From Kiritimatiellia bacterium (GTDB lineage Bacteria > Verrucomicrobiota > Kiritimatiellia > JAAZAB01), in contig JAXGPF010000004.1 of assembly GCA_040767085.1 (NCBI GenBank), positions 288,001-352,000 of the forward strand: DNA of 64,000 bases. Direction: 5' to 3'. Shown piece by piece: positions 1 through 64,000 of this stretch (position 1 is its first letter; every line of letters begins with the position of its first letter). The notes under the pieces were generated by a model. That model saw nothing but the letters and a program-made list of their open reading frames with translations, was not told where the DNA came from and made no database searches. Made by a program: the position numbers and the translations under genes.

Positions 1-1948
1 AATCCCAGGCCGCGGCGGCGCCGGCGTTAAAATTACGCCGCGGTCCCGCATCCAGCAGCAGCGCGCTTTCGCCGTTCGACCGCCGGAAATTTTCGGCGGA
101 CTCGCCCGGTTTGATTTCGTAAAATTCATTCATCACTCCGCAGGGATAGCCATACCGGTGCCAATGATGATCGTAGGCGCCCAGGTGATCGTAGCCGGAG
201 ACGGTTTGGCACATGCGGGCGGTTTCAAGATTGTATTTGTACAACAGGCGCGCCCAGGCGCACGAGTTGCGGTAATAGCGGGCCGCGCGGCTGAGCAACC
301 CGGCCCGCGCCAGGTAACGGCAGGCCGTAGCGTATAATGCCGTCCCGATCCGCGTGCCGGCATACCGGTTTTCAAGGTCCAAATCCAGGTAGGTGCCGGT
401 AATGCCGATTTCGTGCGCCAGGCAGGGCCGCTGATACGCCTTCAACCGGCGGTCAATGACGCGCCTATCGCCGCGGCTGATGGAATGGGTGTAGCTGAGC
501 ATGCCCCAGCAATAAGGCGCGAATACATCGGCGAATTTTTTCAATTGCGCTAATTTGCCCGGGTGATGCGGATAAGGCCGGGCGACAGCCCCCGGGCCCA
601 AATGCGCCGGATCGCCATATTCCACACCGCGCAGGGCGGATTGGGGATTAAACAGCGCATCCGGCGCCTCCCGCCGCGCAATAACCGCCATCCGCCGCAG
701 CATTTTCAGCCGTGGCGCATCAATGCATTCCTCGTTCCCGCAGGCATACAGGACCACCGCGGGATGGGTGCGGCCGTGGCGCAAAATTCGCCGCCAATCG
801 GCAGCATCGAATCCGTGATACGCCTCAAGTTGTACCAGCATCCCGGCTTCATCCGCCGCCTTCAAGTAAGCCTCCCCCGGGACCCAGGTGTGGAAACGGA
901 TCCAATTATAACCCAATTCCTTTAACTTCCGGCAATTTTCCAGGTAAAAAGCCTGATCCAGCGGCGGCGTGGTTGTCAGCGGAAAATACCCATGCTCGCA
1001 CATGCCGCGCAAATACAACGGCTGGCCGTTCAAAAAGAGTTGATTCCCGCGGCGTTCCAGCAGGCGCAACCCGAATGGCTGTTCGACTTGATCAAGCAGT
1101 TCATTTTCGCGCCATAATTCGCAGATTGCTCGATATAGCCGCGGATCGCGGTCAGACCAGCAGATCACATCCTGGGCGGAGGTCGTCCATCTGGCTGTGC
1201 GTCCACGCGCCAGCGCAGCCCCGTCCAGCACCGTCCGCCCCGAATTCCATTCCGCCAGCCGGTAGCGCGTCTGCAAATTCCGTGCCTCTCCCGCGCCCGC
1301 CACGTCAACCTGCCATTGGATGGCCCGACCGCCGGCCGCCGGTTGCAAGTAAAAGTTTTCCAGCAGCGCCTGCCTTGTGATCTTCAACGTCACCGGGCCG
1401 CAAATCCCGGCGCTGTAACCGGCGTAGCCGCGCAAGTCGCAGCTCTCTTTGTCATGCGCAAGATTTGACACCGCCAGAACCAGGTCATTGGCGCCCGGTT
1501 TTACCCAGGGGTCCAGCCGTACCGTAAACGGCAAGCGATGCGTTGTCTGATGCGCCAGGCAACGGCCGTTCAGCCACACCCAGCCCTCGCCGACAACGCC
1601 GCCCACCGTCAACATCACCCGGCTGTGCCGGTCCAGCCCGTCTATCTTCACTGTCCGCCGGTACCAGCCTGTTCCAAGCAGATATGGCAGGGTCGTATTG
1701 GGTGGATGGGTGCCCATGGGAAACTCCACCGGCCGGTAATCGGGATTAAAACGCGCTTTGCTCCAACTTGTCAGTCTCCGCAACCGGTCGAGATGATCGT
1801 CCCAGTTTCCCGGCGCCGGCATGGCGGCTGCAAATTCCCCGGGCGCGGGCATAATATCCGGCGGGGCCGCGTCCGGCGGCTGGTAAGCGAACGCCCAATC
1901 CCCGCTCAAATCCACCGGCATCGGCAACCCCTTTTGCGCATTAATCAT
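1..1948 (-). CDS. Glycoside hydrolase family 2 protein (3' end runs off the window)
   Basis: Absent from the ORF track because it is open at the edge. Manual translation from ATG 1948: MINAQKGLPMPVDLSGDWAF...GWYRRTV...VWLNG (GH2 sugar-binding domain), then LKELGYNWIRFHTW...AADEAGMLVQLE and HPAVVLYACGNE (TIM barrel, acid/base NE motif). Frame checked at 904 and 7. Confidence 0.9.
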   Translation of the reverse strand, partial: MINAQKGLPMPVDLSGDWAFAYQPPDAAPPDIMPAPGEFAAAMPAPGNWDDHLDRLRRLTSWSKARFNPDYRPVEFPMGTHPPNTTLPYLLGTGWYRRTVKIDGLDRHSRVMLTVGGVVGEGWVWLNGRCLAHQTTHRLPFTVRLDPWVKPGANDLVLAVSNLAHDKESCDLRGYAGYSAGICGPVTLKITRQALLENFYLQPAAGGRAIQWQVDVAGAGEARNLQTRYRLAEWNSGRTVLDGAALARGRTARWTTSAQDVICWSDRDPRLYRAICELWRENELLDQVEQPFGLRLLERRGNQLFLNGQPLYLRGMCEHGYFPLTTTPPLDQAFYLENCRKLKELGYNWIRFHTWVPGEAYLKAADEAGMLVQLEAYHGFDAADWRRILRHGRTHPAVVLYACGNEECIDAPRLKMLRRMAVIARREAPDALFNPQSALRGVEYGDPAHLGPGAVARPYPHHPGKLAQLKKFADVFAPYCWGMLSYTHSISRGDRRVIDRRLKAYQRPCLAHEIGITGTYLDLDLENRYAGTRIGTALYATACRYLARAGLLSRAARYYRNSCAWARLLYKYNLETARMCQTVSGYDHLGAYDHHWHRYGYPCGVMNEFYEIKPGESAENFRRSNGESALLLDAGPRRNFNAGAAAAWD

Positions 1949-2295
1949 AAAACGCTCCATTCCATCCCGGCCTTTTTCCAATATGGCCGGATATCCACCA
2001 CCCTGCCCGTTGCCAGGGCTTCATCGGCGGCGTAAGCGGGCAAACAAGAGTTGATGCCATCGCGCATGCCGGCGCAGGGCGGCGCGCCGTCAACGATCGT
2101 GGCGGCAAACTCCGCGTGCATGATGCGGGCGCCCCCGGCATGGCCTCCGACGTGATCACACGCGCCTTCAGCCCGGTAGTAATGGAGTTTGCGGAAATGC
2201 GGCGAACAACGCATGACCATGCCGAGGGCGAATTTCATGCCCGTGGCCCGCTGCGCCTTTTGCATGCCCAGGAATTTATATTCAGTATGGCACAA
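1945..2295 (-). pseudogene. Gfo/Idh/MocA oxidoreductase remnant (internally deleted)
   Basis: 116 aa. ATGMKFALGMVMRCSPHFRKL resembles the end of the N-terminal domain and GGHAGG...DGINSCLPAYAADEALATGRVV resembles the C-terminal helix. The Rossmann motif and the middle are missing. Stop overlaps the GH2 start (ATGA). Confidence 0.55.
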
Positions 2296-2461
2296 ACAGT
2301 TTGATCAGAAAACAGCTAATTATCCATAATTTTTGGCAATCTGTCCCAGGGGTAGACAATGCTGGAATACGGTCAAAATCCGGGGTGCGGCAGCGCGACA
2401 CAGTCCGGAATGCAATTTTGGACTGCGGTGGCTCGACACCGCTTTGCTGCATGCGGCCGGA

Positions 2462-3646
2462 TCAGATTTCCACAATCTTCTGATACTTGGTGGAAAACAC
2501 TTCCACCCCGCCGGCCTTGATGCGGGCGCCGGTCTCCCAACGCAGACCGTATGTCTTCGCGGCCAGAAATGTGTCCACCTGGAAGGTCATGTTGGCGCGC
2601 AGCGGGTATTCCGAAGTGGTTTCCATCCAGGGGCGTTCGACTTCAATCATGCCCAGGCCGTGGCACGGCCCATACAGCAGGTTCCGGCCATAGCCGCGTT
2701 TCTTGACGAAGTCGAAAAACTTGCAGGCCACCTGCCCTGCCGGCACGCCGGCCTTCATCCAACTGATGGTCTTGAGATGCGCTTCCAAGCCGAACTTCAC
2801 CAAATCCTTCATCTTGGCGTCCATCTTGCCCATGCAGATCGGCAGGCCAATGCTGGGCGAATAGCCGTTAAACCGCGCGCCGATATTCAATTGCACCAGT
2901 TCCCCCGCCTTGATCACCCGGTGGCCAGGCCGGCCGATGGCGTGCGTGCTGTTGATCCCGGCCAGCACGTAGGTCGGATGCGCTTCGTATTCCGCGCCGG
3001 CATGGTAAAATGCCTGCTGCGCGATGCCTACCACCTGCAGCTCAGTCATGCCGGGCTTGATGTTGTTCAACACCGCTTCCACGGCCGCCTCGGAAATCTT
3101 GAAGGCCTGGCGCAGCATGGCAATTTCCGCATCGCTCTTGATCATGCGCATCTCGAACATCAACTCGTCGGCCTTGACGATTTTAGCGTCGGGCAGGGCG
3201 GCTTTGATTGCCTCAAAAATCGTGATCGGCATGGCAGGATACCCGGCGATGCCCAGTTTGCGCACGCCTTTCCCGCCGTTGGCCTTGCGGAAAATTTCCT
3301 CAAAGCTGTCCAGCTTGATCCCTGGATAATTCGGTTCCGCCGATTCGCGGTAATATAGAATCTTGCGGATGTCGCCGATGACGCTGTGATCGCGGGCAAA
3401 GGTTTCGCTTTCCGGGCCGATGATCAGCAACGGCCGGCCGGTCGCCGGCAGAAACACCCCCGCCGACTCGAAAAGCGGCCAGTAATTGGAGAGATAACGC
3501 ACGTTGGCGAAATCCGCCTCGTTGCTGTGGACCAGCAAGGCATCCAGGCCCCGCGCCCGGATTTTGCGCTGCAACCGGGCGTAGCGATTGCGGTACTCGC
3601 TCATCGGAAATTGTTTCAATACCTTCGTTTTTTTCGCTCTGGCCAT
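2462..3646 (-). CDS. M24 family (Xaa-Pro aminopeptidase/creatinase-like) protein
   Basis: Creatinase-type N-domain (LDALLV...NVRYLSNY), RMIKSDAEI, HGLG and LRWE motifs. Start chosen at ATG 3646 after AGAAAGGGAAA. Confidence 0.88.
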   Translation of the reverse strand: MARAKKTKVLKQFPMSEYRNRYARLQRKIRARGLDALLVHSNEADFANVRYLSNYWPLFESAGVFLPATGRPLLIIGPESETFARDHSVIGDIRKILYYRESAEPNYPGIKLDSFEEIFRKANGGKGVRKLGIAGYPAMPITIFEAIKAALPDAKIVKADELMFEMRMIKSDAEIAMLRQAFKISEAAVEAVLNNIKPGMTELQVVGIAQQAFYHAGAEYEAHPTYVLAGINSTHAIGRPGHRVIKAGELVQLNIGARFNGYSPSIGLPICMGKMDAKMKDLVKFGLEAHLKTISWMKAGVPAGQVACKFFDFVKKRGYGRNLLYGPCHGLGMIEVERPWMETTSEYPLRANMTFQVDTFLAAKTYGLRWETGARIKAGGVEVFSTKYQKIVEI

Positions 3647-3844
3647 GACTTTCCCTTTCTTGCGTAATGCCGGCAATCATACCCGATAAAACACATTTAT
3701 CATACGGAACACTGCTCGATTATGCAAGTCATTATTTCCCTCTCCAGATACTGCTTGTAATTTTTTTTTATTTTTGCACAATGCCGGCATTTGACCCCGG
3801 CGGCGCAACCGGCGCGCCGGCGGGCCATCCGGAAGGCGCAGCAC

Positions 3845-5677
3845 ATGGCGAAAAAAACCAAACCGGCACAGCATGTTTACGACGAGAGCAAGGTTAAAAC
3901 GCTTTCCTCGCTCGAACACATCCGCCTGCGCACCGGAATGTATATCGGCCGCACCGGCGATGGCAGCCACTACGAAGACGGCATTTACATCCTGCTCAAG
4001 GAAGTGCTGGATAACGCCGTGGACGAGTTCATCATGGGCCATGGCCGGAAAATCGACATCGCCGTCGAAAACGGCCGCGTTCGCGTCCGCGATTACGGCC
4101 GGGGCATCCCGCTGGGCAAGGTGGTGGAATGCGTTTCGCGCATCAATACCGGCGCGAAGTACAACGACGATGTGTTCCAGTTCAGCGTCGGCCTGAACGG
4201 CGTCGGCACCAAAGCCGTCAACGCCCTCTCCGCCGAATTCTTCGTGCGCAGCCACCGCGACGGCAAATTCGCCGAGGCGCGTTTCGCAAGCGGCCGGCTG
4301 GTTGCGCGGAAAGAAGGGAAAAACGCCGCCGAAGCCGATGGCACGCTGATTGAATTCGCGCCCGACCCCAAAATCTTTGCGGCTTACGCCTTCCAGGAGG
4401 AGCACCTGCTGCGGCGGCTGCGGTTTTACGCCTACCTGAATGCCGGGTTGATCCTCCATTACAACGGCCAGACCGTCGTGGCCCAGGACGGCCTGCTGGA
4501 CCTGATTCGGCAGGAAAGCCACTTCGAAAAAATCTACCCGCCGCTCCATTGCCGCGCCCAGAACCTGGAAATGGCGTTCACCCACACCAACCGGTTCGAC
4601 GAACAGTTTTACTCGTTCGTCAACGGCCAGTTCACAACCGACGGCGGCACGCACCTGAGCGCCTTCAAGGAAGGCCTGCTGAAGGGCATCAACGAATACT
4701 CCAAGCAGCATTTCACCAGCGACGATATCCGCGAAGGCATCGTGGCGGCCATTGCCATCCGCGTCAAGGATCCGGTTTTCGAATCGCAGACGAAACACAA
4801 ACTCGGCAACACCGAAATCCGCGCCCCGCTCGTGGCGCAGGTCCGCGACCTGGCGGCCGACCTGCTGCACCGCAACGCCGGCCATGCGGAAAAACTCCTC
4901 GCCAAGCTCGCGGAAACCCGCAAACTGCGGGAAGAACTGCTGAATGTAAAAAAAATGGCGCGGGAACGCTCGAAAGCCGTTTCCATCCGCATTCCGCAGC
5001 TCCGCGACTGCAAGCTGCATTACAACCGGAAAAAGCAAACCGGACTCGACTCGACCATCTTCATCACCGAAGGCCAGTCGGCGGCCGGCTCGATCGTAAG
5101 CTGCCGCGATGCCGCCCGCCAGGCTATTTTCACCCTGCGCGGCAAACCGCTGAACGTCTGCAACCTGAACCGCGACGCGCTTTACAAGAACACTGAAATG
5201 TACAACCTGATGTGCAGCCTGGACATCGAGGAATCCGTGGACAACCTGCGTTACGCGCGGGTGGTGATGGCCACGGACGCCGATGTGGACGGCTTGCACA
5301 TCCGCAATCTCCTGATCACTTTCTTCCAGCGCTTTTTCGTCCGCTTGCTGGAGGAAGAACATCTGTACATTCTCGAAACACCGCTCTTCCGCGTGCGCGA
5401 CAAGCGCCAGACCATGTACTGCTATTCCGAGGCCGAGCGCCAAGCGGCCCTGGGCCAGCTGGGCCGTTCCGCGGAAATCACGCGGTTCAAGGGCCTGGGC
5501 GAAATTTCGCCGGCCGAATTCAAGGACTTCATCGGACCGGATATCCGCCTGACGCCGGTGCCCGCCGGCAACCAGGACACCCTCGATGAAATCATTGAAT
5601 TCTACATGGGCAACAATACCCAGGAGCGGCGCGATTATATCATGCGGAACCTGACCATTGACCGGGAGGCGGTGTAG
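3845..5677 (+). CDS. parE: DNA topoisomerase IV subunit B
   Basis: EHIRLRTGMYIG, EVLDNAVDE, DYGRGIP (GHKL ATPase); TEGQSA, LRGKPLN, TDADVDG (Toprim); TRFKGLGEI. Confidence 0.92.
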   Translation: MAKKTKPAQHVYDESKVKTLSSLEHIRLRTGMYIGRTGDGSHYEDGIYILLKEVLDNAVDEFIMGHGRKIDIAVENGRVRVRDYGRGIPLGKVVECVSRINTGAKYNDDVFQFSVGLNGVGTKAVNALSAEFFVRSHRDGKFAEARFASGRLVARKEGKNAAEADGTLIEFAPDPKIFAAYAFQEEHLLRRLRFYAYLNAGLILHYNGQTVVAQDGLLDLIRQESHFEKIYPPLHCRAQNLEMAFTHTNRFDEQFYSFVNGQFTTDGGTHLSAFKEGLLKGINEYSKQHFTSDDIREGIVAAIAIRVKDPVFESQTKHKLGNTEIRAPLVAQVRDLAADLLHRNAGHAEKLLAKLAETRKLREELLNVKKMARERSKAVSIRIPQLRDCKLHYNRKKQTGLDSTIFITEGQSAAGSIVSCRDAARQAIFTLRGKPLNVCNLNRDALYKNTEMYNLMCSLDIEESVDNLRYARVVMATDADVDGLHIRNLLITFFQRFFVRLLEEEHLYILETPLFRVRDKRQTMYCYSEAERQAALGQLGRSAEITRFKGLGEISPAEFKDFIGPDIRLTPVPAGNQDTLDEIIEFYMGNNTQERRDYIMRNLTIDREAV

Positions 5678-5683
5678 CGTCCG

Positions 5684-7762
5684 ATGAAAAAACCTCCCGA
5701 CCAGCCGGAATTGAATTTCACCGGCAGCCCGCCTGCCCCCGCGCAGGATAACACTCCTCCGGCGTCCCGGAAACCTCCAGCCCCGCCGGCGGATCCCGGA
5801 CCGGCCGCCTTGCACACCCCTTCCGGCCGGACCGCTTTCCAGCGCCTGGTGGACGGCAATTTCCTGCAGTACGCCTCCTACGTGATCTGCGACCGCGCCA
5901 TTCCCTGCGTGGAAGACGGGTTGAAGCCCGTCCAGCGCAGGATTCTGCATTCCCTGCATGAAAAAGACGACGGCCGGTTCATCAAGGTCGCCAACGTCGT
6001 GGGCCACACCATGCAATACCACCCGCACGGCGACGCTTCCATCACCGACGCCCTGGTGGCCATCGTCAACCGGGGCTACCTGATCGAAGGCCAGGGTAAT
6101 TTCGGCAATATCCATACCGGCGACGGCGCCGCCGCCCCGCGCTACATCGAATGCCGCCTGACGCCGCTCGCCCGCGCGGAGCTGTTCAACGACGCCATCA
6201 CCGATTATACCCCCAGCTACGACGGCCGCAACAAGGAACCGCTGCTGTTACCAGTCAAACTGCCCCTGCTGCTCATGCTGGGCGCCGAGGGCATCGCCGT
6301 CGGCCTTTCCACACGCATCCTGCCCCACAATTTTATCGAACTGCTGGAAGCCCAGATCGCCGTGCTGAAACGCAAACCGTTCCGGCTGCTCCCCGATTTC
6401 CAGCAGGGCGGCCTGATGGACGTCGCCGCCTACGACAAGGGCAACGGCAAGGTCCGCGTGCGCGCCGCCATCCAGCCCCGCCCCCCCGGCAAACTCGCGG
6501 TCACGGAACTGCCCTTCGGCGTCACCACCGAGTCGCTGATCGCCTCCATCGAAGATGCCGTGCGGCGCCAGAAAGTTCCCGTGAAGGCGATCACCGATTT
6601 CACTTCCGAGAAGGTCGAAATCGAACTGGCGCTGAAGCCGGACGCCGATCCGGAAAAAGCCATGGCGGCGCTCTACGCCTTCACCGCCTGCGAGACGGCC
6701 ATCAGCTGCCGCGCCATCGTCCTGTGCGACAACCGGCCGGTGGAAACCGACGTGGACGCCATCATCGCGGAAAACACCGCCCGCCTGCTGCGCACCCTGC
6801 AACGCGAACTGGAACTGAAGCAGCATAATCTCCAGGAAGAATGCCATGCCAAAACCCTGGCGCAGATATTTATCGAGCATCGGCTGTACAAAGCCATCGA
6901 AGCCTGCAAAACCGCCGCCGCGGTGGAGCAGGCCGTTGTCACCGGGCTGGCGCCGTTCCGCCGGCAATTGCGCCGCGATATCACCCCGGCCGACATCGAG
7001 ATGCTCCTGGGCATCCGCATCCGCCGCATCTCCCTCTTCGATATTAATAAAAACCGCAAGGACATCGAAGCCATCCTCCAGGAATTGAAGCAGGTGGCCA
7101 AAAACCTCGCCAGTTTGAAAGCCTATGCCATCCGCTATTTGTCCGACCTGATCAAGCAGCAGGGCGCGGCCTGCCAGCGCCGGACCCGGATCGCCGATTT
7201 TGGCGAAATCGCCGTGCGGGAATTAACCGCGCGGGAACTGGAAGTTTTCCACGACCGGGAAAACGGTTACATCGGCAGCGGGGTGAAAGGCGAATCGGTC
7301 CTGCATTGTTCGCCGTACGACAAGCTGATCCTGGCCTGGGATGACGGCCGTTATAAGGCGGCGCCGCCGCCGGAAAAACTTTTTGTCGGCAAAAACCTGG
7401 CCTACCTGGCGCAATATGACCGCAACCGGCTGATGACCATCGTGTACACCGTGGACCACTTTGCCTATGTCAAACGCTTCGCTTACGGGGGCGTGATCAT
7501 GGAGAAGGAATACCGGTGCGCGCCGGAAGGCGCCCGGATCCTGCTCCTGACCGATCAACCGGTGAAGGAAGTGTACGTCAAGTACGCCCCCGCCAAGGGT
7601 CAGAAAATCCATCAGCAGGTATTCCGGCTCGATCAGATCGCCGTCAAGGGCGTCAAGGCCCAGGGCAACCGGATGACCGCCAAGACCATCGCCCGCCTGG
7701 CCACGGATAAACCGCGCTGGTGGGACGAAACCCAGGCCGCCCCCGCCGGCGTGCTGCTTTAA
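5684..7762 (+). CDS. parC: DNA topoisomerase IV subunit A
   Basis: DRAIP..EDGLKPVQRRIL, YHPHGD, GQGNFG, catalytic AAAPRYIE; no GyrA box seen; directly downstream of parE. Confidence 0.9.
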   Translation: MKKPPDQPELNFTGSPPAPAQDNTPPASRKPPAPPADPGPAALHTPSGRTAFQRLVDGNFLQYASYVICDRAIPCVEDGLKPVQRRILHSLHEKDDGRFIKVANVVGHTMQYHPHGDASITDALVAIVNRGYLIEGQGNFGNIHTGDGAAAPRYIECRLTPLARAELFNDAITDYTPSYDGRNKEPLLLPVKLPLLLMLGAEGIAVGLSTRILPHNFIELLEAQIAVLKRKPFRLLPDFQQGGLMDVAAYDKGNGKVRVRAAIQPRPPGKLAVTELPFGVTTESLIASIEDAVRRQKVPVKAITDFTSEKVEIELALKPDADPEKAMAALYAFTACETAISCRAIVLCDNRPVETDVDAIIAENTARLLRTLQRELELKQHNLQEECHAKTLAQIFIEHRLYKAIEACKTAAAVEQAVVTGLAPFRRQLRRDITPADIEMLLGIRIRRISLFDINKNRKDIEAILQELKQVAKNLASLKAYAIRYLSDLIKQQGAACQRRTRIADFGEIAVRELTARELEVFHDRENGYIGSGVKGESVLHCSPYDKLILAWDDGRYKAAPPPEKLFVGKNLAYLAQYDRNRLMTIVYTVDHFAYVKRFAYGGVIMEKEYRCAPEGARILLLTDQPVKEVYVKYAPAKGQKIHQQVFRLDQIAVKGVKAQGNRMTAKTIARLATDKPRWWDETQAAPAGVLL

Positions 7763-9411
7763 CGCGCCGCCGCCGGGCCGGCGTCCGGCGCGGCATCGGC
7801 CGCGGCCGCCGGCGGAGCCGGCCGCGGTGCAACCGGCGGCGCCGCCGCGAAATTCAGCCAGCCGATGGTGTGCAGGAAGGCGATCAACACCGCCGCCGGA
7901 CTCACAAACCGGATAAAAATCCCCCAGAGCGTCAGCGGCGTGATCAAGCCCCGGTCGCCCGGCTCATTCAGGCCGGCCAGCAGTTGCACCATGGAGGCGT
8001 CCGCGTAATCCCCGCCGCCCTGCCGGATTTCCGCGGCGGCCCGGCGGGCGCTCCAGATCCAGCCGACGAAGATCGTGATGAAAAATCCGCCCAACGGCAG
8101 CATCCAATTGGAGGCGGTGTGATCCAGCATGTCGAAAAACGAGCCTTTAACCGAGCCGAACACTTGCAACAGCACCATGTGCAGCCATGCCAGGCGCGCC
8201 CAATCGTTCAGGCTGATGGCGCACAGGCAACCCAGGCCGAAAATGCCGGCCCCCAGCAGCATGACGGCGCGCGGGCGCGTCCAGCCCCGTTCGTCTACAA
8301 AATAAGCCGTCACCACTTCCAGCAGGCTGACACCGGAAGTCAGGGCCGCCACCGCCAGCAGCAGGAAAAACAGTACCGCCCAGAATGCGCCCAACGGCAC
8401 ATGGAAAAACACCGCCGGGATGACCTTGAAAACCAGGCCCGTGCCGGCATCGGGACTGAACCCCTGGGCGAAGACCGCGGGAAAAATAGCCAGCCCGGCC
8501 AGCAACGCCACCGCCGTATCCAGGATCACCACCGACAGGCCCGCGGCAAAGAGGTTCTGCTGCTTTCCCAGGTAACTGCCATAGGTGATGATCGCGCCCA
8601 TGCCCAGGCTGAGCGAAAAAAAGGCATGGCCCAGGGCAATCAGCACGCTCTGGGCGGTGATCCGGCTGAAATCGGGGTTGAGGTAGAATTGCACGCCGGC
8701 GCGGGCGCCGGGCAGCGTTAATCCGCGCAGGATCAGCACCAGCAGCAGCACAAACAGCAACGGCATCAGGATTTTCGACCAACGCTCAATGCCGGCCCGC
8801 ACGCCTTTGTAAACAATGCCGATGCAAAGCGCCATGAATACCGCATGGCAGCCGATCGCCCAGGCTGGATGCCCGGCAAAACTGCCGAAGGCGGCGTCCG
8901 CCGCGGCGACATCCTCGAAATTCAGCCGGCCGGCCGCCGCCAGCACTATGTACCCGATGGTCCAGCCTCCGACGACGCTGTAAAAAGCCAGGATTATGAA
9001 CCCGGCGACCACGCCCATGACACCCACCATGATCCAGCGCCATCGGAATATCGCCATCCCCAGGAACAACGCCACGACTCCCCAACCCCACCATTGGAAA
9101 GCCAGCAGAAACAAGCCGCCGATGCAGATGGCCCCGCCCACCCCATGCGCCACGCGGCAGGAGCGGGGATTCAGCATCTTGAAGGCCCCGACCGGGTTGC
9201 GCTGGGTGTGCCGCCCCAGCGCCATTTCGCAGAGCATGACCGGCAGGCCGATCGTGGCAATGCAAAGCAGGTAAATCAACACGAAAGCGCCGCCGCCGTT
9301 TTCCCCGGTAATGTACGGGAATTTCCAGATATTGCCCAAACCGATCGCCGACCCGGCGGCGGCCATGATAAAGCCCCAACTGCCGCTCCAATGTTCGCGC
9401 GCGTTTGCCAT
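7759..9411 (-). CDS. Sodium-dependent transporter, NSS/SNF family
   Basis: REHWSG.WGFIMAAAGSAIGLGNIWKFPY..GENGGGAF and AFFSLSLGMG.IITYGSY motifs; many TM segments; GGAGG upstream of ATG 9411. Confidence 0.93.
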   Translation of the reverse strand: MANAREHWSGSWGFIMAAAGSAIGLGNIWKFPYITGENGGGAFVLIYLLCIATIGLPVMLCEMALGRHTQRNPVGAFKMLNPRSCRVAHGVGGAICIGGLFLLAFQWWGWGVVALFLGMAIFRWRWIMVGVMGVVAGFIILAFYSVVGGWTIGYIVLAAAGRLNFEDVAAADAAFGSFAGHPAWAIGCHAVFMALCIGIVYKGVRAGIERWSKILMPLLFVLLLVLILRGLTLPGARAGVQFYLNPDFSRITAQSVLIALGHAFFSLSLGMGAIITYGSYLGKQQNLFAAGLSVVILDTAVALLAGLAIFPAVFAQGFSPDAGTGLVFKVIPAVFFHVPLGAFWAVLFFLLLAVAALTSGVSLLEVVTAYFVDERGWTRPRAVMLLGAGIFGLGCLCAISLNDWARLAWLHMVLLQVFGSVKGSFFDMLDHTASNWMLPLGGFFITIFVGWIWSARRAAAEIRQGGGDYADASMVQLLAGLNEPGDRGLITPLTLWGIFIRFVSPAAVLIAFLHTIGWLNFAAAPPVAPRPAPPAAAADAAPDAGPAAAR

Positions 9412-9701
9412 AATTCGCCTGCCCCTCCAAAAACTGACCATGGTTCGTTTTAACCTAACGCGGCCGCCGGCGCGGCCGGGCCGCAAGCTCCTCAATGATG
9501 CCGCATGTAAATAATATACAACTCCCGCGGCAATGCAATTCTTGAAATCATATTTTTGCCGGCCAGCTTCCGGATACGCGGCAATCATCCAAAAACACAT
9601 AACCAGGCGGAAGCAGCTTGACTATGCCGGTCAAGTATTTCACAATCATACGCATGAATTTTCGGCAAGCTTTTCGCAGTCCTCTCCACCAGGAAAACAA
9701 C

Positions 9702-10616
9702 ATGCCCGCCACATCCAAAATCAACCTCACCGTCGTCGGCTCGCTCGCCCTGGATACCGTCGCCACTCCCACCGCCACCCGGCAGGATGTGCTGGGCGGC
9801 TCGGTAAGCTACGCCTGCGCCGCCGCCGCGCTGTTCACCCAGGCCGGCATGGTGGGCGTGGCAGGATCGGATTTCCCCACGCGCTATCGCCTGGCGCTCC
9901 AGCGGCGCGGGATTGACCTGGCCGGGCTTCAGCAAATCCCCGGGAAAACTTTTCGCTGGAGCGGCGCATACGAGGCGGACTTGAACAACCGCCGCACCCT
10001 CGCCACGCACCTGAACGTCTTCGCCGATTTCAACCCCCAACTCCCGGTCGCCTACCGCCGCTGCCGCGTGCTCTTCCTGGCCAATATCCACCCCGAACTC
10101 CAATTGCACGTGCTGTCGCAGGCGCAGCGGCCGGCGCTGGTGGCGGCGGATACGATGGATTTCTGGATCAACACCGCCCGGCGCAACCTGGTGCGCCTGA
10201 TCGCCAGGGTGGATATGCTCCTGATTAACGACGCCGAATCCCGCGCCCTGACTGGCGCGCGCAGCCTGGCGGATGCCGCCCGCAAAATCAGCGCCCTGGG
10301 ACCACGCTACGTCCTCATCAAGCAGGGCGAAAATGGATGCATGCTGTGGACGGCAGCCGGCATTCTGCTCCTGCCGGCCTACCCGCTGGCCAAAATCGTG
10401 GATACCACCGGCGCCGGAGATTCATTCGCCGGCGGCATGCTGGGGTATCTCGCGGCCTGCCCGCGGATCAATGCCGCCGCGGTGCGCGCCGCCATGCTGT
10501 ACGGCACCATCGCCGCTTCGTTCGCCGTGGAGTCATTCAGTATTGACCGGCTGGCCGGGTTGACCCGCCGGGAATTCAACCGGCGGCTGGCGGATTTTAA
10601 AAAAATGCTGGCGTAA
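9702..10616 (+). CDS. PfkB family carbohydrate/nucleoside kinase
   Basis: VVGSLALD, LGGS, INDAE and DTTGAGDSFAGG PfkB signature; AGGA RBS before ATG 9702. Confidence 0.92.
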   Translation: MPATSKINLTVVGSLALDTVATPTATRQDVLGGSVSYACAAAALFTQAGMVGVAGSDFPTRYRLALQRRGIDLAGLQQIPGKTFRWSGAYEADLNNRRTLATHLNVFADFNPQLPVAYRRCRVLFLANIHPELQLHVLSQAQRPALVAADTMDFWINTARRNLVRLIARVDMLLINDAESRALTGARSLADAARKISALGPRYVLIKQGENGCMLWTAAGILLLPAYPLAKIVDTTGAGDSFAGGMLGYLAACPRINAAAVRAAMLYGTIAASFAVESFSIDRLAGLTRREFNRRLADFKKMLA

Positions 10617-10626
10617 AGGAGCTAAC

Positions 10627-12912
10627 ATGCCGCGCAATCCCTCCCTGCGACAACGCTTGACCGCCCTGATGGCCGCCGCTTTCATGGCGGCCATCCTGCC
10701 GGCGGCCGCCGCGCCGGTGACTCCCGACACCGCGCGCGCCGCCGCCGCCGGCTGGCTGGCTCTGCTCCACAACCCGCTGCGCGCCTTGCCAAACCGCGCA
10801 GTGCAGTCCGTGCACCTGCACCGCGCGGCGGATGGGTCGCCGCTGGTTTACGAAGCGCGTCTGCAGCCCGCCGGCTTTCTACTGGTTCCGGTGGACGACG
10901 GATTGGAACCGGTCTTAGCGTTCGCCGCGCGCGGCAATTTCGACCCGTCGCCCGCGCATCCGCTGGGCGCGCTGGCAGCCGGCGACCTGGCGGGCCGCAT
11001 GGCCGCGCTGCGCCTTCAATCGGCCGCCGGCCGCCGCCAGACCAACCGGCGGAAATGGGATTGTTTGATCGCGCAGCGGCGGGCCGGCATCGCCGCCGTG
11101 TCCGACGAACGCGTGCCGCCGCTGGTGCAAACCGCCTGGGACCAGATGGGTGTCGGCGGCGCGTTGTGCTACAATTACTGGACCCCCGACAATTATCCTT
11201 GCGGCTGCCTGGCAACTGCCCTGGCGCAGTTGATGCGCTACCACCGTTATCCTTTCATTGGCGTCGGCACGCCGTCCTTCGCCATCCGCGTCAACGGCGA
11301 GGAACAAACCCGGACCTTGATGGGCGGCGACGGCCTGGGCGGCCCGTACGTCTGGGATTGGATGACGCTCGCTCCAACCGCCGCCACGCCGGTGACCAAC
11401 CGGATGGAAATCGGCGCGCTCTGCCACGATATTGGCGTAGCCGCCGGATCACACTATGACACCTGGGCCACGGGCGCCGACCTCTTAGCAGGCACGGACG
11501 CGCTCCGCGGCACTTTTTATTACAGCCAGGTGATTGACGGCTTCAACGATAATGCCGACATTACCGCGGCCCTGCCCGCCATGCTCAATCCCGGCCTGGA
11601 CGCCGGACTGCCGTCAGTGCTGGGGATTTTCTCCTCCGACAGCGGCCACGCGGTGCTCTGCGACGGCTACGGTTATGCCGCCGGCACGCTTTACCATCAC
11701 CTGAACCTGGGCTGGGGCGCGTCGCTCGCCGCGGATAATGCCTGGTATGCCCTGCCCACCGTGGATACTTCCGCACTCGATTATAATGTCATCCGTATCT
11801 GCGCGTATAATATTTTTACCCACGGCGCGGGCGAAATCATCAGCGGCCGGATCACGGATTCCTACGGCCTCCCCCTGGCCGACGCCGCCCTGACCATCGC
11901 CATTCATGACGGCCCTACCCTGACGGCGACCTCCAGCAGCCGCGGTATTTACGCCTTCGTCCCCGTCCCCTCCAACCGCGCGGCCGATCTTTACGCCGCC
12001 AAGGCCGGTTACCGCTTCACCCCCCGGACGGTCCGCACCGGCGCGTCCCAAAGCGATGGCATTACCTGCGGCAACCTGTGGAACGTGGATTTCACCGGCT
12101 GGCTTTCCAACCTGCCCGTGCCGGCGGAATATGACGGCGACGGCCGCGCCGACCCCGCCTGGTATGACGAATCAACCGGCTTCTGGAAAGTCTGGCAATC
12201 CGCCCGGGATTACGAGGTCATTACTTTCCATTTCGGCGGACCGGGCTGGATGGCCGTCCCCGCCGACTACGATGGCGACGGCCTGGCCGATCCCGCCATC
12301 TACCACACCGCCGCCGGCCAATGGATGGTCCTGCGATCCAGCGATGAACACCGCCTGCTGGCTACTCAAGCGCCTTTCGGCGGACCGGGCTGGATGGCCG
12401 CCCCCGCCGACTACGATGGCGACGGCCGCGCCGACCCCGCCATCTACCAGGCCGCCGCCGGCGCCTGGCAGGCATTGCTCTCCAGCGAGAATTACTTCCC
12501 GCGAGCCCCCCAGGCAACCTGCGGCGGGCCAGGCTGGATGCCGGTCCCCGCCGATTACGATGGCGACCGACGCGCCGACCCCGCCGTGCATCAAGCGCCA
12601 GCCTGGCGGGTGCTGCTTTCCGGCGATTATTACCAGCCGATCAGCGCGGCATTTGACGAGGGTGACGCCATTCAGGCCGTGCCCGCCGATTACGATGGCG
12701 ACGGCAAAGCCGATCCGGCGGTTTTCCAGCCTGCCGCCGGCCAGTGGATTATCCACCGTTCATCCGAGAATTACCGCCGTCTGGCGATTCCCTTCGGCGG
12801 CGCCGGCCAGGCGGCGGCGCCGGCAGATTACAACGGAGACGGCCGGGCGGACCTTGGGCTGTATGCCATCAACGATGATTCCTGGCAGACGCTGGAAGTT
12901 GACCGCCGGTAA
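10627..12912 (+). CDS. Secreted C10 (streptopain-like) cysteine peptidase with prodomain, Ig-like domain and six FG-GAP-like repeats
   Basis: Signal peptide; PLVQTAWDQ; catalytic GCLATALAQLM and GHAVLCDGY; YHHLNLGWG; six PA(D/E)Y(D/N)GD..AD repeats at the C-terminus. Confidence 0.88.
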   Translation: MPRNPSLRQRLTALMAAAFMAAILPAAAAPVTPDTARAAAAGWLALLHNPLRALPNRAVQSVHLHRAADGSPLVYEARLQPAGFLLVPVDDGLEPVLAFAARGNFDPSPAHPLGALAAGDLAGRMAALRLQSAAGRRQTNRRKWDCLIAQRRAGIAAVSDERVPPLVQTAWDQMGVGGALCYNYWTPDNYPCGCLATALAQLMRYHRYPFIGVGTPSFAIRVNGEEQTRTLMGGDGLGGPYVWDWMTLAPTAATPVTNRMEIGALCHDIGVAAGSHYDTWATGADLLAGTDALRGTFYYSQVIDGFNDNADITAALPAMLNPGLDAGLPSVLGIFSSDSGHAVLCDGYGYAAGTLYHHLNLGWGASLAADNAWYALPTVDTSALDYNVIRICAYNIFTHGAGEIISGRITDSYGLPLADAALTIAIHDGPTLTATSSSRGIYAFVPVPSNRAADLYAAKAGYRFTPRTVRTGASQSDGITCGNLWNVDFTGWLSNLPVPAEYDGDGRADPAWYDESTGFWKVWQSARDYEVITFHFGGPGWMAVPADYDGDGLADPAIYHTAAGQWMVLRSSDEHRLLATQAPFGGPGWMAAPADYDGDGRADPAIYQAAAGAWQALLSSENYFPRAPQATCGGPGWMPVPADYDGDRRADPAVHQAPAWRVLLSGDYYQPISAAFDEGDAIQAVPADYDGDGKADPAVFQPAAGQWIIHRSSENYRRLAIPFGGAGQAAAPADYNGDGRADLGLYAINDDSWQTLEVDRR

Positions 12913-12915
12913 AAC

Positions 12916-14136
12916 TCAATGCTGCGGATTCCAGTATTCCATGTGGGGCCGCAACTGCAGCCGGCCGGTTTCCTGGCCGATCTCGCACATCAGGCAGGCG
13001 GCAAACAGCAAGAATAAAAGCCAGCCGGCCATTTTCACCAGCGGTGCGGTTGATTTCTTGATGAAAATCACCGCCGGCAGAATGCCGAACAGCACCACTA
13101 TCCCCACGCCCCCCACAATATTCAGCGCCTTCAGGAAAATATCCGGGTACACCATCGCAATGACCAGGGGCGGGCCGAAAGTCACCGCCACATTCGCCGT
13201 CCGGCTGCGCACCCGGCAGTGATTCTCAAGCATATCCCTGACAAATCCCATCAGCCCCAGGCCATTCGCCAAGTAGGAAGTGATGATCGCCAGCAGGGCA
13301 AAGATCATGCCAAACAGGGTGAAAAATCTGGAATTCAGGATGCGCGACATCGGCACCGTCGCCGGCAGATTCGCGTGAAAAGCCGACAGAATCCCATTGG
13401 CGCTGGCATCCAGCGGCAGCACCCCCAACCCCGCCATGATCCAGGCCGCATTCATCAGAAACCCGAGCAGCATGCCCGCCAGCATGACCTTCCATATCCG
13501 GCCGAAGTTCCAATCCAGGCTGACGCAGACATTGGGAATCACATTGTGGAAATGGAAGGCGGTAATGATAATCGGCGCCGCCGCCGGCAGGTAGGCCCAA
13601 TCCTTCCAGGCGAAATGCGCCGGATCTACGCGCCGCCAGGCCAGGGCCAGGATCAAGGCAAACGCGGCCAGCATCACCACCATGATCAACGCGTTATAGC
13701 GCAGGAACAGGCGGCTGTTCAGCAGGGCCAAGGCCGTGACCACCACAAACAACCCCGGCATCAGCAGTCCCCGCCAGACCTCCGGCACATTGAGCAGTTG
13801 TCCGATGATCGCGGCGCCGCCGGTCAGATAAGCCACCAAAAGACCATAAAGAATCAACATGTTGGCCAGAATGGCAACCCACTTGCCGAGCCGGCCCAGG
13901 TAACGCTGATACAGGCTGGGGTAATTGAAATTGGCCGCCCGCACCGTAACCGCCTCCCGCCCCAGGATCAACGCCGACCAGAACATCGCCCCGCCCAAAA
14001 CCGCCATCCCGGCCAGGGACGGCCAAAGCCCCGCCAGGCCGGTGTTGATCGGCAGCGCCAGGATGCCCGCGCCGATCAAGTTGCCCAGCACCAGGAAAGA
14101 CACGCCTGCCAGCAATAACCAGGATTTGCAGTTCAT
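12916..14136 (-). CDS. Aromatic amino acid permease (TyrP/Mtr family)
   Basis: GNLIGAGILALP, TAFHFHNVIP, AIITSYL; about 11 TM segments. Confidence 0.85.
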   Translation of the reverse strand: MNCKSWLLLAGVSFLVLGNLIGAGILALPINTGLAGLWPSLAGMAVLGGAMFWSALILGREAVTVRAANFNYPSLYQRYLGRLGKWVAILANMLILYGLLVAYLTGGAAIIGQLLNVPEVWRGLLMPGLFVVVTALALLNSRLFLRYNALIMVVMLAAFALILALAWRRVDPAHFAWKDWAYLPAAAPIIITAFHFHNVIPNVCVSLDWNFGRIWKVMLAGMLLGFLMNAAWIMAGLGVLPLDASANGILSAFHANLPATVPMSRILNSRFFTLFGMIFALLAIITSYLANGLGLMGFVRDMLENHCRVRSRTANVAVTFGPPLVIAMVYPDIFLKALNIVGGVGIVVLFGILPAVIFIKKSTAPLVKMAGWLLFLLFAACLMCEIGQETGRLQLRPHMEYWNPQH

Positions 14137-14245
14137 AATATTTCCTAAAAATAAAATTGCTTTAGCCGTTTCATCCTTATATTATTCCCCCTGTTTTTGC
14201 AAATGCAAAATCCCGGCGCGGACATCCGCCGCCGGGGGCGCGCAT

Positions 14246-14321
<76 letters not shown>

Positions 14322-14476
14322 CCTTCCCCGTTAGCCATCCCGCCCGCGGCCGCGTTTTCCCGCACCCGCGCCTGATTTTGACCTGGGGCCGTAGCGCTTC
14401 CGCCGCCTCGCACACCGATCCAAAATTGCATGTTCTGCGCTTGACCAATTTGCCATATCGCCGCTAACATGTCCGC

Positions 14477-15601
14477 ATGGAAACCATGACATCCCGCGAG
14501 CGCATGATCTCGGTGATGCGGGGCGAGTTGCCCGACCGGGTCCCGTTTTTCCCGACGATTTACACCGATTACGCCTGCGCTGCCTGCGGCCATGCGTTTG
14601 AAGACGCCATCGTCAACCCGGCGTTCGGCGCGCAATGCATGCTCGGCGCCGCCCGCCGGAACCGGACAGACGCCGTGCGGTTCCGGCTGGGTCCGGGAAC
14701 CGCCTGGTACGCAGAGAAAGCCGTCGTGGCCTGCGACGGGCGACTGTTGCAAATTGACCGCAAGACCGGCGTCAGGGAAGGCCGGTTTGACGTCGAAGGC
14801 GGCGGCGCCTTCCATCCGGAAGAACCGCCGGCGCCTTGCGACACGCTGGCGGCCGTCCGCGCCCTGCCCGTGCCGTCGGCGGCGGAATACCTGCAACGCG
14901 GCTGCCTCCAAGACGCCCAGCCATGCATCCAGGCAGCCCGGCGCGATGGGTTGTTTACCGTGGCCATGTGCAGCGGCCAGACGATCAATTTCATGGTCGC
15001 GCAATTGGGCGACACCGCCACGGCGTTGATGTATTTGATTGACAACCCGGCATTGGCCCGGGAGTTGATCGCTAAAGCCGTGGCCATCACCCTGGAACAG
15101 ACCAAGGCCTTCATTCAAACCGGCGTGGATTGCGTCTATATCGGCGATTCCTACGCCTCCGCGAGCGTGATTTCACCCGATATCTACGAGCAGTTCTGCG
15201 CGCCAGCCTACCGGGAGATGGCGCGGGAAATTCACCGCCAGGGCGTGTTTTGCTACAAACATTGCTGCGGCAATTACAATCCCCTGCTGGAGCGTCTGCC
15301 GCAAATCGGGATTGACGCCATGGATGGCATTGATCCCACCAGCGGCATGTCGGTGCTGGAGACCAAACGCCGCATCGGCGCGCACCTGACGCTTATGGGC
15401 GGTATCAGTTGCCTGACATTGCTGAAGGGCACGCCGGATGAGGTGTATGCCGAGGCCCGGCAATGCGTGCTGGCCGGCAAACCGGGCGGACGTTACGCGC
15501 TGGGCAGCGCCTGCGCCGTCCCGCGCCATACTCCGCCCGCGAACCTGGACGCCGCGCGACAGGCGGCCGTTGATCACGGGCAATACGCCCAAAACGCTTG
15601 A
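14477..15601 (+). CDS. Uroporphyrinogen decarboxylase/MtaA-CmuA superfamily protein
   Basis: MTSRER...G..PDRVP start, ISPDIYEQF..P, KHCCG, LMGGI, GGRYALGSACAVP..TP..N motifs. Confidence 0.85.
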   Translation: METMTSRERMISVMRGELPDRVPFFPTIYTDYACAACGHAFEDAIVNPAFGAQCMLGAARRNRTDAVRFRLGPGTAWYAEKAVVACDGRLLQIDRKTGVREGRFDVEGGGAFHPEEPPAPCDTLAAVRALPVPSAAEYLQRGCLQDAQPCIQAARRDGLFTVAMCSGQTINFMVAQLGDTATALMYLIDNPALARELIAKAVAITLEQTKAFIQTGVDCVYIGDSYASASVISPDIYEQFCAPAYREMAREIHRQGVFCYKHCCGNYNPLLERLPQIGIDAMDGIDPTSGMSVLETKRRIGAHLTLMGGISCLTLLKGTPDEVYAEARQCVLAGKPGGRYALGSACAVPRHTPPANLDAARQAAVDHGQYAQNA

Positions 15602-15602
15602 A

Positions 15603-15620
15603 TCCGGCGGTCCCGCCGGA
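15603..15620. terminator. GC-rich hairpin between convergent genes
   Basis: TCCGGCG-GTCC-CGCCGGA directly after the UroD-like stop; no U-tract. Confidence 0.3.
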
Positions 15621-15687
15621 AGGCGGACAGGCATCCAGCCCCAGGCGCAGACCCGGAGGGGATCACCTTAAGTTTGGCCGGCGCGCT

Positions 15688-16602
15688 TTATTTGGCCGGA
15701 TGGACGGTCATGCCCTTGTCGGGCTTGCCGGAAATGACTTCACAATAGCTGATCTTTTCCTTGACGGAAGCAACCTTGATCTGGCCGGCCTGCTTCAATT
15801 CCGTGTCCAGCACCTCGCCGGTGTCATCGTCCACCAGGGTCTCCACCGCGCCGACATCAAACACCTGGCCGACTTCCACGCCCTCGCGCGTGCCGCGGTT
15901 GATAATGACCTTGTCGCCAGCCTTGATGACCGAACCTTCCCAGGGAATACTTTCAAGCTGCTTTTCCAGATATTCCACCGCCTGCACCACCGCATTCTCG
16001 CAGGCCTTGCCCACATTGTCCTTCTTAAAACCATCCGCATTGCCGCCAAAGGCTGATCCGCTATAGCCAATATTCAATCCACGCCGGCCGGCCTGCCCGA
16101 CCACCTTGGTGGAGGACTTGACCTGGCCGGTGGTGGAATCAACAATATAAATGGTGATATTTACTTCCGCCTTGTCCTTGGCGCCGCCGAGGGAAAAACC
16201 CTTGAAACTGATCCCGCCCCCGCCGCCGGTGGTGCTGTCCTGCACATGCGTCACCTCGCCCTTGACCAGCAACTGCGCGGGCGTCATCTGCCCGGTTTTG
16301 GGCGCCTTTTTGCCGCCGGCTACCCGGCCGGACGCCGCTAAATCCTGCTCCAACATGGCTTCGCCGCGCATATCCTTCTCACCCAGCACCACAAACTTGC
16401 CGGAGGCCTGCAAGGCATCCGTCAGAATCGAACCGAAGGCATCGCCGATTTCCCACTGCCCATGCCAGCCGGCCCGATTTTCAAATTTGGCAACACTGAT
16501 GGTGTAACGCAGATTCCCGGTGGCGCTGAAAACCTGGGACGCGAACAACCCTACCGCCGCCAGCAATGCCATCCGCCCAGCCATCACGATTCGTGTCTGC
16601 AT
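15688..16602 (-). CDS. Secreted CsgG/HfaB-family protein with FlgT-like C-terminal beta domain
   Basis: Signal peptide; ISVAKFEN...LTDALQASGKFVVL...EQDL...AQLLVKGEVT...IVDSTTGQV (CsgG-like); VIINRG..EGV..G..F.V...L.D.DTGEVL (FlgT-C-like); GGAGG RBS. Confidence 0.8.
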   Translation of the reverse strand: MQTRIVMAGRMALLAAVGLFASQVFSATGNLRYTISVAKFENRAGWHGQWEIGDAFGSILTDALQASGKFVVLGEKDMRGEAMLEQDLAASGRVAGGKKAPKTGQMTPAQLLVKGEVTHVQDSTTGGGGGISFKGFSLGGAKDKAEVNITIYIVDSTTGQVKSSTKVVGQAGRRGLNIGYSGSAFGGNADGFKKDNVGKACENAVVQAVEYLEKQLESIPWEGSVIKAGDKVIINRGTREGVEVGQVFDVGAVETLVDDDTGEVLDTELKQAGQIKVASVKEKISYCEVISGKPDKGMTVHPAK

Positions 16603-16807
16603 AATGCCTCCCATGCCTTTCAAACGACGATAACAATGGCCTCAATTCCCACGTTACTATACTTCTATATGGCAAAATTGTTTTTAAAAGTCAATATGCA
16701 AACAGGAAACGGCAATGGCCATGTTCTTATTTTTAGCGATTTTGCGGGCGGTACGGGGGTCAACCGGCTATGTTTTAGAAATTTAATCAGTTAAGGACGT
16801 TGACTTA

Positions 16808-16877
16808 AACCAACGTTGCCGGCTTGAGCAGGGGAAATGCCGCTGTCCCCTTGTCCGGCGGAAGCATTCCGTTGTGG
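16808..16877 (-). mobile_element. attC-like site after distal integron cassette (degenerate)
   Basis: Minus strand just after the stop: CCACAAC-ggaat-GCTTCCGC...AGGGGA/TCCCCT hairpin...GCTCAAGC-cggcaac-GTTGGTT, i.e. AAC...GTT ends with inner inverted boxes. Confidence 0.5.
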
Positions 16878-16885
16878 GGCACTTC

Positions 16886-17719
16886 CTATTGTCCCAGCCT
16901 GTATTCGCGGAAGCTCTGGTGAATGTTGCCGTCGATCCGGACAACCGCTTCTCCTTTTCCATTCTCGCCAGGCAACAGCTTGTACCAGACGAATTCGTTG
17001 CGGGCGTTGATCCGGTCAAGGTCCGCGGTAAATCCGTCCACGGCCCTGCGCATGGCCTTCTCGAAATCCTTGGCGACAAAAAACCTCGCGAATCCATCCG
17101 TGTTCGTGTAGTCGCGCCAGGCGGTATAACCCCACATGGCCATGGGTTCCGCTGGGTCGGGGATGTACAGAGTTGTCCGCTGGACGAAGTCCAGATTGTC
17201 GAGGGTTTTGACGACGTCGTACAGGTCACGCGGGACGTCGTTCTGCGGCGGAGCAGGGAACGCGCCAACCAGCCCGACGATCTTCGGCTGGAAATTGCCG
17301 ACCTGTTCGGCAGCCAGTTGCTTGAACACCCCGCACCGCTGCGTCAGCACGATGTAATCAAGCAACGCGCAGCAACCGACCAGCAGGGCCATGACGGCTA
17401 CCACGCCCAACATCCTTGCGGCATAAGTCCTCTTCGGCGCATCCGGGACTTCCTGCTGGTTGGTCCGCGACTGGACGAATTGTTTGAAGTCCCGGACCGA
17501 TTCCTGCATGGCAATGATCACAGCCATCACGGCGCCAAATCCTGCCAACGCCATGCACGACCCGAAAACGCCGTACAGGCACGCCTCCAGTTTTGGGCCA
17601 AAGATATCCCAGTTCAGCGCTGCGTTGAATATACCGAGGACGACGAGCACCGCGCCGATTGTCAGCAGGATCAGCGTGAAGGACACAACCAAGCTCAGCA
17701 GTTTGACTTTAGTTTTCAG
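16886..17719 (-). CDS. Hypothetical membrane protein (3 TM + soluble domain), probable integron cassette 2
   Basis: Open frame extends 9 codons beyond the track ORF to CTG 17719 (LKTKVKLLS) with AAGGGAGAG upstream; bounded by attC-like sites on both sides. Confidence 0.7.
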   Translation of the reverse strand: MKTKVKLLSLVVSFTLILLTIGAVLVVLGIFNAALNWDIFGPKLEACLYGVFGSCMALAGFGAVMAVIIAMQESVRDFKQFVQSRTNQQEVPDAPKRTYAARMLGVVAVMALLVGCCALLDYIVLTQRCGVFKQLAAEQVGNFQPKIVGLVGAFPAPPQNDVPRDLYDVVKTLDNLDFVQRTTLYIPDPAEPMAMWGYTAWRDYTNTDGFARFFVAKDFEKAMRRAVDGFTADLDRINARNEFVWYKLLPGENGKGEAVVRIDGNIHQSFREYRLGQ

Positions 17720-17773
17720 AATCTCTCCCTTGTGGCGCAGTGCAAGCCGTCGCCTCGAAGGCGTGGTTGGCGA
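17716..17773 (-). mobile_element. attC-like site between cassettes (degenerate)
   Basis: Minus strand: CGCCAAC-cacg-CCTTCGAGGCG-acggcttgcactg-CGCCACAAGG-gagag-ATTCTGA; L boxes pair with one bulged base; final core reads ATT rather than GTT. Confidence 0.55.
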
Positions 17774-17814
17774 TGTTCTCTATTCTGACAGAAACGCTCC
17801 GCTCGTTGAAGGGG

Positions 17815-18756
17815 TCATATCTTCAGGACAACTTCTGCTCCACCCGCGTCAATCTCGAGGATCGCCGCCAGCAGCAGTTGGGTGCTGCGCACCACGTTCT
17901 CGATGTTCACGCGTTCGGCCACATCACCCGACAGATGGTATTGCGAACCGGCGTTAGGAAAAGATCCCGTATTCATCACGGTCCTGCGGAATCCGGCCTT
18001 GATAAACATGCCGTCGTCGTCATTTACTCGCTCCTTGAAGTGAACCCGCACGTTTAAGTCAATATTGTGGCGGGCGGCGCAAGCCGCGACGAATTCGGAC
18101 AGCGCTCGTCCTTCGTCAGTGCTATGGCATACAACATGCGTCAGCTTGCCGGCGGCGACATCTTCGTCCGACTTGCTGTCCAACGAGTCCACGTTCATTA
18201 CGGCGATGATATCGTCACCGCGCTCCGCGGCGGCCTCCGCTGCAAAACGGCTGGTCCAAGGGGTATGCTCCTCGTTGCAGAATAGGATACGAACTGAACG
18301 TCGGAGATCGCACGTCGCCAGAATTCTTGCCAGTTCAAGGTTGGCCACAGTGCCGGCAGTATTATCATGCGCGCCGGGCGAATCGATCCAGCTCATCGAA
18401 TCCTTGTGCGAGATCAACTGGATGATCTCCGCGGGGTGCTCGAGGCCGGGCCGGACTACCTCGAGGTTCGTCGCTTCATACCACGGGTCCTCGGGGGCGG
18501 GCCTGGAATACCAGTGATGAAGCGGTTTGCTGCTGTTACAGCGGTAAGCTTGTACCCTGTGCACGGTAGAAGCCACCTCGTAGGTGGCTGCCTCGAGTTG
18601 GCCGCGAATGAAGCCGTCCGCCTCAGCCAGCGAGTTGATGCTTTGGCCCGGTCGCGTGTAGTTAACCTTGCGAAACGTCAAGGGATCGCGGCAGAGATAG
18701 TGGAGATCGCAACGGATGCGGTCGGCCGACACTTGCTGAAGTACTTCCTGTATCAT
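17815..18756 (-). CDS. M28 family Zn peptidase, probable integron cassette 1
   Basis: SHKDS, PGAHDNTAGT, NEEH, NVDS and QYH ligand motifs; GAGGAG RBS before ATG 18756. Confidence 0.85.
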   Translation of the reverse strand: MIQEVLQQVSADRIRCDLHYLCRDPLTFRKVNYTRPGQSINSLAEADGFIRGQLEAATYEVASTVHRVQAYRCNSSKPLHHWYSRPAPEDPWYEATNLEVVRPGLEHPAEIIQLISHKDSMSWIDSPGAHDNTAGTVANLELARILATCDLRRSVRILFCNEEHTPWTSRFAAEAAAERGDDIIAVMNVDSLDSKSDEDVAAGKLTHVVCHSTDEGRALSEFVAACAARHNIDLNVRVHFKERVNDDDGMFIKAGFRRTVMNTGSFPNAGSQYHLSGDVAERVNIENVVRSTQLLLAAILEIDAGGAEVVLKI

Positions 18757-18851
18757 GACGAAGTTTCTCCTCTTGCCAAAAATAATATTATGTGTCACGC
18801 ATAGCTCGGCGCGTTTACGTCTTTATCGCAAATACCATCAGCAATACAACT

Positions 18852-18960
18852 GGAAGGCAACCAGTCTGCCGTCGTGGATGGTCGTTCGGTTCAGGGACCA
18901 AAATCCACAGTTAAATAAAAAGCATCTTACCAAAGGCGGCGGATAAGCGTCAAGGCGGTT
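18852..18960 (-). promoter_or_regulatory. Promoter-containing ~110-bp element, copy A (Pc-like, faces the cassettes)
   Basis: TTGACG-N18-TAAGAT with TG extension; 80/110 identical (hand alignment) to 58921-59030. Confidence 0.6.
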
Positions 18961-19050
18961 TTGCGTGAAAATATCGGGCAAGATGTGCCGCCGCCAGTGC
19001 CGGCAAAAGCCAATCCAGGGCCAGGGAGTGTGGGCGGGGAGACAAACTGA

Positions 19051-19401
19051 CCGTTACTGGCGGCCCGTTTGCGTGAGTATTTGAGGGTGGCACACTATTC
19101 CTATCGCACCGAACAGATCTATCTCGGATGGATATCCGGCGGCATCATGTGGACAAGCAACATCTCCAGCGCGCTGTTCGCGAGGCGGTTCGCTGTGTAG
19201 GATTGACGCTCCGGTTCCCCCCGCATTGTTTCCGCCATTTCTTTGCTACCCATCTGCTGGAGGCGGGCCAGGATATCCAAACGGTTCAGGAATTGCCCGG
19301 GCATTCCGATATTTCCACCACCATGATCTACACTCATGTATTACACTCATGTATTGAACAAAGATCCCATGGGCGTTGTCAGCCCATTGGACACGCTCTG
19401 A
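19051..19401 (+). pseudogene. intI: Integron integrase remnant
   Basis: Frame 19051: [22 protein letters not shown] (IntI N-domain). Shifted frame: IRRHHV...LQRAV...[40 protein letters not shown]. After a 13-nt tandem duplication: [14 protein letters not shown]. Confidence 0.9.
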
Positions 19402-19552
19402 TCGGCAAATGTCAATGATCTGCAATATTGTGAATCTTGTGCATTTTGTGTCTAAATCCTGCTTGTCAACAACATAACGCGTTTTGTATAATTTTGGTTT
19501 TTGGCGGGGTAAACCCGTCGGGGGACTTTTGAAATTGGCTGACCGGATAACA

Positions 19553-20779
19553 ATGCAGCCCGACGATCAAGTTGAATTGGAAATAACCGACCTGGCCTAT
19601 GGCGGCCGGGGCGTGGCCCGGCATGACGGCCGGGTGGTTTTCGTGCCGGGCGCGGCCCCGGGCGAACGGGTGCGGGCGCGGATTGTTAAAGCGCACGCCA
19701 AATTCGCCGAGGCGGATTTGATGGAAATCCTGCAAGCCGCGCCGGCGCGGATAACGCCCGCCTGCCCTTTGGCCGGCGTCTGCCCCGGCTGCTGTTACCA
19801 GCACCTGGACTATGCCGAGGAACTGCGCGCCAAGTCCATGCAGATCAAGTCATTAATGCAGCGGATGGCGCATCTGGAGCAGTTTGAGTTTCTCCCGGCG
19901 CAGCCGTCCCCGCAGCCGCTGGGATACCGCAACAAAATCGTCCTGCATGCCGACATTCAACCGGATACCCATGCGCGGTGGGGCTATTATGGGCACGACA
20001 ACCGCACCATCCTGGATGTGCCGGCCTGCCCGCTGGCTGACCCCCGCATCAACGCCAAACTGGCGGAGTTGCGCGCGGGCGGCGTGGATTACGGCAAAGG
20101 AGCAAAGCCATCCACCAGCGCGCCTGAACTCACACTCCGTTGCACCGCACAGGATGGCGCGCAATATTGGGTGGGCACGCCCGATCCCCGCGCGCCCTGG
20201 CTGCGCGAAGAAACGTTGCTGGGGGAACTCCGCGTGCCGCGCGGCAGCTTTTTTCAAGTCAATCCCGCGGTCGCCAACCTGCTGACCGCGGCGGTGCAAG
20301 CCCGGATTAAAGCCTGGCAGCCGCCGATGTTCTGGGATGTATATTGCGGCGCCGGCCTGTTTGCCCTGGCTGCGGCGGCGGCCGGGGTGCCGTCAGCGGC
20401 GGGAGTGGATAATGACGGCGCGGCCATCCGGGCGGCCCGGCATAATGCGCGAAAGCTGGCCGCCGGAAGTATTCATTTTGAAAAGCAGGATGCCGCCGCC
20501 GGCCTGCGCCAACTGGCGCAAGCCCACCCGGGCGCCGACGCGCTGATCATGCTGGACCCGCCGCGCACCGGACTGGAGCGCAACGTCATTGCCACACTCG
20601 CGGAATTGCGGCCCAACCGGATGATTTACAGTTCCTGCGCCGCGGACACGCTGGCGCGCGACCTGGCGCGCCTCGCCCAGGCCGGCTACCGCCTGGAATC
20701 GCTGCAAATTTTTGACATGTTCCCCCGCACCATGCATTGCGAATGCCTGGCCTGCCTGGAGCAGGCGCCGGCCGGGTGA
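19553..20779 (+). CDS. rlmD: 23S rRNA m5U methyltransferase RlmD/TrmA family
   Basis: TRAM domain (GRVVFVPGAAPGE), C-x5-C-x2-C Fe-S motif, SFFQVN, DVYCGAG, LDPPRTG, YSSC, FDMFPRT.H.E. Confidence 0.88.
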   Translation: MQPDDQVELEITDLAYGGRGVARHDGRVVFVPGAAPGERVRARIVKAHAKFAEADLMEILQAAPARITPACPLAGVCPGCCYQHLDYAEELRAKSMQIKSLMQRMAHLEQFEFLPAQPSPQPLGYRNKIVLHADIQPDTHARWGYYGHDNRTILDVPACPLADPRINAKLAELRAGGVDYGKGAKPSTSAPELTLRCTAQDGAQYWVGTPDPRAPWLREETLLGELRVPRGSFFQVNPAVANLLTAAVQARIKAWQPPMFWDVYCGAGLFALAAAAAGVPSAAGVDNDGAAIRAARHNARKLAAGSIHFEKQDAAAGLRQLAQAHPGADALIMLDPPRTGLERNVIATLAELRPNRMIYSSCAADTLARDLARLAQAGYRLESLQIFDMFPRTMHCECLACLEQAPAG

Positions 20780-20791
20780 CACCCGCCCGGA

Positions 20792-22243
20792 TCAAACAGA
20801 CGGGAACACGGTGCGAACCTGGAAAGACGCGCCGCGGATTTCATCCAAATGCGTCGCATCCCGCATCTGCCCCACCGCCTGGATTTGCATTAACAGGTTG
20901 CCGGCCGCGGCTGCTTCCAGGGGGCCGATATCCACGGGCAGTCCGCAGGCGTCCGCCAGCCATTGGCAGAGCAAGGCATTCCGGCTGCCGCCGCCCACGA
21001 TCCGCACGCGGCGGAATGGCCGGCCGGCAGCCGCTTCCAGAATGCGCATATCGTCGCGACAGGCTTGCGCCAGGCTGCGGTACACAATCCGCGCCGTATC
21101 TCCCGGTGATGCCGGCGGTTGCCGGCCCGCGGCGCGGCAGACCTCCCGGATCGCGGCGGGCACATCCGCCGCTTCAGCAATCCGCGGGTCATGCACGTCA
21201 ATCAGGGATTGATTGGCGGAGGCGGCCGCCGCGTCCGTCAACTCCGCCGGGGACCAATCCCGGCCTTCCGCCCGCCAGGCGCGCCGGCATTGCTGGATCA
21301 GCCAGAGCCCCAACCCGCCGCGCCAAACGCCCCAGCCGCCCCCGGGCATTCCCAGCAGGGTAACCGGCGCCGCCGGGACTTCGAGGTCGTCAGCGCGGCT
21401 CCGCCGGAGTCGTCGCCCAGCCGTATCCGGAGCACGGATGCCCAGCATGATCCACGTGCCGCAGCTGACGAAGAGCGTATCGGTTTCCGTTGACGGCAAA
21501 ACATGAAACGCGGCCGGCGTGTCGTGCCCGGCGGTCAACACCACCGGCAGGCCGTTCCAGGCGGGAGCGGGCGCACGGTCGGCCGGGATGCAGCCCAGAA
21601 TGGCCGGCGCTGTTTTTAATTCCGGCAGAATCTCCGCCGGGATGTCCAGTTGCGCCAGCAGGGCGCGGTCCCAGCCGCCGGACTGGCGGTTACACATTTG
21701 CGCGGCAGATGCCATGGTCCAGTCGGTGCCCGCCGCGCCGCATAAATCGTAATGGCCGAGATCGGCGATGTGCAGCAAACGCCGGGCCCGCGCCAGCCGG
21801 TCCGGCTCCTGGGCCGCCATGGCGCGCAACTGGCAGAGCGTGGTGATGTTGGTCGGAGCGACTCCCGCGCGGCGCACCAGTTCTTCCGGGGCAATTACAT
21901 CCCGGAATTTTTCCGGCATGCCGCTGGTCCGGGAATCGAGGTATGACACCGGATCGCCGAGCAAGTTTCCGGACTCATCCAGCAGGCCGAAATCCTGGGC
22001 CCAACTGCAACAGCTCACCGATTGCGGTGGCGGCAAGGCAGCCAGTCCGCGGCGGATTTCCGAACGAATCAGGGCCCAGTCCCAGCGCAGCCGGCCATCG
22101 CGCAAGGACGCGGTATGTTCAAAACGATGCGTCTCGCGGATATCCAGTCGGACGCCATCCAGCAGCCGGCCGGTCATGATCCGGCCATTGCTGGCGCCCA
22201 GGTCAATTGCCGCGAAGGTTGGATTTTTGATGGGGGGCATCAT
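20792..22243 (-). CDS. Rhamnulokinase-like FGGY sugar kinase
   Basis: AIDLGASNGR, SWAQDFGLLD, GHDT, SCGTW, VGGGSRN.LLCQW.ADA, GP.EAAAAGN. Confidence 0.9.
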   Translation of the reverse strand: MMPPIKNPTFAAIDLGASNGRIMTGRLLDGVRLDIRETHRFEHTASLRDGRLRWDWALIRSEIRRGLAALPPPQSVSCCSWAQDFGLLDESGNLLGDPVSYLDSRTSGMPEKFRDVIAPEELVRRAGVAPTNITTLCQLRAMAAQEPDRLARARRLLHIADLGHYDLCGAAGTDWTMASAAQMCNRQSGGWDRALLAQLDIPAEILPELKTAPAILGCIPADRAPAPAWNGLPVVLTAGHDTPAAFHVLPSTETDTLFVSCGTWIMLGIRAPDTAGRRLRRSRADDLEVPAAPVTLLGMPGGGWGVWRGGLGLWLIQQCRRAWRAEGRDWSPAELTDAAAASANQSLIDVHDPRIAEAADVPAAIREVCRAAGRQPPASPGDTARIVYRSLAQACRDDMRILEAAAGRPFRRVRIVGGGSRNALLCQWLADACGLPVDIGPLEAAAAGNLLMQIQAVGQMRDATHLDEIRGASFQVRTVFPSV

Positions 22244-22286
22244 CAAGGAAAATCATTGCCGGCATTGTTTATATTGCAATTCAGAT

Positions 22287-22437
22287 GCCGGATGCATCAC
22301 ACATTGACGCTACTATAGGATGCGCAACACAGTTGCGCCGCTACAGGACGGAGGCCGGATGCATCACACAGTAACGCTACTACAAATCGGAACGGCGGCC
22401 AAGGGACCCAGGCTTTGCCAAGGCTACGCCGGGCAAG
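22287..22437. repeat. Cluster of REP-like repeats
   Basis: GCCGGATGCATCACACA(TTG/GTA)ACGCTACTA at 22287 and 22354, related GGATGCGCAACACAGTTGCGCCGCTACA between them (GTAG + hairpin on the minus strand), and CTTTGCCAAGGCTACGCCGGGCAAG at ~22413. Confidence 0.65.
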
Positions 22438-22507
22438 CTGGCCGCCCTACCCATTCGTCAATAATCATCCAGTCTATTTTGAGAACATTAATATCATAGA
22501 AAAACGG

Positions 22508-23890
22508 TCAACTCAGCACTTCCATGTCAAACAATTTTGCAAATTCCAGCACCCCGGCGGCGCAATCCGCCGGCGCCACGCAGCAATGATGCGCCCGCAT
22601 GTTCCGCACAAAATCCTGCCAGGGGCCCGCCAGGCTGATATAAGCCCAGGGCCAGACGCCGGCCATGCCGCCCATCTCGGACCGGTCATGCGGTTCATCC
22701 ACCGCCCTGCCGCGCGCCAGATGGATCACGTACCGGCCCTTGATGCGGCCGAACCGCGCCACGGTCACCGGACCGGCCGGCAGCACGAAATGGGTGCAGG
22801 CGCCGCCCTGGCACAGGTGGCGCTTGCGCTGCTCGTCCCAGGTCCCCTGCACCACCGGGCAGTCATGCAGTTCCACCTGGCGCGTGCCGCCCGCCAGGCT
22901 GGGCGCCGCCATGCCGCAGTTCAGGATGCGCACCAGGTTGCGCTCCCGGTCTATGTACTGCACGTCGCCAAACATCGCCGGCCGGCCGGCCAGCCGGCCG
23001 AGCAGGAACATGCCCAGGGCATTATTGATATCGTTCTCGCAGGCCACGATGTAGCCGGCGTCATTCCAAAGCGCGATCGGCAGGCAGGGGGCGAGATAAT
23101 TGTCAATCAAGTCCGGCTGGCACTGGATGCCCGCGAAACTCCAGCCGCGTTCTTCGAACAGGTCCGCGCCGGCCGCGAACAAACGCGCCGACCGCTCGAG
23201 CGCCCGCGGCGCACAGGCGATGCGCTTGAATGACGCGCGCCATTTTTTCACCAGCGGCCGCACCCGGGCGGCCGACACGGCCTGGGCGCGGTGGATCAGG
23301 GTCCACTGCTCCACCGGGTCAACATGCATGCCGAACATCCGGCGCAACTGGTTTTCATCCGAACTCATGGGCAGCATTTCCAGGCAACGCCCGCCGATGG
23401 CGCCATACACCGCACCCTGCAAATCCGCGCGGGCCGCGCAGGCGCGCGCCCATTGCTGGAGCGATGTCCGCGTATCGTTCTCCAACCCGCCGTAGAATAA
23501 CTGGTGGCCGGCGCCGATTTCGTCCAGCGCCCCGTGCGCCACGCCCAGGCCGATCAGCGAGGCATCCTGCCGGCTGGGCAAGGCCCACAGGCAGCACGGC
23601 ACGCCCGCCTGCTGGGCAATCCCGGCGGTGACGTTGGAGCGGTGAAACCAGGCCGTGCGGATCAGGATGCCGCAGACGCCGGCGCGCCGCATTTTTTCCA
23701 ACGCCTGGCGCGCCTTGGGTTCAGTATCCACCACGATGCCGGCAGCGGCCGCCCGGATGCCGGCGGTTTTCAGCCAGGCGATATTCCGGGCGCTGTCCTT
23801 GAGAATATCGCTGAACATTTTCGGCCCCAGCCGCGGATCCGCCACATCCAGGTACCCGATCACAGGTTGGCAACGATAAGCATTACGCAT
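22508..23890 (-). CDS. L-fucose/L-arabinose isomerase family protein
   Basis: YGAIGGRCLEM, GIQCQPDL, ACENDIN, NCG, C-terminal AHH; alternative TTG start at 23908. Confidence 0.82.
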   Translation of the reverse strand: MRNAYRCQPVIGYLDVADPRLGPKMFSDILKDSARNIAWLKTAGIRAAAAGIVVDTEPKARQALEKMRRAGVCGILIRTAWFHRSNVTAGIAQQAGVPCCLWALPSRQDASLIGLGVAHGALDEIGAGHQLFYGGLENDTRTSLQQWARACAARADLQGAVYGAIGGRCLEMLPMSSDENQLRRMFGMHVDPVEQWTLIHRAQAVSAARVRPLVKKWRASFKRIACAPRALERSARLFAAGADLFEERGWSFAGIQCQPDLIDNYLAPCLPIALWNDAGYIVACENDINNALGMFLLGRLAGRPAMFGDVQYIDRERNLVRILNCGMAAPSLAGGTRQVELHDCPVVQGTWDEQRKRHLCQGGACTHFVLPAGPVTVARFGRIKGRYVIHLARGRAVDEPHDRSEMGGMAGVWPWAYISLAGPWQDFVRNMRAHHCCVAPADCAAGVLEFAKLFDMEVLS

Positions 23891-23953
23891 GGCAAGTATG
23901 TACTTCAAATGGGTTCAAGCTTCACGGTTCAGGATTCAAAGTACGGGATTCAG

Positions 23954-24751
23954 TCAGCCGCAGAAGGTGCGGCCGCCGTCCACATACAGCGACTGACCGG
24001 TGATGTAGGACGCGCGGTCAGACAGCAGGAACAGCACCGCCTGCGCAACGTCCTCAGGCCGGCCCAGTCGGCGCAATGGCACTTTTTCCGCCAGTAGCCG
24101 GCGTTTTTCCGGGTCGGGATGCCGCTGGCGCAGCAAGTCGGTATCAATCAAGGAAGGATGGACCAGGTTGCACCGGATACCCGCTGGGGCGAATTCCCTG
24201 GTAATCGCGCGGTTCAATCCCTCCAGGCCGGCCTTGGCCGAGGCATAGTCGGCCCGGCCGCCGCCGCCGGCCACGATGGCGGCCGACCCGATCAGCGCCA
24301 GCGCTCCGCCGCCAGCCGAACGCAGATGCGGGATCGCAGCCTGCGCGGCGATAAACGCGCCATTCAGGTTGATATCCACCACCCGGCGCCAGTCAGCCGC
24401 CGTCAGGTTCATGAATCCCACGGGCGAGGTGAAGCCGGCCGCGTACACCAATCCGTGCAACCCCTGCCAGCGCGCAGCCACCTCGTCCACGAAAGCGCGG
24501 GTGCCGGCGTCATCCGTGCAGTCCACCGCCCGGTCGCAGCAGTCCGCGCCAACCGCCTCCAACTGCCGGCGCAATTCCGCACTGCCGGCGGTATCGGCCG
24601 GATTGCCGAGGTGCGTCCAGGCCGCCCGCGCCCCGGCCTCGCCCAGCAGGCGGCAGACCATTGCGCCGATGCCGCGGGCGCCGCCGATGACGATGTAGGA
24701 TTTGTTTAGAAAACCGGAATCGGCGATGGGATTACGATCTATTTCTTTCAT
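23954..24751 (-). CDS. SDR family oxidoreductase
   Basis: IGGARGIG, INLNG, YASAK; GGAGG RBS. Confidence 0.92.
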   Translation of the reverse strand: MKEIDRNPIADSGFLNKSYIVIGGARGIGAMVCRLLGEAGARAAWTHLGNPADTAGSAELRRQLEAVGADCCDRAVDCTDDAGTRAFVDEVAARWQGLHGLVYAAGFTSPVGFMNLTAADWRRVVDINLNGAFIAAQAAIPHLRSAGGGALALIGSAAIVAGGGGRADYASAKAGLEGLNRAITREFAPAGIRCNLVHPSLIDTDLLRQRHPDPEKRRLLAEKVPLRRLGRPEDVAQAVLFLLSDRASYITGQSLYVDGGRTFCG

Positions 24752-24780
24752 GCTGACCTCCACCAGGGGCGCCAGGGCAG

Positions 24781-26115
24781 TCAGGGCCGCAACACCTGTT
24801 TAACGCTCTTCTCGAATTTTTCCAGGATTTCATCGCACTCCGTCCGGTTGACAATCAGGGGCGGCTTGACTTTCAACACCTGCTTGCGCACGCCGCCCAG
24901 GCCGAAGATCACGCCGTTTTGCATGCCGGCATTGCGGATGGCGACGGTCTCCTTTTCCAGCGGCTGCTTGCTCTGGGGATCGCGGACGAATTCCACGCCG
25001 ATGTGCAGGCCGGCCTGGCGCACATCGCCGATTTCGGGATAAGTTGACATCATGGCACGCAGACGCTCGCCCAGGTAAGCGCCCATCCGGCGGCAATTTT
25101 CCAGGACGCCCTGCTCAAGCATCTGCAATTGCTTGGCGGCGGTCACCATGGACAAGGTCGGACTGGCGAAGGTGTGCAATTCTTCCGTATCGGGCTGGAA
25201 GCCTTGCAACTTATCGGAAATGATGATTCCCGCCAGCGGCAGGCCGGCGCCCAGCGCCTTGCCCAGGACGATGATGTCGGGCGTGACCTTGAAATAATCC
25301 GCGGCGAACATTTCGCCGATCCGGCCGAAGGTCTGGATCTCGTCAAACACCAGCAAGGTCTGGTATTCATCGCACAGCTTGCGCAAGCCTTCCAGGTAGC
25401 GCCGGGGCACGATAATCTGTCCCGCACTGGCCTGGATCGGCTCGACGATCACGCCCGCCGGCCGGCCGGCAATGCCGCGTTCGAAAGTCTCGCGCGCCAT
25501 GGTCAGGCACATGTCAACGTAGGTTTCCGGGTCCGCATTGAAGGGATTGCGGTAGGTATAAGGATTGGGAATGCGGACAAACGGGCGCGTCAACGACAGG
25601 AAGCGGCTGCCGCCCATGTATCCGCCATTGGCATGCGTAGAAATCCAACTGGAGCCCATCGTGCCCAGGGTGGTGCCGTGGTAGCTGTCATGCAGGCAGA
25701 CGAAATCCCGGCCCGTTTCGACGTTCTTGACGCAAATCTTCATGGCCCCTTCGATCGCCGGCCCGCCGCCGACGGTGAAGGAAACGCGGTTCAGGCCGTC
25801 CGGCGCGAGCTGCGCCAGCTTGCGCGCCAGGTAAAAGCGCGGCTTGGAATCGAATCCCTGGTGGACGTGGGTCAACGACTCGATATGCTCGCGGATCACC
25901 TGGTTGACGGCGGCGTTGGCATATCCCAGATACAGCGCCCAGCTTTGAGAAGTGCAGTCAATGTAATCTTTGCCCGCGGCATCCCAGACGCGCACGCCCT
26001 TGCCCCGCACCAACACCGGCCCGCCGCGGGTGCCGCCGCCCAGCATGACGTGCCGGGCGCACTCCTCCATCTGGCTGGCATCCAAACTGTAGATTTCCTG
26101 CAGCAATGCATCCAT
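24781..26115 (-). CDS. Class III PLP-dependent aminotransferase
   Basis: RGKGVRVWD..GK.YID, SYHGTT, VEPIQ, FDEIQT, PDII.LGK (PLP Lys). Confidence 0.93.
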   Translation of the reverse strand: MDALLQEIYSLDASQMEECARHVMLGGGTRGGPVLVRGKGVRVWDAAGKDYIDCTSQSWALYLGYANAAVNQVIREHIESLTHVHQGFDSKPRFYLARKLAQLAPDGLNRVSFTVGGGPAIEGAMKICVKNVETGRDFVCLHDSYHGTTLGTMGSSWISTHANGGYMGGSRFLSLTRPFVRIPNPYTYRNPFNADPETYVDMCLTMARETFERGIAGRPAGVIVEPIQASAGQIIVPRRYLEGLRKLCDEYQTLLVFDEIQTFGRIGEMFAADYFKVTPDIIVLGKALGAGLPLAGIIISDKLQGFQPDTEELHTFASPTLSMVTAAKQLQMLEQGVLENCRRMGAYLGERLRAMMSTYPEIGDVRQAGLHIGVEFVRDPQSKQPLEKETVAIRNAGMQNGVIFGLGGVRKQVLKVKPPLIVNRTECDEILEKFEKSVKQVLRP

Positions 26116-26216
26116 GTTTTCCTCCCGCGGCTATATGCTTATCGGTTAACGGCGCCAATATAGCCTCGGCGCAGCGGGAAACACAACCGCGAATATCTAC
26201 AAAGATTGATCGGAAT

Positions 26217-27263
26217 CTACACTCGCCGGCCCGGCCCCTGCCGGGCCGGCGGCCGGGAGCCGCGGATCTCTCCCCCGGCGCGCTGAACCGAATCGCGGTA
26301 AACCGTCGGCGACATGCCGTACACCTGGCGGAAGATACGGTCAAACGACGCATTGCTGCCGAAGCCGCAGGCAGCAATGATTTCCTTGATGCTGAGCGCG
26401 GGATTCTTCAGCAGGCTTTGCGCCTGGCCCAGGCGCACTTCATGCAGGTAGTGCTTGAAAGAGATCCCCAGGGTCCGGGTGAACAGCGCGGAAAGATAAT
26501 TCGGCGTGATGCCCAATTCCGCCGCCAGCCCCCCGACGGAAAGCGGCCGGTGGTAATCCTGGCGGATACGCGCCAGGGCCGACGCCAGTACCCGGCTGGA
26601 ATGTTCCGCCGGCGCCCGGCGCAGCACCATCACCGTCCGATAGCACAAATACAGCAGCAACTCGCGGAGGGTGTCCAGGTCGAAAGCCTGGTCCTGACGC
26701 AGGGCGCTCCAGGCCGGCGCGCCGCCCATGGGAATGGTTACAATGCGTTTGCGGTAAAAATAACGCAGCGGCTGGCCCGCCGCTGCCGGGGCGAAGCCGG
26801 TCCAACTCACCGCGTAATGGGCCTCATACAGCAAAAACCACAGCAAGCCGTAACCGGCGTCGGCGCGGCTGTAGGCATCCACGTGGGGCTGGTACGGCGG
26901 AACGAAGATCACATCGCCGGCCTGGCAGGGATAAACGCGGTCCTGGATCAGGAACCGGCATGCGCCCTGCAAGACCAGCGCCACTTCGATATGCGCATGC
27001 ATGTGCTGGGTGTCGTAGCCGTAACGCGTGCGCAGCCGCCGGACATGCAGGCTGCGGCGGCCGAAGAGATTCAGGCACCGTTCGCGCCGTAAACCGGCAA
27101 CAATGGGCAGCGCCTGGTCAAACAGCGCCGCCACCAACTGCCGGAGGAAACCGCGGTCGAACTCGCTCTGAATTTCCACGCCCGGCCGATACTGGCTGAC
27201 CGTCAGTTGATCGCCATACCGGCAGGCGGACTTGTTGGCATGAAGGTGCATATTGACAGTCAC
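26217..27263 (-). CDS. AraC family regulator with cupin domain
   Basis: H.H.H.E cupin motif; C-terminal double HTH (LAAELGITPNYLS.LF...ACGF...F.RIF....G.SP..YR). Confidence 0.9.
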   Translation of the reverse strand: MTVNMHLHANKSACRYGDQLTVSQYRPGVEIQSEFDRGFLRQLVAALFDQALPIVAGLRRERCLNLFGRRSLHVRRLRTRYGYDTQHMHAHIEVALVLQGACRFLIQDRVYPCQAGDVIFVPPYQPHVDAYSRADAGYGLLWFLLYEAHYAVSWTGFAPAAAGQPLRYFYRKRIVTIPMGGAPAWSALRQDQAFDLDTLRELLLYLCYRTVMVLRRAPAEHSSRVLASALARIRQDYHRPLSVGGLAAELGITPNYLSALFTRTLGISFKHYLHEVRLGQAQSLLKNPALSIKEIIAACGFGSNASFDRIFRQVYGMSPTVYRDSVQRAGGEIRGSRPPARQGPGRRV

Positions 27264-27421
27264 ATTCGCTCCCGGACAGCCTGCCGGGCGCGGGACATGC
27301 GATCGCGCTTATCCAGCAAATCCGCGCAGAATTTCACGGTGGCATCATAAACAATCTGGGCTTTTTGAAAGGAAAGCAGCTCCTGGTAGCCGCCAGGCGG
27401 AGGTATGATGTTGACGGTCAT
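27260..27421 (-). pseudogene. Four-helix-bundle protein, N-terminal remnant (53 aa)
   Basis: Manual translation MTVNIIPPPGGYQELLSFQKAQIVYDATVKFCADLLDKRDR... matches the start of four-helix-bundle-suffix proteins; stops before the DQM..AARS motif. Confidence 0.7.
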
Positions 27422-27512
27422 GCTGTTCCTGAAACGGTAATTGACGCAAAAACAAAAACGACATAAGGCTTTCCGCCCTTACGTCATTTCCGTCTCTTCC
27501 ATGAATCACCAT

Positions 27513-27708
27513 CTGCGCCACGCGTAGCCCAACGGGCGAATTGAAAACCAGTTCCCATGGGCGCAGAAGAGCCGTGAAAACATTATACATTGCAAACTCT
27601 TTCGAGAAGCCCATGCTTCGTTGACCTGTGGTCAACTACGCAGGGCACGCTTCGCCCTCTGGCCTCCGCCGTGGCTGCGCCACGCGTAGCCCAACGGGCG
27701 AAGCGTGG
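27513..27708. repeat. REP-like repeats downstream of tRNA-Ser, including an exact 28-bp direct repeat
   Basis: CTGCGCCACGCGTAGCCCAACGGGCGAA at 27513-27540 and 27675-27702; CTTCG-TTGACC-tgt-GGTCAA-CTACG unit at 27616-27640. Confidence 0.8.
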
Positions 27709-27793
27709 CGGAAGGGGTGGGAGTCGAACCCACGGTCCCCGAGAGGACGCCGGTTTTCAAGACCGGTGCTTTAGACCACTCAGCCACCCTTCC
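27706..27793 (-). tRNA. tRNA-Ser(TGA)
   Basis: GGAAGGG acceptor, CT-TGA-AA loop, long variable arm, GGTTCGACT, CCA; 88 nt. Confidence 0.97.
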
Positions 27794-27973
27794 CTCTCCC
27801 GCAAAATTTTTATTTCCCGCGTGACTTTTCCGTCTGCAAATTGCACAATCAGCATTCAAAAGGAAGCGGAATTTCCGGGGACGCCCGGCGCGGCAAGCCC
27901 GCGCGGTGTTGGAATCGCCGGCAAACCGGCGCCGCAAGCGCCCAGCCGCAGCCACAAGCAAGGAAAGGATAAC

Positions 27974-28669
27974 ATGAGCTTGAATATTGTGCAACAAATT
28001 GATGACCGTGTCGCCGTGCGCAACGTGCTGATCAGCGCCTGGGACAAGACCGGGCTCGAAGACCTGGCGCGGAACCTGGCGGAGATCAATCCCGGCCTGA
28101 AAATTTATTCCACCGGCGGCACCTTTAAAGCCCTGCAGACGGCCCTGGGCCCGGATCGCGCCGCGCGCAACCTGGCCCAGGTATCCGCTTACACCGGCCA
28201 GCCGGAAATGCAGGGCGGTTTGGTGAAAACCCTGGATTTCAAAATTTACCTCGGGCTGCTGAGCGAAACCTACAATCCGGACCATGCCCGCGACTTGCAG
28301 CGCCTCCAGGCCCTGGCGATTGACATGGTGGTGGTGAACCTCTACCCGTTCGCCCGCGTGGTCGCCGAGCCCGGCGCCACGCCGGAACAGGCGCGCACGC
28401 ATATCGATATCGGCGGCCCTTGCATGATCCGCGCCGCCGCCAAGAATTTCCTGCGGGTGGCCGCCGTCACGCAACCCGGCGACTATGGGCCCATCATCCA
28501 GGAATTGCGGGAGAATCGCGGCGCCATCGGATTACAAACGCGCTTTGAACTGGCGCGCAAGGCCTTTGCGCACACGGCGGAATACGACCGCCACATCGCC
28601 GGGTACCTCCAGCAATGCGCATTCGAGCAGGTCAAGGCGGGGTACCGATGCGGCAATGGCGGCAACTAA
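27974..28669 (+). CDS. purH: Stand-alone IMP cyclohydrolase (PurH N-terminal domain)
   Basis: LISAWDKTGL, STGGT, GQPEMQGGLVKTL, VVVNLYPF, IDIGGP.MIRAAAKN, KAF.HTA.YD; own RBS and stop. Confidence 0.9.
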   Translation: MSLNIVQQIDDRVAVRNVLISAWDKTGLEDLARNLAEINPGLKIYSTGGTFKALQTALGPDRAARNLAQVSAYTGQPEMQGGLVKTLDFKIYLGLLSETYNPDHARDLQRLQALAIDMVVVNLYPFARVVAEPGATPEQARTHIDIGGPCMIRAAAKNFLRVAAVTQPGDYGPIIQELRENRGAIGLQTRFELARKAFAHTAEYDRHIAGYLQQCAFEQVKAGYRCGNGGN

Positions 28670-28784
28670 AAGACCTGCATCACGGATTCAGGGGAAAATG
28701 CCGTCAGCAAATCGCGCCGCGTTCGCGGCGCAACGGATTTAAACAGCCGGCCCTTGCCGGCATGAACATATAAGGAAATAAACC

Positions 28785-30038
28785 ATGAGCGCTCCGGATT
28801 ACAAAAAAGCCTACAAAACCATCATGGACGACCATTTCACGCCGCAACTGGAAATCAGTTTCATCCAGGACGGCCAGCGCCAGACGCTTTATTACGAGAA
28901 AGCCGTCTGGCGGATTGACGGCGTGGAAAAAGGACTGCGCTACGGCGAGAACCCCGGCCAGGAAGCCGCGCTCTACCGCCTGGTCAACGGCAACCTCGCC
29001 CTGGGCACAGTCCAGTCCATCCAGCCCGGTCGTTACCTGGCGTCTGACGCCGAACTGCTGCAATCGGGCAAACATCCCGGCAAGACCAATCTGACCGACG
29101 TGGACAGCGCCTTGAATATTCTGCGTTACCTGATGGACGCGCCCTGCGTGGCAATCGTCAAGCACAACAATCCCTGCGGCGTGGCGCGCGCCGGCACCCT
29201 GGCGGAAGCCTATCAGCGCGCCAATGCCGCCGACATGGTAGCCGCCTTCGGGGGCGCGATTGTGGCCAACCGCCCCATGGACCGCGACACGGCCGAGCTG
29301 ATCGCCCAGCAATACGCCGAGGTGGTCGCGGCCCCGGAATTCGGACCGGGCGTCCTGGAAATCTTCGCGCGGAAGAAAAACCTGCGGGTCATGCGCGTAG
29401 CCAACATCGGCCGGCTGGCGGAATATGTTGGCGCGCGCGTGGTGGATTTCCGGGCGTTGATGGACGGCGGCCTCGTGGCGCAATGGTCATTCCAGCCCGT
29501 CACCCGCGCGCCGGCCCAGTTCCTGCCTGCAACGGCCACATATAAGGGCAAGGAATATAAAATCAACCGGCAACCCACGGAGCAGGAAGCCGCCGACCTG
29601 GTATTCGGCTGGCTGATCGAATGCGGCGTCACCAGCAACTCGGTGATCTATGTCAAAAACGGGGTGACCGTCGGCATCGGCACCGGCGAGCAGGACCGCG
29701 TGGGCGTGGCTGAAATTGCCCGGGACAAAGCCTACCGCAAGCTGGCCGACCGGCTGTGCCGCGAAAAATCCGGCATGCCGTACAATAACCTGCAGGATGC
29801 CGGGCAGCGCCGGGAGATTGACGCCGAAACCGCGCGGCAGCGCGGAGGGCTGCCGGGCGCCTGCATGGTGTCAGACGCCTTTTTCCCGTTCCGCGACGGC
29901 GTGGATGTGGGCTTACGCGAAGGCATCACCGCCGTCATCCAGCCCGGCGGCTCGGAGCGTGATTTCGAATCCATCGAGGCCTGCAACGAAGCCAACGCCG
30001 CCATGGTCTTCACCGGTCAGCGTTGTTTCCGACATTAA
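28785..30038 (+). CDS. purH: Stand-alone AICAR transformylase (PurH C-terminal domain)
   Basis: LRYGENP.Q.A, VKHNNPCG, AFGG, SN, SDAFFPF.DG, IQPGGS.RD, FTG.R.FRH. Confidence 0.92.
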   Translation: MSAPDYKKAYKTIMDDHFTPQLEISFIQDGQRQTLYYEKAVWRIDGVEKGLRYGENPGQEAALYRLVNGNLALGTVQSIQPGRYLASDAELLQSGKHPGKTNLTDVDSALNILRYLMDAPCVAIVKHNNPCGVARAGTLAEAYQRANAADMVAAFGGAIVANRPMDRDTAELIAQQYAEVVAAPEFGPGVLEIFARKKNLRVMRVANIGRLAEYVGARVVDFRALMDGGLVAQWSFQPVTRAPAQFLPATATYKGKEYKINRQPTEQEAADLVFGWLIECGVTSNSVIYVKNGVTVGIGTGEQDRVGVAEIARDKAYRKLADRLCREKSGMPYNNLQDAGQRREIDAETARQRGGLPGACMVSDAFFPFRDGVDVGLREGITAVIQPGGSERDFESIEACNEANAAMVFTGQRCFRH

Positions 30039-30088
30039 TTATTGCTTGTCCCGCCCTGGAATTTCTATATTATTTTGATGCCAGCAAT

Positions 30089-30703
30089 ATGAGCATACAC
30101 CAGAAAATCCGGACCGCGCTTTGCGTTTTGATCCCGGGCAGCTTGATCATGCTGCAGGGTTGCTGCTGCTTCGGCGGGCGCAAGTCCGCCGAAACCGTCA
30201 AGTATGAGGCCCACCCCCGGATTTCGCTGACACCGGAATGCCGGCAAATCAAGAAAGTGAGCGTCATGCCCTTCCGCGCCGCTACGGCAATTGCCGGCGA
30301 ATCCGTCGCCGACATGTTCGTCACGGAAATCATCAAGGAACAGATTTACGAAGTGGTTGAGCGCAGTCAGATTGACAAGGTGCTCAGCGAAAGCGAGGTG
30401 GCGCTGGCGGGCCTCACCAGTTCCAAGGCCGCGGAAATGGGCTCGATGCTGGGCGCGGACGCCGTGATCATCGGCACGGTGGATGAATACAGCATGATGC
30501 CGTCCAAGGACATGCATTTCGCCGTCGTCGGGATCAATGCCCGGATGATTGACTGTAAATCCGGCAAGATTTTATGGAGCATTGACCTGGCCCAGCGCGC
30601 GGGCTCCACGTCCGTCACCGTGCCGGAGCATGCCCGCGCGGTCGTGCGGGCCATGATCGAGGCGCTCCGCGCGGAATTGGCCAAAACCATGGGCGCATAT
30701 TGA
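30089..30703 (+). CDS. CsgG/TolB_N-like lipoprotein
   Basis: Lipobox LQGC; V.VMPF...YEVVERSQIDKVL.E...G.MLGADAVIIGTV...ARMIDCKSGKILW. Confidence 0.8.
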   Translation: MSIHQKIRTALCVLIPGSLIMLQGCCCFGGRKSAETVKYEAHPRISLTPECRQIKKVSVMPFRAATAIAGESVADMFVTEIIKEQIYEVVERSQIDKVLSESEVALAGLTSSKAAEMGSMLGADAVIIGTVDEYSMMPSKDMHFAVVGINARMIDCKSGKILWSIDLAQRAGSTSVTVPEHARAVVRAMIEALRAELAKTMGAY

Positions 30704-31854
30704 AAAACCGGCTCGCCAGCACGACATGGTCTGCTGTCCGCCTGACGCTATGGCCGCTGGTCCCGCTGCTGGCGGTAATGGCCGCCGGCTGCGCCACCGC
30801 GCCGCCGCTGCCCGCCGCCAAGCCCGCCGCGGAACCGCTCCGCACTACGCCGCCGCCCCGGGTCATCGTCCTGCTGAATGAAAAGGACGCCGGCGGCGCG
30901 GCCGCCGCGGAAGCGGAGTCGGCCGCCGTCAATTACCTGGTCGCCCATAACATCCCCGTGGTGGACCGGGCGGTCGTGCAGTCCAACCAGGAGAAAATCC
31001 AGGCGCTGCTGGCGCTGGCGGGCGACGACCAGGGCGCCGCCGCCATCGGCATGCAGTTCGGCGCCGATGTCATTCTCCGCGGCGAGGCGGAAGCCCGGCA
31101 GACCGCGGCCGGCATCCGCGGGAGCAAGTTGAACAGTTACCAGGGCAAGCTGGATCTCCGGGCGATTGACGCGGATGACGGGCAGATTCTTGCCGCCGCC
31201 GCCGCCGCCGTGCCGGCAATCGCCATGGACGCGGTCAATGGCTCCGCCCAGGCCTTGCAGTCCGCCGCCGCGCGCGCCCTGCCCGAGTTGCTGCCGAAAC
31301 TGCTCGCGGCCTGGGACACCAAGGCTGAAAACAAGGTCCGGCATCCGGGCCGGACCGGCATGTCGCTCTCCGCGGCATTGCGCCCGGCCGATGCCGATTC
31401 CGCCGCGGTGGAACTGCCCAAGCCGCCCCGCGGGCGCAAAACGCCGGTGGCAGCCATCTGGCGGCTGACCGCCCAGACGGGCGCGCAGCCGGAATGGATG
31501 GAGCCGCTGACGGAAACGCTGTACGCGGTGCTGTCGCAAAGCGGCTGGTTCCGCCTGGTCACCCGGGAGGACATGGAAAAAATCATGGCCGAGCATAACA
31601 TCCAGCTCAGCGACATCTGCGACACCACCGAACGGGCGATCGAATTAGGCAAAATCCTGAGCGCGCAGAAAATGCTGATCGGGACCGTCAGCAAACTGGG
31701 CGGCACCTACCAGGCGGTGGTCAAACTGGTGGACGTCGAAACCGGCGAAATTGAAAGCGTCGGCCAGGCGGATGCCAAGGGCACGATGGATGTCCTCTTT
31801 CAACTGGTGCGCCAGGCCAGCGCCGATCTTCTGGAACACGCGGGGCAGCGGTAA
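30700..31854 (+). CDS. Lipoprotein with two CsgG/FlgT-middle-like domains
   Basis: Lipobox AAGC; first domain GADVILRGEA...LRAIDADDGQIL; second domain FRLVTREDMEKIM.E...GKILSAQKMLIGTV...KLVDVETGEI. Confidence 0.72.
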   Translation: MKNRLASTTWSAVRLTLWPLVPLLAVMAAGCATAPPLPAAKPAAEPLRTTPPPRVIVLLNEKDAGGAAAAEAESAAVNYLVAHNIPVVDRAVVQSNQEKIQALLALAGDDQGAAAIGMQFGADVILRGEAEARQTAAGIRGSKLNSYQGKLDLRAIDADDGQILAAAAAAVPAIAMDAVNGSAQALQSAAARALPELLPKLLAAWDTKAENKVRHPGRTGMSLSAALRPADADSAAVELPKPPRGRKTPVAAIWRLTAQTGAQPEWMEPLTETLYAVLSQSGWFRLVTREDMEKIMAEHNIQLSDICDTTERAIELGKILSAQKMLIGTVSKLGGTYQAVVKLVDVETGEIESVGQADAKGTMDVLFQLVRQASADLLEHAGQR

Positions 31855-31971
31855 GAATTTTGCTTGCGTTGGCGGCCGGCGGCGTTAAACTGTAAACATC
31901 TTAAGGATGCCCATTTGCCAGCACAACGGTTTGGACGATCGCAATTCAACCCCGAGGACAGGAGAACGGTC

Positions 31972-33063
31972 ATGCAAAAGTCAGCGCGGGCGGTGTTGTG
32001 GGCGGCGGTATTGGCGGCCGCGGGCGCCTGGGCCCAGGACAAGGAGCAGGTAACGGTCATCCGGCAGGGCGCCGGCGGCGAAGTGCAGATCATTTCCAAG
32101 GAACAAACTGCGCCGGCGGAAACGGCCCCCACGGACGCCGCGCGCGAAGCGGCGCGGGCCGTGGCCGCCGACGACACGCCGCGCAAGGCGCGCGTGATGG
32201 TGATCCCGGCGATTTTCGCCCAGGAGCAACGCCGGCGTGTGGACCGCGAGTTTTTCGAGCGGTTCAACATCACCGATCCGGGTGTAATTGAAAACCCGGG
32301 GTACACCAGTTACCTGATTGACGCGCTGGTGAATGTCCGCAAATTCGACATGCTGGAGCGCGAGGAACTGCGGCAGGTGGTCAAGGAACTGGATTTCGGG
32401 GAAAGCGACTACGTGGATGTGGAAAAAGTCGTTAAAATCGGCAACATGGTCGGCGCGGACTACATGATCATCCCCACCATCCGCTACCTGGAAGTTGACC
32501 GCGAAACCAAAAACGTGCCGTATGTCGGCGGCCAGCAAATCGCCATCCGCTGCAAATTCGCCACCAACGTGCGCACGGTGGACGTGGCCTCCGGCAAGAT
32601 CATCGCCTCCGGCGTGCGCGAAGTGGAAAAGAAGAAACGCCAGCGGGCCCAGGACTCCCAGCGCATCCTCGTCATGGACACCGTGAGCGAGTGCTACAAG
32701 GAATCCGCCATGCTGGATGCCGCCAAGATCGTGGATGTGGCCTACCCCATCCGCATCATGAGCATTGACGGCAAGACGGTCATGCTCAACCGGGGCCAGG
32801 GCGCGATCCTGCCGGGCGAAGTCCTGAAAGTTTATGCCGCCGGCGAAGTCATGATCGACCCTGACACCAAGGACAACCTGGGCTACCATGAAACTTACCT
32901 GGGCTCGGTCAAGGTCACCGAAGTTGACTTGAAAACCAGCAAGGGCACAATTATTGACCAGCCCGGAACAATCGAGCGGTTGGCTATTTGCCGGCGCACC
33001 GAACAGCCTACACTGGCTGACCCGCGCCTGCAGCCGCCGACGGCGGCGCCCAAAATCGACTGA
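31972..33063 (+). CDS. Secreted CsgG/HfaB protein with FlgT-like C-terminal domain
   Basis: Signal peptide; LIDALVNVRKFDMLEREEL..VVKE, GADYMI, RTVDVASGKI; VMLNRG...MIDPDTKDNLG; AGGAG RBS. Confidence 0.8.
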   Translation: MQKSARAVLWAAVLAAAGAWAQDKEQVTVIRQGAGGEVQIISKEQTAPAETAPTDAAREAARAVAADDTPRKARVMVIPAIFAQEQRRRVDREFFERFNITDPGVIENPGYTSYLIDALVNVRKFDMLEREELRQVVKELDFGESDYVDVEKVVKIGNMVGADYMIIPTIRYLEVDRETKNVPYVGGQQIAIRCKFATNVRTVDVASGKIIASGVREVEKKKRQRAQDSQRILVMDTVSECYKESAMLDAAKIVDVAYPIRIMSIDGKTVMLNRGQGAILPGEVLKVYAAGEVMIDPDTKDNLGYHETYLGSVKVTEVDLKTSKGTIIDQPGTIERLAICRRTEQPTLADPRLQPPTAAPKID

Positions 33064-33199
33064 GCCGGCAACCGGAGACTTGCGCCGGGCCCGGCCGCGC
33101 GGCGCCGCCTGTGCCCCGGCCGGCAAACATGCCTGGAACTGGAACCGGCTTAATGGCCGGGCCTTGGACCGGGCGGCCATCTGAAGGAAGGATGTTAAG

Positions 33200-33631
33200 A
33201 TGACGGCAAAATTATTGGGCATGATGGCGCTGGCATTCGCGCTGGCCGGGCTGGCCGGCGGCTGCCGCAACCCGGTGACCTCCGCCGGCGCCACGATGGA
33301 GAGCTACGCCGGCAACCAGGTCAAGGTCAACTCGCGGGTTTTCGGCAAGCATTTCCGCGTGGCCAACGTGGCGACAGCCAGGGGCCAGAACCAGTTGCTG
33401 AAGACCACCGTCACGCTGGAAAACCTCCAGCAATTTTCCATGGCTTTCGAATACCGGTTCCGCTGGGTGGACGCCGAAGGCATTGAAATCGCCACCGGCA
33501 CAACGCTTTGGATTTCCAAGATCGCCGCGGCGCGCGAAATGGTGCTGATGACCGCCATCGCGCCCACGAAACTGGCGGAGGATTTTATTCTGGACGCCCG
33601 TTTTGTTTATCCCAGCACGCGCTGGAAATGA
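33200..33631 (+). CDS. YcfL/DUF1425-like lipoprotein
   Basis: Lipobox AGGC; L.N......FEYRFRW.D.EG.EI......W............AIAP motif. Confidence 0.8.
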   Translation: MTAKLLGMMALAFALAGLAGGCRNPVTSAGATMESYAGNQVKVNSRVFGKHFRVANVATARGQNQLLKTTVTLENLQQFSMAFEYRFRWVDAEGIEIATGTTLWISKIAAAREMVLMTAIAPTKLAEDFILDARFVYPSTRWK

Positions 33632-33677
33632 TACGGTCGCCGAGTATACGGCATTCAAGCGACAAGGAGCAATCAGC

Positions 33678-34310
33678 ATGCGGAAATCTATGTATTGGAC
33701 GCGGGCGGCGGGCGGCCTGGCCGCGCTGGCGCTGTTAGCCGGCTGCCGGTCGGTGGACATACCCCGGACCGGTTACGTCTCGCCCGAGGAAGAAGGCGTC
33801 ATGACCATCGCCCTGGATGACCACGATTACGACCTGGCCGCCGAAGGCATCGCCCGCGAGATGTTCATGCGCGGACTGCCGAAAGATTATGTCGTCGTCC
33901 TGGGCCCGGTGGATACCCGCGAATGCCCCTATGACGTGCGGGTGATCCAACTGCAGAAATCGCTGCAAGTGATTTTTAACCGCGAAGGGACGTTAAAATT
34001 CCTGACAGCGGCGGACGCCATGGCCGGCGGCACGGCGGTGGATGAAATCTACAAGATCATTCAATACAACTGGCTGAACAGCAACCCCATGGACCTGGAG
34101 GATTTGCAAACCTTCGGTCAACTGGCCCGCATCAACGGTATTCTGTTCGGGCGCGTCTCATCCCTGGAACGCAACCTGCCGGGGGGCGGCCGAGAAATCA
34201 GCTACCGCTTTGTCTGGGAACTCACCAATACCAAAACCGGCGTGCTGGACATCTCCCATGAACAGCGCATCCGCAAAAACATATCACGGGACATGCTGCT
34301 GAGGCAATGA
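33678..34310 (+). CDS. LpoB/YcfM-like lipoprotein
   Basis: Lipobox LAGC; Y.SP.....T..LD.HD...A; ILFGRVSS...Y.F..EL.N.KTG....S; follows the ycfL-like gene as in ycfL-lpoB loci. Confidence 0.7.
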   Translation: MRKSMYWTRAAGGLAALALLAGCRSVDIPRTGYVSPEEEGVMTIALDDHDYDLAAEGIAREMFMRGLPKDYVVVLGPVDTRECPYDVRVIQLQKSLQVIFNREGTLKFLTAADAMAGGTAVDEIYKIIQYNWLNSNPMDLEDLQTFGQLARINGILFGRVSSLERNLPGGGREISYRFVWELTNTKTGVLDISHEQRIRKNISRDMLLRQ

Positions 34311-34727
34311 TGCTTAAACGGTTTTTATTTTCCGCGGCTTTGTCGCTCGGCGCGGCGCTGGCCGGACTCACCGGCTGCCGCTCGCATTCCGGACCGCCGC
34401 CCGCCCCGCCGCCGGCCTGGACGCTTTCCCCTAAACCGGCTGACAGCGTTTACTGCTATTTTGTCGGGACTTCGACCGGCCAGTCCGCGCCCGCCGCGGC
34501 GCGCGAGGCCGCTTACCAGGACGCCTTGCGCCAGATATCCCGGCACATCGTCAGCGAGGCCGGCCTGGGTCTGGCCGCCTTGCCGCCGGGCGGCATCCTC
34601 CTGCCGCTGGAGGGAGCGGAGATCATGCCGGGCTGCTTCTATCAAAGGCGCTTACCGGGGGTATGTGCAGGTGAGTTTCCCGATCGCCGGGAAGCGCAAA
34701 GTTATCGAACGGCTGCGCCAGCCGTAA
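34307..34727 (+). pseudogene. LPP20-like lipoprotein, probably frameshifted at ~34643
   Basis: Lipobox LTGC; P.W...P..D..Y.YFVG.......AR..A...A...I (LPP20-like). The +1 frame tail KGAYRGYVQVSFP aligns with NGGTRCWLQVSLP of paralog 37831. Confidence 0.65.
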
Positions 34728-34737
34728 GGGGGTCAAA

Positions 34738-35316
34738 ATGAAATCGGCAGCGAAATGGCTGGTGGTACTGGGTCTGGGCATGGCTTGCCTTGCGGCGGGG
34801 GCGGCCGAGTTAGGCCGGTCGCAGCCGGTAGCCGTGGTCAATGACCGGCCCGGCGGCAGCGGCAAAGCGGCCGGGCTGCAACTGGCGCTTTTCGCGCCGA
34901 TCCAGGTGTTCCCGGAAAACTACAACATTTACGGGCTGCGCCTCAACCTGATTTACGGGATTAACCAGGACCTGCGCGGCCTGGACTTGGGTATGTTCAA
35001 TGTCGGGCGTGGTTTGATGGAAGGGCTGCAGGTCGGATTAGCCAATCGGACGGCGGAATTGTCCGGGATGCAGCTTGGCCTGCTGAACTTCACCGGCGCC
35101 TCCGAGGGCGGATTTCAACTGGGACTGATGAATTACGCGCATGAATTCGCCGGACTGCAGTTGGGACCGATCAATTTCGCCAAGGACGTCAATGGCGCAC
35201 AAATCGGCGTCATCAACATCTGCGAAACCACCGCCGGCGCCCAGATTGGCCTGATCAATATCATTTCCCAAAGCGATTGGCTGGTCTTCTGTCCGCTCGT
35301 TAACGCGCAATTCTGA
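34738..35316 (+). CDS. Secreted LA_2272-like repeat protein (GxQxGxxN repeats)
   Basis: Signal peptide; GLRLNLIYG.N....GLDLG followed by six G.Q(V/L/I)G..N repeats; terminal P.VN..F. Confidence 0.78.
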   Translation: MKSAAKWLVVLGLGMACLAAGAAELGRSQPVAVVNDRPGGSGKAAGLQLALFAPIQVFPENYNIYGLRLNLIYGINQDLRGLDLGMFNVGRGLMEGLQVGLANRTAELSGMQLGLLNFTGASEGGFQLGLMNYAHEFAGLQLGPINFAKDVNGAQIGVINICETTAGAQIGLINIISQSDWLVFCPLVNAQF

Positions 35317-37241
35317 TGAAGACTTCCCTGCCATGCCGGTTTCTGCTCTGCGCCCTGGCGCTGGCGGCGCACAACGGCCGCGCGCTGACGCCGGATGAGG
35401 CGGGCGTGCCGAAGCGGCTCCAGCCGACCATCATGGGCACGGTGGACCTCAACGAGGGCGGCACCAGGACCCTCAGCATGTCGCGATATGCCTCCACCTG
35501 GCTGGAGTCCAACGAAAAAGTCAGCGGGACGCTTATCCGTTCCGAAAGGGCCAACTGGAATGTCTTCGGGCCGGGATCCACCGTAAACCCCGGTGAAGAT
35601 ACGGTTACCATTAAAGCCACCAGAGCCGGCCAGGGCTATATCCAGGGGTATCGTTATCTTTATTATATGGATAACGGCGTGGAGCGGAGAAACATCCTCA
35701 TCCAGATCTGGCTGCTGAAGGTGCATCCCCTGACCGATGGATCTTCCAACAATGCTCCGACCGGCTCGCCCGGCGGGGCATGGCCGACTGAGAAGCCGGA
35801 CATCCCCCGGGCCGTCATCAAGGGGCGGGCGGTGATGCGTGGAACGGACACCGGTGTGCCTGGCGCATATATTGAACTGATCGGCGCCAGAACCGGCACG
35901 TTGCGCACCAACTGGGAAACTGGCGCCGACGGCGGATTTAACATTAAGGCGGACAACATGCTGTCCGCGGACCGGTACGAAATTTTTATCCGCAAAGGCT
36001 CCGCCAATGCCGCCCGGGAAGATGCCGTGATGGAGGATTTATGGCCGATCCGCAGGTATTACGTGACCGTGACCCGCGACAACTGCCTGAATCTTAACCT
36101 GGGCCGGATCGAAATGGCGTCCGTCGAGGATTTATGGGGCGCGGACCGGACGGCCGGCGCCGATGCCGCCCGCCCGGAACTTGACATTACCCCCAAGGCC
36201 GGACCCGGCGCCGGCGGCGGCCAGACGACTCCATCCGGGCAGATACCCGGCGGCGGCCAAACGCCCGGATCGGCAACAGCCCCGGGCGCCGGCGGCGGTC
36301 AAGCGCCGGGAACCGGCCCAACCCCGGGCGGCGGCGGGCAACCTCCGGCGCCGCCTCAAACACCGGATGCGCCGGATGCCCCCGGCACACCCCAGCCGCT
36401 GGACGATAGTGTGCCGGTTTTAATCGCCCCCGGCGCGATCGGCGCGGCAGCGGCTGCCCAATCCCTGCAAATTGTATATAAAGGCTATGTTGAAGTAGAT
36501 TTCAACCTTAAGGCCACCATGACCTTAAAACTTGCCGGATCGGCCGTGACCGGCGAGTTATACGCGCCGCCGGTGTCCCAGCCCAATGTGCGGCTGCCGG
36601 GCGCGCGTATGCTGCTGGACGGCACGCTGGCAGGCGGCTGGGAGGATGGCGGCAGGATTACCGGGAGTTGCACCGGCCATATCCTGTGGCCGGACGGCAA
36701 GCAGGAAGAGCGCGCGGGCCAGTTTCAAATCGCAAAGGCCGGCGCGGAAATTCACTTCCGCAGCACGAAGTTTTATTATAACCACTACATTTTCGGCGCA
36801 TTGGGTATAAAATACGCCGGCGGCAATGCCGTAACCAACGCTGCCGGCACAAGCCTTAATTCCGTCTTGATCCTGATTGATGCTTCCGGCAGCATGCAGG
36901 GCGAAAAAATCAACCGGGCCAAGTCCACGGCCTGCCGGCGCATTGCCGAACTGGGGCCGGAGACCGAGTTAGCCGTGATCGCTTTCAGCGGCAATTCCCT
37001 GAAATTCCAGTTTGCGCCCATGGATGACGATGGGCGCGCGCGCGCCCAGGAAGCCGTCAATGGCGTCAGCGCCGGCGGCGGTACGCCCCTGGCCGCCGCT
37101 ATCCGCAGCGCCGGCAGTTATATACGCGGCAACGCCCGGTCGAAAAACAAGACTTTGATCATTCTATCGGACGGCGAAGAAAGCGAAGGCGGCAACCCGC
37201 CGGAGGAAATCCGCAAGCTGAACGATGTGACGGTAAATTAA
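35316..37241 (+). CDS. Secreted modular protein with Gly/Pro linker and C-terminally incomplete VWA domain
   Basis: Signal peptide; Ig/carboxypeptidase-regulatory-like domain (IKGR...GVPGA.IEL...TGADGGF); four GGGQ repeats; MIDAS DASGSM, GGTPL, LSDG; stops about 20 aa after the DG. Confidence 0.8.
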   Translation: MKTSLPCRFLLCALALAAHNGRALTPDEAGVPKRLQPTIMGTVDLNEGGTRTLSMSRYASTWLESNEKVSGTLIRSERANWNVFGPGSTVNPGEDTVTIKATRAGQGYIQGYRYLYYMDNGVERRNILIQIWLLKVHPLTDGSSNNAPTGSPGGAWPTEKPDIPRAVIKGRAVMRGTDTGVPGAYIELIGARTGTLRTNWETGADGGFNIKADNMLSADRYEIFIRKGSANAAREDAVMEDLWPIRRYYVTVTRDNCLNLNLGRIEMASVEDLWGADRTAGADAARPELDITPKAGPGAGGGQTTPSGQIPGGGQTPGSATAPGAGGGQAPGTGPTPGGGGQPPAPPQTPDAPDAPGTPQPLDDSVPVLIAPGAIGAAAAAQSLQIVYKGYVEVDFNLKATMTLKLAGSAVTGELYAPPVSQPNVRLPGARMLLDGTLAGGWEDGGRITGSCTGHILWPDGKQEERAGQFQIAKAGAEIHFRSTKFYYNHYIFGALGIKYAGGNAVTNAAGTSLNSVLILIDASGSMQGEKINRAKSTACRRIAELGPETELAVIAFSGNSLKFQFAPMDDDGRARAQEAVNGVSAGGGTPLAAAIRSAGSYIRGNARSKNKTLIILSDGEESEGGNPPEEIRKLNDVTVN

Positions 37242-37246
37242 CCGTT

Positions 37247-37825
37247 ATGAAAATTTTACGTCCCATGATGATGTGCGCAGCGGCGGCGCTGGTTTGCGCG
37301 CAGGCCGGCGCGCAGGATGCCGCACCCGGACCGGCGAGCCGGGATTTAATCAACATTGTCGCCGTCGGCTATGACATTGAAAACAATCCCAAGGCCCAGC
37401 AAATGCTCCAGGATATGGCGCAGGCCGCCCGCGATGCCGGCGCCGGCGGCACCGTGATCATGGCCGGGCAGGACGAGGCACAACTGGACCAGGCCATGCA
37501 AAAGGCCATGACCATCGCCACCCAGCCGCCGGCGCCGGCATACCGGCTGGAACTCAAGACCGCTTCCGCCGCGCCGGGGGCCAGGATCGTGGTGGTGCAT
37601 TCCGATTTCCCGGCAACGAACCGCGAGGCCTGGATTGCCTTTTATGAAAAGGCCGGCGACCGCGACCAGGACTATCTGTCTTATACCTTTCTGGCCAACC
37701 TGAACGATCGGACATACGATGTCACGGCCCCTGACAAGCCCGGCGCCGAGTATCATTTCCGCCTTTTTTTAACCAAGGAATACGATTGCGCCGCCCGCAG
37801 TGAACCAGTCCATATCGCCGAATAA
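37247..37825 (+). CDS. Secreted protein: VWA C-terminal-like segment plus Ig-like domain
   Basis: Own signal peptide (AQAGA|Q); INIVAVGYDI...AQQMLQDMAQA...GG....A.QDEAQLDQAM; then AWIAFY...YLSY...APDKPG.EY.FRLF beta-sandwich. Confidence 0.7.
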   Translation: MKILRPMMMCAAAALVCAQAGAQDAAPGPASRDLINIVAVGYDIENNPKAQQMLQDMAQAARDAGAGGTVIMAGQDEAQLDQAMQKAMTIATQPPAPAYRLELKTASAAPGARIVVVHSDFPATNREAWIAFYEKAGDRDQDYLSYTFLANLNDRTYDVTAPDKPGAEYHFRLFLTKEYDCAARSEPVHIAE

Positions 37826-37830
37826 TCTGC

Positions 37831-39081
37831 ATGAAGTTTTTCCGCCTGTTTTTGATGAGCCTTGCACTGCTGGCGGGTTGGCCGGCAGTTCCAGTTGGCG
37901 CCGCGCCGGATTACCGTCCGCTCTGGATCGAGCAGCCTAAAAGCGACGACAGCATTTACCTTTACCGCGTCGGCACCGCCGCCGCCGGATCGGAAACCGC
38001 GGCGCGCCAGGCCGCCCTGGTCCAAGCCGGCGAAATCATCCTGGATGAAATCCTCGCGCAAAGCGGCGTGCCGGAAACAGAGCGCGTTGAATTGCGCGGC
38101 GCTCTGGCGTTGCGGGATTTGACGCCGGTTCCCGACGCCGTGCATTATGCCCCTGAAAACGGCGGCACCCGGTGCTGGCTGCAGGTCAGTCTGCCGTTGC
38201 AGGAGCGCGCCCGCCTGCGGCAGGACATCGCGGCCGCCATGGAGCGCCGCCGCTTGCAGGAGGAATTCGACGCCCGCATCAACGGGCAATGGCAGGAGGG
38301 CCGGGCCGCCAGCCTGCGGGGCGAATACACCCAGGCCCTGGCGCTCTTGCGGGAGGCCGAAACCAACTTTGCCGCGGTCCATCGCCCGGCATTTGCGATG
38401 GAGGAACTGCGCCTGCTGCTGGGCGATGTGCAGCGGGAACTAGGCCGGCCCCTGGACGCGCGCGGTTACTACGAAACCGTGGCCGGACTGGCAACCGCTG
38501 AAACCTGGCAGGCGCAGGCGGCGGCGCGCCTGGCGGCGCTGCCCGATCCGCCGCGCCTATGGCCGGCGCTGACCCGTTGGCAGGACCGCGCCGCGGCGCA
38601 AGTCTGCGTATTGCAGCCGGCCGGCGATCCGGCGGCATGGTTTGGCGAACTTGCCGCGGTGCTGCACCGCGATTTTCAAGCCTGCCGGCGGGATTTGTGC
38701 GACCTGGCCCAGTGGCCGCCGGAATCCGCCGCGCAGCTTTTCATAACGCGCCAGACGGCAGCCCTGGCCGGCGCCGCCCGCGCCGCATCGGCTGGAATGG
38801 TGCTGGTGATCTACGCCCGGGGGGATGCCACCGGTGGCGGGACGCCGCCGGAAACGGGCGGACTGCGCTTCCCCGCGCCGGATATGACCGTCCAATTCAT
38901 GGTGTTGGACGCCATCGCCAATCGCATCGTATATGCCGGCGAATTCCGGGAAATGCGCGGCCGGCGCGGCAACGCGCGGCTGGCCGAACGGATTGCGTCA
39001 ATCCTGATCAACAATTACCTGGCGCCCAAATGTCCGGCGCTGGCGCCCGGGCCAGGCGGCGCGGCGGCCGGCCCCGGATAA
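37831..39081 (+). CDS. Secreted LPP20-like/TPR-like protein
   Basis: Signal peptide; P.W...P..D.S.Y.Y.VG......AR.AA N-domain; TPR-like helices (GEYTQALALL..., LLGDVQRELG....ARGYY). Confidence 0.68.
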   Translation: MKFFRLFLMSLALLAGWPAVPVGAAPDYRPLWIEQPKSDDSIYLYRVGTAAAGSETAARQAALVQAGEIILDEILAQSGVPETERVELRGALALRDLTPVPDAVHYAPENGGTRCWLQVSLPLQERARLRQDIAAAMERRRLQEEFDARINGQWQEGRAASLRGEYTQALALLREAETNFAAVHRPAFAMEELRLLLGDVQRELGRPLDARGYYETVAGLATAETWQAQAAARLAALPDPPRLWPALTRWQDRAAAQVCVLQPAGDPAAWFGELAAVLHRDFQACRRDLCDLAQWPPESAAQLFITRQTAALAGAARAASAGMVLVIYARGDATGGGTPPETGGLRFPAPDMTVQFMVLDAIANRIVYAGEFREMRGRRGNARLAERIASILINNYLAPKCPALAPGPGGAAAGPG

Positions 39082-39084
39082 CCC

Positions 39085-39852
39085 CTACCGCCGCCGGGCC
39101 GGCGACCGGTCAATGCTGCAAACCCGCATCAGCCACCGCACGCATAAATCGCCCCAGGGATGCACGATCAGCAGGCCGGCGCCATGGCCGCCGTCGGGGA
39201 ACACGTGCAATTCATACGGCACGCCATGACGGCGCAATTCGGCGGCAAACATGAGACTGTTTTCCGGCAACACGCCCTTGTCATCGCCCGCGTGCCACAA
39301 AAAACACGGCGGCGTGCGATCGGTCACCAGGGTTTCGCAGGAAACTGACGCCCAATCCCCCGGCGGGGCGTCCGGGCCCAGCAGGTTGTTGCGCGAGCCG
39401 GCATGGCCATAGGGCGGCTGCATGGAAATCACCGGGTAACACAACACCCCGAAATCAGGGCGTAATTCCGCCGCGCGCCGCGCGCCGGCCGTCATCACAT
39501 GCGCGGCCAGGTGGCCGCCCGCGGAAGAGCCCATGACCCCGATGCAATCCTGGCGGACGCCGAATTCCGCCGCGCGCGTCCGGACCGTGGCCACCGACGC
39601 CAGGCCATCTTCCAGCATCTCCGGATGACGGTGGCCGGACGAGCCGCCCAGCCGGTACCGGGCCACGAAGGCGCAAATGCCGCGGGCCGACAGGTATTCG
39701 GCATAGCCGCGGCCTTCGTGCTCGGCCAAATGCCCGTAGCCGCCGCCGGGAAATATTATCACCCCGATCCCCTGCCCCTTCCGCGGGGCAAACACTTCCA
39801 ATTCCGGCGCCGGGCTGGTAGCCGCGCCGGGCAGGGCCGCATGAATGATCAC
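39085..39852 (-). CDS. Alpha/beta hydrolase (carbohydrate esterase-like)
   Basis: FPGGGY, GSSAGGHLA, LCYPVI, TPPCFL.H..DD, GGHG; GTG start 39852 with GGAGGAG RBS. Confidence 0.88.
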   Translation of the reverse strand: MIIHAALPGAATSPAPELEVFAPRKGQGIGVIIFPGGGYGHLAEHEGRGYAEYLSARGICAFVARYRLGGSSGHRHPEMLEDGLASVATVRTRAAEFGVRQDCIGVMGSSAGGHLAAHVMTAGARRAAELRPDFGVLCYPVISMQPPYGHAGSRNNLLGPDAPPGDWASVSCETLVTDRTPPCFLWHAGDDKGVLPENSLMFAAELRRHGVPYELHVFPDGGHGAGLLIVHPWGDLCVRWLMRVCSIDRSPARRR

Positions 39853-40116
39853 AATTAGCTCCTCCGTTGATTGTTTAAAAACACGCCGGCTTGCGCGCCG
39901 GGGTTGGCATGCGCGAGAGAGACGCAGGCGCAGTTTGGATGTATCAAATTGAACATCCCGTGTCACGCTCAAGTTGCGGGAATGAGACGCCGGGGGTGTA
40001 ATACAATCCAATGCGAATTGACAAAACGAAGCAAGGAGGATAAAGTCCGGACAGAAAACATGACTCAGACCAGTTGGCGCGGCGGCTCGGCGCCGTAAAA
40101 CATTGCATGGCCCAGA

Positions 40117-41256
40117 ATGACCGCCATCCTGTCATCCCCGGACACCCGCTCGAAACTTGCCATCCTCTCCCAGGAATCGCAATATGACCTGGCTTGCTCA
40201 TGCGGCACGAGGGATCAGGACCGCCGGCGCCGGTCGCCCAATGACACCTGGCTCTACCCGGTCGCCCTGCCCGGCGGCGGCTACTCGATCCTGTTCAAGA
40301 CTTTGGTATCGAACTATTGCGCCAACGACTACAAATACTGCCCGCTGCGCGCAGGCCAGGATTTGCGGCGGTGCGCGCTGACCTCCGAAGAAACCGTACG
40401 CGCTTTCCTGGATTACTGGAAAACCGGCAAAATCTTCGGCCTGTTTCTTACCAACGGGGTTGCCGGCGCGCCCGACCAGGCCATGGAGCAGATGCTCGCC
40501 ATTGCCCGGCGGTTGAGGACCAGGGAACAATTCCGGGGATACCTGCACCTGAAAATCATTCCCGGCGCCTCGGATGCAGCGATTGAAGAGGCGTTGCGGC
40601 TGTCCAGCGCCGTTTCCATCAACATTGAAACGGCGGGCGAAGCGCGTTTCCAGAAACTTTCAACCCGCAAACGCTACCTGGAAGACATCATCCGCCCGCT
40701 CAAGCTGATCAGCCGGCTCACCGGCAAGGACGGGCCATACAGCCGGGTCAAGCAGACGACGCAGTTCGTCGTCGGCGCCGCGGACGAGACCGACTCCGAA
40801 CTGCTGAAATACACCTGGGGCTTATACCAGCGCCTGCACCTGAGCCGCGTGTACTTCAGCGCGTACCAGCGCGGATTGGGCGAAACCGACCTGCCGGGCG
40901 AGCATTCCCCGCTTTCCAACCGCGACCTGCTGATGCGCGAACACCGCCTGTACCAGGCCGACTGGCTGTTCCGGAAATACCATTTCCGGCTGGAGGAAAT
41001 CCCGCTGGACGGGCAGGGCAACCTGCCGCTGGATATTGATCCCAAGGAATACTGGGCGCAAAGGCATCCGGATTTTTTCCCGGTCAATGTCAACCGGGCG
41101 GATTACGAACAACTCCTGCGCGTGCCCGGGCTGGGCATGGTGACCGTCCGGCGGCTGCTGGCGCGGCGTTCCGGCGGAGCGCGGTTCCGGGCGGCGGCAG
41201 ACCTCGGCTTTGCGGGACGGCGTCTGCAAAAAGCCGCCGCCTACCTGGCATTCTGA
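40117..41256 (+). CDS. Putative DNA modification/repair radical SAM protein (HhH), with altered CxxxCxxC
   Basis: KL.IL....YDLACSC, FKTL.SN.C..D..YC, GYLHLKIIPGA, TQFVVGA, RVYFSAY, REHRLYQADWL, VN.A..E.LLRVPGLG. Confidence 0.87.
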   Translation: MTAILSSPDTRSKLAILSQESQYDLACSCGTRDQDRRRRSPNDTWLYPVALPGGGYSILFKTLVSNYCANDYKYCPLRAGQDLRRCALTSEETVRAFLDYWKTGKIFGLFLTNGVAGAPDQAMEQMLAIARRLRTREQFRGYLHLKIIPGASDAAIEEALRLSSAVSINIETAGEARFQKLSTRKRYLEDIIRPLKLISRLTGKDGPYSRVKQTTQFVVGAADETDSELLKYTWGLYQRLHLSRVYFSAYQRGLGETDLPGEHSPLSNRDLLMREHRLYQADWLFRKYHFRLEEIPLDGQGNLPLDIDPKEYWAQRHPDFFPVNVNRADYEQLLRVPGLGMVTVRRLLARRSGGARFRAAADLGFAGRRLQKAAAYLAF

Positions 41257-41298
41257 TCGGGCAGCATCCGGCGGCGTTAATGCGGCCGGCCCGGCGCC

Positions 41299-41781
41299 TT
41301 ATCCGCTGGCCAGTTCCCTGACAAAATGCCATGCCATCCAGCCGGCGGCGGTCAGTTTCAGCAACGTGCCCAGCGATACCCCCAGGAACGCGGCCAACCC
41401 CGATCGCAATGCCGCGCCCGTTTTCCGGCCCGCCGCTAACTCGCCGGCGATGGCGCCAGCCAACGCCCCGATGATCATCCCCCAGGGCGGAAAGAAAAAC
41501 AAGCCGGCCAGCATGCCCAGCGCAATCCCCCACCCGCCCCGGCGGCTGCCGCCGAACCGCCGGGCGCTCCAGACGGGGATGGCGTAATCAAGCAAAGAAA
41601 CCAGGACCGTCACCACCGCCCAGCCAACGAGAAATTCCCTGGAAAAACTGTGGCGGACGGTTAAATGCAGCAGGAACAGGCCCGTATAGCTTAAAGGCGG
41701 GCCGGGCAGCACCGGCAGCACGCTGCCCAGGATGCCGCCAACCATGCAGAGGGCTCCCAGACCGATCAGCCAAATATCCAT
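41299..41781 (-). CDS. DUF456 family membrane protein
   Basis: G.LG.VLP.LPGPPL, LDY..P...ARRFGGS..G.WG, PWG.I.G...GA..GEL. Confidence 0.85.
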   Translation of the reverse strand: MDIWLIGLGALCMVGGILGSVLPVLPGPPLSYTGLFLLHLTVRHSFSREFLVGWAVVTVLVSLLDYAIPVWSARRFGGSRRGGWGIALGMLAGLFFFPPWGMIIGALAGAIAGELAAGRKTGAALRSGLAAFLGVSLGTLLKLTAAGWMAWHFVRELASG

Positions 41782-41784
41782 AAC

Positions 41785-42669
41785 TCACCCCCGAAAATAC
41801 AACGCGATGGCCAGCGTCATGGCCAGGGCGCCGGCCACCCTCCTGAACAGCACGGCGGGGCCGGCCCGCCCTTCGATATCGGTCCACCCCAACCGCGCCA
41901 GCGCCACGCCCAAACCGATGGAAATGATCCCGCGCGCCGACTGCACGATGTTGCCGAAAACCGCGCCGATATCGCCAAAACAGGCGAACAGCAGGATCAT
42001 GGCCGACAGCCAGCAGACGGCAAAAGGCAACGCCGCGCGCCATGCAGCCGGTGCGCGCGCGGCGGGATGCCGCACCAGCCAGGGCGTCATGGCCAGGCCG
42101 CACGCCAGGTAGCTTAACACCGCGCCAAAAAACGCGCCGCGTAAATTATCCAGCCCGGTAGCGCGGACCAGGCGGACAATGGACAGGTCCGAGAGCGAAT
42201 ATCCCGCAATGGCCACCGCCACCGCCAGCAAGCCGCGCGCCGGCAGACGCCCCCCGGCTTGATGCAGGGTAAACACTCCCGCCGCGGCCAGCAACACAGC
42301 CGCCCATTGAGCGGCTGACAGCCAGGCGCCGCCCAGGGATGCCAGCAATGCCAGCAACAGGATTTTAGCGCCCAGCAAAGGCGCCAGCCGCGAAGCGTCC
42401 ATGATCTGCAGGGCGCGGAACCATGCCAGTTGGCCGGCCAGGTAAAACCCACTGGTGCTCAGCGTCCATAACGCCACGCCGCTGTCCAGGCGCGCGCCCG
42501 GGACATACGCCCATGGCAGCAGCGCCAGACTCATCAGCGCCATCATGGCATGCGACACCGCCAGCAACAACCAGGGCGGGTAACCGGCCCGACGCAGGAA
42601 GGCGCGGGAATATATGTAGGACAAGGATTGCAGGGCGGCAGCGCCCAGTCCGAAGAGAATACCCATCAT
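41785..42669 (-). CDS. EamA/DMT family transporter
   Basis: About 10 TM segments in two repeats; AL...DASRLAPL motif. Confidence 0.7.
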   Translation of the reverse strand: MMGILFGLGAAALQSLSYIYSRAFLRRAGYPPWLLLAVSHAMMALMSLALLPWAYVPGARLDSGVALWTLSTSGFYLAGQLAWFRALQIMDASRLAPLLGAKILLLALLASLGGAWLSAAQWAAVLLAAAGVFTLHQAGGRLPARGLLAVAVAIAGYSLSDLSIVRLVRATGLDNLRGAFFGAVLSYLACGLAMTPWLVRHPAARAPAAWRAALPFAVCWLSAMILLFACFGDIGAVFGNIVQSARGIISIGLGVALARLGWTDIEGRAGPAVLFRRVAGALAMTLAIALYFRG

Positions 42670-42838
42670 ACTTGACAATCATCCGCAGCCGGCGGTAAAC
42701 AGGGAATGAACCGGCCGAAACGTTTACGACACGCCAGGCACGGCGCATCCGGCGGCAAACCTACCGCCCGCCGCCGGTAAAGTCAATGGGAATGACTCCG
42801 GCAGGCCCGCGGCGATGAAAAATGCAAAATGTTTTAGA

Positions 42839-42902
42839 TTGACAAACCCCGCAGGTTCGGAATATTTTAACACTATATGAACCTTTGATTCATATTATGA
42901 AT
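42839..42902 (+). promoter_or_regulatory. Sigma70-type promoter with palindromic operator (IclR-like)
   Basis: TTGACA at 42839; perfect palindrome ATTCATA-T-TATGAAT at 42888-42902; related site CACTATATGAA at 42871; operon contains an IclR gene. Confidence 0.6.
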
Positions 42903-42972
42903 TTATCTCTCCGGCGCGGGCGGCATGCAGCGATGGGCTACTTGATCAACGGCTGCGGCATTGGAAGCAAAT

Positions 42973-43725
42973 ATGTTTGAATTGAAGAACAAAAAAGCGC
43001 TCGTTACCGGAGCGTCGCGCGGCTTGGGCGCCGGCATCGCCCTCGCCCTGGCGGAAGCGGGCGCGGATGTGGCGGTCAATTTCCGCAGCAACCGGCAGGA
43101 AGCCGGAAAAGTCAGCGCGGCAATCACGGCCATGGGCCGCCGGGCATTGACGCTGCAGGCCGATGTTTCCGCGGCGGCGGACGTCCAAATGCTGTTTGCC
43201 GCAACCATGCGGGAATTCGGGCAGTTGGACATACTGGTGAATAATGCCGGCACCACCAAAGCCCAGGATATTTTTGAGACAACCCTGGCTGACTGGGATT
43301 ATATTGTCAAAACCAATCTCACCAGCCTGTTTCTCTGTTCGAAGGCGGCAATGGAAATCATGCAGGCGCAAAAATCGGGCCGGATTATCAACCTCAGTTC
43401 CATTGTCGGCCAGCGCGGCGCGCTGTTCGGCCATGTGCATTATGCCGCCACCAAGAGCGGGATCATCGGCTTCACCAAGACCCTGGCGCGTACGGCCGCG
43501 CCTTTCAACATCACGGTCAATGCCATTGCTCCCGGCATCATCGCAACCGAACTGCTGCTGCAAACCCATGGCGCCGACGAGGTCAGGAAACTGGCCGCCA
43601 CCGTGCCGCTGGGCCTGGGCACCTGCCGGGACGTCGGGCTGGCGGCGGTGTTCCTGGCCGGGGAAGGCGGCCGCTACATCACCGGCGCCACGCTGGACGT
43701 CAATGGCGGGATGAATTTCCGATAA
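42973..43725 (+). CDS. SDR family oxidoreductase (FabG-like)
   Basis: TGASRGLG, LDILVNNAG, YAATK, VNAIAPG. Confidence 0.93.
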   Translation: MFELKNKKALVTGASRGLGAGIALALAEAGADVAVNFRSNRQEAGKVSAAITAMGRRALTLQADVSAAADVQMLFAATMREFGQLDILVNNAGTTKAQDIFETTLADWDYIVKTNLTSLFLCSKAAMEIMQAQKSGRIINLSSIVGQRGALFGHVHYAATKSGIIGFTKTLARTAAPFNITVNAIAPGIIATELLLQTHGADEVRKLAATVPLGLGTCRDVGLAAVFLAGEGGRYITGATLDVNGGMNFR

Positions 43726-43747
43726 GGCGTCTGTGTGATGAGGTAAA

Positions 43748-44932
43748 ATGAAAATTACAAGCATTCGAACATTCCTCTGTCATGCCTACCGCACCAACTG
43801 GGTGTTCGTGAAAGTGCTGACCGACGCCGGCCTGCATGGCATCGGGGAAGCCACCCTGGAATACCGGGAATTGACGGTGCGCCAGGCCGTCCATGACCTT
43901 GAACGCAGTTTGGTTGGAAAAGATCCGCGCAATATCGAGGCCATCTGGCAGCAGGCCTACCGCGACGCCTATTGGCGCGGCGGGCCGGTGCTGATGAGCG
44001 CCCTCTCAGGGGTGGAGATGGCGCTGTGGGATATCAAGGGCAAGGAACTGGGTGTGCCGGTATTTCAATTGCTGGGCGGCAAGGTGCGCGACGCCATCCC
44101 CTGTTACGCCAACGCCTGGTTTGCCGGAGCCCGGACGCCGGCGGAATTCGCCGCGAAGGCGCAAGCCGCCGTGGCCGCAGGATTCAAGGGCCTGAAGTGG
44201 GATCCATTCGGCAGCGCCTGGATGAATATCTCCAAGCCGGAACTGCGGACGGCGCTGGACTGCGTCCAGGCGGTGGCGGCGGCGGCGGGGCGGGACGTGG
44301 ATATCATGATCGAAGGGCACGGGCGGTTCAATGTTCCGACCGCCGTGCGCGTTGGCCGGGCATTGGAGGATTTTGACATTACATGGTTCGAAGAGCCGAT
44401 CCCGCCGGACGACATGCCGGGGCTGCTGGAAGTCAAACGACGGGTGCGCGTGCCGATTGCCGGCGGCGAACGCCTGTATTCGCGCTGGGATTTCCGCGAG
44501 TATATCAACCGGCGCTGTGTGGATTTCATCCAACCGGATGTCTCGCATTGCGGCGGGATCGGCGAGTTGAAGAAAATTGCCGCCATGGCCGAAAGCGCGC
44601 ACCTGGCCGTCTGCCCGCATAATCCCAGCGGCCCGGTGGCCAATGCCGCCAGCCTGCAACTGGCCGCCTGTATCCCAAATTATTATTTGCTGGAAACCAT
44701 GGCGACGGATGTGCCATACCGGCGTGAAATCACGAATGAAGCGGTGGTCTTTACAGATGGCGCCATGCGGATACCGGATGCGCCGGGGCTCGGGTTGGAT
44801 CTTAACGAAGCCGCGATTGCCGCGCACCCATTCGAGCCGCGGACATTGCGGCATTATGCCGGCACCCTGACCGATATCCGGCCGCCGGATGCGGCGGGAT
44901 ACGCCATGCCGGACCGCCAGGCGCATTTATGA
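43748..44932 (+). CDS. dgoD: Galactonate dehydratase-like enolase superfamily protein
   Basis: G.GEATLE, YWRGGPVLMSALSGVEMALWDIKGK, WFEEP, GER, IQPD, PHNP.GP. Confidence 0.8.
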   Translation: MKITSIRTFLCHAYRTNWVFVKVLTDAGLHGIGEATLEYRELTVRQAVHDLERSLVGKDPRNIEAIWQQAYRDAYWRGGPVLMSALSGVEMALWDIKGKELGVPVFQLLGGKVRDAIPCYANAWFAGARTPAEFAAKAQAAVAAGFKGLKWDPFGSAWMNISKPELRTALDCVQAVAAAAGRDVDIMIEGHGRFNVPTAVRVGRALEDFDITWFEEPIPPDDMPGLLEVKRRVRVPIAGGERLYSRWDFREYINRRCVDFIQPDVSHCGGIGELKKIAAMAESAHLAVCPHNPSGPVANAASLQLAACIPNYYLLETMATDVPYRREITNEAVVFTDGAMRIPDAPGLGLDLNEAAIAAHPFEPRTLRHYAGTLTDIRPPDAAGYAMPDRQAHL

Positions 44933-45690
44933 TCAAAGTTGTCGCCAAAACCTTCGCCGTGCTGGAATTCGCCGCCGCGCATACCGGCCGGCCGGTGCTG
45001 CCCGGCGAGACGGCCGCAGCCCTGCGTTTGAACCAGGCCACCACGGTCAGGATCATGCGCGATTTGCTCGAACTGGGTTACCTCGCGCAGATTTCACGCA
45101 ACAAGGGATATGTGCTCGGGCCGATGGCGCGCGGGGTTTTCGAGCGGAACCATTACCGCGCCCACCTGATCCGGATAGCGGCGCCGGCGGTGAAAGACTG
45201 CGCGGCGCAGACCGGCGAGTCGGTGGTGCTGGCGGTCATGCAAAGCGCGCGCCGCTACGTGCTCCTGCACGAAAACCGCAATCCAACCCTGAATATTAAC
45301 GTCAGCGCGCTTTATTATGACGACCTTTATCTCACGGCCACCGGGCGGCTGCTCCTGGCGCATGCCAATGCCGCGGATTTGAATGCGGTTGTAAAGAAAT
45401 TGGATTTACCCGATCCCGCCGTCTGGCCGGAAGCCGCAACGGCGCCGGGATTGAACCGCGAACTGCGCAGGATCCGCCAGCATGGTTTTGTCTCTTTCCG
45501 CAGCGGCCAAACCGGCTTGCAGATCATGGCCGCCCCGATCTGGGAAGCGGACAAATGCCTGGCCGCTCTGGGCGCTTCTTTCCCTGGCGCCAGTGCCTCC
45601 AAGGCGAAGCATGACCGCATCCTGGCGGCCGTCCGGGAGACGGCCGCCGCAATTACGCGAAAGCTCGCCGTGATCCGTACGGCTGGATAG
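44929..45690 (+). CDS. IclR family regulator
   Basis: MIKVV.K.F.VLE HTH start; TGESVVLAV; TATGRLLLA; IR..GF. Confidence 0.9.
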   Translation: MIKVVAKTFAVLEFAAAHTGRPVLPGETAAALRLNQATTVRIMRDLLELGYLAQISRNKGYVLGPMARGVFERNHYRAHLIRIAAPAVKDCAAQTGESVVLAVMQSARRYVLLHENRNPTLNINVSALYYDDLYLTATGRLLLAHANAADLNAVVKKLDLPDPAVWPEAATAPGLNRELRRIRQHGFVSFRSGQTGLQIMAAPIWEADKCLAALGASFPGASASKAKHDRILAAVRETAAAITRKLAVIRTAG

Positions 45691-45697
45691 GAAGCTT

Positions 45698-46643
45698 ATG
45701 GAACACAAACACATCATTCCCGCCCCGCGCCATGCGGCATGGCGGAAGGAAACGGTATCAGCCCATGACTATGCGCTCAGGCCGGAAGATTTTAAGCCGA
45801 TCGACCGGGAATTATGGGACCGGTTCCAGGCGGTATTTCCCGCCCAAAAGGGGAAGCAGGCGGCGCGCGTAACGCTGGATGCCGCGTTGCCGGAAGAGGG
45901 ATACGCGCTGGATATCCAGCCGGCGGGCGTGGCGATCCGGGCCAAAACCGCGCGCAACCTGGGTGAATGTCCGGCCTGCGCCGAAGCAGCTGCGCGGGAG
46001 GGACCGGAAGGCGTTTACCTCAGGTTTATTAATAAAATGTGTGACTGGGCGCGGCAGCAGGGTCGGACGCCGGTCTTGTGGGATGACATGCTTTGCCGTG
46101 ATCCCGCGATCATTGACCGGCGTGACCTCCACCATGATCATGTACCGGGACTACTGGACCACTTCCGTCAAAAGTCCCATTGTCGTCGCACGCGCATCCG
46201 GCAAGGGCATGGTTTACGACCGGCGCTGGAACGACCAGTGGGCGGCGGAACGCAGCGAACTGGAGCAAACGATCGGCCGGCGGCCGCCGGACTTGGAATT
46301 GCCGGGGCCCGTGATCCATGTTCCGTGCCGGCCGCCGCCCTCGCTTTTGCGGCTCTGGGAACACCTGGCGATCAAACTGGTGTTCAACACCATTTCAACC
46401 GCCACGGCGGCGCGGCTGGGGCGGCTGCGCGGCAACTGGATGGCCTTTGTCGAGACGACCAACAAGAAACTGATCGACCGGGGCACCCGGCTGGTGGCGG
46501 AATTGTGCGGATTGGATTACACCGCAGCCTGCATCGCCCTGCATGCAACCATGGCGGAAATGGCGGCCATGCCGGAGCCGGAACGCAAAAAACATTCGCC
46601 GGTGGCGCTGACGGTCGAACGGACCGGGTTGAAGCGTGGTTGA
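45698..46643 (+). pseudogene. Chimeric remnant: GH20 fragments fused to a MurQ/GKRP-like C-terminal fragment
   Basis: IIPAP...EGY.L.I...GV.I.A (GH20 domain 2) joined to FINKMC......GRTPVLWDDM; frameshift near 46120; then KLVFNTIST....LG...GNWM..V..TNKKL.DR (MurQ/GKRP C-terminus). Confidence 0.72.
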
Positions 46644-46692
46644 GCGGTTCAGGATGATGATGTTTCGAATGACACGCGATTGGATCTGACCT

Positions 46693-49600
46693 ATGGGCAT
46701 GAACCAGAACTATTTTTATGATTTCGATACCGAGCCGGAAATCGGGAATTGGGTTGCAACACGGCTGGCGCCCGGCCGATATACGATTTCCGCAACATTC
46801 ACCCCGCCGGCGGCCGGAGAGTATACGCTGCTGTTGGCGCCGCGGCATCCGACAGATAAATGGAAATTATTATCGCTGAAAGCCGCCGGCCGCGAATTCC
46901 AGGCTTGCGAATCCTCCATTGCATATGTCAGCCCCAACTCGTGCGGCGGCTGGCGGTACGCGTTTCATGTTTCCTTGCCGGCCGGCGCCCAGTCCCTGGA
47001 ATTGCGCGTGCAATCGAGCACGGAGGCGCCCGCGGCAGGATTTAAAGCCACCTGGATAAGCAATTCCATAATGACAACGCCATTAGCAAAAAATAATAAT
47101 GCGGCGCCGGCGTGTTTTCCTCCCGGGCAAACCGGGCCGGAGGCAGCCCGGACACAGGTTGACCTGGGAGCGTCTCCGGAACTAAAAGATTATCTCCCCG
47201 GGATTGGCACGGATGCGAGCCCCAGTGCCGGCCGGTTCGGCTACACCAAGGGCGATGGCGTGCTGGATTGCGCCATGCCGATGCTGGGCATCATCGACAA
47301 GATGTATCTCTGCGGCCACCCCCGGTACAACAAGCCATTCAAGTGGACTTATGCCGTGCTGCCGCCCGGCCTTGATCCGGCAACGGCCCGGCACGGTTCA
47401 ACGCCGCCGGCACAGGTGGGCCTGGAGAACGACAAGATCGCCGTCAACCACCTGTCCGTCCGATGGCAAGCCAGCTTTGCGGCCACGGCGGATTTTTTCG
47501 AACGTCAAGCCGGGGCAAAAGTTGATTTTGCCTGCACCTACTCGCTGGCATCGCCGGGCCTCCTGGTCGAAACCTCCGATCCGGGCCTCTCGCTTTCCAT
47601 GCTGGAATACGCCGGAAATTACCAATTCTTTCTGGTTCCCCTAAAAGGCGGCATACGGAGCGTGCCTTTGGATGGCGATTGCCCGCTGGCCGGCACGATG
47701 ACGGAAAACTGGCTGCTTTTGTTCGGCGCCACGGAATTTCCCGATGTGCCGATTCTGCTGGTGTTTACCCGGGAACCCGACGGCGTGCGGGCGCGGCGCA
47801 ATCGCTCCGGGCGTTTGACCGCGCTGGATTTTCACCTGCCGGCTGTCGCCGGACAAGATACAAAAGTATTCTGCGCGACGCCCTTCGGCATCGAGAGTTT
47901 CGATCCGGGAACCTTGTATGGAGCAAAATACATGGCCGATGCGATCCGCCGCTGCCGGTTCTGGTCGCGGGCGTTCCTTGCCTACCCGGTGAAATGCAGG
48001 GAATATTACCAGACGGATGAACCCGCCGGGCAGGTGAAAATCATCCAGAAATTCGAATATCGGAAACTTTCTGACGCGTGGGGAACGCCGCCATTAACGA
48101 CCGCACCGCTGCCGCCGCCTTTGACGCTTCTGGATGGCCGGGGGATTGTTGCGTTAGACCAGGCGGCCCATGATTACAGGTTCCCCACCAAGTACGGGTA
48201 TCTGAAAGGCGCGGTTGACCGCGATTATGCGGAGTATATCCTGCCGTGCATGCCGCGCGTCCGCCGGTTTCCCCTGCGCGATACGCGCGACCGGCAAATT
48301 CCGGACTTGCTGGCCGACGGCCTGGACGAATATTTCCGCTTCCACGAGCAGTTTGACCCGGACAAGCAGGCGTATCCTTATGCGGGGTCCGCGTTGGAGC
48401 CGTTTGCCTGGTCGGCATCGTTGTTTAATTTCATGGAACCGGAGGCCCGGCGGCGCCTGGCCGGAAAGCTTGCGGATCGACTGCCGTTTGCGTGCGATGC
48501 GGAGCGGCATTATGTTTACCCGGCGATCTGCTGGGGCGATTTCATGCGGGAGATGCCCGGGACTGACCGGGTATTGGAAATTTACCGCGACCCGGCCATG
48601 AAACATATCGAGCTTTTCAACTGGTACTGGCGCAAGGAGCCGTTTACCGGCCTGGCCTACCGGATTTGCTATCTGAATGTAGGCCTGTTTTCCAGCGGCA
48701 AGATCAAGACGGGCAGTCGTGCTGAAATTGCCGGACTGAAAATGCCCCTGATCGAGAATGATTGGGGCGCGGGATTGGCTTTTTACTACATTTATCTGGC
48801 GGCGCAAATTTCCGGTGATTATTCGGCCGTGCGCAAGCACTGGCAAACACTTTGCGATGGATTTGACTATTTTGCCAAATTGCATGACTGGGCCTGCATG
48901 GCCACCGCCTACAGCGACAATGGCATTGCCTGGATCGAAGGCGCCAATTACGGGGCATTTACCGCGTTTGTCAACCTGGCCGAAGCGGTGGGCGATCAGG
49001 ATGCATCCGCCAAGGGCGTTTATATCGCGGCCAAGCAGTTTGCCCTGCGCCTGGCGCAATTCGTTTCCGGCGCAACATATTTCTGCCGCTATCTTGATCA
49101 CCCGCCGTGGTATATTACCAAGTTGTTCCACGAGGAGGCCGCGCCCGGCGCCGGATTTCTGCATGTGCCGGAACTCTGGCGGGATGAATTTGCCGGGATA
49201 TACAATCTGACCACCGAAGGCATGTATCCGGAAGTGTTTGCCGGCTTAAATGAATTCCTGCCGCAAGAATGGCGCCTGGTGCGCGAGATGGCCCTGCAGG
49301 CTTATGCCGCCAATTTGAAAAACAGCGCCCTGCATGCATGGGGGGAAGTCCAGGGGTGCGCTTCATGCCTGATTGCCGCCGCGTTGGACGATGGTATGGC
49401 TGAGGAAAAATTATTGCGCGAAATTCGAGAGGTGGAAAGCCGCGGACATCTGCTTCAGGCATGGCGCGGCATCCACATTTACAGCCGGCTGTTGCCTCGC
49501 AATTATTTCAAATGCCAGTTGCTGGCCTGGCAAGCCAGCAAAACTCACCCGGCCTGGCTGGAATTCTGGACCAATACCGAAATAGAGCGCGCGGACTGGG

Positions 49601-49791
49601 ATTCTGGCCAGGAGTCCGCTATCATCGAATTCAAACTCCGTGGGAATCATGCCGTCATCCGGTTCGGCGTGCGGCGCAATCCGTCATCCGTGCGCTTGAA
49701 CGGACGAAAGCTTCATACATGGCAGGCGGAAAAACAAAAGCTGACTGTTTCCGCGGCCGAGGAAGGCCTTCTGGTATTATCTTTCGCTTGA
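46693..49791 (+). CDS. Large hypothetical protein (1032 aa), possible carbohydrate-active enzyme
   Basis: Long ORF at the end of a sugar-acid operon; no clear signal peptide; helical segment YIYLAAQISGDYSAVRKHW..L...FDYF resembles (alpha/alpha)6 toroid enzymes. Confidence 0.75.
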   Translation: MGMNQNYFYDFDTEPEIGNWVATRLAPGRYTISATFTPPAAGEYTLLLAPRHPTDKWKLLSLKAAGREFQACESSIAYVSPNSCGGWRYAFHVSLPAGAQSLELRVQSSTEAPAAGFKATWISNSIMTTPLAKNNNAAPACFPPGQTGPEAARTQVDLGASPELKDYLPGIGTDASPSAGRFGYTKGDGVLDCAMPMLGIIDKMYLCGHPRYNKPFKWTYAVLPPGLDPATARHGSTPPAQVGLENDKIAVNHLSVRWQASFAATADFFERQAGAKVDFACTYSLASPGLLVETSDPGLSLSMLEYAGNYQFFLVPLKGGIRSVPLDGDCPLAGTMTENWLLLFGATEFPDVPILLVFTREPDGVRARRNRSGRLTALDFHLPAVAGQDTKVFCATPFGIESFDPGTLYGAKYMADAIRRCRFWSRAFLAYPVKCREYYQTDEPAGQVKIIQKFEYRKLSDAWGTPPLTTAPLPPPLTLLDGRGIVALDQAAHDYRFPTKYGYLKGAVDRDYAEYILPCMPRVRRFPLRDTRDRQIPDLLADGLDEYFRFHEQFDPDKQAYPYAGSALEPFAWSASLFNFMEPEARRRLAGKLADRLPFACDAERHYVYPAICWGDFMREMPGTDRVLEIYRDPAMKHIELFNWYWRKEPFTGLAYRICYLNVGLFSSGKIKTGSRAEIAGLKMPLIENDWGAGLAFYYIYLAAQISGDYSAVRKHWQTLCDGFDYFAKLHDWACMATAYSDNGIAWIEGANYGAFTAFVNLAEAVGDQDASAKGVYIAAKQFALRLAQFVSGATYFCRYLDHPPWYITKLFHEEAAPGAGFLHVPELWRDEFAGIYNLTTEGMYPEVFAGLNEFLPQEWRLVREMALQAYAANLKNSALHAWGEVQGCASCLIAAALDDGMAEEKLLREIREVESRGHLLQAWRGIHIYSRLLPRNYFKCQLLAWQASKTHPAWLEFWTNTEIERADWDSGQESAIIEFKLRGNHAVIRFGVRRNPSSVRLNGRKLHTWQAEKQKLTVSAAEEGLLVLSFA

Positions 49792-49848
49792 CGCGCCGGC
49801 TTGGGCCATGCCGCCCTGCTGCGGCGTCCGGCCGGCCCTTAGCCCTGG

Positions 49849-52800
49849 TTACTCCACCGCCATCGTCACCCGCGAAACCAAGATCGGCCCATCGAGGCGC
49901 AGGATGCCGTCCCTCGGGTAATCCACGGCGAACCAGAGGTTGTATGTCCCGGGCGCAAGGGACATGTCCTGCGCCAAGATGATTTGCGGCAGGTTCATCA
50001 GCGGACCCTGGTACGCCGGCCGACAGTTGGCAAGATTGCCGTCAAACGGAATGAAAGCCATGTCGGTATTCAGGTAATACCAGAGGTTCCCGTCGTGCGC
50101 ATACGCCGCCACCCACCAGTCCACGTTGTGCCCGACATATTCAGCGGGCAGGTTCATCATTTCCACGGCAATCGTGACGGGTGTGCCGGCGGCAATACGC
50201 ACGTTGTCCCCCACCATCCCGTTGACGCTCACCAGCGGGCCGACCACCCCGGTGTAACCGCTGTCCGGCGCGCTGAATGAACTCGCACCGGCGGCATTCA
50301 CCGCCTTGATCCAGTAATAATATGTCGTCTGGCTCAGAGCCGTCAGATCATCATACCATTCGAGGACGGCCTGCCCGATTTTAGCGGCCACGCTGACATC
50401 GCGCGTGGTATGACGCCAGACTTCATACGATACCGCGCCGGCCGCGTAGTCCCAACTCATGCGCACTCTGTCCGGGTAAACGCCGTCGCTCGCGGAAACG
50501 CCGGTCGGGGTATCCGGCTGAGAGCCTGTTACCGTAACGCTGATGGATACTTGCGGAGCCGCGAGCCAGTTGTTATCGCCCGGCTGACTCGCCGCCACCA
50601 CGACCACACCCGTCCCGCGGAACGAAAGCACGTTGGCGGCGGAGATTTTGCCCGGGCCGGACACCACCGTGAAAAACACCGGCAGCCCGGAGGAGGCCGT
50701 GCCTGAAAGGTCCACCCGACTGGTTATTGTCTGCACCGGCACTGCCGGGAAGCAGATGGTTTGAACAGCTTTCGCCGCAACAACATAACCCGTGGCGACG
50801 GCAGCGGCATAAAGCGGATCACTGGCTTTTGCCGCCGCCACGACCACCGTCCCAACGCCGCTGGTGATCCAGAGGTTGGAACCGCCGACAATCTGGCCGG
50901 GTCCGGATTGGACGGCAAAAGCGATCGCGCCGCCGCCGGCTCCTCCTGCCGCCGCAAGGACATTGGTAGTATTATAGGTTTGCGGGCTGCCAGGATTGAA
51001 AGTCAGCGGCGGCTGGGACAATTTGAAAACGTTGAAAACATTGGCGACATTCAGTGCCGGCAGCCAGTTGGCATCGCCGGGTTGGCTGGCAATTACCGTG
51101 ACCTGGCCTGTGCCGGAAAAGACCAGCGTGGTCGGGCTGATGAAAAAGGCCGGCCCGCCGCCGCCCAGGGAAAACGCGACCGGATTGCCCGAAGATGCGC
51201 TGGCGCTCAAATTGAGCTGGTTGGTGATGAGTTGCGCGCCGGGGTTGGGAAATTGAATCGTCTGGCTGGCCCGGGCAATTGTCAAGGCCATCGTGCGAAG
51301 ATGGACCGTTCCCGACGTGACATTCGAAAACACAACTACCTGGGTATACGGGCCGGCGGGCATGGCCGCCGCCGCCGCGCCAATCGCCGCCACCACCTGC
51401 GTGCCGGACCAGGCCGGCAAGGCCACCCAGTTAGTGCTGACCGTAAGCCAGGGCGGCACGTTGCTTACCGTCCAGGCAACAGTGCCCGGGCTGGCGTTGG
51501 TGAGCCGGTATATTTTCTGGGTGGGACTGAACGGCCCGCCATACACGCCCTGAGCGGCCAGGCCGTCCCAGGGTGTGACCAGCGCCAGGATATCCACCCC
51601 GGCCAGGGCATTGCTCAGGTTGGGCAGCGGCCCGATATTGCCGGACAGGCCGAAGGTTTGGGCATAGCCGCTCTGCACCAGGTTCGACCGTAACATCAGC
51701 GGCGGCAGGTAGAAGCCGTAGTTGGCGCGCGCATAACTCTGAATGGCGCCGGCGATGGCGGCGGAAAGCGCGCTGCCGCTGGAAGTTCCGGAAAAAGTGC
51801 GGGTATAATTATCGGTCGCCGACGACCCGGCAAGGTCGCCGTAGGCCAGGGTGGCGACGCTCCAATCGCCCCACCCCTGGATATCCAGGCGGGAGCCATA
51901 ACACGAAAAGATGCAGCGCGCCCGGCTGGTGCTCTCTCCCGCGCCGACCATGATCGCGCCGGAATCGCGCGTGGCGCGCTGAAAGATGTTGCTCCAGCCG
52001 GCATTATCCAAATCCAGATTGCCATTGCCCGCCGGCTCGATGACGATCCGGTCCAGGGCCGTCGCATTGGCGATGGCGCTGTAAATATCCGCTCGGACTT
52101 CGACCGGGCAATAGTTGCCGAAGGTGCTGCTCGTCTCCTGTTGCTCCAGCAGGATGACGTCCCCGGGGGCAGTGCGCGCCACGGCTTGGTTGATGGCATC
52201 GGCAATAACCCAGAACCCGCTGGAAACGGAACTGATCATACTGACGGCGCCTTGATGAATAATGCCGTTCATACCGAATCCATTGCTCAGTGCGCCGCTG
52301 ATACCGACGCTGGCGGTCCCGTGGTCGGGGCCGTAATTGGTATAAAGATCGCCCCAGAGCAAATTCGTCGCGCGCATCTGGAGGTCTTCGTGGCCGAAGG
52401 TCCAATCATATTCGATATCAATCAGGCGCGCCTGCGACCCGTTGCCGCCGGGCTTGCTCCAGGCATAATTGACATCGTAGCCGTTGGTGGCTGCCGGCCC
52501 CAGATAAATCTGGTTGGTTGAAAGGTCCGGCGTTGGCGGCGGCAAAGGACGCGAGCGGGCATAGGCGGTTTCCACCAGGGAATTGGTCCGCAGGGCGTTC
52601 AACAAAGCGGCGGCGGCATGGTAATCCGGCACCGGCACATCGAAAAAAAGCGTCAAATCGGGCAAATCCGCCCCCACGCTGCGTTTGGCCGCGTCGTTCT
52701 CGCCGCGGAGCATGGCCGGCGCGCGCGAAAAGGTCGGCCGCGGGCTGGCGGCGCCGGCGGCCGCCAGCAGGCTGCGCAAAACCGCCAGTTGCTGGTCCTG

Positions 52801-53025
52801 TGCCGCCACCGGGGATTGGAAGAATCGCCCGGCGGCCAAGGTGCGGCTGATGGGAATGTCATTATGAAATTTCAGCACCACCACCCCGCCGTAGAATTCC
52901 CGCGGCGGCATGGGCGCGGGCGGGTCGTGCGTAAAAGAGCGATACAGAACCGCCCCGGCATTTCCGGCCATGCAACATACCATCAGCAACGCTACCGCCC
53001 GCGCCGTCAGGCAATGCGGTTTCAT
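49849..53025 (-). CDS. Secreted S8 serine peptidase with BACON/Ig-like, FN3 and C-terminal beta domains
   Basis: Signal peptide; triad IDIEY, DHGT, FSGTSS; oxyanion AGNG; two QTI.FP Ig-like repeats; FN3 (V.ASDG...W...Y.V.R...YYYWIKAVN). Confidence 0.88.
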   Translation of the reverse strand: MKPHCLTARAVALLMVCCMAGNAGAVLYRSFTHDPPAPMPPREFYGGVVVLKFHNDIPISRTLAAGRFFQSPVAAQDQQLAVLRSLLAAAGAASPRPTFSRAPAMLRGENDAAKRSVGADLPDLTLFFDVPVPDYHAAAALLNALRTNSLVETAYARSRPLPPPTPDLSTNQIYLGPAATNGYDVNYAWSKPGGNGSQARLIDIEYDWTFGHEDLQMRATNLLWGDLYTNYGPDHGTASVGISGALSNGFGMNGIIHQGAVSMISSVSSGFWVIADAINQAVARTAPGDVILLEQQETSSTFGNYCPVEVRADIYSAIANATALDRIVIEPAGNGNLDLDNAGWSNIFQRATRDSGAIMVGAGESTSRARCIFSCYGSRLDIQGWGDWSVATLAYGDLAGSSATDNYTRTFSGTSSGSALSAAIAGAIQSYARANYGFYLPPLMLRSNLVQSGYAQTFGLSGNIGPLPNLSNALAGVDILALVTPWDGLAAQGVYGGPFSPTQKIYRLTNASPGTVAWTVSNVPPWLTVSTNWVALPAWSGTQVVAAIGAAAAAMPAGPYTQVVVFSNVTSGTVHLRTMALTIARASQTIQFPNPGAQLITNQLNLSASASSGNPVAFSLGGGGPAFFISPTTLVFSGTGQVTVIASQPGDANWLPALNVANVFNVFKLSQPPLTFNPGSPQTYNTTNVLAAAGGAGGGAIAFAVQSGPGQIVGGSNLWITSGVGTVVVAAAKASDPLYAAAVATGYVVAAKAVQTICFPAVPVQTITSRVDLSGTASSGLPVFFTVVSGPGKISAANVLSFRGTGVVVVAASQPGDNNWLAAPQVSISVTVTGSQPDTPTGVSASDGVYPDRVRMSWDYAAGAVSYEVWRHTTRDVSVAAKIGQAVLEWYDDLTALSQTTYYYWIKAVNAAGASSFSAPDSGYTGVVGPLVSVNGMVGDNVRIAAGTPVTIAVEMMNLPAEYVGHNVDWWVAAYAHDGNLWYYLNTDMAFIPFDGNLANCRPAYQGPLMNLPQIILAQDMSLAPGTYNLWFAVDYPRDGILRLDGPILVSRVTMAVE

Positions 53026-53246
53026 GGTTGGTCCTGCTTATCATGAAGAATGTATGGTTAAACGCTACCTCCCTGGCTTGGATGTTGAACCGGAACCCGG
53101 CGGTTGTCAAGCAGTTTATTGCCCTATCCGCGCGCCCGCCAGGGCTGCAAAGGGGATAAATCCGCCCTGGGTGGGGACTGCATCGCTCCGCGAACGCGGA
53201 GTGATCTGGCGGCAACCGTTTGCGCTCAAAGCGCGCAATCTTCCGG

Positions 53247-54653
53247 TCAAAGCTCGTAGGCGTCGCCATATTCCGGAATGGCGGTGGGCCAGCCGCGGGC
53301 CTTCTTGAGGGCGGCCGCGAAGGACCGGGCGGCGTCTTCCTCGCCGTGGGTGATGAACACGCGGCGGGGCGCCTGTTGGACGCCGGCCAGCCATTCCAGC
53401 AGTTCTTCGCGGTCGGCATGCGCGGAAAATCCCTCAATGCGGGATACCTGCGCCTTGACCTCCAGAGTTTCCCCGAACAAGCGCACCTTGTCCGCGCCAT
53501 CCAGGATAATGCGGCCCAGCGTCCCGCGGGCCTGGTAGCCGACAAACAGGATGGTGCTTTCTTCACGCGGCAGGTTGGTTTTCAAATGATGCTTGATACG
53601 GCCGCCGGTGCACATGCCCGAGCCGGCGATAATGATGGCCGAACCGCGGATGCGGTTGATGGACTTGGATTCATCCGTCGTCCGGGTCAGGTGCAAATTG
53701 GGAAAATGCTCCATCAGTTTCCCGCCCTGCAGCAAAGCCTTGGTTTCGCGGTCAAACAACTCGGGATGCCGTTTAAACACCTCGGTGACGCTGATGGCCA
53801 TGGGGCTGTCCACGAAGATTTGCAGGTGCGGAATGCGGTCTTCCCGCAGCAGCGTCCCCAGGAAATATAAAAGCTCCTGGGTGCGCTCGACGGCGAAACT
53901 GGGAATCACGATATTGCCGCCGCGGCCGACGGTGGCGTTGATGACCTCCGCCAAGGCTGCGGGTATGTCCGCGGTAGCGCCATGCCGCCGGTCGCCGTAG
54001 GTGGATTCCACCTGGATGTAATCGGCGTCCATCGCGGGGTCCGGATCGCGCTGGATGGGCAGGTTTTTCCGGCCCATGTCGCCGGATAGCAGCACGCTGC
54101 GCGCCGTGCCGTCCGTGTCGCGCAATTCGAGGCGCAGGAAAGCGGAGCCGAAAATATGTCCGGCCTCGTAAAAAGCGGCCGTGATGCCCGGCGCGATTTC
54201 CACCGGCTCGCGGTAAGGCGCTTTGCGCAAAAGGCCGATGGCCTTCTCGGCGTCGGCGACATCGTAAAGCGGCTCGTAGGGATACGGGCTGACCCGACCT
54301 TCACGTTCATGGCGTTTCTGCTTGAATTTGATATCTTCCACCTGCAACCGGGCGGAATCCAGCATGATGATTTCCGCGATCCCCCGAGTAGCCGGCGTGC
54401 AGAACACCGGCCCGGAAAATCCCTCCTTCACCAGGCGCGGCAAGCGCCCGCAATGGTCAAGATGCGCGTGCGTCAGCACCGCCGCATCAATCGTCTGCAA
54501 ATCCTCCGGGAGCGGCTCCCAGTTGCGCTTTTTCAATTCGCGTTCCTGGAACATCCCGCAATCCACGATGACCCGGGCCCGGCTGGTGCTGAGCAAGGTG
54601 CAGGAGCCCGTCACATTCTTCGCCGCGCCGTAATATTTTATGTTAATGGACAT
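53247..54653 (-). CDS. MBL-fold beta-CASP ribonuclease
   Basis: GAA..VTGS, DCGMFQ, THAHLDHCG, AGHI.GS, SGD.G, ESTYG, GSGMCTGGRI.HH, FSAHAD, THGE. Confidence 0.93.
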   Translation of the reverse strand: MSINIKYYGAAKNVTGSCTLLSTSRARVIVDCGMFQERELKKRNWEPLPEDLQTIDAAVLTHAHLDHCGRLPRLVKEGFSGPVFCTPATRGIAEIIMLDSARLQVEDIKFKQKRHEREGRVSPYPYEPLYDVADAEKAIGLLRKAPYREPVEIAPGITAAFYEAGHIFGSAFLRLELRDTDGTARSVLLSGDMGRKNLPIQRDPDPAMDADYIQVESTYGDRRHGATADIPAALAEVINATVGRGGNIVIPSFAVERTQELLYFLGTLLREDRIPHLQIFVDSPMAISVTEVFKRHPELFDRETKALLQGGKLMEHFPNLHLTRTTDESKSINRIRGSAIIIAGSGMCTGGRIKHHLKTNLPREESTILFVGYQARGTLGRIILDGADKVRLFGETLEVKAQVSRIEGFSAHADREELLEWLAGVQQAPRRVFITHGEEDAARSFAAALKKARGWPTAIPEYGDAYEL

Positions 54654-54711
54654 TGTGTCTCCCAGGGATTGAACTCGCAACCGGCGCCGGCCGCGCCTTG
54701 GCCGCGGGTGA

Positions 54712-55617
54712 TCATGGTTGGCTGCTGTCGTGTTCGGCGTCGTAATTCCGGATTTTTTCGCGGATCGCCGGTTCGGCTTCCTGGTAAATCTCGCGGATAT
54801 CCGGATCGTTGAAGTTATAAACACGGTCTGCAAACCGGGTGCCGGCCAGCCTGTCAAACAGGCGCTGCCGCGCCCCGGCGATATCCTTGCCGTAAATGTG
54901 ATACGAATCGGCCTGCCAGTTCATCCGGCCGAGACGGACCATTTTACCGCGGCGCCGGGCCACTTCGGCGGCAATCACATCCCGGTTAAAGAGGGTAAAG
55001 CCGAACATATTCATGAAATTGGCGCCCCAGGCGTCATTGCTGCGGAACCGGATATTGCAATTCAGGCATTCCGTCCCCTGGTCATCCTCCACGATCCGAT
55101 ACCATATGGATTGCAGGCAGGGCGGATCGTAGCAATCCAGGTCCAGGTTCGGCATCCAGGTGATCATCTGCGCCTGGCGGGTAAATGGCTGGTCCGACAG
55201 CTTGGTAATCACCCGCTCGATCTGGTTGATGTCCATCGGGCCGGTCCACATGGATTGGCCATCCCGTTTCTCGCGCCATTGACCGTAATGCGCCAGGCGG
55301 CCGTGGTAGGTGTATTCCCAGCGGGTATCGTCGGGATCGTTTAAATTTTTGACCCAGTGATCCTTGATTCCCTGGACTTCCAGGGCATATTCATGCAAAT
55401 CCTCGATGCCGCCGGGAAAGGCCTTATGAATCATCGGGTCGGCCAGCGGGTCCAGGATGGTCATGTTCATCGTGCAATCCAGGCTGGGCGGATCGCCCAA
55501 CTTATCGTATTGCGTGCGGAACGGGATGCCGTGTTCATACAAGGCAATCAGGGCCTTTTCGTAAGCCTCCGCCAGGCTTTGCTCGCAGACAGTCAGTACC
55601 GGGATATTTCCCTGCAT
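54712..55617 (-). CDS. thyA: Thymidylate synthase, archaeal/methanogen-like type
   Basis: YTYHGRL, TRQA..ITW.P..D, catalytic PPCLQ, FRSND......MN, SYHIY. Confidence 0.82.
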   Translation of the reverse strand: MQGNIPVLTVCEQSLAEAYEKALIALYEHGIPFRTQYDKLGDPPSLDCTMNMTILDPLADPMIHKAFPGGIEDLHEYALEVQGIKDHWVKNLNDPDDTRWEYTYHGRLAHYGQWREKRDGQSMWTGPMDINQIERVITKLSDQPFTRQAQMITWMPNLDLDCYDPPCLQSIWYRIVEDDQGTECLNCNIRFRSNDAWGANFMNMFGFTLFNRDVIAAEVARRRGKMVRLGRMNWQADSYHIYGKDIAGARQRLFDRLAGTRFADRVYNFNDPDIREIYQEAEPAIREKIRNYDAEHDSSQP

Positions 55618-56123
55618 CAGTTTTTCTCCCTCAGGCGGGCCAGGCCCGCGTTACGGGCGGTGCCCCGCCCTCCTCGCGCCCTGCCGGACAGTTTACGCCT
55701 GCACCAATGATGATGATCACCGGTGAATGACCCCGGCAACCGGCGCGCTTGATCATTCAACAGCGCGCGGTAAGTTTATAAAACTCACTGGCCCATTAAA
55801 AGCAAATAATTTACCGGGGGGATCGTCTGCGGCCAACTTTGCCGGCAGCAGCTCCGGCATCTGCCTGCGTGACGCATGATCCGGCTATCAAACATAGATC
55901 AGGCAACTGACAAGTTCATGCCGGCTGGAAATGTCCAGCAGGCGGATTATTGCCGCTGCGTAATCCGCCGCTGAAAGCGCCGGATTGAAATGCGCTGGGC
56001 ATCCTGCCGCGTGAGCGCGCCTGGCGGCGGACAGCGCGGCGCGGGACGCCGGCCGCCGCCCGCATCTCCCTCCGCCGGCGGCAGGTAAATATGAATTTCC
56101 CGGCGGACGGCGCGCGAACAGGC

Positions 56124-56222
56124 CTAGGACAGTCCCAGGATCAACGCCGCCCAGCCGGCCAACTCACCCAGCAAACCGATGACGAAATCAATCACTGTGA
56201 TCATAATACCCGAATTTTGCAT
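56124..56222 (-). CDS. Candidate small hydrophobic protein (32 aa)
   Basis: MQNSGIMITVIDFVIGLLGELAGWAALILGLS*; below the track cutoff; no clear RBS. Confidence 0.3.
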   Translation of the reverse strand: MQNSGIMITVIDFVIGLLGELAGWAALILGLS

Positions 56223-56555
56223 GAATATTGGCGTTGAACTGATTTTAAGCAATAATAGAGCGTGCAAAATAATTTTTGCACGGTTATCCCCCGTCACCCA
56301 GATGGTTACACAAGCATAGTTTCAGAAAACGCCAATATTCCCCGGCAGCCGGCCGCGCGATCCGCCGTCGTTAAAACTATGGCGGACAAGTTTTTGGCGC
56401 AGGGCTTTGTTGCGCGGGGTTTTGCGGTATGTTTATACAGCGGCACCTCGCGCGCCGCGCCCTGCGCCAAACTTGCGCGGTGCAAAATCCGGGTAATAGC
56501 CGTCCTTATTAACCGCTTTCATAATCGAACCAGGACGTCTCGCCCCGCGCGGCGC

Positions 56556-56632
56556 TGGCGCGCCCGGCAGGACTTGAACCTGCAACCACCTGATCCGAAG
56601 TCAGGTGCTCTGTCCAATTGAGCTACGGGCGC
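56556..56632 (-). tRNA. tRNA-Arg(TCG)
   Basis: GCGCCCG acceptor, TAGCTCAATTGGACAGAGC, CCTGA-CT-TCG-GA-TCAGG, GGTTCAAGT, CCA; 77 nt. Confidence 0.96.
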
Positions 56633-56638
56633 ATCCAA

Positions 56639-57058
56639 TCAATCTAAATCCGGCGAGACCGGGCGGCGGGCGGCTTTCTTGGCGCCATGCTGGCGCTTCT
56701 GTTCCACCGTAATCTGGCGCTGGCGGCGCGACCGCCGGCGTTTCTGGCGCCGGATTTTTTCCGCCGCCTGCCGCCGGGCCGACCGCGCCCCTTCCATCCG
56801 CTCCGCCAGGCGCTCGCATAACTCGCGCCGGGCCAGGAACCGGTTCATCTCGCGCGACCGGCTGGCCTGGCACTTGACCTCGACGCCGCTGGCCGGGTGG
56901 CGCAGGTAAACGCAGGTGGAGGACTTGTTGACTTTCTGGCCGCCGCTGCCGGAGCCCAGAACGAACTTCTCCACCAGCGTGTTTTCCAATACGCCCAACT
57001 CGCGCAGGCGCTGCTCCAGGGCCTGCCGCTTCTCCGGACTGACCGGGGCGATATTCAT
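56639..57058 (-). CDS. RF-1 domain ribosome rescue factor-like protein (ArfB/C12orf65-like)
   Basis: EKFV.GSG.GGQKVNK....VYLRH, CQ.SRS...NR..AR, basic tail RRQKRRRSRR; no codon-recognition domains. Confidence 0.85.
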   Translation of the reverse strand: MNIAPVSPEKRQALEQRLRELGVLENTLVEKFVLGSGSGGQKVNKSSTCVYLRHPASGVEVKCQASRSREMNRFLARRELCERLAERMEGARSARRQAAEKIRRQKRRRSRRQRQITVEQKRQHGAKKAARRPVSPDLD

Positions 57059-57284
57059 CACAAATTCTCTTCGGTATAAAGGGAAAGCTCGGTCATGTTT
57101 TCCAATCATCGCCGATGCGCAGGCGGCCGGCGGCTGGGGATTGACGGGGCTTTTTCATGGCGATTATTATTAACACGCGCGGGCGCGGGATTCAAACCTA
57201 TAGTTAAACGCCCTAAAAAAGCATTGACTGACCGGCGGCGTATGGTATGCATGCTTAACTCTAGGACAAAGGCGGCAAAATATC

Positions 57285-58850
57285 ATGCAAAATATTGACG
57301 ACATCGAACAAATCCTTAAATCACTGACCTGGGAACAGAAAATCGGCCAGATGCTGATGGCCCGCGGTTTTCACCGGTTCCCGGACGACCTCCGGGAATT
57401 GCTGGCAGCCGGCCTGGTCGGCGGCATCCAGGTCAACGCCCACCTCGACACCCGCGCGGAGATTGCCCGCGCGAAAAGCGCCGCGCCCCTGCCGCTGCTG
57501 GTGGCCGCGGATATGGAAAATGGTTTTTCCGGTCCCGGCTTCGGCGGTACCAACCTCCCCTGCCAGATGGCGCTGGGCGCGATTGGCGATGAAAATACCG
57601 CGCACGCGTGGGCGCAGATTGCCGCCTTGGAAGCCCGGCAATACGGCGTCAACTTCGCCTTCGGCCCGGTGCTGGACATGGCGATCGAACCGGCCGCGCC
57701 CATGGTCAGCACGCGGGCGCTGCACGCCGATCCGGACGAGGTTATCCGGCTGGGCGCCGCCATCGTGCGCGGCTACCAGAAAAACGGCCTGCACGTTTCC
57801 GCCAAGCATTTCCCCGGCGCCGGCCGGTCGCCGGTGGACAATCACATCGAGATGGCCGCGCTGGATTGCTCCCGGGAGACGCTGGACCGGGAAGAATTGC
57901 GAATTTATCGCGAAGTCATCCGGCAGACCGGCCTGCGCGGGATCATGTCCGGCCATATCATGGCCCCGGCCATTGACCCGCGGACCATCGCCACGGTTTC
58001 ACCGGCTATTATCGGCACGCTCAAGTCCATGAATTTCCAGGGGGTGCTGGTGACCGACTCGCTGGCGATGAAAGGCATCAAGGGCTATGTGCGCGATGCG
58101 GATTTGATTGCCGCGGCCATGGCCGCCGGCCACCACCTGATCCTGGTGGATTACAACCGCTCCCCCAAGGCGCAATTCCAGCAGATGCTGAAGGCGTTGC
58201 AGGATCAGGTTGTTACGCCGGAATTCGTGGAGGAGGCAGTCCGCCGCATCATGAAAGCCAAACAGCAAATCATAAAAAACACTCCGCCCGCGGATTTCGA
58301 GCCGGCGCAGCACGCGCAAGCGGCGCTGGCAATGAGCCGGCGCGCCATTACCGCCCGGGGCGATATCCGGCCATGGCTCGCTCAAAAGCAGCCCGGCCGG
58401 ACATTGTTCATCATTGCCTCATCGGTGAAAGCGGCGATTGACACGGCTGAAATCGGCGGCGGCGGCGCCTCGGGCACTCTCGCCACCCTGCTGCGCCAAA
58501 AATTCCCGAACGCGCGCTTGCACGGCATCAGCGAAATTCCCGATCCGGTGGAAATGGAAGCGACGCTCGACCGGGCATTGGAATTTGACCGGATCGTTTT
58601 CCTGGCCGACGCCTTTCTCCACTCCTACAAGGGCACGGCGGACTTTTCACGTCAATTGCTCGCGCTGATCAGCGGGCTGCGGCGCAAGATCGCCGTCCTG
58701 GCGATTTCCGGCAATCCCTACGCCGCGCGGCATCTCCCGGAGCTGCCATGCGTCCTGTTCGCCTATGACGGCGGCCGCTCCGAGCAGGCGTTAGCCGAGG
58801 CGCTCAACGGCGAATTTACGCCGCAAGGAAAACTGCCGGTGGAGATTTAA
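57285..58850 (+). CDS. GH3 beta-N-acetylhexosaminidase-like protein
   Basis: L...QKIGQM, AADMENG, FGPVLD, KHFPG.G....D.H, IMSGH, VTDSL.M; C-terminal GNPY and P.GKLP. Confidence 0.9.
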   Translation: MQNIDDIEQILKSLTWEQKIGQMLMARGFHRFPDDLRELLAAGLVGGIQVNAHLDTRAEIARAKSAAPLPLLVAADMENGFSGPGFGGTNLPCQMALGAIGDENTAHAWAQIAALEARQYGVNFAFGPVLDMAIEPAAPMVSTRALHADPDEVIRLGAAIVRGYQKNGLHVSAKHFPGAGRSPVDNHIEMAALDCSRETLDREELRIYREVIRQTGLRGIMSGHIMAPAIDPRTIATVSPAIIGTLKSMNFQGVLVTDSLAMKGIKGYVRDADLIAAAMAAGHHLILVDYNRSPKAQFQQMLKALQDQVVTPEFVEEAVRRIMKAKQQIIKNTPPADFEPAQHAQAALAMSRRAITARGDIRPWLAQKQPGRTLFIIASSVKAAIDTAEIGGGGASGTLATLLRQKFPNARLHGISEIPDPVEMEATLDRALEFDRIVFLADAFLHSYKGTADFSRQLLALISGLRRKIAVLAISGNPYAARHLPELPCVLFAYDGGRSEQALAEALNGEFTPQGKLPVEI

Positions 58851-58920
58851 GCGGGGTGGCAGCATCTTCCTTACCTTGTTCCGCCTTATGGTAATATTAT
58901 CAGGTTTTTGTTAAACCGGG

Positions 58921-59030
58921 AACCGCATTGACAGTGCTCCGCTGCGTTTGATAAGATGCAGCATATTCCATTGTTGACTACTGTTTCATGAACCGAATGA
59001 CCATCCGCGACGGCAGGCTTATCGTCTTCC
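58921..59030 (+). promoter_or_regulatory. Promoter-containing ~110-bp element, copy B
   Basis: TTGACA-N18-TAAGAT with TG extension, then short ORF MNRMTIRDGRLIVFP*; homologous to 18852-18960 (minus). Confidence 0.6.
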
Positions 59031-59181
59031 CGTGATGGCCGTGTGGAGGCTGGCGATGACGTTGTCGCGCCGCTCTCATACCGCTAGGCACGGCATCTAT
59101 GTTGATGAGAATTAGGGTCATGTCTAAATTAACAATATTTCTAAAGCAGAACGGCTCGCACGCCACATCTGCGGCATCCGC

Positions 59182-59301
59182 GCCGACGAAGGCCCCGGCG
59201 ATGGGGACCACCTCCTGCCGGAATATGAAAAGCTCCTCACCCAAGTCACCGCTACCCGGGGCAAGCTGAAAACGCAGCTTTTGGAGGCACTGTCGCGATG
59301 A
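59182..59301 (+). pseudogene. Type I R-M HsdM C-terminal remnant
   Basis: ADEGPGDGDHLLPEYEKLLTQVTATRGKLKTQLLEALSR* resembles the coiled-coil tail of HsdM; stop overlaps the next ATG. Confidence 0.55.
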
Positions 59302-59620
59302 GCGCCGAATCCCTCGTCCCCGTTCATGGCGGGTACCGGAAGCTCAAGAGTTTTCAGGCTTGGGTGGCGGAGGAACACGGACGGACACGGACAGGCACGG
59401 ATGGAAAAGGATGCCAGGAAACGGCCAACAAGCCCGTGTCGAAGCCTGAAGAGCTGGCGGCCAACGCCGCCCTTTCGCTGCTGAACATGGCCTGTTATCT
59501 GCTCGACCGTCAATTGACAGCCCAGGCGGCTACTTTCGAGAAGGAAGGCGGATTCACCGAAAGGCTCTATCGTGTGCGCGCCGAAGCGCGCGGCAGACAA
59601 AAAGGAGGTCGTTCTTGACC
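59284..59620 (+). repeat. 337-bp direct repeat, copy 1
   Basis: Matches 60390-60726 with 12 substitutions by hand count and no indels. Confidence 0.97.
59298..59618 (+). pseudogene. Four-helix-bundle suffix domain protein, internally deleted, copy 1
   Basis: HGGYRKLKSFQ fused directly to AWVAEE...PEELAANAALSLLN.ACYLLDRQ...F.KEGGFTERLYRVR (suffix domain); bundle core absent. Confidence 0.78.
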
Positions 59621-59687
59621 GGCAGCCAGCGATTGCTATTTTGAATCAAACTGTTACACTGTTTTATATCAGGAAAGCGAGGTCGCC

Positions 59688-59918
59688 ATGACAGTCCGGA
59701 TACAACAAGTCCTGGAAAAAGCCATTCATTTACCGCCTGTTGAGCGGGCCGAACTAGTCGAACAAATTCTTTCAAGCTTTAACCGTCCCTCCCGCGACGA
59801 AATCGACGCCCTCTGGGCAAGAGAAGCGGAAGATCGGATTGATGCCTATGACCAGGGTAAAATTAAGGCAATCCCTGCAAGCCAAGTATTTGAGAGAATC
59901 AATAGTCAAAAATCATGA
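59688..59918 (+). CDS. Addiction module antitoxin (TIGR02574-like)
   Basis: A..LP..ER..LVE.ILSS......ID..WA.EAE.R.DAY..G....IP...VF; overlaps the toxin start. Confidence 0.88.
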   Translation: MTVRIQQVLEKAIHLPPVERAELVEQILSSFNRPSRDEIDALWAREAEDRIDAYDQGKIKAIPASQVFERINSQKS

Positions 59919-60223
59919 GAATAGAATTTCTCGATACGGCTGACGCTGAATTTGTCGAGACTATAACCTATTATAACCTTCAAAGCGAAGGGCTTGGTTA
60001 TGAGTTCGCGGCCGAGATCAAAAGGACCATAGAACGCATTTTACAATTTCCGAGTGCTTGGTCGCCTATTTCAAAACGTACTCGACGTTGCCGAACAAAC
60101 AGATTCCCGTATGGCCTGATCTATCAAATCCGGAGTAATACAATCCTGATTGTGGCCGTCCAGAACCTCCATAAGCATCCTGATTCTTGGAAGTCCAGGC
60201 TCAAACCGGGGCAAGTTTTTTAA
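59915..60223 (+). CDS. RelE/ParE family toxin
   Basis: F...A..E......YY.....LG..F...I..I..FP.AW...RR....RFPY.LIY......I.I.AV. Confidence 0.9.
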   Translation: MRIEFLDTADAEFVETITYYNLQSEGLGYEFAAEIKRTIERILQFPSAWSPISKRTRRCRTNRFPYGLIYQIRSNTILIVAVQNLHKHPDSWKSRLKPGQVF

Positions 60224-60242
60224 TTTACCCCTGAATCCGTGA

Positions 60243-60335
60243 TGAGGTCAGTATGCCGGCGCGACGGCAAGGGCGCCGGTGTATAAGCACACTCCCAGCC
60301 CTTGCCAACAATGCAGATGCGGCATAATGGCCTCA
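60243..60335. repeat. Long nested inverted-repeat element (REP/MITE-like)
   Basis: TGAGGTCAGTATGCCG/CGGCATAATGGCCTCA (14/16), GGCAAGGGC/GCCCTTGCC (9/9), GTGT/ACAC. Confidence 0.7.
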
Positions 60336-60389
60336 CCCAAAGGGCGGTCTTCCGTCACAAAACGGCACTGATTGTTTTAGTGATATTAT

Positions 60390-60726
60390 GAGGCACTGTC
60401 GCGATGAGCGCCGAATCCCTCGTCCCCGTTCATGGCGGGTACCGGAAGCTCAAGAGTTTTCAGGCTTGGGTGGCGGAGGAACACGGACGGACACGGACAG
60501 GCACGGATGGAAAAGGACGCCAGGAAACGGCCGACAAGCCCGTGTCGAAGCCTGAAGAACTGGCGGCCAACGCCGCCCTTTCGCTGCTGAACCTGGCCTG
60601 TTATCTCCTCGACCGCCAACAGACAGCCCAGGCTACTGCTTTCGAGAAGGAAGGCGGATTCACCGAACGGCTCTATCGTGTGCGCGCCGAAGCGCGCGGC
60701 AGACAAAAAGGAGGTCGTTCTTGACC
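60390..60726 (+). repeat. 337-bp direct repeat, copy 2
   Basis: See copy 1. Confidence 0.97.
60404..60724 (+). pseudogene. Four-helix-bundle suffix domain protein, internally deleted, copy 2
   Basis: Same 106-aa frame and same deletion junction as 59298-59618. Confidence 0.78.
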
Positions 60727-61096
60727 CCAACATACTTGATCCCCTCCATTCCACGGAGCATGCCCGCCAGCGTAAGACCTGGTCCGCCGGCCATTGTCCT
60801 TGCCCGTCCGTGTCCGCCCTTGCCTGCCTATGTCCCGAAGAATAAGGAGAACACAAGGAAAACAAGGGCCAGCGCCCTCTAAAGTGTCGGTGCTTGTCTA
60901 TTTGTTGGCACTCAAACATAGTCACTTGCCGCTACCAGCGACGATCTTTCCCCCTCCGGGGGATTGCGTTTGCCGATGTGCCCCACACCCTGTTTTAGAT
61001 TCTCTTAAAAAAGTGATTACAAGGCTTGACTAATTTGACATCAACTGTATAGTACTGCTTAAGTGTATTTTTACTTTGCTATACGCGAGTCGCATA

Positions 61097-62161
61097 ATGC
61101 TTCCGAAAAATACCGAAAACAATTCGCATCTGCCGGTTTATATGCGCATCCGGCAACAGGTTTTGAGCAGGACATCCCGTATCGGCGAAGGCGGCAATCG
61201 TAAATTTTTATCGGTGCGCAAACTGGCCGATACCTACAACGTCAGCGTGCCGACGGCAGTCAAGGCCGTTAAACAACTGGTCGCGGACGGCGTGCTGATT
61301 GCCCGGCGCGGACTGGGCACCTTCGTTGTCGCCGGGGGGGACAATAACGCGGGATGCATCGGGTTGATTGTAAGCAGCGGCGCAAGTATTCATTTTGGAC
61401 GCGTTTGCTTGAAGATCATGGGCGGGGTATTCGAAGTCATGGCCGACACCACTTGCGCCTTACAATTAATAAATAACGGCAATCGTAATGACGCCCTCCT
61501 CCACGAAACGCGCATGGCAAAGTTGGATGGTGTAATCTGGATTGATCCCAGCCAGGCATGCATATCTTCGCTGAAAATGCTTGAAAAAGCAGGGATGAAG
61601 GTGGTTGGCGTTGATTTGCGCCAAAGAGGCACAACGCCATGCTCTATCGCCTCGGACTGGTATGGCGAAGTCTATTGCATGACCGACTATCTGCTGTCCA
61701 TGGGCCACAAGAAATTTGTTCTAGCCACGCAGGCCATACAGGCGCTAGAGGGAGACGGGCTTTATGCGAGTGTTAAGAAGGGGTTTGCCGATGCCTGCCG
61801 CGCGCATGGAGTCCGCCCAAGCACCCCCCCGATGATCGTGCGCGATGATTTTGCCGCGCGTCTGGAAACATTGTTGGATTTGAGAAGGGATTTAACGGCG
61901 CTGGCTATCGACAGCAAATTCTTCCAACCGGCGTTGAAAATCCTGGCCGATCGAAAACGCCGGGTGCCGCGGGATGTTGCCATCATCACCGAAGATGACC
62001 ATATTACCATGGATTTAAAATACCCAACGCCGACAAGGGTAGCCCGCCCGCTGCGCCAACTCGGTGAAACCGCCGCGCGCAAGATGATCGAATGGATCAA
62101 AACCGGTCAGACGCCCCCATCGGAAGTTCTGGACTGGAAAATCATCAAGGGCGACACATAA
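61097..62161 (+). CDS. GntR-HTH/LacI-sensor hybrid regulator (AraR-like)
   Basis: PVY..I...SVRKLA..YNVS..T..KA...L...G.L....GLGTFV; DGVI, YLL..GHKK, VP.DV.I, PT.V..P...LG..AA. Confidence 0.88.
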   Translation: MLPKNTENNSHLPVYMRIRQQVLSRTSRIGEGGNRKFLSVRKLADTYNVSVPTAVKAVKQLVADGVLIARRGLGTFVVAGGDNNAGCIGLIVSSGASIHFGRVCLKIMGGVFEVMADTTCALQLINNGNRNDALLHETRMAKLDGVIWIDPSQACISSLKMLEKAGMKVVGVDLRQRGTTPCSIASDWYGEVYCMTDYLLSMGHKKFVLATQAIQALEGDGLYASVKKGFADACRAHGVRPSTPPMIVRDDFAARLETLLDLRRDLTALAIDSKFFQPALKILADRKRRVPRDVAIITEDDHITMDLKYPTPTRVARPLRQLGETAARKMIEWIKTGQTPPSEVLDWKIIKGDT

Positions 62162-62222
62162 ACCATTCCTGTATTTTTTAAATGTCTTGGGCTTAACCTG
62201 TAACACCTAATCAGGGGGAAAA

Positions 62223-63635
62223 ATGATAAAACAAGCAAATTCATTCCAGACAGGTTTGTTGCTTGTGACGGTTGCATTTTCGGCTTGGTCCGCGCCGGAT
62301 CGGTTTGTTTCCCCGGATGGCGGCAACCAGTGGCCGTTCACCAACTGGGACATGGCGACCCCCGACTTATGCCTGGCTGTCAACACGGCCAACAGCAATA
62401 ACGCCGGCGATGTCGTTTGGATCGCCACCGGGGTTTATGCGCCGGCCGCAAAAATAGTGGTCAGCAATACCATTGTGCGGGGGATCACCAGCAACGCCGA
62501 GGATATTGTCATCACCGGCAATGGAGAGCATGAATGTTTTATTTTAAGCCATCCGGACGCGATACTCGACAGTGTGACGCTCTCCAACGGCTACTATGAA
62601 ACCGTCTATCGCGGCGGCGCGCTGACCATCTATAGCGGCACTGTCGTCAATTCAATCATCGGTTGGAGTTACGCCGCCCACGGGGGCGGTGTTTACATCC
62701 AGGGCTCATCGCTGGAAAGCGCTTTGGTTGATCGTTGCCGGATTATGAGCAATAGCTGCCTGCAGACGGGCGGAGGCGTGTCATTTGTCCGGGGCGGTGG
62801 AACAATCCGTGATTCCACCATTGCCGGCAATTGGACTACTTCCGGCACCATCCCGTACGGCGGCGGCATCGGAACGTATCAAGCGACAAATGTTGCCATA
62901 CTTGACTGTCTGGTTCATAGCAATACATCTCAGTCGTATGGCGGCGGGATTTATTGCACAGCCTCCGGGACAGCCCGCGTTTGGAATTGTGTAGTTGAAA
63001 ACAATTATGCGAATGGATCAGGCAGCGGCCTCTATGTTGGCGGTGCCAATAATGCAGATATAAGAAATTCTATTTTCCGTTACAATACGACTGCTAATAA
63101 TGGCGGCGGCGTGTGTATGATTTCGCCAGGCAGTTTGCGCTCATGCCTTATGGTGAGTAATCTTGCGAATGGTTCGCATGGCGGCGGCGGGATTTACCTG
63201 CGATACGCGCCTGAAATCGAAAATTGCACGGTTACTGCCAATACAGGTTACCGCGGCGGCGGGATTTATCAGTATCTTGAGAAATCTGCTGTTTTCCGGA
63301 ATTGCGTGGTTTATGATAACATCAAAACGAGCGCCTCCTACGCCACCGAATTTGATATAGGCGGCGCAATTGATTCCACTCAGTTTTTCCATTGTTGTTC
63401 ATCGCGCGATCTTGGCGCGTCGCAAAACAACATCACCAACCCTCCGCTTTGGGTGGCGGTGGACAATTACCGCCTTCAATCCGATTCGCCCTGCATCAAT
63501 ACGGGCACAAACCGAGAATGGATGGCCGGCACGCTTGACCTGGAAGGCCGCACGCGTCCGGATCGGTTTCGCGGCATAGTTGACATGGGCGCTTACGAAT
63601 ACATTGAGAGAGGTTTTTTGTTTTACGCAAGATAA
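62223..63635 (+). CDS. Secreted parallel beta-helix protein with choice-of-anchor Q tail
   Basis: Signal peptide; FVSP.G....P...W..A; repeated N.....GGG(I/V) turns; YRL..DSPCIN.G.N..W.....DL.G..R......VDMGAYE. Confidence 0.85.
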   Translation: MIKQANSFQTGLLLVTVAFSAWSAPDRFVSPDGGNQWPFTNWDMATPDLCLAVNTANSNNAGDVVWIATGVYAPAAKIVVSNTIVRGITSNAEDIVITGNGEHECFILSHPDAILDSVTLSNGYYETVYRGGALTIYSGTVVNSIIGWSYAAHGGGVYIQGSSLESALVDRCRIMSNSCLQTGGGVSFVRGGGTIRDSTIAGNWTTSGTIPYGGGIGTYQATNVAILDCLVHSNTSQSYGGGIYCTASGTARVWNCVVENNYANGSGSGLYVGGANNADIRNSIFRYNTTANNGGGVCMISPGSLRSCLMVSNLANGSHGGGGIYLRYAPEIENCTVTANTGYRGGGIYQYLEKSAVFRNCVVYDNIKTSASYATEFDIGGAIDSTQFFHCCSSRDLGASQNNITNPPLWVAVDNYRLQSDSPCINTGTNREWMAGTLDLEGRTRPDRFRGIVDMGAYEYIERGFLFYAR

Positions 63636-63689
63636 GACTTCGAACAGATGTTGCGGTTTATTTTAAATGCGTACAGGAGTAAATATATC

Positions 63690-64000
63690 ATGAATAATAC
63701 GTTTCTGCTTATGGCGCCAAGGCAATGTTTTCGTTTTTTGCTGGTTATGCTTGCATTGTGGTCCGGTGTTTATACCGCCAACACAGCGGAGTTGCCGCCA
63801 TTAAATATCCCGGTCTCCGCCAAACCGCCGCTATTGGACGGCAATCTTGACGATCCGGCCTGGCAGTCGGCCGCAACAATAGAAAATCTTTTTCAACTCA
63901 ACAGCGACACCCCGGCGCCGGAAACGACGCTTTGGCTGATGCGCGACAATGCCTGGCTCTATATCGCCGCGCATTGCCGCAACCCGAACATGGAACATGT
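63690..64000 (+). CDS. Secreted CBM9/DOMON-like sugar-binding protein (partial)
   Basis: AGGAG RBS, ATG 63690, signal peptide, PPLLDGNLDDPAWQSA...T...L.RD..WLYIA..C; runs off the window. Confidence 0.8.
   Translation, partial: MNNTFLLMAPRQCFRFLLVMLALWSGVYTANTAELPPLNIPVSAKPPLLDGNLDDPAWQSAATIENLFQLNSDTPAPETTLWLMRDNAWLYIAAHCRNPNMEH

Follow-up and report, generated by a model that had tools for sequence, protein, structure and literature searches.

The window analyzed here is a 64,000-nucleotide stretch of a Kiritimatiellia MAG, and the locus of interest lies at positions 30089-39081. It contains ten genes (g1 to g10), all on the + strand, as an earlier reading of the sequence alone had described. 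The junctions from g1 to g10 measure, in order, -4, 117, 136, 46, -4, -4, -1, 5, and 5 nt. Six of the nine are overlaps or gaps of at most 5 nt, in line with the description of most genes as overlapping or a few nucleotides apart, but two gaps exceed 100 nt (117 and 136). All ten products appear to carry an export signal, as had also been claimed. A regular-expression search finds a lipobox-like motif followed by cysteine in g1 (LQGC), g2 (AAGC), g4 (AGGC), g5 (LAGC), and g6; the other five genes have none. The hydrophobic N-termini of those five, g3, g7, g8, g9, and g10, look like type I signal peptides when read by eye. Short metatranscriptome contigs from two runs of one study are identical to g1/g2, g2, g3, g6, g8, and g10. 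They are a weak sign of expression, as the libraries may contain DNA.

The first core gene, g3 (31972-33063), encodes a secreted, FlgT-like putative scaffold protein of 363 amino acids that is not a lipoprotein. An alpha/beta domain spans about residues 71-259 of this protein and is followed by a beta domain at about residues 260-345. The Pfam CsgG profile matches g3 with 46.1 bits against a cut-off of 20.8, over profile positions 39-154 of 210. The best Foldseek matches of its AF2 model (pLDDT 79.7) are the LPHT ring 8z5n and FlgT 3w1e, with E about 1e-14. VIA-align gives Z 14.3 with FlgT 3w1e (220 aligned, rmsd 11.6, model residues 71-344) and Z 13.5 with 8z5n_0 (233 aligned, rmsd 10.9), and these large rmsd values would fit a different domain orientation. 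The FlgT matches span both g3 domains, whereas all other structure matches, including CsgG, cover the alpha/beta domain only, which aligns with PelC at Z 12.0. The C-terminal beta domain has profile matches to TsaP (6ve2, E 1e-8; 3jc8, E 2.7e-4). A search against Pfam FlgT gave no match at E<=0.1, and no confident FlgT_N domain was found. Charged residues are abundant in the sole long hairpin of the model.

The other two core genes encode lipoproteins. The 143-aa product of g4 (33200-33631) belongs to the YcfL/DUF1425/Cj0090 family, which confirms its earlier description as YcfL-like: it scores 52.8 bits with Pfam DUF1425 (cut-off 28.3), and no other gene of the genome matches DUF1425. Its profile matches 3o0l (E 2e-14) and 4gio (E 1.6e-7) in the PDB, and a table in PMC7857515 lists 4GIO as Cj0090. 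The LpoB-like product of g5 (33678-34310) has 210 amino acids. Its relationship to LpoB holds (profile match to LpoB 2mii at E 7e-4) but is weak, since it scores 29.1 bits with TIGR02722, far under the equivalog cut-off of 110.55. The Verrucomicrobial counterpart of g5 passes the Pfam LpoB cut-off with 86.4 bits.

Upstream of the core, g1 (30089-30703) encodes a 204-aa lipoprotein with one alpha/beta domain of the LpoB/PelC/GNA1162 type, similar to the periplasmic domain of CsgG. The 384-aa lipoprotein g2 (30700-31854) contains a C-terminal domain homologous to g1 and g5, and only this domain aligns in hhalign (94.7% with the g1 family, 92.5% with the g5 family). Both pass the Pfam CsgG cut-off, g1 with 60.2 bits over profile positions 11-159 of 210 and g2 with 47.6 bits at residues 265-333 over positions 35-101, so that the three CsgG-like proteins noted earlier, g1, g2, and g3, are all above 20.8 bits. 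They also include weak Pfam FlgO matches, in g1 and g2. The nearest PDB sequences to g1 are GNA1162 4hrv (E 9e-4) and PelC 9h80 (E 9e-3), with marginal E-values.

Downstream, g6 (34307-34741) encodes an LPP20/FlgP-like lipoprotein, whose reading frame is shifted by a deletion of 11 nt near 34642. Alignment with two same-genus orthologues and three-frame translation revealed the deletion; the conserved tail continues in another frame to a TAA stop at 34725-34727. An independent metagenome contig spanning 34055-35641 shows zero differences, and the deletion is therefore present there too. The overlap of g6 with g7 is a by-product of this deletion. The frameshift in g6 means that at least one component has been lost here or can be dispensed with. 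The 416-aa secreted protein g10 (37831-39081) has three domains, LPP20/FlgT_N-like (43-122), TPR (140-241), and TolB_N/LpoB/PelC-like (255-400). Foldseek matches of its AF2 model (pLDDT 89.4) include FlgT (E 4e-4), TolB (6e-4), LpoB (2e-3), PelC (2e-3), and HP1454 (8e-3), and TPR structures match residues 147-242 with Z up to 13.4. The claim of two LPP20-like proteins is only weakly backed. Pfam gives no match for g6 or g10 of the window, and a profile search of the PDB found nothing. Pfam LPP20 weakly matches four of the eight g6 orthologues (best E 0.0067), and hhalign shows homology between g6 and the g10 N-terminal domain (99.5%). Between them lies g7 (34738-35316), a 192-aa secreted repeat protein of the LA_2272/VC2662 family. 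The GxQxGxxN solenoid that had been proposed is present, with six G.Q.G..N motifs, but it is an already known NCBIfam repeat, LA_2272_repeat NF047436 (76.4 bits, cut-off 25); the match to VC2662_fam stays below the cut-off (52.9 bits, cut-off 140). All 14 distinct orthologue rows of g7 end in phenylalanine, a residue that resembles the C-terminus of outer-membrane beta-barrel proteins.

The remaining two genes are variable accessories. A C-terminal VWA domain (residues 517-639; Pfam VWA_2 49.4 bits, VWA 42.4 bits) is found in g8 (35316-37241), a secreted protein of 641 amino acids. This domain carries a DASGS motif and, of the 174 positions in the VWA profile, reaches only to about 131. Its neighbor g9 (37247-37825), a 192-aa secreted protein, was not called VWA by any tool, so that only half of the supposed VWA pair stands. 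Instead, g9 combines a short N-terminal alpha/beta part with a SKICH-like repeat domain in its C-terminal 95 residues (about 96-192, from alignments), and relatives of g9 have a precomputed PF17751 SKICH match. At E<=1e-3 the family comprises 3183 representative clusters, often with tandem repeats, and a domain this widespread is no dedicated secretion tag. Of the 251 class genomes sampled, 12 contain the SKICH-like domain, and all 12 carry the cluster. In other genomes, SKICH-domain proteins, including papain-like and clostripain/caspase proteases, VWA proteins, and beta-propeller proteins, adjoin the core.

Conservation of the cluster is layered. At E<=1e-30, g3 is present in 21 of the 251 class genomes sampled, and the g3-g4-g5 set also occurs in Verrucomicrobiia, Planctomycetota, and others. 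Among 31 non-duplicate related loci picked through g3, full-length genes are found for g3 in 29, g4 in 28, g5 in 29, g10 in 19, g7 in 13, g2 in 10, g1 in 9, g6 in 8, g9 in 3, and g8 in 1. Partial forms add five loci for g10 and three for g8, and the C-terminal domain of g2 stands alone in 15 more. Another 56 loci come from other groups (Verrucomicrobiia, Brocadiaceae, Phycisphaerae, Binatia, and others); 53 of these have g4 and 38 have g5. Judged from these loci, the conserved core is g3-g4-g5, encoding the FlgT-like, YcfL/Cj0090-like, and LpoB-like proteins. The search of gene neighborhoods showed that the order is kept in relatives. All ten genes are in order in a same-genus genome (G002), g1-g8 up to the contig end in G003, and g4-g10 in G001. 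G111, G211, G249, and the genome of locus L044 retain the order g1-g2-g3-g4-g5-g6-g7-g10, with proteins 45-78% identical, and the same set occurs in G183 with g1 displaced. The position of the g8-g9 pair varies: it is found on the opposite strand in G183 and upstream of g1 in G249; in G111 and G211 it is on another contig. G024, G022, and G128 have a g2-like gene in inverted orientation and a displaced g7. Even in distant paralogous loci (L032-L035, about 30% identity), g10-like genes still lie beside the core.

The host, an uncultured bacterium with a 95%-complete genome, apparently lacks a flagellum. The cluster is INDEPENDENCE from flagella and class A PBPs, and the genome has no matches to FlhA, FlgI, or flagellin. 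CsgF and the curlin repeat were searched for in the genome and not found, and neither were the GT51 transglycosylase and UB2H domains. The sequence-only reading had found the window free of curli, flagellar, and PBP genes, and for these markers the statement extends to the whole genome. FlgI is also absent from 17 of the 21 cluster-bearing class genomes, and GT51 from 12 of the 21. The lack of these flagellar, curli, and class A PBP markers argues against the functions of FlgT, CsgG, and LpoB in the strict sense.

Parts of the cluster resemble several known systems. E. coli LpoB activates PBP1b via UB2H. There, a DUF1425 gene (ycfL) lies directly upstream of an LpoB-family lipoprotein gene, as in g4-g5. 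The E. coli locus has no FlgT-like neighbor within 7 kb, and, unlike E. coli, the present host shows neither GT51 nor UB2H and its g5 misses the LpoB equivalog cut-off. PelC is the dodecameric lipoprotein ring of the Pel exporter. Together with GNA1162 it is the nearest solved relative of g1, and the domains of g3 and g10 also align with it, but the window contains neither a PelB-like porin nor polysaccharide synthesis genes. The type IV pilus secretin-associated ring protein TsaP has repeated FlgT_C-like domains that match the C-terminal beta domain of g3; in contrast, g3 has no LysM domain and no secretin gene lies within the window. CsgG shares its periplasmic alpha/beta domain with g1-g3. 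However, g3 is no lipoprotein and its model contains no membrane-hairpin-like segment, while g1 and g2 are judged here on profile coverage. In H. pylori, HP1457 lies beside lpp20/HP1456. PMC11394524 describes HP1457 and C. jejuni Cj0091 as LpoB homologues, like g5, and g4 matches the structure of Cj0090. As in the present cluster, these genes are accompanied by an Lpp20-type protein and a partner with TPRs, to which g10 is similar in domain type. The products of the cj0089-cj0090-cj0091 operon are envelope lipoproteins of unknown mechanism, according to PMC3100323. Unlike in C. jejuni and H. pylori, a FlgT-like gene and two more LpoB/PelC-like lipoprotein genes precede the module, g10 has two extra domains and no lipobox, and the host shows no flagellar genes.

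In fold content, the cluster resembles the Vibrio H-ring and the basal-disk proteins of Campylobacter and Helicobacter, in which the same three kinds of fold come together. Here they are the FlgT-like g3, the LpoB/FlgO-type g1, g2, and g5, and the LPP20/FlgP-like g6 and g10. As stated in bioRxiv 10.64898/2025.12.02.691832, the H-ring consists of FlgT and the lipoproteins FlgO and FlgP and has its anchor in the outer membrane but forms no pore there; like FlgT, g3 is a non-lipoprotein. A fold common to Lpp20, FlgP, and FlgT is reported in PMC11756786. Unlike the H-ring, the present cluster comes without FlhA, FlgI, or flagellin, and its g3 has no clear FlgT_N or Pfam FlgT match.

We propose, with about even confidence, that the cluster encodes an outer-membrane-anchored periplasmic lipoprotein scaffold resembling the Vibrio H-ring. 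Several proteins would assemble in the periplasm, with the lipoprotein anchors holding them on the inner side of the outer membrane. An ancient three-gene core of g3, g4, and g5 would have been extended in this lineage by the PelC/GNA1162-like g1 and g2, the LPP20/FlgP-like g6 (broken here) and g10, the repeat protein g7, and the movable g8-g9 pair. The products may oligomerize into rings or a lattice beneath the outer membrane, as do FlgT/FlgO/FlgP and PelC, and thereby stabilize or space the envelope, while the TPR, SKICH, and VWA domains might serve as docking sites for other exported proteins. The suggestion, made from the sequence, that the complex scaffolds the envelope fits the FlgT-like g3, the anchors, and the conserved order, with the function being inferred. 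In H. pylori, loss of HP0018, a Cj0089 homologue, results in chains of outer-membrane vesicles and altered cell shape, as reported in PMC11394524. The TolB_N/LptE-like fold is common among lipoproteins of unrelated function (LptE, PqiC, TolB), and the fold alone therefore says little on function. The makeup outside the core varies among genomes, which counts against the scaffold reading and would fit loosely associated modules.

We do not think that the cluster forms a CsgG-type channel, has a flagellar role, or activates a class A PBP. The sequence-only reading had favored a CsgG-like oligomeric outer-membrane pore, a new secretion system that would export or display the VWA and repeat proteins. 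The three CsgG matches, the export of all products, the C-terminal phenylalanine of g7, and the association of SKICH-domain proteins with the core would suit such a pore. Nevertheless, it is very improbable. The CsgG coverage of g1-g3 is partial, compared with profile positions 8-207 in a separate CsgG-like gene of the window. CsgG chains align with the periplasmic domain of g3 only, and the charge-rich hairpin does not resemble a membrane segment. In addition, g1 resembles PelC and GNA1162, which to our knowledge are not channels themselves, and neither CsgF nor curlin repeats were found in the genome. The VWA pair is a poor candidate for the cargo, as g8 and g9 are seldom part of the cluster and lie elsewhere in other genomes.

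It is also unlikely, though compatible with a scaffold, that the cluster regulates peptidoglycan remodeling. Here g4, g5, and g10 would dock onto enzymes of the periplasmic cell wall (amidases, lytic transglycosylases, or SEDS-bPBP pairs, for example) and modulate them in the manner of LpoB-PBP1b, with the other lipoproteins as accessories. The relationship of g5 to LpoB, clearer in its Verrucomicrobial counterpart, points in this direction, as does E. coli K-12, where ycfL adjoins lpoB, followed by thiK and nagZ. Furthermore, co-immunoprecipitation linked the TPR lipoprotein HP0018, a homologue of Cj0089, to AmiA and MltD, and cells without HP0018 had an altered shape (PMC11394524). A 577-aa neighbor at L044 has a weak PG_binding_2 match that passes the Pfam cut-off as a whole protein but in no single stretch. 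However, GT51 is absent from over half of the cluster-bearing class genomes, and the one known LpoB mechanism therefore cannot be the conserved one. The host genome itself yields neither GT51 nor UB2H, neither the cluster nor its flanks in the window contain a gene for a peptidoglycan enzyme, and g5 falls far short of the LpoB equivalog. Chance adjacency of two or three separately inherited modules (the core; g6, g7, and g10; the VWA/SKICH pair), with no single system behind them, has a rather low probability. The layered conservation, the relocation of g8-g9 in four genomes, and the rearrangements of g2 and g7 in three others agree with it. These are opposed by the eight-gene order kept at 45-78% identity, by the g10-like genes that accompany the core even at about 30% identity, and by the junctions inside g5-g6-g7-g8 and g8-g9-g10, all of which are at most 5 nt.

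The cluster is thus a genuine conserved envelope locus, distinct from curli, flagellar, and PBP loci. The earlier description of it as a candidate undescribed system is only partly true, because g4-g5 corresponds to ycfL-lpoB of E. coli and cj0090-cj0091 of C. jejuni, which are known and partly studied. Its patchy distribution in the class points to an accessory rather than a core envelope function. In this bacterium, the ten exported envelope genes are an extension of a lipoprotein module of three genes that is widespread.

All ten plus-strand genes of the cluster (window 30089-39081) were found where a sequence-only reading had claimed them, namely g1 at 30089-30703, g2 at 30700-31854, g3 at 31972-33063, g4 at 33200-33631, g5 at 33678-34310, g6 at 34307-34741, g7 at 34738-35316, g8 at 35316-37241, g9 at 37247-37825 and g10 at 37831-39081. 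Their junctions measure, in order, -4, 117, 136, 46, -4, -4, -1, 5 and 5 nt. A purH-type gene lies 50 nt ahead of the cluster, and at its other end a convergent alpha/beta-hydrolase gene follows after 3 nt. A lipobox-like motif with its cysteine is present in g1, g2, g4, g5 and g6 and not in the other five genes, which agrees with the five lipoproteins claimed, and the hydrophobic N-termini of g3, g7, g8, g9 and g10 are read as type I signal peptides. Overall, the description of the gene set was borne out. A promoter scan found one weak promoter-like site upstream of g1 (30046-30073), and the terminator-like sites in the scan were not above the shuffled expectation (16 vs 11.9, sd 4.4). Parts of g1/g2, g2, g3, g6, g8 and g10 are matched with full identity by short contigs from two metatranscriptome runs of one study; such libraries may contain DNA, and these contigs cannot show co-transcription.

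The remaining genes of the window are metabolic and housekeeping genes, and no genes for a secretin, polysaccharide export, pili or peptidoglycan synthesis were found in the rest of the 64 kb. The host group, Kiritimatiellia, belongs to the PVC bacteria and is represented here only by metagenome-assembled genomes; this DNA also turns up in anaerobic digester sludge. The purH-type gene (27590-30038) appears split over two ORFs in different frames: 27590-28669 encodes the MGS domain and the start of AICARFT, and 28785-30038 encodes the rest of AICARFT. The same split is seen in G002, a genome of the same genus. Elsewhere in the window, 10627-12912 (+) encodes a secreted protein of 761 aa in which a peptidase C10 (streptopain-like) domain with inhibitor-like prodomain is joined to a CarboxypepD_reg domain and to FG-GAP repeats.

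Gene order is conserved in relatives. With g3 as the query, 21 of 251 genomes sampled from the class had a match at E<=1e-30, and these were spread across many families. A scan of one genome per species gave 80 loci, and profiles of g1 to g10 were built from the fetched loci and run against all their ORFs. After 14 loci on the same or near-identical contigs were dropped, 31 Kiritimatiellia-type loci remained, which were selected via g3 and several of which end at contig borders. Among these 31, the core genes are nearly always present: g3 is full-length in 29 and partial in 2, g4 in 28 and 2, and g5 in 29 and 1. The others follow with g10 (19 full-length, 5 partial), g7 (13 and 0), g2 (10, plus 15 partial with a single domain), g1 (9 and 3), g6 (8 and 0), g9 (3 and 4) and g8 (1 and 3). 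All ten genes are kept in order in G002; two further genomes carry g1-g8 up to the contig end (G003) and g4-g10 (G001). The order g1-g2-g3-g4-g5-g6-g7-g10 is kept in four other genomes (G111, G211, G249 and that of locus L044) and, with g1 displaced, in G183. The pair g8-g9 is mobile in its placement: it is inverted in G183, precedes g1 in G249, and is found on separate contigs in G111 and G211.

Similar loci occur in other groups, namely Verrucomicrobiia/Limisphaerales, Brocadiaceae, Phycisphaerae, Binatia, Methylomirabilota and Hydrogenedentes. In 56 such loci, a homologue of g4 was found in 53 and one of g5 in 38. Loci of the Verrucomicrobiia type and of Brocadiaceae have an extra gene of ~1.4 kb between g3 and g4, and those of the Phycisphaerae type (L096, L099, L111 and L112) have the order g4-g5-g3 without the extra gene. 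Given this spread, the g3-g4-g5 core is an old and widely kept module, of which the ten-gene form represents a lineage-specific elaboration. Literature searches on YcfL/LpoB/CsgG returned no paper on such a cluster, by title or start of abstract, and among the matches listed for DUF1425/YcfL none mention 'DUF1425'. The ten-gene cluster is an expanded form of a known module, functionally unexplained.

The AlphaFold model of g3, made from an alignment of 37 rows, has a pLDDT of 79.7, with low confidence for residues 1-70. Foldseek matched it at E about 1e-14 to the Vibrio LPHT-ring (8z5n) and to FlgT (3w1e). VIA-align superposed model residues 71-344 on chain residues 97-354 of 3w1e (Z 14.3, 220 aligned, rmsd 11.6), and the alignment to 8z5n_0 (Z 13.5, 233 aligned, rmsd 10.9) likewise spans both domains. 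In the model, g3 consists of an FlgT_M-like alpha/beta domain followed by an FlgT_C-like beta domain, with FlgT as its best match. The Pfam FlgT_N/M/C profiles had no match in g3 at E<=0.1, and a Verrucomicrobial homologue gave sub-threshold matches to FlgT_C and FlgT_M. FlgT_C-like repeats occur in the secretin-associated TsaP too, and the C-terminal beta domain of g3 matches these at E 1e-8. The identity of g3 is 74% to orthologues of two other families (G183 and G111) and 56-60% within its own family (G024 and G022), and a second, diverged core copy is found in G003 and in the metagenome-assembled genome of loci L053/L055. These patterns hint at transfer or old paralogy.

The g4 protein matches Pfam DUF1425/YcfL (PF07233) with 52.8 bits against a cut-off of 28.3, and its family profile finds the DUF1425 structure 3o0l (E 2e-14) and also 4gio (E 1.6e-7) in the PDB. 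Its Cys22 is invariant across 41 sequences, and g4 qualifies both as a family member and as a lipoprotein. The likeness of g5 to LpoB is weak: it reaches 29.1 bits with TIGR02722 (LpoB), below the cut-off of 110.55, has no match to Pfam LpoB (PF13036) at E<=0.1, and its profile matches E. coli LpoB (2mii) at E 7e-4. A counterpart of g5 in one Verrucomicrobial locus, where hisF and holB lie on either side of the set, passes Pfam LpoB with 86.4 bits. The lipobox of g5 is LAGC, and the DUF1425 gene g4 lies 46 nt upstream; in E. coli K-12, ycfL, annotated as DUF1425, is likewise directly upstream of lpoB. A complex prediction of g3 (68-346) with g5 (24-210) and g4 (23-143), run with alignments, scored 0.00 in both of two runs and is uninformative either way.

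The sequence-only reading had also counted two LPP20-like proteins, taken here as g6 and g10. The two are related, as g6 is homologous to the first domain of g10 (hhalign 99.5%). Membership in LPP20 (PF02169) is only weakly backed, by matches in 4 of 8 g6 orthologues, the best at E 0.0067; g6 and g10 of the window have no Pfam match, and the g6 profile found none among PDB sequences at E<=10. The model of g10 (pLDDT 89.4) comprises a beta-alpha-alpha-beta-beta domain, a TPR domain with structural matches up to Z 13.4, and a TolB_N/LpoB/PelC-like domain; in whole-chain Foldseek it matches FlgT at 4e-4 and H. pylori HP1454 at 8e-3 (probability 0.60). In the stretch 34640-34741 of the window, g6 carries an 11-nt deletion relative to its same-genus orthologues of G002 and G003. 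The conserved C-terminal strands are out of frame, with a stop in another frame at 34725-34727, and it is this deletion that makes g6 seem to overlap g7 by 4 nt. A 1587-nt landfill metagenome contig from another study spans the site with zero differences, so an artefact of this assembly is ruled out.

The g7 protein matches the NCBIfam LA_2272 repeat (NF047436) over 5 stretches with 76.4 bits against 25, and the VC2662 equivalog model below its cut-off (52.9 vs 140). Its C-terminal residue is Phe in all 14 distinct orthologue rows; a terminal aromatic residue is an established hallmark of outer-membrane beta-barrel targeting signals. The Protein Atlas entry for g7 lists unnamed clusters only, without a model, and the literature found on VC2662/LA_2272 gives no function. 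Taken together, the models and profiles show one lipoprotein-type alpha/beta fold encoded at least five times in the cluster, alongside a beta sandwich of the YcfL type, two domains resembling LPP20, one TPR domain, one repeat protein and one VWA protein.

The VWA protein is g8 (VWA_2, 49.4 bits against a cut-off of 27), whose sequence has the metal-site motif DASGS. A VWA pair had been proposed, and this stood for g8 and failed for g9: no tool matched VWA in g9, its profile found nothing meaningful in the PDB, and its C-terminal 95 residues (37532-37822) form a SKICH-like domain. BLASTP of g8 and g9 against a fused VWA-SKICH protein of locus L019 showed this domain as the only shared part. 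In g8 and its orthologues (L124, L125 and L127), the VWA match ends at about 125-131 of 174 profile positions, at the end of the protein. The g9 protein begins with a separate signal peptide, after which comes a beta-alpha-beta-alpha stretch, and the g8-g9 arrangement occurs in at least seven genomes. Together, g8 and g9 may represent one VWA domain split over two separately exported polypeptides, with the N-terminus of g9 as the missing end.

Beside the core in other cluster-bearing Kiritimatiellia (L019, L020, L028, L044 and L119-L126), the SKICH-like domain forms the N- or C-terminal end of several kinds of exported protein: papain-like proteases, fusions of clostripain and caspase, beta-propeller proteins, a VWA protein of the integrin type and one protein that weakly matches a peptidoglycan-binding domain. 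It was found in 12 of the 251 class genomes, of which 11 belong to the 21 g3-bearing ones; the remaining one is G001, whose cluster is broken at contig ends; these are related genomes and not independent counts. Of the 19 matches, 10 share a contig with the cluster. The family comprises 3183 representative clusters, often with tandem repeats, and its relatives carry Pfam SKICH, SLH or subtilase domains. Because the carriers are related and the family is large, the domain is regarded as a docking-type module and a lead rather than a dedicated tag. A role as a private sorting tag was considered and dropped, given the 3183 clusters, many of them tandem, and the one real copy in this genome.

The lack of curli, flagellar and PBP genes, noted at first for the window, extends to the whole genome (95% complete), in which CsgF (PF10614), the curlin repeat (PF07012), FlhA, FlgI, flagellin, the GT51 transglycosylase (PF00912) and UB2H (PF14814) had no match in profile searches with control genomes positive each time. 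Across the class, 24 of the 251 genomes have FlgI, among them 4 of the 21 with the cluster (absent from 17); for GT51 the figures are 91 of 251 and 9 of the 21 (absent from 12). Since both are absent from many carriers, the module depends on neither a flagellum nor a class A PBP. GT51 was unmatched in 160 of the 251 class genomes as well as in this one, and wall building may do without bifunctional PBPs in many of these bacteria.

Several studied systems resemble parts of the cluster. The H-ring of Vibrio is described as a 26-fold FlgT ring together with FlgP and FlgO, lipoproteins that form 58-fold rings; these rings anchor the motor to the outer membrane and form no pore (bioRxiv 10.64898/2025.12.02.691832). 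Its parts list resembles the window set: an FlgT-like protein without a lipid anchor, several LpoB/PelC-like lipoproteins, and LPP20-like proteins. The g3 model has FlgT-like alpha/beta and beta domains, but its host lacks matches to flagellar genes. A common fold has been reported for Lpp20 (HP1456), FlgP and FlgT, and HP1454 is described as starting with an Lpp20-like domain (PMC11756786). In C. jejuni, cj0089-cj0090-cj0091 is reported as a co-regulated lipoprotein operon, and Cj0091, an outer-membrane protein, has a part in adherence and in the colonisation of chicks (PMC3100323); 4GIO is listed as Cj0090 in a review table (PMC7857515). The link between this operon and the window rests on the likeness of g4 to Cj0090 and of g5 to LpoB. 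The TPR lipoprotein HP0018 of H. pylori is homologous to Cj0089, and in other species of Helicobacter its gene often adjoins that of the LpoB homologue HP1457; without HP0018, cells are less helical and their outer-membrane vesicles form chains, and the protein co-precipitated with AmiA and MltD (PMC11394524). The TPR-bearing g10 has no lipobox, and its family showed no relation to a 474-aa TPR-like lipoprotein of a Verrucomicrobial locus (hhalign probability 0.6%).

The sequence-only reading had taken the cluster as a candidate undescribed outer-membrane assembly or secretion system with CsgG-type proteins; the conserved envelope cluster stands, and the evidence goes against a CsgG-type pore. 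All three candidates exceed the Pfam CsgG (PF03783) cut-off of 20.8 (g1 60.2, g2 47.6 and g3 46.1 bits), but they cover only positions 11-159, 35-101 and 39-154 of the 210 in the profile, so that none has the full-length domain with the two segments presumed to form the transmembrane hairpins. The g3 model has a single long hairpin (residues 164-204) with many charged residues, and CsgG, PelC, LptE, TolB, PqiC and CT253 align to its alpha/beta domain only, whereas FlgT matches best. The nearest solved relatives of g1 are GNA1162 and PelC. The C-terminal domain of g2, the one reported, is homologous to the g1 and g5 families (hhalign), and by eye its N-terminal half gives the impression of a second domain of the same type. 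With csgF and curlin unmatched in the genome as well, a pore or secretion system is unlikely. The better candidate for a real CsgG-type channel in the window is the separate gene at 15688-16623 (-), whose 311-aa product matches profile positions 8-207 of 210 with 99.7 bits and has Gly/Ser-rich stretches that g1-g3 do not have; it had no match among PDB sequences at E<=0.01. By eye, its C-terminal extension is like the g3 beta domain. A fifth CsgG match in the genome lies on contig C3.

The H-ring-like parts list in genomes without flagellar genes favours a scaffold, and we give about even chances to the cluster being a periplasmic scaffold tethered to the outer membrane, in which oligomerisation, contacts and function are inferred. 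Control of peptidoglycan enzymes is a live rival to which we assign a lesser probability, and it can coexist with a scaffold; g5 shares with LpoB the ycfL/DUF1425 neighbour, but it falls below the curated LpoB cut-off and the GT51/UB2H target is unmatched in its genome. That the genes are separate modules that merely adjoin is unlikely in view of the conserved order, and it keeps some weight because composition outside the core varies between genomes. Returning to the scaffold, a bolder and rather improbable form of it would see the FlgT-, FlgO/LpoB- and FlgP/LPP20-type proteins as a system of discs or rings that lies beneath the outer membrane, in PVC bacteria and others, and is independent of flagella. 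Its older, general scaffold role would later have been recruited to the flagellar H-ring and basal disk, and perhaps to the activation of PBP1b by LpoB. In Kiritimatiellia, enzymes with the SKICH domain (cysteine proteases and VWA proteins), encoded in the sample by cluster-bearing genomes only, would also use the system as a platform for docking.

The YcfL-LpoB pair is kept from E. coli to the PVC bacteria, and only the activation of PBP1b by LpoB in E. coli is understood. The pair is present without a detectable class A PBP here and in 12 of the 21 cluster-bearing relatives sampled, and it is joined to an FlgT-like protein in genomes without flagellar genes, which suggests a more general envelope role. 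The orthologue groups are now defined, and the three-gene core is testable and open to genetics in Campylobacter or cultivable Verrucomicrobia. If the proteins do form outer-membrane-anchored rings, this would bear on the origin of flagellar accessory discs and on how the space under the outer membrane is organised in bacteria without tethers of the Braun-lipoprotein type.

Follow-up and report, generated by a model that had tools for sequence, protein, structure and literature searches.

In the window, the whole stretch of 64,000 nucleotides of Kiritimatiellia DNA analysed here, a VWA domain is divided between two neighboring genes, and the two exported proteins most likely reassemble outside the cytoplasm into one VWA domain. 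VWA domains serve in adhesion and protein docking and rank with the commonest modules of this type across all life. Here, the 'head' protein encoded by ORF1 ends after the first three quarters of the domain, and the 'tail' protein encoded by ORF2 begins, after a signal-like segment, with the missing end (Table 1). Both VWA pieces are conserved and under purifying selection. We think it probable that an old gene fission turned a VWA domain into a two-part docking module that is rebuilt after Sec export.

Table 1. Features of the divided VWA locus; positions are those of the window
Feature	Position	Strand	Description	Basis
ORF1, 'head' protein	35316..37241	+	641 aa	ORF list
VWA 'head', ORF1 residues 515-641	36858..37238	+	beta1-alpha1-beta2-beta3-alpha2-alpha3-beta4-alpha4, complete MIDAS residues	
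Junction	37239..37249	+	ORF1 stop TAA, 5-nt spacer, ORF2 ATG in another frame	sequence
ORF2, 'tail' protein	37247..37825	+	192 aa, frame other than that of ORF1	ORF list
Signal-peptide-like N-terminus of ORF2, about residues 1-22	37247..37312	+		hydropathy window
VWA 'tail', ORF2 residues 34-92	37346..37522	+	beta5-alpha5-beta6-alpha6	AF2, hhalign
Ig-like beta-sandwich, ORF2 residues about 98-192, plus stop	37538..37825	+		AF2, pLDDT about 95
ORF3	37831..39081	+	416 aa, starts 5 nt after ORF2	

Gene order and conservation of the junction

The ORF1 protein consists of a signal-peptide-like N-terminus, beta-sandwich domains, a Gly/Pro-rich linker, a beta-sandwich and the C-terminal truncated VWA domain. 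It ends with ...LSDGEESEGGNPPEEIRKLNDVTVN, followed by TAA, and the ORF2 protein, which begins with MKILRPMMMCAAAALVCAQAGAQDAAPGPASRDLINIVAVGYDIENNPKAQQMLQDMAQAARDAGAGG..., starts 5 bases past this stop. The junction is covered by contigs from three other studies (36741-37793, 36700-37496 and 37047-37327), which show 0 differences, 0 indels and no continuous gene; as these independent contigs span the junction unchanged, errors of assembly or sequencing do not account for the split. Homologues with the same division were found in the three congeneric genomes that have the gene (G001-G003), all of which keep the identical layout of stop, 5 nt and ATG, the ORF1 stop codon being TAA in the window and TGA in these three. 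The first-pass annotation had claimed that ORF1 carries all MIDAS elements and stops in the middle of the VWA domain, with ORF2 beginning 5 nt later, which the sequence and the Pfam matches confirmed; its view that this is no plain nonsense break is supported by the bridging contigs, the kept layout and the purifying selection.

At more distant loci, the head and tail genes overlap by ATGA or are spaced by 9-35 nt. Across loci the gaps are thus +5, +9, +16, +35 and -4 nt, all three frame relations occur, and the stop codons vary. The ATGA overlaps, which are found at three loci, suggest that head and tail genes are translationally coupled. ORF3, for which a Pfam scan returned weak TPR matches only, is kept downstream of ORF2 in G001-G003 and G016 and probably shares an operon with ORF1 and ORF2.

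Rates of substitution were obtained by the Nei-Gojobori method for six species pairs with dS of 0.28-0.79, and dN/dS ranged from 0.10 to 0.26 in the head, from 0.04 to 0.19 in the tail and from 0.13 to 0.24 in the C-terminal domain of ORF2. The signal-like segment of ORF2, which is disordered in the AF2 model, has a dN/dS of 0.34-0.77 and is thereby more relaxed than the mature part.

A VWA-head gene lies directly upstream and on the same strand at all nine loci with a separate tail gene (G000, which is the present genome, G001-G003, L015, L016, L018, L019 and L033). A search for related loci with P0017 gave four, of which L034 from a Phycisphaeraceae genome was used and L035-L037, with partial matches of 31-62 residues, were left out; L034 was located via its head, and a tail gene is next to it. 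The adjacency thereby spans several Kiritimatiellia families plus one Phycisphaeraceae genome. The domains carried on the tails vary and comprise Ig-like domains, a transmembrane segment with FHA, PPC repeats, LCCL and coiled coil. The tail proteins P0086, P0166 and P0176 consist of signal peptide, VWA tail, transmembrane segment and FHA domain, and at L033 an ORF1 orthologue is paired with such a membrane-spanning FHA tail in place of the Ig-like tail. Relatives of the P0086 and P0013 loci were not found in genome contigs, and the ORF2 alignment A2 contained no conserved stretch for such a search. That head and tail stay adjacent despite changing other domains is what a docking module predicts.

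Relation of head and tail to intact VWA domains

On ORF1, the Pfam profile PF00092 scored 42.4 bits (cut-off 23.8) over residues 517-639, which correspond to profile positions 2-131 of 174, and as the match ends at position 131, the VWA domain is truncated; the match to VWA_2 (PF13519) covers profile positions 1-107 of 107 (49.4 bits, cut-off 27). In all eight heads tested, the PF00092 match ends at positions 124-132, and the ORF1 orthologues, which are 605-643 aa long, share the end point of ORF1. The MIDAS residues D522-x-S524-x-S526, T590 and D619 do not vary among the 14 sequences of alignment A3 and form a predicted metal site. Neither Pfam nor AF2 nor Foldseek found a six-stranded VWA fold in the ORF1 polypeptide: the AF2 model of ORF1, from which the secondary structure was read, has a mean pLDDT of 65.8, the head alone has four strands only, and Foldseek aligned about 137-142 columns of it with solved VWA domains of 168-189 residues. 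Against a profile of 15 intact VWA sequences, hhalign placed the head at template columns 7-136 (E = 1e-30).

The head occurs in various surroundings. At least four unrelated N-terminal architectures precede it, and P0013 and P0014, whose N-termini are unrelated to that of ORF1, end exactly as the ORF1 orthologues do. In P0011 and L019, about 370-440 residues of other domains come after an internal head, and in P0022 and P0023 low-complexity sequence follows it; truncated heads can thus occur in other contexts.

In a crude hydropathy scan, residues 7-17 of ORF2 form a window with a value of 2.35 that comes after K/R, and by eye its N-terminus shows K2 and R5, the stretch MMMCAAAALVC, and AQA/AGA as putative cleavage motifs. 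By the same crude scan, an N-terminal hydrophobic segment is present in 19 of 21 tail proteins. The 21 tails have a G[YF]D motif, placed between residues 31 and 67. The possibility that the signal peptide of ORF2 arose by duplication of that of ORF1 (MKISLP vs MKTSLP) was rejected, as an alignment of the 5' DNA shows generic composition only. In the AF2 model, the tail comprises a strand (37-42), a helix (48-63), a strand (68-73) and a helix (77-92).

The relation of this unit to VWA was established through intact relatives of the same subfamily, recognized by 'SDGxETCGGDP ... VxVIGF/VVGYD ... GGGxY', namely L050 (same genus), L049 (same family), L042 and L039 (Planctomycetota sample). These proteins share the MIDAS motifs with the head and are exported, signal-peptide-bearing single polypeptides, whereas here the alpha4-beta5 loop is interrupted by a stop, a spacer, a start and a signal peptide plus linker of about 33 residues. 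In the intact VWA protein of L042, BLASTP aligned the head with residues 22-157 (4e-13), and hhalign aligned the tail profile A4 with residues 170-216 (E = 8e-6); in L050 the tail profile matched residues 166-207 (E = 1.3e-5). On the 15-sequence intact-VWA profile the tail occupies columns 135-187 (P = 0.0017; 0 of 200 column shuffles reach the score), which abut the columns of the head. The earliest tail profile, built without the L034 tail, gave a P of 0.015 only. L034 contributes a head that matches PF00092 positions 2-125 of 174 and a tail that matches VWA_3 at positions 101-154 of 155, with an E-value of 0.023 that is below the cut-off, and with the canonical GGGRYY motif; BLASTP between ORF2 and this tail gave 4e-7.

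Several direct searches with the tail returned nothing usable. Pfam gave no match on ORF2 at E <= 1, and among 20 tail proteins it reached VWA in one, at an E of 0.14 that is not usable. A PDB profile search with the tail alignment retrieved no VWA chain, the best match being designed helical repeats (E = 0.036), BLASTP found no significant similarity of ORF2 to P0033 or L042, which are intact relatives, and a Protein Atlas search gave no usable match. A VWA-plus-C-domain protein of L007, considered as a close unsplit relative, was rejected since BLASTP with ORF2 and head shares only the C-domain. Taken at the level of profile comparison, ORF2 residues 34-92 are judged to be homologous to the C-terminal beta5-alpha5-beta6-alpha6 of intact VWA domains. 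The earlier proposal that the ORF2 N-terminus is the end of a VWA domain is therefore upheld by the profile-profile matches and the shuffles, and it did not receive a direct Pfam VWA match.

It had also been noted that an Ig-like domain follows the VWA piece in ORF2, and on this AF2, Foldseek and VIA-align agree: Foldseek matched the domain to SKICH domains (E = 2e-5), and VIA-align matched the ORF2 model to beta-sandwich domains with Z of 11.9-9.0. All VIA-align rows lie on residues 96-192 and are restricted to the Ig-like domain, so they carry no information on the tail. This C-terminal module is found in hundreds of other proteins. Among the 150 ORF2-related representatives listed, all 18 that cover beta5 are at most 279 aa long and have a match that starts within the first 48 residues.

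Alternative explanations and the proposed docking

As alternative to reassembly, head and tail could be independent proteins, the head being a self-sufficient short VWA-like ligand-binding domain and the tail a separate alpha/beta domain, for example a self-pairing one, with no shared fold. We consider this unlikely, and equally unlikely that the genes adjoin only through work in one envelope system, as it would imply. The AF2 models, which rest on shallow alignments of 14 and 20 sequences, gave pLDDT of about 75-88 for the head alone and 76-86 for the tail alone, so that a self-sufficient four-stranded head is compatible with the model; the internal heads with other domains after them and the lack of a Pfam VWA call on the tail point in the same direction. 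Against independence, head and tail match abutting, non-overlapping parts of shared intact VWA relatives, and the nine tail loci keep a head next door despite unrelated flanking domains. By the known topology, the cut would also leave open the edge of beta4, which is hydrophobic, and that face of a Rossmann-like sheet on which helices pack, and a two-stranded beta-alpha-beta-alpha unit would hardly be stable alone.

It is improbable that the tail, instead of completing the neighboring head, swaps among several head proteins as a shared adaptor or competitor, in a pairing that is not one-to-one. The identical ends of the otherwise unrelated P0013 and P0014 would fit such an exchange, as would the FHA-bearing tail next to one ORF1 orthologue, but the present genome contains only one tail match at E <= 1e-3, and the strict adjacency argues for cognate pairs.

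The truncated Pfam match and the 5-nt gap could at first sight indicate a decaying gene, that is, a nonsense mutation, frameshift or assembly error in an ordinary VWA gene with an accidental ORF2, but we give this hardly any credence, as the sequence is identical in independent assemblies, the split is kept in four species (dS 0.3-0.8, dN/dS 0.04-0.26 on both sides), the architecture recurs in other families and in another phylum, and the signal-like segment is kept in 19 of the 21 tails. Programmed recoding, in which stop read-through and a frameshift yield one continuous VWA protein from both ORFs, would suit the adjacency and the short gap, but it is extremely improbable with gaps, frame relations and stop codons that vary between loci and with a fused product whose fold would be interrupted by a signal peptide and linker, about 33 residues in all.

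Relatives in which both parts are continuous do exist. L005 and P0012 are in-frame head-tail protein fusions, and in both the VWA core is deleted in frame; continuous homologues, which the first-pass annotation had named as evidence against a split, were thus found in two cases, both without the core. By sequence, these fusions connect the two chains in Rosetta-stone fashion. An intact fused head-tail form was not found among the relatives examined, and a search for ORF2 homologues limited to longer proteins also returned no fused form, which is weak evidence.

Reassembly of the two chains is the reading that we prefer, and it could have arisen and may operate as follows. An ancestral single-gene, Sec-exported VWA protein would have been split by gene fission in the alpha4-beta5 loop, so that the upstream gene retained the head with beta1-beta4 and all MIDAS residues, and the downstream gene, probably translationally coupled, acquired a separate signal peptide, directly after which beta5-alpha5-beta6-alpha6 begins. 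The strand order of VWA domains is 3-2-1-4-5-6, and therefore the cut divides the sheet into contiguous parts of four and two strands. After export, the tail would dock via beta-sheet augmentation where the head leaves its beta4 edge exposed, and thereby rebuild the six-stranded VWA fold. Such a reconstitution in trans is also what the first-pass annotation had proposed, together with an activation switch, which is speculative. The rebuilt fold would serve as a non-covalent plug-and-socket that couples head-borne to tail-borne domains, which in the window would be the beta-sandwich array and the Ig-like domain, and in a relative the same head and a membrane-spanning FHA protein.

Related systems and significance

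The integrin alpha-I and ANTXR2/CMG2 domains are eukaryotic and single chains, and in ANTXR2/CMG2 the VWA domain is followed by an Ig-like domain. The head aligns structurally with such domains (1sht and 6rhw_C, 137-140 columns, rmsd about 3 A), whereas the whole ORF2 model aligned weakly with an ANTXR2 chain comprising VWA C-terminus and Ig-like domain (193 columns, rmsd 9.3); a sequence kinship with ORF1 and ORF2 is apparent only at the level of the VWA superfamily. The MIDAS of integrins communicates allosterically with the C-terminal helix, which in I domains moves on ligand binding. By analogy, the exchangeable plug-and-socket might also signal, with the head MIDAS binding a ligand and the last helix on the other chain acting as relay, an extension that we regard as rather doubtful. 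If it held true, the PVC group would possess an integrin-like outside-in device whose two proteins are exported separately and whose heads and tails are exchanged among loci, and ligand binding would be passed to the cargo of the tail chain, including the transmembrane FHA protein.

In chaperone-usher pili, one strand completes an Ig-like pilin with the help of a dedicated chaperone and usher. The proposed docking would resemble this donor-strand complementation in that a fold is completed after Sec export by elements of another polypeptide, but in this case the completing element would be a beta-alpha-beta-alpha unit and its target a Rossmann-like sheet, and the fold is VWA and not pilin. Among eight neighboring proteins scanned, no chaperone or usher family was found. 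Membrane proteins with the order SP-vWA-TM-FHA are said to have been linked to FtsZl1 tubulin-like genes by Makarova & Koonin in 2010. As in P0086, P0166 and P0176, VWA would be outside and FHA inside, but the FHA protein of the split form bears only the last third of the VWA domain, and the head with the MIDAS is secreted as a protein of its own, as with the ORF1 orthologue at L033.

A VWA-containing protein encoded by two adjacent ORFs is described for the haloarchaeal virus HHTV-2, namely cobT (PMC8651126). There, the division lies between domains, with the whole vWA on one ORF of a cytoplasmic protein and with no signal peptides (PMC8651126). A split inside the VWA fold was not found described in the full-text literature open without subscription. 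In the literature searched, VWA domains are described as single-chain folds, and the division between two proteins is apparently new.

The finding is of niche structural and evolutionary scope and does not introduce a new kind of system. If true, it would represent a natural case in which the fold of a Rossmann-like domain is complemented outside the cytoplasm, and it could provide a split tag of natural origin that assembles itself once Sec export is complete. It would also offer a testable physical link from secreted beta-sandwich proteins to partners such as membrane FHA proteins, and many genes that look like a 'truncated VWA' in MAGs of Kiritimatiellia and Phycisphaerae would be explained as something other than pseudogenes.

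The gene pair and its junction

ORF1 and ORF2, whose coordinates are listed in the table together with those of their neighbors, are spaced by 5 nt and lie in different reading frames. ORF1 ends with ...LSDGEESEGGNPPEEIRKLNDVTVN, which is followed by TAA, and its residues 517-639 match positions 2-131 of the 174 positions of the Pfam VWA profile PF00092, while VWA_2 is matched over profile positions 1-107 of 107. The MIDAS residues D522, S524, S526, T590 and D619 are all located on ORF1 and are invariant across a 14-sequence alignment. The first segment of ORF2 is hydrophobic and resembles a signal peptide; it is followed by RDLINIVAVGYDIENNPKAQQMLQDMAQAARDAGAGGTVIMAGQDEAQLDQAMQKAMTIAT and about 95 more residues, and ORF2 has no VWA match in Pfam at E <= 1. 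The first-pass annotation had thus described the pair accurately with respect to the 5-nt gap, the full MIDAS on ORF1 and the signal-like start of ORF2.

Features of the split pair and its surroundings in the window
Feature	Positions	Strand	Length	Description
Envelope gene cluster	31969-34307			CsgG-like, DUF1425 (YcfL-like) and LpoB-like lipoprotein genes
Small ORF	34307-34738			motif shared with ORF3
Gene directly 5' of ORF1	34738-35313		192 aa	LA_2272-family surface repeats, VC2662-family match
ORF1	35316-37241	+	641 aa	VWA head at C-terminus
ORF2	37247-37825	+	192 aa	candidate VWA tail
ORF2 sandwich	37538-37822			ORF2 residues ~98-192, no Pfam family
ORF3	37831-39081			motif in N-terminus
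Convergent ORF	39085-40011	minus	308 aa	esterase-like motifs

The split is real. In three independent studies (of landfill, an anaerobic digester and sludge), Logan contigs with coverage of 36741-37793, 36700-37496 and 37047-37327 bridge the junction without differences or indels, and thus carry the split unchanged instead of one continuous gene. The same split also occurs in homologs: in a search of 41 related genomes, ORF2 was present in three further congeneric species, and in all three ORF1 ends with ...NDVTVN, followed by a stop codon, 5 nt and ATG, with the stop being TGA versus TAA in the window. The fourth congener searched, G004, gave no ORF2 match. Across six species pairs with dS of 0.28-0.79, dN/dS amounts to 0.10-0.26 in the final 130 codons of ORF1, 0.04-0.19 in ORF2 residues 34-92, 0.13-0.24 in the C-terminal domain of ORF2 and 0.34-0.77 in its signal-peptide region. 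The low ratios in both VWA pieces therefore indicate that purifying selection has upheld both since the split.

In the surroundings of the pair, the gene directly 5' of ORF1 matches its two NCBIfam families with E-values of 1e-21 (LA_2272) and 3e-14 (VC2662). DUF1425-like and LpoB-like genes similar to those 5' of the split pair also adjoin, at L018 positions 1-1450, the head/tail pair of genome G183, on the opposite strand, and this may be a conserved envelope system. The small ORF and the ORF3 N-terminus have in common a motif P-x-W ... PK-x-(D)DS-[VI]-Y-x-Y-x-[VI]-G ... AAR, placed after the signal peptides and spotted by eye in translations only, and look like paralogous domains. The ORF convergent on the operon carries GGGYG... 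and SAGGHLA motifs in its translation, which are typical of alpha/beta-hydrolase esterases.

The tail as candidate for the missing VWA part

That the N-terminus of ORF2 is the missing VWA part, as claimed before, is supported by profile-profile comparison and intermediate sequences, but not by direct HMM searches or BLASTP. Pfam over 20 tail proteins yielded a single VWA match at E = 0.14, a PDB profile search with the tail returned no VWA chains, and BLASTP of ORF2 against the intact relatives P0033 and L042 was not significant. One intermediate is L034, a head/tail pair in a Phycisphaeraceae MAG. Its head gene ends with ...TDGEETCNGDPIAAARD and matches PF00092 positions 2-125 of 174, and the next gene encodes a hydrophobic N-terminus, then VNIHVIGFDVDEATAQQLTAMAQAGGGRYYPAENEAQLSAALGQA, then four PPC repeats. 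In Pfam this tail matches VWA_3 positions 101-154 of 155 with E = 0.023, below the cut-off, and it is related to ORF2 (BLASTP 4e-7; hhalign 5e-5).

A tail-only alignment from 10 loci (A4), used as profile against genome samples, reached intact single-gene VWA proteins both in a Planctomycetota sample (L039, L042) and in the family and genus to which the window belongs (L049, L050), with matches to residues 170-216 of L042 (E = 8e-6) and 166-207 of L050 (E = 1.3e-5); the ORF1 head matches residues 22-157 of L042 (BLASTP 4e-13). When 15 intact VWA domains served as the profile, the head aligned with template columns 7-136 (E = 1e-30) and the tail with columns 135-187 (P = 0.0017), and none of 200 column-shuffled tails (mean 10.7, SD 2.1, maximum 19.5) reached the observed score of 24.0. 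P was only 0.015 in an earlier comparison of the tail with intact VWA domains that did not include the L034 sequence. The head and tail genes thus correspond to adjoining portions of one VWA domain that do not overlap, with the cut in the alpha4-beta5 loop.

ORF1 modelled alone from 14 sequences (mean pLDDT 65.8) is predicted to comprise beta-sandwich domains, a Gly/Pro linker modelled with low confidence, and the head, which has four strands and five helices (pLDDT ~75-88). Foldseek aligned this head with solved VWA domains over ~137-142 columns of 168-189 residues (target TM ~0.55-0.60), and the predicted head covers roughly three quarters of the VWA fold. In the model of ORF2 alone (20-sequence alignment; mean pLDDT 80.8), a disordered N-terminus is followed by E37-42, H48-63, E68-73 and H77-92 at pLDDT ~76-86, and residues 101-190 form a beta-sandwich (pLDDT ~95), for which the closest solved structures are SKICH and further Ig-like domains (E = 2e-5 in Foldseek; Z up to 11.9 in VIA).

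Heads, tails and fusions in other genomes

ORF1 residues 380-641, used as query, retrieved 37 proteins. Nine are ORF1 orthologues (P0002-P0010; 605-643 aa, 60-84% identity across the searched part) sharing one end point, ...RRLND[ML][TS]VxW, and P0013 and P0014, with unrelated N-terminal parts, end at the identical point. The terminal sequence is ...GGDP[LV]AAARD in P0015 and in P0017, which NCBI assigns to Phycisphaerae bacterium RAS1, and in 8/8 heads scanned the PF00092 match stops at positions 124-132. In P0011 (656 aa) and at L019 (genome G249, reverse strand) the truncated head is internal: past ...GDPxxAAGGLN[IV]K follow ~370-440 residues of other domains (~440 at L019), including CarboxypepD_reg, and the tail gene still comes next, with an ATGA overlap. 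P0022 and P0023 (~1000 aa) possess a head of the 'SDGxESCxGDP' type and then low-complexity Pro/Asn-rich sequence, with no recognisable beta5-alpha6 after the head in the alignment.

An exhaustive HMMER search with ORF2 found 314 proteins at E <= 1e-3, and the match includes the beta5 region in 18 of the 150 listed. All 18 have at most 279 aa, and their match begins within the first 48 residues; the longer listed proteins match from ORF2 residue 53 onwards only, mostly in the C-terminal Ig-like module, with a few starting in the distal half of the tail. By these matches the module is widespread and often repeated: most of the 314 contain the sandwich, among those listed often as 3-9 tandem copies in proteins of up to ~2500 aa. 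For 17 of the 18 beta5-covering tails sequences were taken, and the tail is followed by an Ig-like domain in most, by coiled-coil repeats in P0069, by LCCL in P0160, and by a transmembrane helix and an FHA domain (E = 4e-20) in P0086, P0166 and P0176. A crude hydropathy scan detected an N-terminal hydrophobic segment in 19 of 21 tails; P0042 is ambiguous, and P0176 lacks the segment, perhaps owing to a miscalled start.

In a class-level sample, 14 of 301 genomes matched, with the tail part covered at 9 of the 22 places listed. At the four of these outside the genus and genome G016 (L015, L016, L018 and L019), the gene immediately upstream encodes a VWA head in the same orientation, with N-terminal domains unrelated to ORF1. 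On the metagenome contig L033, an ORF1 orthologue ending with ...NDMTVKW is followed after 9 nt by the FHA tail protein P0086. The head gene adjoins the tail gene in 9/9 loci with a separate tail gene, and L034, located from the head side, also has the tail gene next; the two genes are thus strictly adjacent while the fused modules vary. At 3 loci the genes overlap in ATGA, and at the others they are separated by gaps of 5, 9, 16 or 35 nt; the junctions take all three frame relations, which fits coupled cistrons and speaks against recoding. The tail-only profile matched 5 of 401 genomes in a phylum sample, two of the matches being intact VWAs, and 7 of 401 in the Planctomycetota sample at E <= 0.01, where matches are mostly weak or unexamined. 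The family is rare, and in Kiritimatiellia and Phycisphaerae the split VWA forms a family that is small and modular.

Two continuous head-tail homologues were found, neither with an intact VWA. L005 (G016, minus strand, 1492..3504) has one uninterrupted ORF of 670 aa, an ORF1 orthologue fused in frame to an ORF2 orthologue, which passes from ...ELAVIAFS straight into DIEASPEAQKML... (DIEASPEAQ...) and thereby skips head beta3 to alpha4, stop, signal peptide and beta5. P0006 shares this N-terminal sequence, yet its head is complete and normal and ends with ...NDMSVNW, and L005 is therefore a strain variant or misassembly. P0012 (621 aa), known from a single contig, joins an ORF1-type protein in frame to the tail end and an Ig-like domain (...YAN to PVATLCGDQSQLDRAM...), with almost the whole VWA deleted. 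If real, both would be Rosetta-stone-type links between the two proteins.

Possible reassembly of the two chains

The sequence comparisons indicate that an exported VWA domain underwent a conserved fission into a MIDAS-bearing head and a tail with its own putative signal peptide. Searches of freely readable full texts turned up no account of a VWA fold shared by two polypeptides. The nearest case there is the haloarchaeal virus gene cobT, whose split falls between domains (PMC8651126), whereas that of ORF1 and ORF2 lies inside the VWA fold. The VWA domain is known, as are fold complementation and gene fission as principles, and their combination is apparently undescribed.

The VWA sheet has the strand order 3-2-1-4-5-6. 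A cut at this point leaves the contiguous blocks beta3-2-1-4 and beta5-6, and therefore the tail could join the beta4 edge by simple sheet augmentation. We consider it probable that head and tail reassemble in trans into one VWA domain, in line with the strand complementation proposed in the first-pass annotation; the main rival, that they are independent domains that merely co-operate, seems unlikely to us. For reassembly, both chains would cross the membrane unfolded, and the tail would then add onto the beta4 edge of the head, so that the two proteins would be linked through the restored domain. In the window, the partners so linked would be a beta-sandwich array and an Ig-like domain, which lie in a cluster with envelope proteins of the CsgG-like, DUF1425, LpoB-like and LA_2272-repeat kinds, and in L033 a head of this kind would be coupled to a membrane FHA protein.

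Follow-up and report, generated by a model that had tools for sequence, protein, structure and literature searches.

Genes A and B and their products

The window, the whole stretch of 64,000 nucleotides that was analysed, contains two adjacent + strand genes, here called A and B. Gene A (35316..37241) encodes a protein of 641 residues and gene B (37247..37825) one of 192 residues, both predicted to be exported. The C-terminal end of A reads ...LSDGEESEGGNPPEEIRKLNDVTVN, and is followed by a TAA stop codon. This stop and a 5-nt spacer (ccgtt) form the break on the + strand (37239..37246), after which the ATG of B follows directly, as the preliminary description of this DNA had stated. That description also held that a plain nonsense mutation does not explain the arrangement. 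We agree: with A read in frame 0 but B in +2, a single nonsense change cannot account for the pair. Sequence support across 37230-37260, which had been proposed as a check, was found in contigs from three runs of three other studies (X2, X3 and X5), which bridge the junction with 0 differences and 0 gaps. The same break is also seen in independent assemblies, and an assembly error does not account for the junction. A further run, X20, which was presumed to be RNA and came from a diverged relative, covered 9 of 30 bins and did not reach the junction.

Upstream of A, genes with Pfam and NCBIfam matches occupy 30023..35316 on the same strand (+). Among their products are three CsgG/LpoB-like proteins (30023, 30700 and 31864), a DUF1425 protein (33200), an LpoB-like protein (33603), a small protein (34307) and an LA_2272-repeat protein (34738). 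Homologs of the genes at 33603 and 34307 also adjoin the A/B pair of G190, and none was found beside the A/B pairs of L022 and L030. Downstream of B, a + strand gene (37831..39081) encodes a secreted 416-aa protein with weak TPR-like matches only. It is kept after B in G001 and G016.

Protein A consists of N-terminal domains, a Pro/Gly-rich linker, a β-rich ‘FYYN’ domain and a C-terminal incomplete VWA domain. Its N-terminus is hydrophobic, with a KD10 value of 2.77 in a Kyte-Doolittle heuristic. The VWA part (36861..37238, + strand; residues 516-641) runs from β1 to α5 only. In Pfam, residues 517-639 match VWA_2 with 49.4 bits (cut-off 27) and VWA with 42.4 bits (cut-off 23.8), and the VWA match spans only positions 2-131 of the 174 in the profile. 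An hhalign comparison with 11 intact VWA domains places A on columns 7-131 of 204 (Prob 97.8%). The chain stops 7-8 residues past α5, and ~60 residues of the canonical fold are missing, so that the single polypeptide of A does not hold a complete six-stranded VWA domain from β1 to α7. On the + strand, the DxSxS motif (D522-A-S524-G-S526) is encoded at 36879..36893, T590 at 37083-37085 and D619 at 37170-37172. We take D522, S524, S526, T590 and D619 to be the MIDAS residues from established knowledge of VWA domains. All five are unchanged in 11/11 aligned A relatives, and the putative MIDAS may bind a metal or a ligand. The Pfam and hhalign matches and this conservation bear out the earlier proposal that ORF 35316 has all the MIDAS elements of a VWA domain that ends early. 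The annotation ‘VWA domain-containing protein’ in the A family covers only two thirds of the domain.

Protein B starts with a predicted signal peptide (37247..37312, + strand; residues ~1-22), with probable cleavage near AQA/GAQ. The N-terminus has a mean Kyte-Doolittle value of 2.40 over 10 residues with two K/R ahead, and continues with ...DLINIVAVGYDIENNPKAQQMLQDMAQAARDAGAGGTVIMAGQDEAQLDQAMQKAM. Signal-peptide calls on both proteins were made with the Kyte-Doolittle heuristic and with AxA-like sites judged by eye. On this basis, the hydrophobic leader found in B is consistent with the signal peptide assigned to it previously. The same heuristic detects a hydrophobic N-terminal leader in all 10 A orthologs and in 27 of the 28 members of the B family, suggesting Sec-type export of both proteins. 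A lipoprotein nature of B was considered and dismissed by eye, as no lipobox Cys is conserved across orthologs.

The leader of B is followed by a module of ~60 residues (37337..37525, + strand; residues 31-93) with a β-α-β-α arrangement. When B was modelled alone with AF2, strands were predicted at residues 36-39 and 70-73 and helices at residues 48-63 and 77-91, with a pLDDT of 55-78. Behind a Pro-rich linker lies a C-terminal Ig/SKICH-like β-sandwich (37547..37816, + strand; residues 101-190), modelled with a pLDDT of 72-90. The best Foldseek matches of the sandwich are SKICH and Ig V-like domains (E about 1e-4, TM 0.3-0.58). Sandwiches of this type also close other long Kiritimatiellia proteins, once directly behind an intact VWA domain. 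The B proteins of the window and its orthologs in G001-G003 share 81-87% identity. The window’s B has no Pfam match, FHA (PF00498) included, and no TM helix.

Conservation of the split

The same break is found in other genomes. The A orthologs (n=10) are 605-643 aa long, share 46-78% identity and have a common end point. Among 12 aligned A relatives, 10 terminate at ...RRLND-x-TV-x-(W); the other two are a deletion-fusion (P0011) and a paralog (P0013). P0014 (28% identical to A across 20% of the A length) was excluded from the alignments because it has only the VWA domain in common with A. A VWA gene cut after α5 lies directly upstream of B at 11/11 distinct loci at which the upstream side is visible (G000, G001, G002, G003, L021, L022, L023, L025, L030, L032 and L066). 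These loci come from two phyla, represented by Kiritimatiellia and a Desulfatiglandales MAG (L030), so that homologs with the same split, sought as a further check on the preliminary description, do exist. Three A architectures occur upstream of B: the 605-643 aa form, a 370-aa form with another N-terminus, and a paralog at L032 in which ~270 residues lie between the break point and B.

The details of the junction vary. The stop codon of A is TAA in the window and TGA in G001-G003. At L022, L025 and L030, A and B are in frame, with a single stop codon and 9 nt in between, and the spacer carries a GGAGG sequence 4 nt ahead of the ATG of B. The spacing is 7 nt at L023 and 16 nt at L066, and at L032 the genes overlap in ATGA.

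The B module is 67-75% identical to those at L022, L030, L023 and L025, and whole A is 49-55% identical to its counterparts there. Residues G41, D43 and L80 of B are invariant. The dN/dS is 0.10-0.23 within the genus for the VWA tail of A, and 0.07-0.22 for the B module. The B leader evolves more loosely than the mature part, with a dN/dS of 0.26-0.63. These values indicate that both halves are under purifying selection. Judged from sequence comparison, the split is old, conserved and selectively maintained, and the pair is not a broken gene. In the L031/G016 and P0011 assemblies, deletion-fusions have removed most or all of the VWA domain, suggesting that this domain is perhaps dispensable in some strains.

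The B module occupies an exclusively N-terminal position in its family. A profile of the module, searched against 1.84 billion representative proteins, gave 24 matches at E<=0.001, and 22 of these are short proteins (139-279 aa) that carry the module N-terminally, behind a leader in 20 and from residue 1 in two. The other two matches are long repeat proteins that aligned in 4-7 short stretches. None of the 24 matches carries the module inside an intact VWA domain. P0042 and P0043, fragments that start within the module, were left aside. In a search for fused forms of B among longer proteins, 0 of 8000 candidates gave a score, which is weak evidence, and a search of the ESM Atlas with the module gave no usable match. 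One weak match (L067 of G090, E 9.6e-5), to a protein of 609 aa that has no VWA domain but a similar β-α-β stretch, was attributed to chance.

Behind the module, the B relatives carry different C-terminal parts: a short tail, helical repeats, an LCCL domain, or a TM helix with an FHA domain. FHA (PF00498) was found in 3 of 28 B relatives (best E 4.4e-20), and all three have a hydrophobic stretch of 19 residues past the module (KD19 3.1-3.4).

An unsplit relative is encoded in G024, a genome of the window’s family (L007, P0049). This protein consists of a VWA domain, a Pro linker and a B-type sandwich. From the β5 position of its VWA domain to its end, it is colinear with B residues 32-192 in hhalign (99.4%), where the significance comes from the sandwich and the posteriors in the VWA part are low. 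It resembles the pair in its C-terminal sandwich and linker, which are as in B, and in the VWA domain with MIDAS upstream of them. In contrast to the pair, its VWA domain is of another subfamily (VWA_4/integrin-β-like), and it has neither a stop codon nor an internal signal peptide.

The B module and the VWA fold

Profile comparisons do not connect the B module with VWA domains. The hhalign probability of the module against 11 intact VWA domains is 0.4%, none of the 9 matches in a PDB profile search is a VWA domain, and Pfam VWA was found in 0 of 28 members of the B family. Relative to A alone, A and B together raise the hhalign score against intact VWA domains by only 2.3, with a colinear alignment in greedy mode only. 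The match of the B sequence to the C-terminal part of VWA domains, claimed in the preliminary description, thus has no statistical support.

The fold was approached with a read-through model. The AF2 input was the in-frame pair of L022: 140 residues of the A tail, an X at the stop codon and B residues 1-97. The folding alignment had 36 rows; the A′ tail of L032 was omitted because MAFFT misaligned the second half of this tail to the B module. The model, a tethered single chain of an ortholog of the window pair that was run with no negative control, has a pLDDT of 86.9 and a pTM of 0.84. The pLDDT is 90-98 in the B module and 53-58 in the leader, which serves as the linker. For the module, 90-98 compares with 55-78 for B alone, although the B-alone run used another sequence and a shallower alignment. 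It counts against the model that AF2 is well acquainted with the VWA fold.

Residues 11-237 of the model superpose on complete VWA domains, with the B part in the place of β5-α6-β6-α7. Alignment with 4fx5 gives a Z score of 21.9 and an rmsd of 2.3 Å over 178 aligned residues. With the integrin I domains 1jlm, 1mf7 and 1n3y, the Z scores are 18.8-19.1, with 177-182 aligned of 187-194 residues. Since A supplies model residues 11-133 only, B must account for no fewer than ~55 aligned residues. The two halves are thus compatible with one VWA fold in the tethered model, and we propose from this model that the B module represents β5-α6-β6-α7.

A proposed VWA domain made of two chains

Together, these results make it likely that A and B form one VWA domain that is completed in trans after export. 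As for the earlier suggestion that the two proteins make one VWA fold, it stands as the best-supported reading, and in the tethered, uncontrolled model of an ortholog B supplies the last two strands and helices, as predicted. An ancient gene fission would have cut one VWA domain between helix α5 and strand β5, and each half would have retained or acquired a Sec-type signal peptide. The two genes lie close together and are probably coupled in translation, and their products would cross the membrane unfolded. The B module would then insert beside β4 of A, either in the periplasm or on the cell surface, and the inserted β5-α6-β6-α7 would close the six-stranded VWA sheet around the MIDAS metal site of A. 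The product would be a stable heterodimer, in which A contributes the ligand-binding face and its N-terminal domains and B a variable C-terminal domain.

Other explanations have to be weighed against this one. The short VWA domain of A might be self-sufficient, with B an independent small α/β protein outside the VWA sheet, either sharing its regulation with A or bound to A at another site as an accessory or anchor subunit. Such an arrangement would fit the lack of significant profile similarity between the B module and the VWA C-terminus, the β-α-β-α structure that AF2 gives for B alone, and the tethered fold being free of a control. We consider it unlikely, because A ends 7-8 residues past α5 with ~60 residues of the canonical fold missing, and because the pLDDT of the module climbs to 90-98 with A, at exactly the canonical positions. 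The module is also better conserved than A as a whole, and the unsplit VWA-linker-sandwich protein of G024 is colinear with B.

It is highly improbable that recoding, by stop read-through or frameshift, yields one fused protein in which the ‘signal peptide’ of B is an internal hydrophobic loop. The in-frame genes of L022, L025 and L030, with one stop and 9 nt between them, would permit it, but the frame relation varies: it is +2 in the window’s genus, and the genes are 7 nt apart at L023, overlap at L032 and are 16 nt apart at L066. The L032 paralog continues for ~270 residues past the break before B, the GGAGG 4 nt ahead of the ATG of B at the in-frame loci fits independent initiation, and the leader evolves in the manner of a signal peptide (dN/dS 0.26-0.63). 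It is scarcely credible that mutation or misassembly has broken a VWA gene here and left a pseudogene or an artefact. The rearranged versions of the locus in L031/G016 and P0011 could be read in this way, but the same break recurs at 11/11 loci in independent assemblies from two phyla, both halves are under purifying selection, and contigs of three other studies are identical over the junction.

The proposed two-chain domain can be compared with several known systems. Single-chain bacterial VWA domains (PF00092/PF13519) share with A the DxSxS, T and D residues of the MIDAS and Pfam scores above the cut-off, and those of 4fx5 (Catenulispora) and BatB (3ibs) resemble the tethered model of A and B with Z scores of 19-21.9 over 172-178 residues. 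They differ in having β1 to α7 in one polypeptide, whereas β5-α7 would be on a second exported protein in A/B, and in that the B module has no detectable match to VWA profiles. The integrin α I domains (1jlm, 1mf7 and 1n3y) share their fold with the tethered model. In integrins, it is through the C-terminal α7 helix that the state of the MIDAS, occupied or not, is communicated to the following domain. These domains are made of one chain, in contrast to the two of A/B, with α7 placed on B by the model.

In chaperone-usher pili, one exported protein donates a strand that completes the unfinished fold of another within the periplasm. The proposed A/B assembly is similar in that an exported partner would complete an incomplete fold, which is an analogy and not a family relationship. 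Donor-strand complementation adds a single strand to an Ig-like fold and includes a chaperone cycle and polymerisation, whereas A/B would be a 1:1 pair in which a Rossmann-like fold gains two strands and two helices. Pfam and NCBIfam scans of the A/B neighbours revealed no usher or chaperone families. To our knowledge, a cut within one soluble domain, with halves that are separately exported and selectively kept across phyla, is rare. A search of about 8.4 million full texts found no use of the phrase ‘split VWA’, and one on gene fission and fold complementation gave no VWA case. Among naturally split genes, cox2 and Doa10 have products that are thought to reassemble (PMC5374615; PMC3464245). 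They are like A/B in combining gene fission with complementary fragments, and differ in being eukaryotic or organellar membrane proteins, whereas A/B would form a soluble extracytoplasmic domain with a signal peptide on each half.

The split could also have a function of its own. A and B may form a two-piece connector, in which A is a MIDAS ‘head’, itself seen in at least three N-terminal architectures, that plugs into interchangeable B ‘tails’ and a ligand signal can be passed to B; this is a speculative and rather doubtful idea. Since the B tail starts with α7, ligand binding at the MIDAS of A could pass to the C-terminal domain of B. In type VI secretion, PpkA and Fha1 combine a periplasmic VWA domain with cytoplasmic FHA signalling. 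Three of the 28 B relatives are similar in their predicted extracytoplasmic module, TM helix and cytoplasmic FHA domain, unlike the window’s B, which has neither of the latter two. The surroundings of the A/B pair showed neither kinase nor T6SS genes. If the connector idea is true, a signal could cross the inner membrane to cytoplasmic phospho-threonine signalling in the TM-FHA variants, and the pair would be a bacterial two-chain counterpart of integrin outside-in signalling.

If the halves assemble as modelled, A and B would provide an example of natural fold complementation outside the cytoplasm, and a case of a signal peptide arising at a fission point. They would also be a ready split-domain pair for protein engineering, and their TM-FHA relatives would offer a testable path from an extracytoplasmic MIDAS to cytoplasmic signalling.

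Gene pair and truncated VWA domain

VWA domains are very well known; the one in the window ends early. Gene A (35316..37241, + strand) is an ORF of 641 amino acids and gene B (37247..37825, + strand) one of 192. They are separated by the TAA stop codon of A and 5 nt, and their reading frames differ. B starts with a hydrophobic leader, followed by the stretch that the preliminary description had likened to the end of a VWA domain; its coordinates and motifs for both genes proved correct on re-checking. In A, the Pfam models VWA_2 and VWA match residues 517-639 above the cut-offs, with VWA coverage confined to profile positions 2-131 of 174. Compared by profile with 11 intact VWA domains from related genomes (alignment A5), A aligns to columns 7-131 of 204 (Prob 97.8%), and the alignment stops at ...PPEEIRKL. 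Since both coverages end early, A as judged from these alignments holds β1 to α5 and all residues of the metal site (MIDAS), and would need ~60 more residues to make a complete domain. The MIDAS residues D522, S524, S526, T590 and D619 are invariant in 11 of 11 A relatives.

Conservation of the break

We collected 13 database relatives of A and aligned 12 of them, omitting P0014, in which the common part is the VWA domain only. Ten of the 12 (46-78% identity) share the end point ...RRLND-x-TV-x-W, with ...TVN instead within the genus of the window; the two exceptions are a deletion-fusion, P0011, and a paralog, P0013, that runs on into other domains. The split recurs in homologs: a VWA gene cut after α5 lies directly upstream of B in all 11 distinct loci with a visible upstream side (G000, G001, G002, G003, L021, L022, L023, L025, L030, L032 and L066). 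In the L023 contig, A has an additional frameshift. The loci belong to Kiritimatiellia-type MAGs and, in the case of L030, to the chromosome of a Desulfatiglandales MAG. The genes around the pair in L030 and L022 are unrelated to the window's neighbours, which suggests that the pair travels as a unit. The break is common to three A architectures, namely a 605-643-aa form, a paralog in L032 with ~270 further residues between the break and a separate B gene, and a 370-aa form in L066 with another N-terminus. Few species representatives have the family: 7 of the 301 class genomes contain A, 8 of 61 relatives have a match to B (which, beyond the genus and G016, is to the C-terminal sandwich only), and 5 of the 401 phylum genomes give a match to the B module (residues 31-93), with chance accounting for one of these five.

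In-frame deletion-fusions of the pair were seen in two assemblies. L031 (= G016:C80) is 100% identical to the split-form P0007 up to ...ELAVIAFS and from there continues directly with ...DIEASPEAQKML of B; the central part of the VWA domain, the stop and B's leader are missing. P0011, compared with P0006, jumps from just before VWA β1 to the last helix of B. Both junctions lie at short, similar β-strand sequences. Either fusion could reflect variation within the population or an assembly error. Were they genuine, there would be strains producing an A-B fusion protein that lacks the VWA domain.

The B family and proposed completion of the VWA fold

A profile of the module (63 residues, alignment A4, 9 sequences) gave 24 matches at E<=0.001 among 1.84 billion representative proteins. 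In 22 of these proteins, which are 139-279 aa long, the module sits close to the N-terminus, and none of the 24 has it inside an intact VWA protein; the other two, long repeat proteins with 4-7 short matching stretches each, were taken as chance. A hydrophobic leader precedes the module in 27 of 28 collected B members; for P0032, which lacks one, the gene may have been called too short. The module is followed by a Pro- or Gly-rich linker and a variable part, most commonly an Ig/SKICH-like sandwich, otherwise a short tail, helical repeats, an LCCL domain (1/28) or a hydrophobic helix and FHA domain (3/28). In the last group, L025:660-1403 (P0024), P0027 and P0032, a Gly-rich linker connects the module to a transmembrane helix, with the FHA domain beyond it (Pfam E as low as 4.4e-20); the VWA piece would then lie outside the membrane and a phosphothreonine-binding domain inside. 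The module of the window's B is 75, 75, 70 and 67% identical to those of L022, L030, L025 and L023, and the corresponding A orthologs are 49-55% identical; the module is thus better conserved than A as a whole.

The sandwich (AWIGFY...YISYTFLNNL...YDV.AP..PG.Y.FRLF), for which there is no Pfam model, also closes other long proteins of the class. It ends the unrelated long secreted proteins L011 (G038:C62), L006 (G038:C5) and L009 (G003:C275), and one sandwich-ending protein carries a caspase-like peptidase domain. Kiritimatiellia proteins may use it in common for anchoring or sorting. In L007 (G024, same family), an intact VWA domain (VWA_4, integrin-beta-like), a Pro-rich linker and the sandwich form one chain, in line with the preliminary description, which had noted VWA domains as often followed by Ig-like ones. 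The B family profile is colinear with this protein from the VWA β5 position to the end (B 32-192 versus residues 432-604, Prob 99.4%), with the score owed mainly to the sandwich and posterior values low across the VWA part. This colinearity fits an origin of A and B by fission of a protein with N-terminal domains, VWA, linker and sandwich.

The proposal that B completes the VWA fold found no backing in sequence comparisons and gained support from one structural model. The module scores Prob 0.4% against intact VWA domains in hhalign, VWA is absent from its nine PDB profile search matches, and Pfam VWA is found in none of the 28 B members. Joining the A tail and the module by X raised the hhalign score against intact VWA from 99.4 to 101.7 only; greedy mode, and only that, gave a colinear alignment, which spans columns 2-192 of 204 and places B on β5-α7. 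B modelled alone forms β(36-39)-α(48-63)-β(70-73)-α(77-91) (pLDDT 55-78), followed by the sandwich. Because three orthologous pairs are in frame, the L022 pair could be folded as read through the stop: 140 residues of the A tail, X, GGN and B residues 1-97, with B's own leader as a 35-residue linker and a 36-row alignment. The model reached pLDDT 86.9 and pTM 0.84, as one uncontrolled tethered model of an ortholog from AF2, which knows the VWA fold well. By part, pLDDT is 86-98 in A, 53-58 in the leader and 90-98 in the B module. A forms E13-20, H28-42, E48-55, H69-80, H90-104, E109-116 and H126-133, its last seven residues being coil, and B forms E176-183, H189-204, E209-214 and H218-233. Residues 11-237 superpose on the complete VWA domain 4fx5 (Z 21.9, 2.3 Å, 178 aligned); for integrin I domains, Z is 18.8-19.1 and 177-182 of their 187-194 residues align. 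A supplies residues 11-133 only, so the remainder of the superposed VWA domain must come from B in this model, whose support for completion is positive but limited. In alignment A7, MAFFT set the middle VWA β-α-β of the L032 paralog (row L032:696-1115; near the MIDAS Thr and β4) onto the B module. This is probably a misalignment of similar β-α-β patterns, but might also point to the module having arisen by internal duplication.

Proposed assembly and alternatives

We propose that A and B would both be exported by Sec, as their leaders indicate, and would fold together outside the cytoplasm, the B module giving A's sheet β5, α6, β6 and α7. The complex would display the MIDAS face of A, with a function suggested by the family, and B would contribute a lineage-specific tail, which in the window is the sandwich. 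No naturally split VWA domain with its own export signal on each half was found in the open-access literature ('split VWA', 0 occurrences).

With sequence comparisons negative and the tethered model positive, it is unlikely that B is an independent accessory staying out of the VWA fold. Recoding that yields a single A-B protein is very improbable, since no one mechanism suits all the spacers: the window has 5 nt, out of frame; L022, L025 and L030 have stop-GGAGGnnnn-ATG, in frame; L023 has 7 nt and L066 has 16 nt; and in L032 the two genes overlap by ATGA. The GGAGG before B's ATG fits independent initiation, and the short distances would agree with coupled translation. Least credible is a pseudogene or artefact. 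Contigs of three runs from three other studies span the junction the preliminary description had marked for a read check (37230-37260) without any difference, and the break is neither an artefact nor a fresh pseudogene. It is kept within the genus while the stop codon of A varies (TAA in the window, TGA in G001-G003). Within the genus, dN/dS is 0.10-0.23 in the VWA tail of A, and in B 0.07-0.22 in the module, 0.13-0.23 in the sandwich and 0.26-0.63 in the leader. The boldest reading, a modular integrin-like relay from the MIDAS through α7 to the B tail, and in some relatives to a cytoplasmic FHA domain, is conceivable but doubtful.

Genomic setting

Upstream, a purH-like gene (AICARFT/IMPCHase) appears as two ORFs, 27590-28669 and 28785-30038 (+), the first with an MGS-like domain and AICARFT profile positions 1-59, the second with positions 76-311. 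The ~115 nt between them have stops in all three frames, and the gene may be split, frameshifted or interrupted by an insertion. The A/B pair lies within a cluster of genes on one strand (30023-39081, +) that encode envelope proteins of the CsgG/LpoB-like, DUF1425 and LA_2272-repeat types. Ahead of A (30023-35316, +) are genes for three CsgG/LpoB-like proteins, a DUF1425 protein, an LpoB-like lipoprotein, a small protein and an LA_2272-repeat protein. The 'DSVY.Y.VGT' motif of the small protein is also N-terminal in a 416-aa protein after B. Two cluster neighbours recur beside A/B in G190 but not in L022 or L030, which points to the pair as the conserved core, likely with an envelope or surface role.
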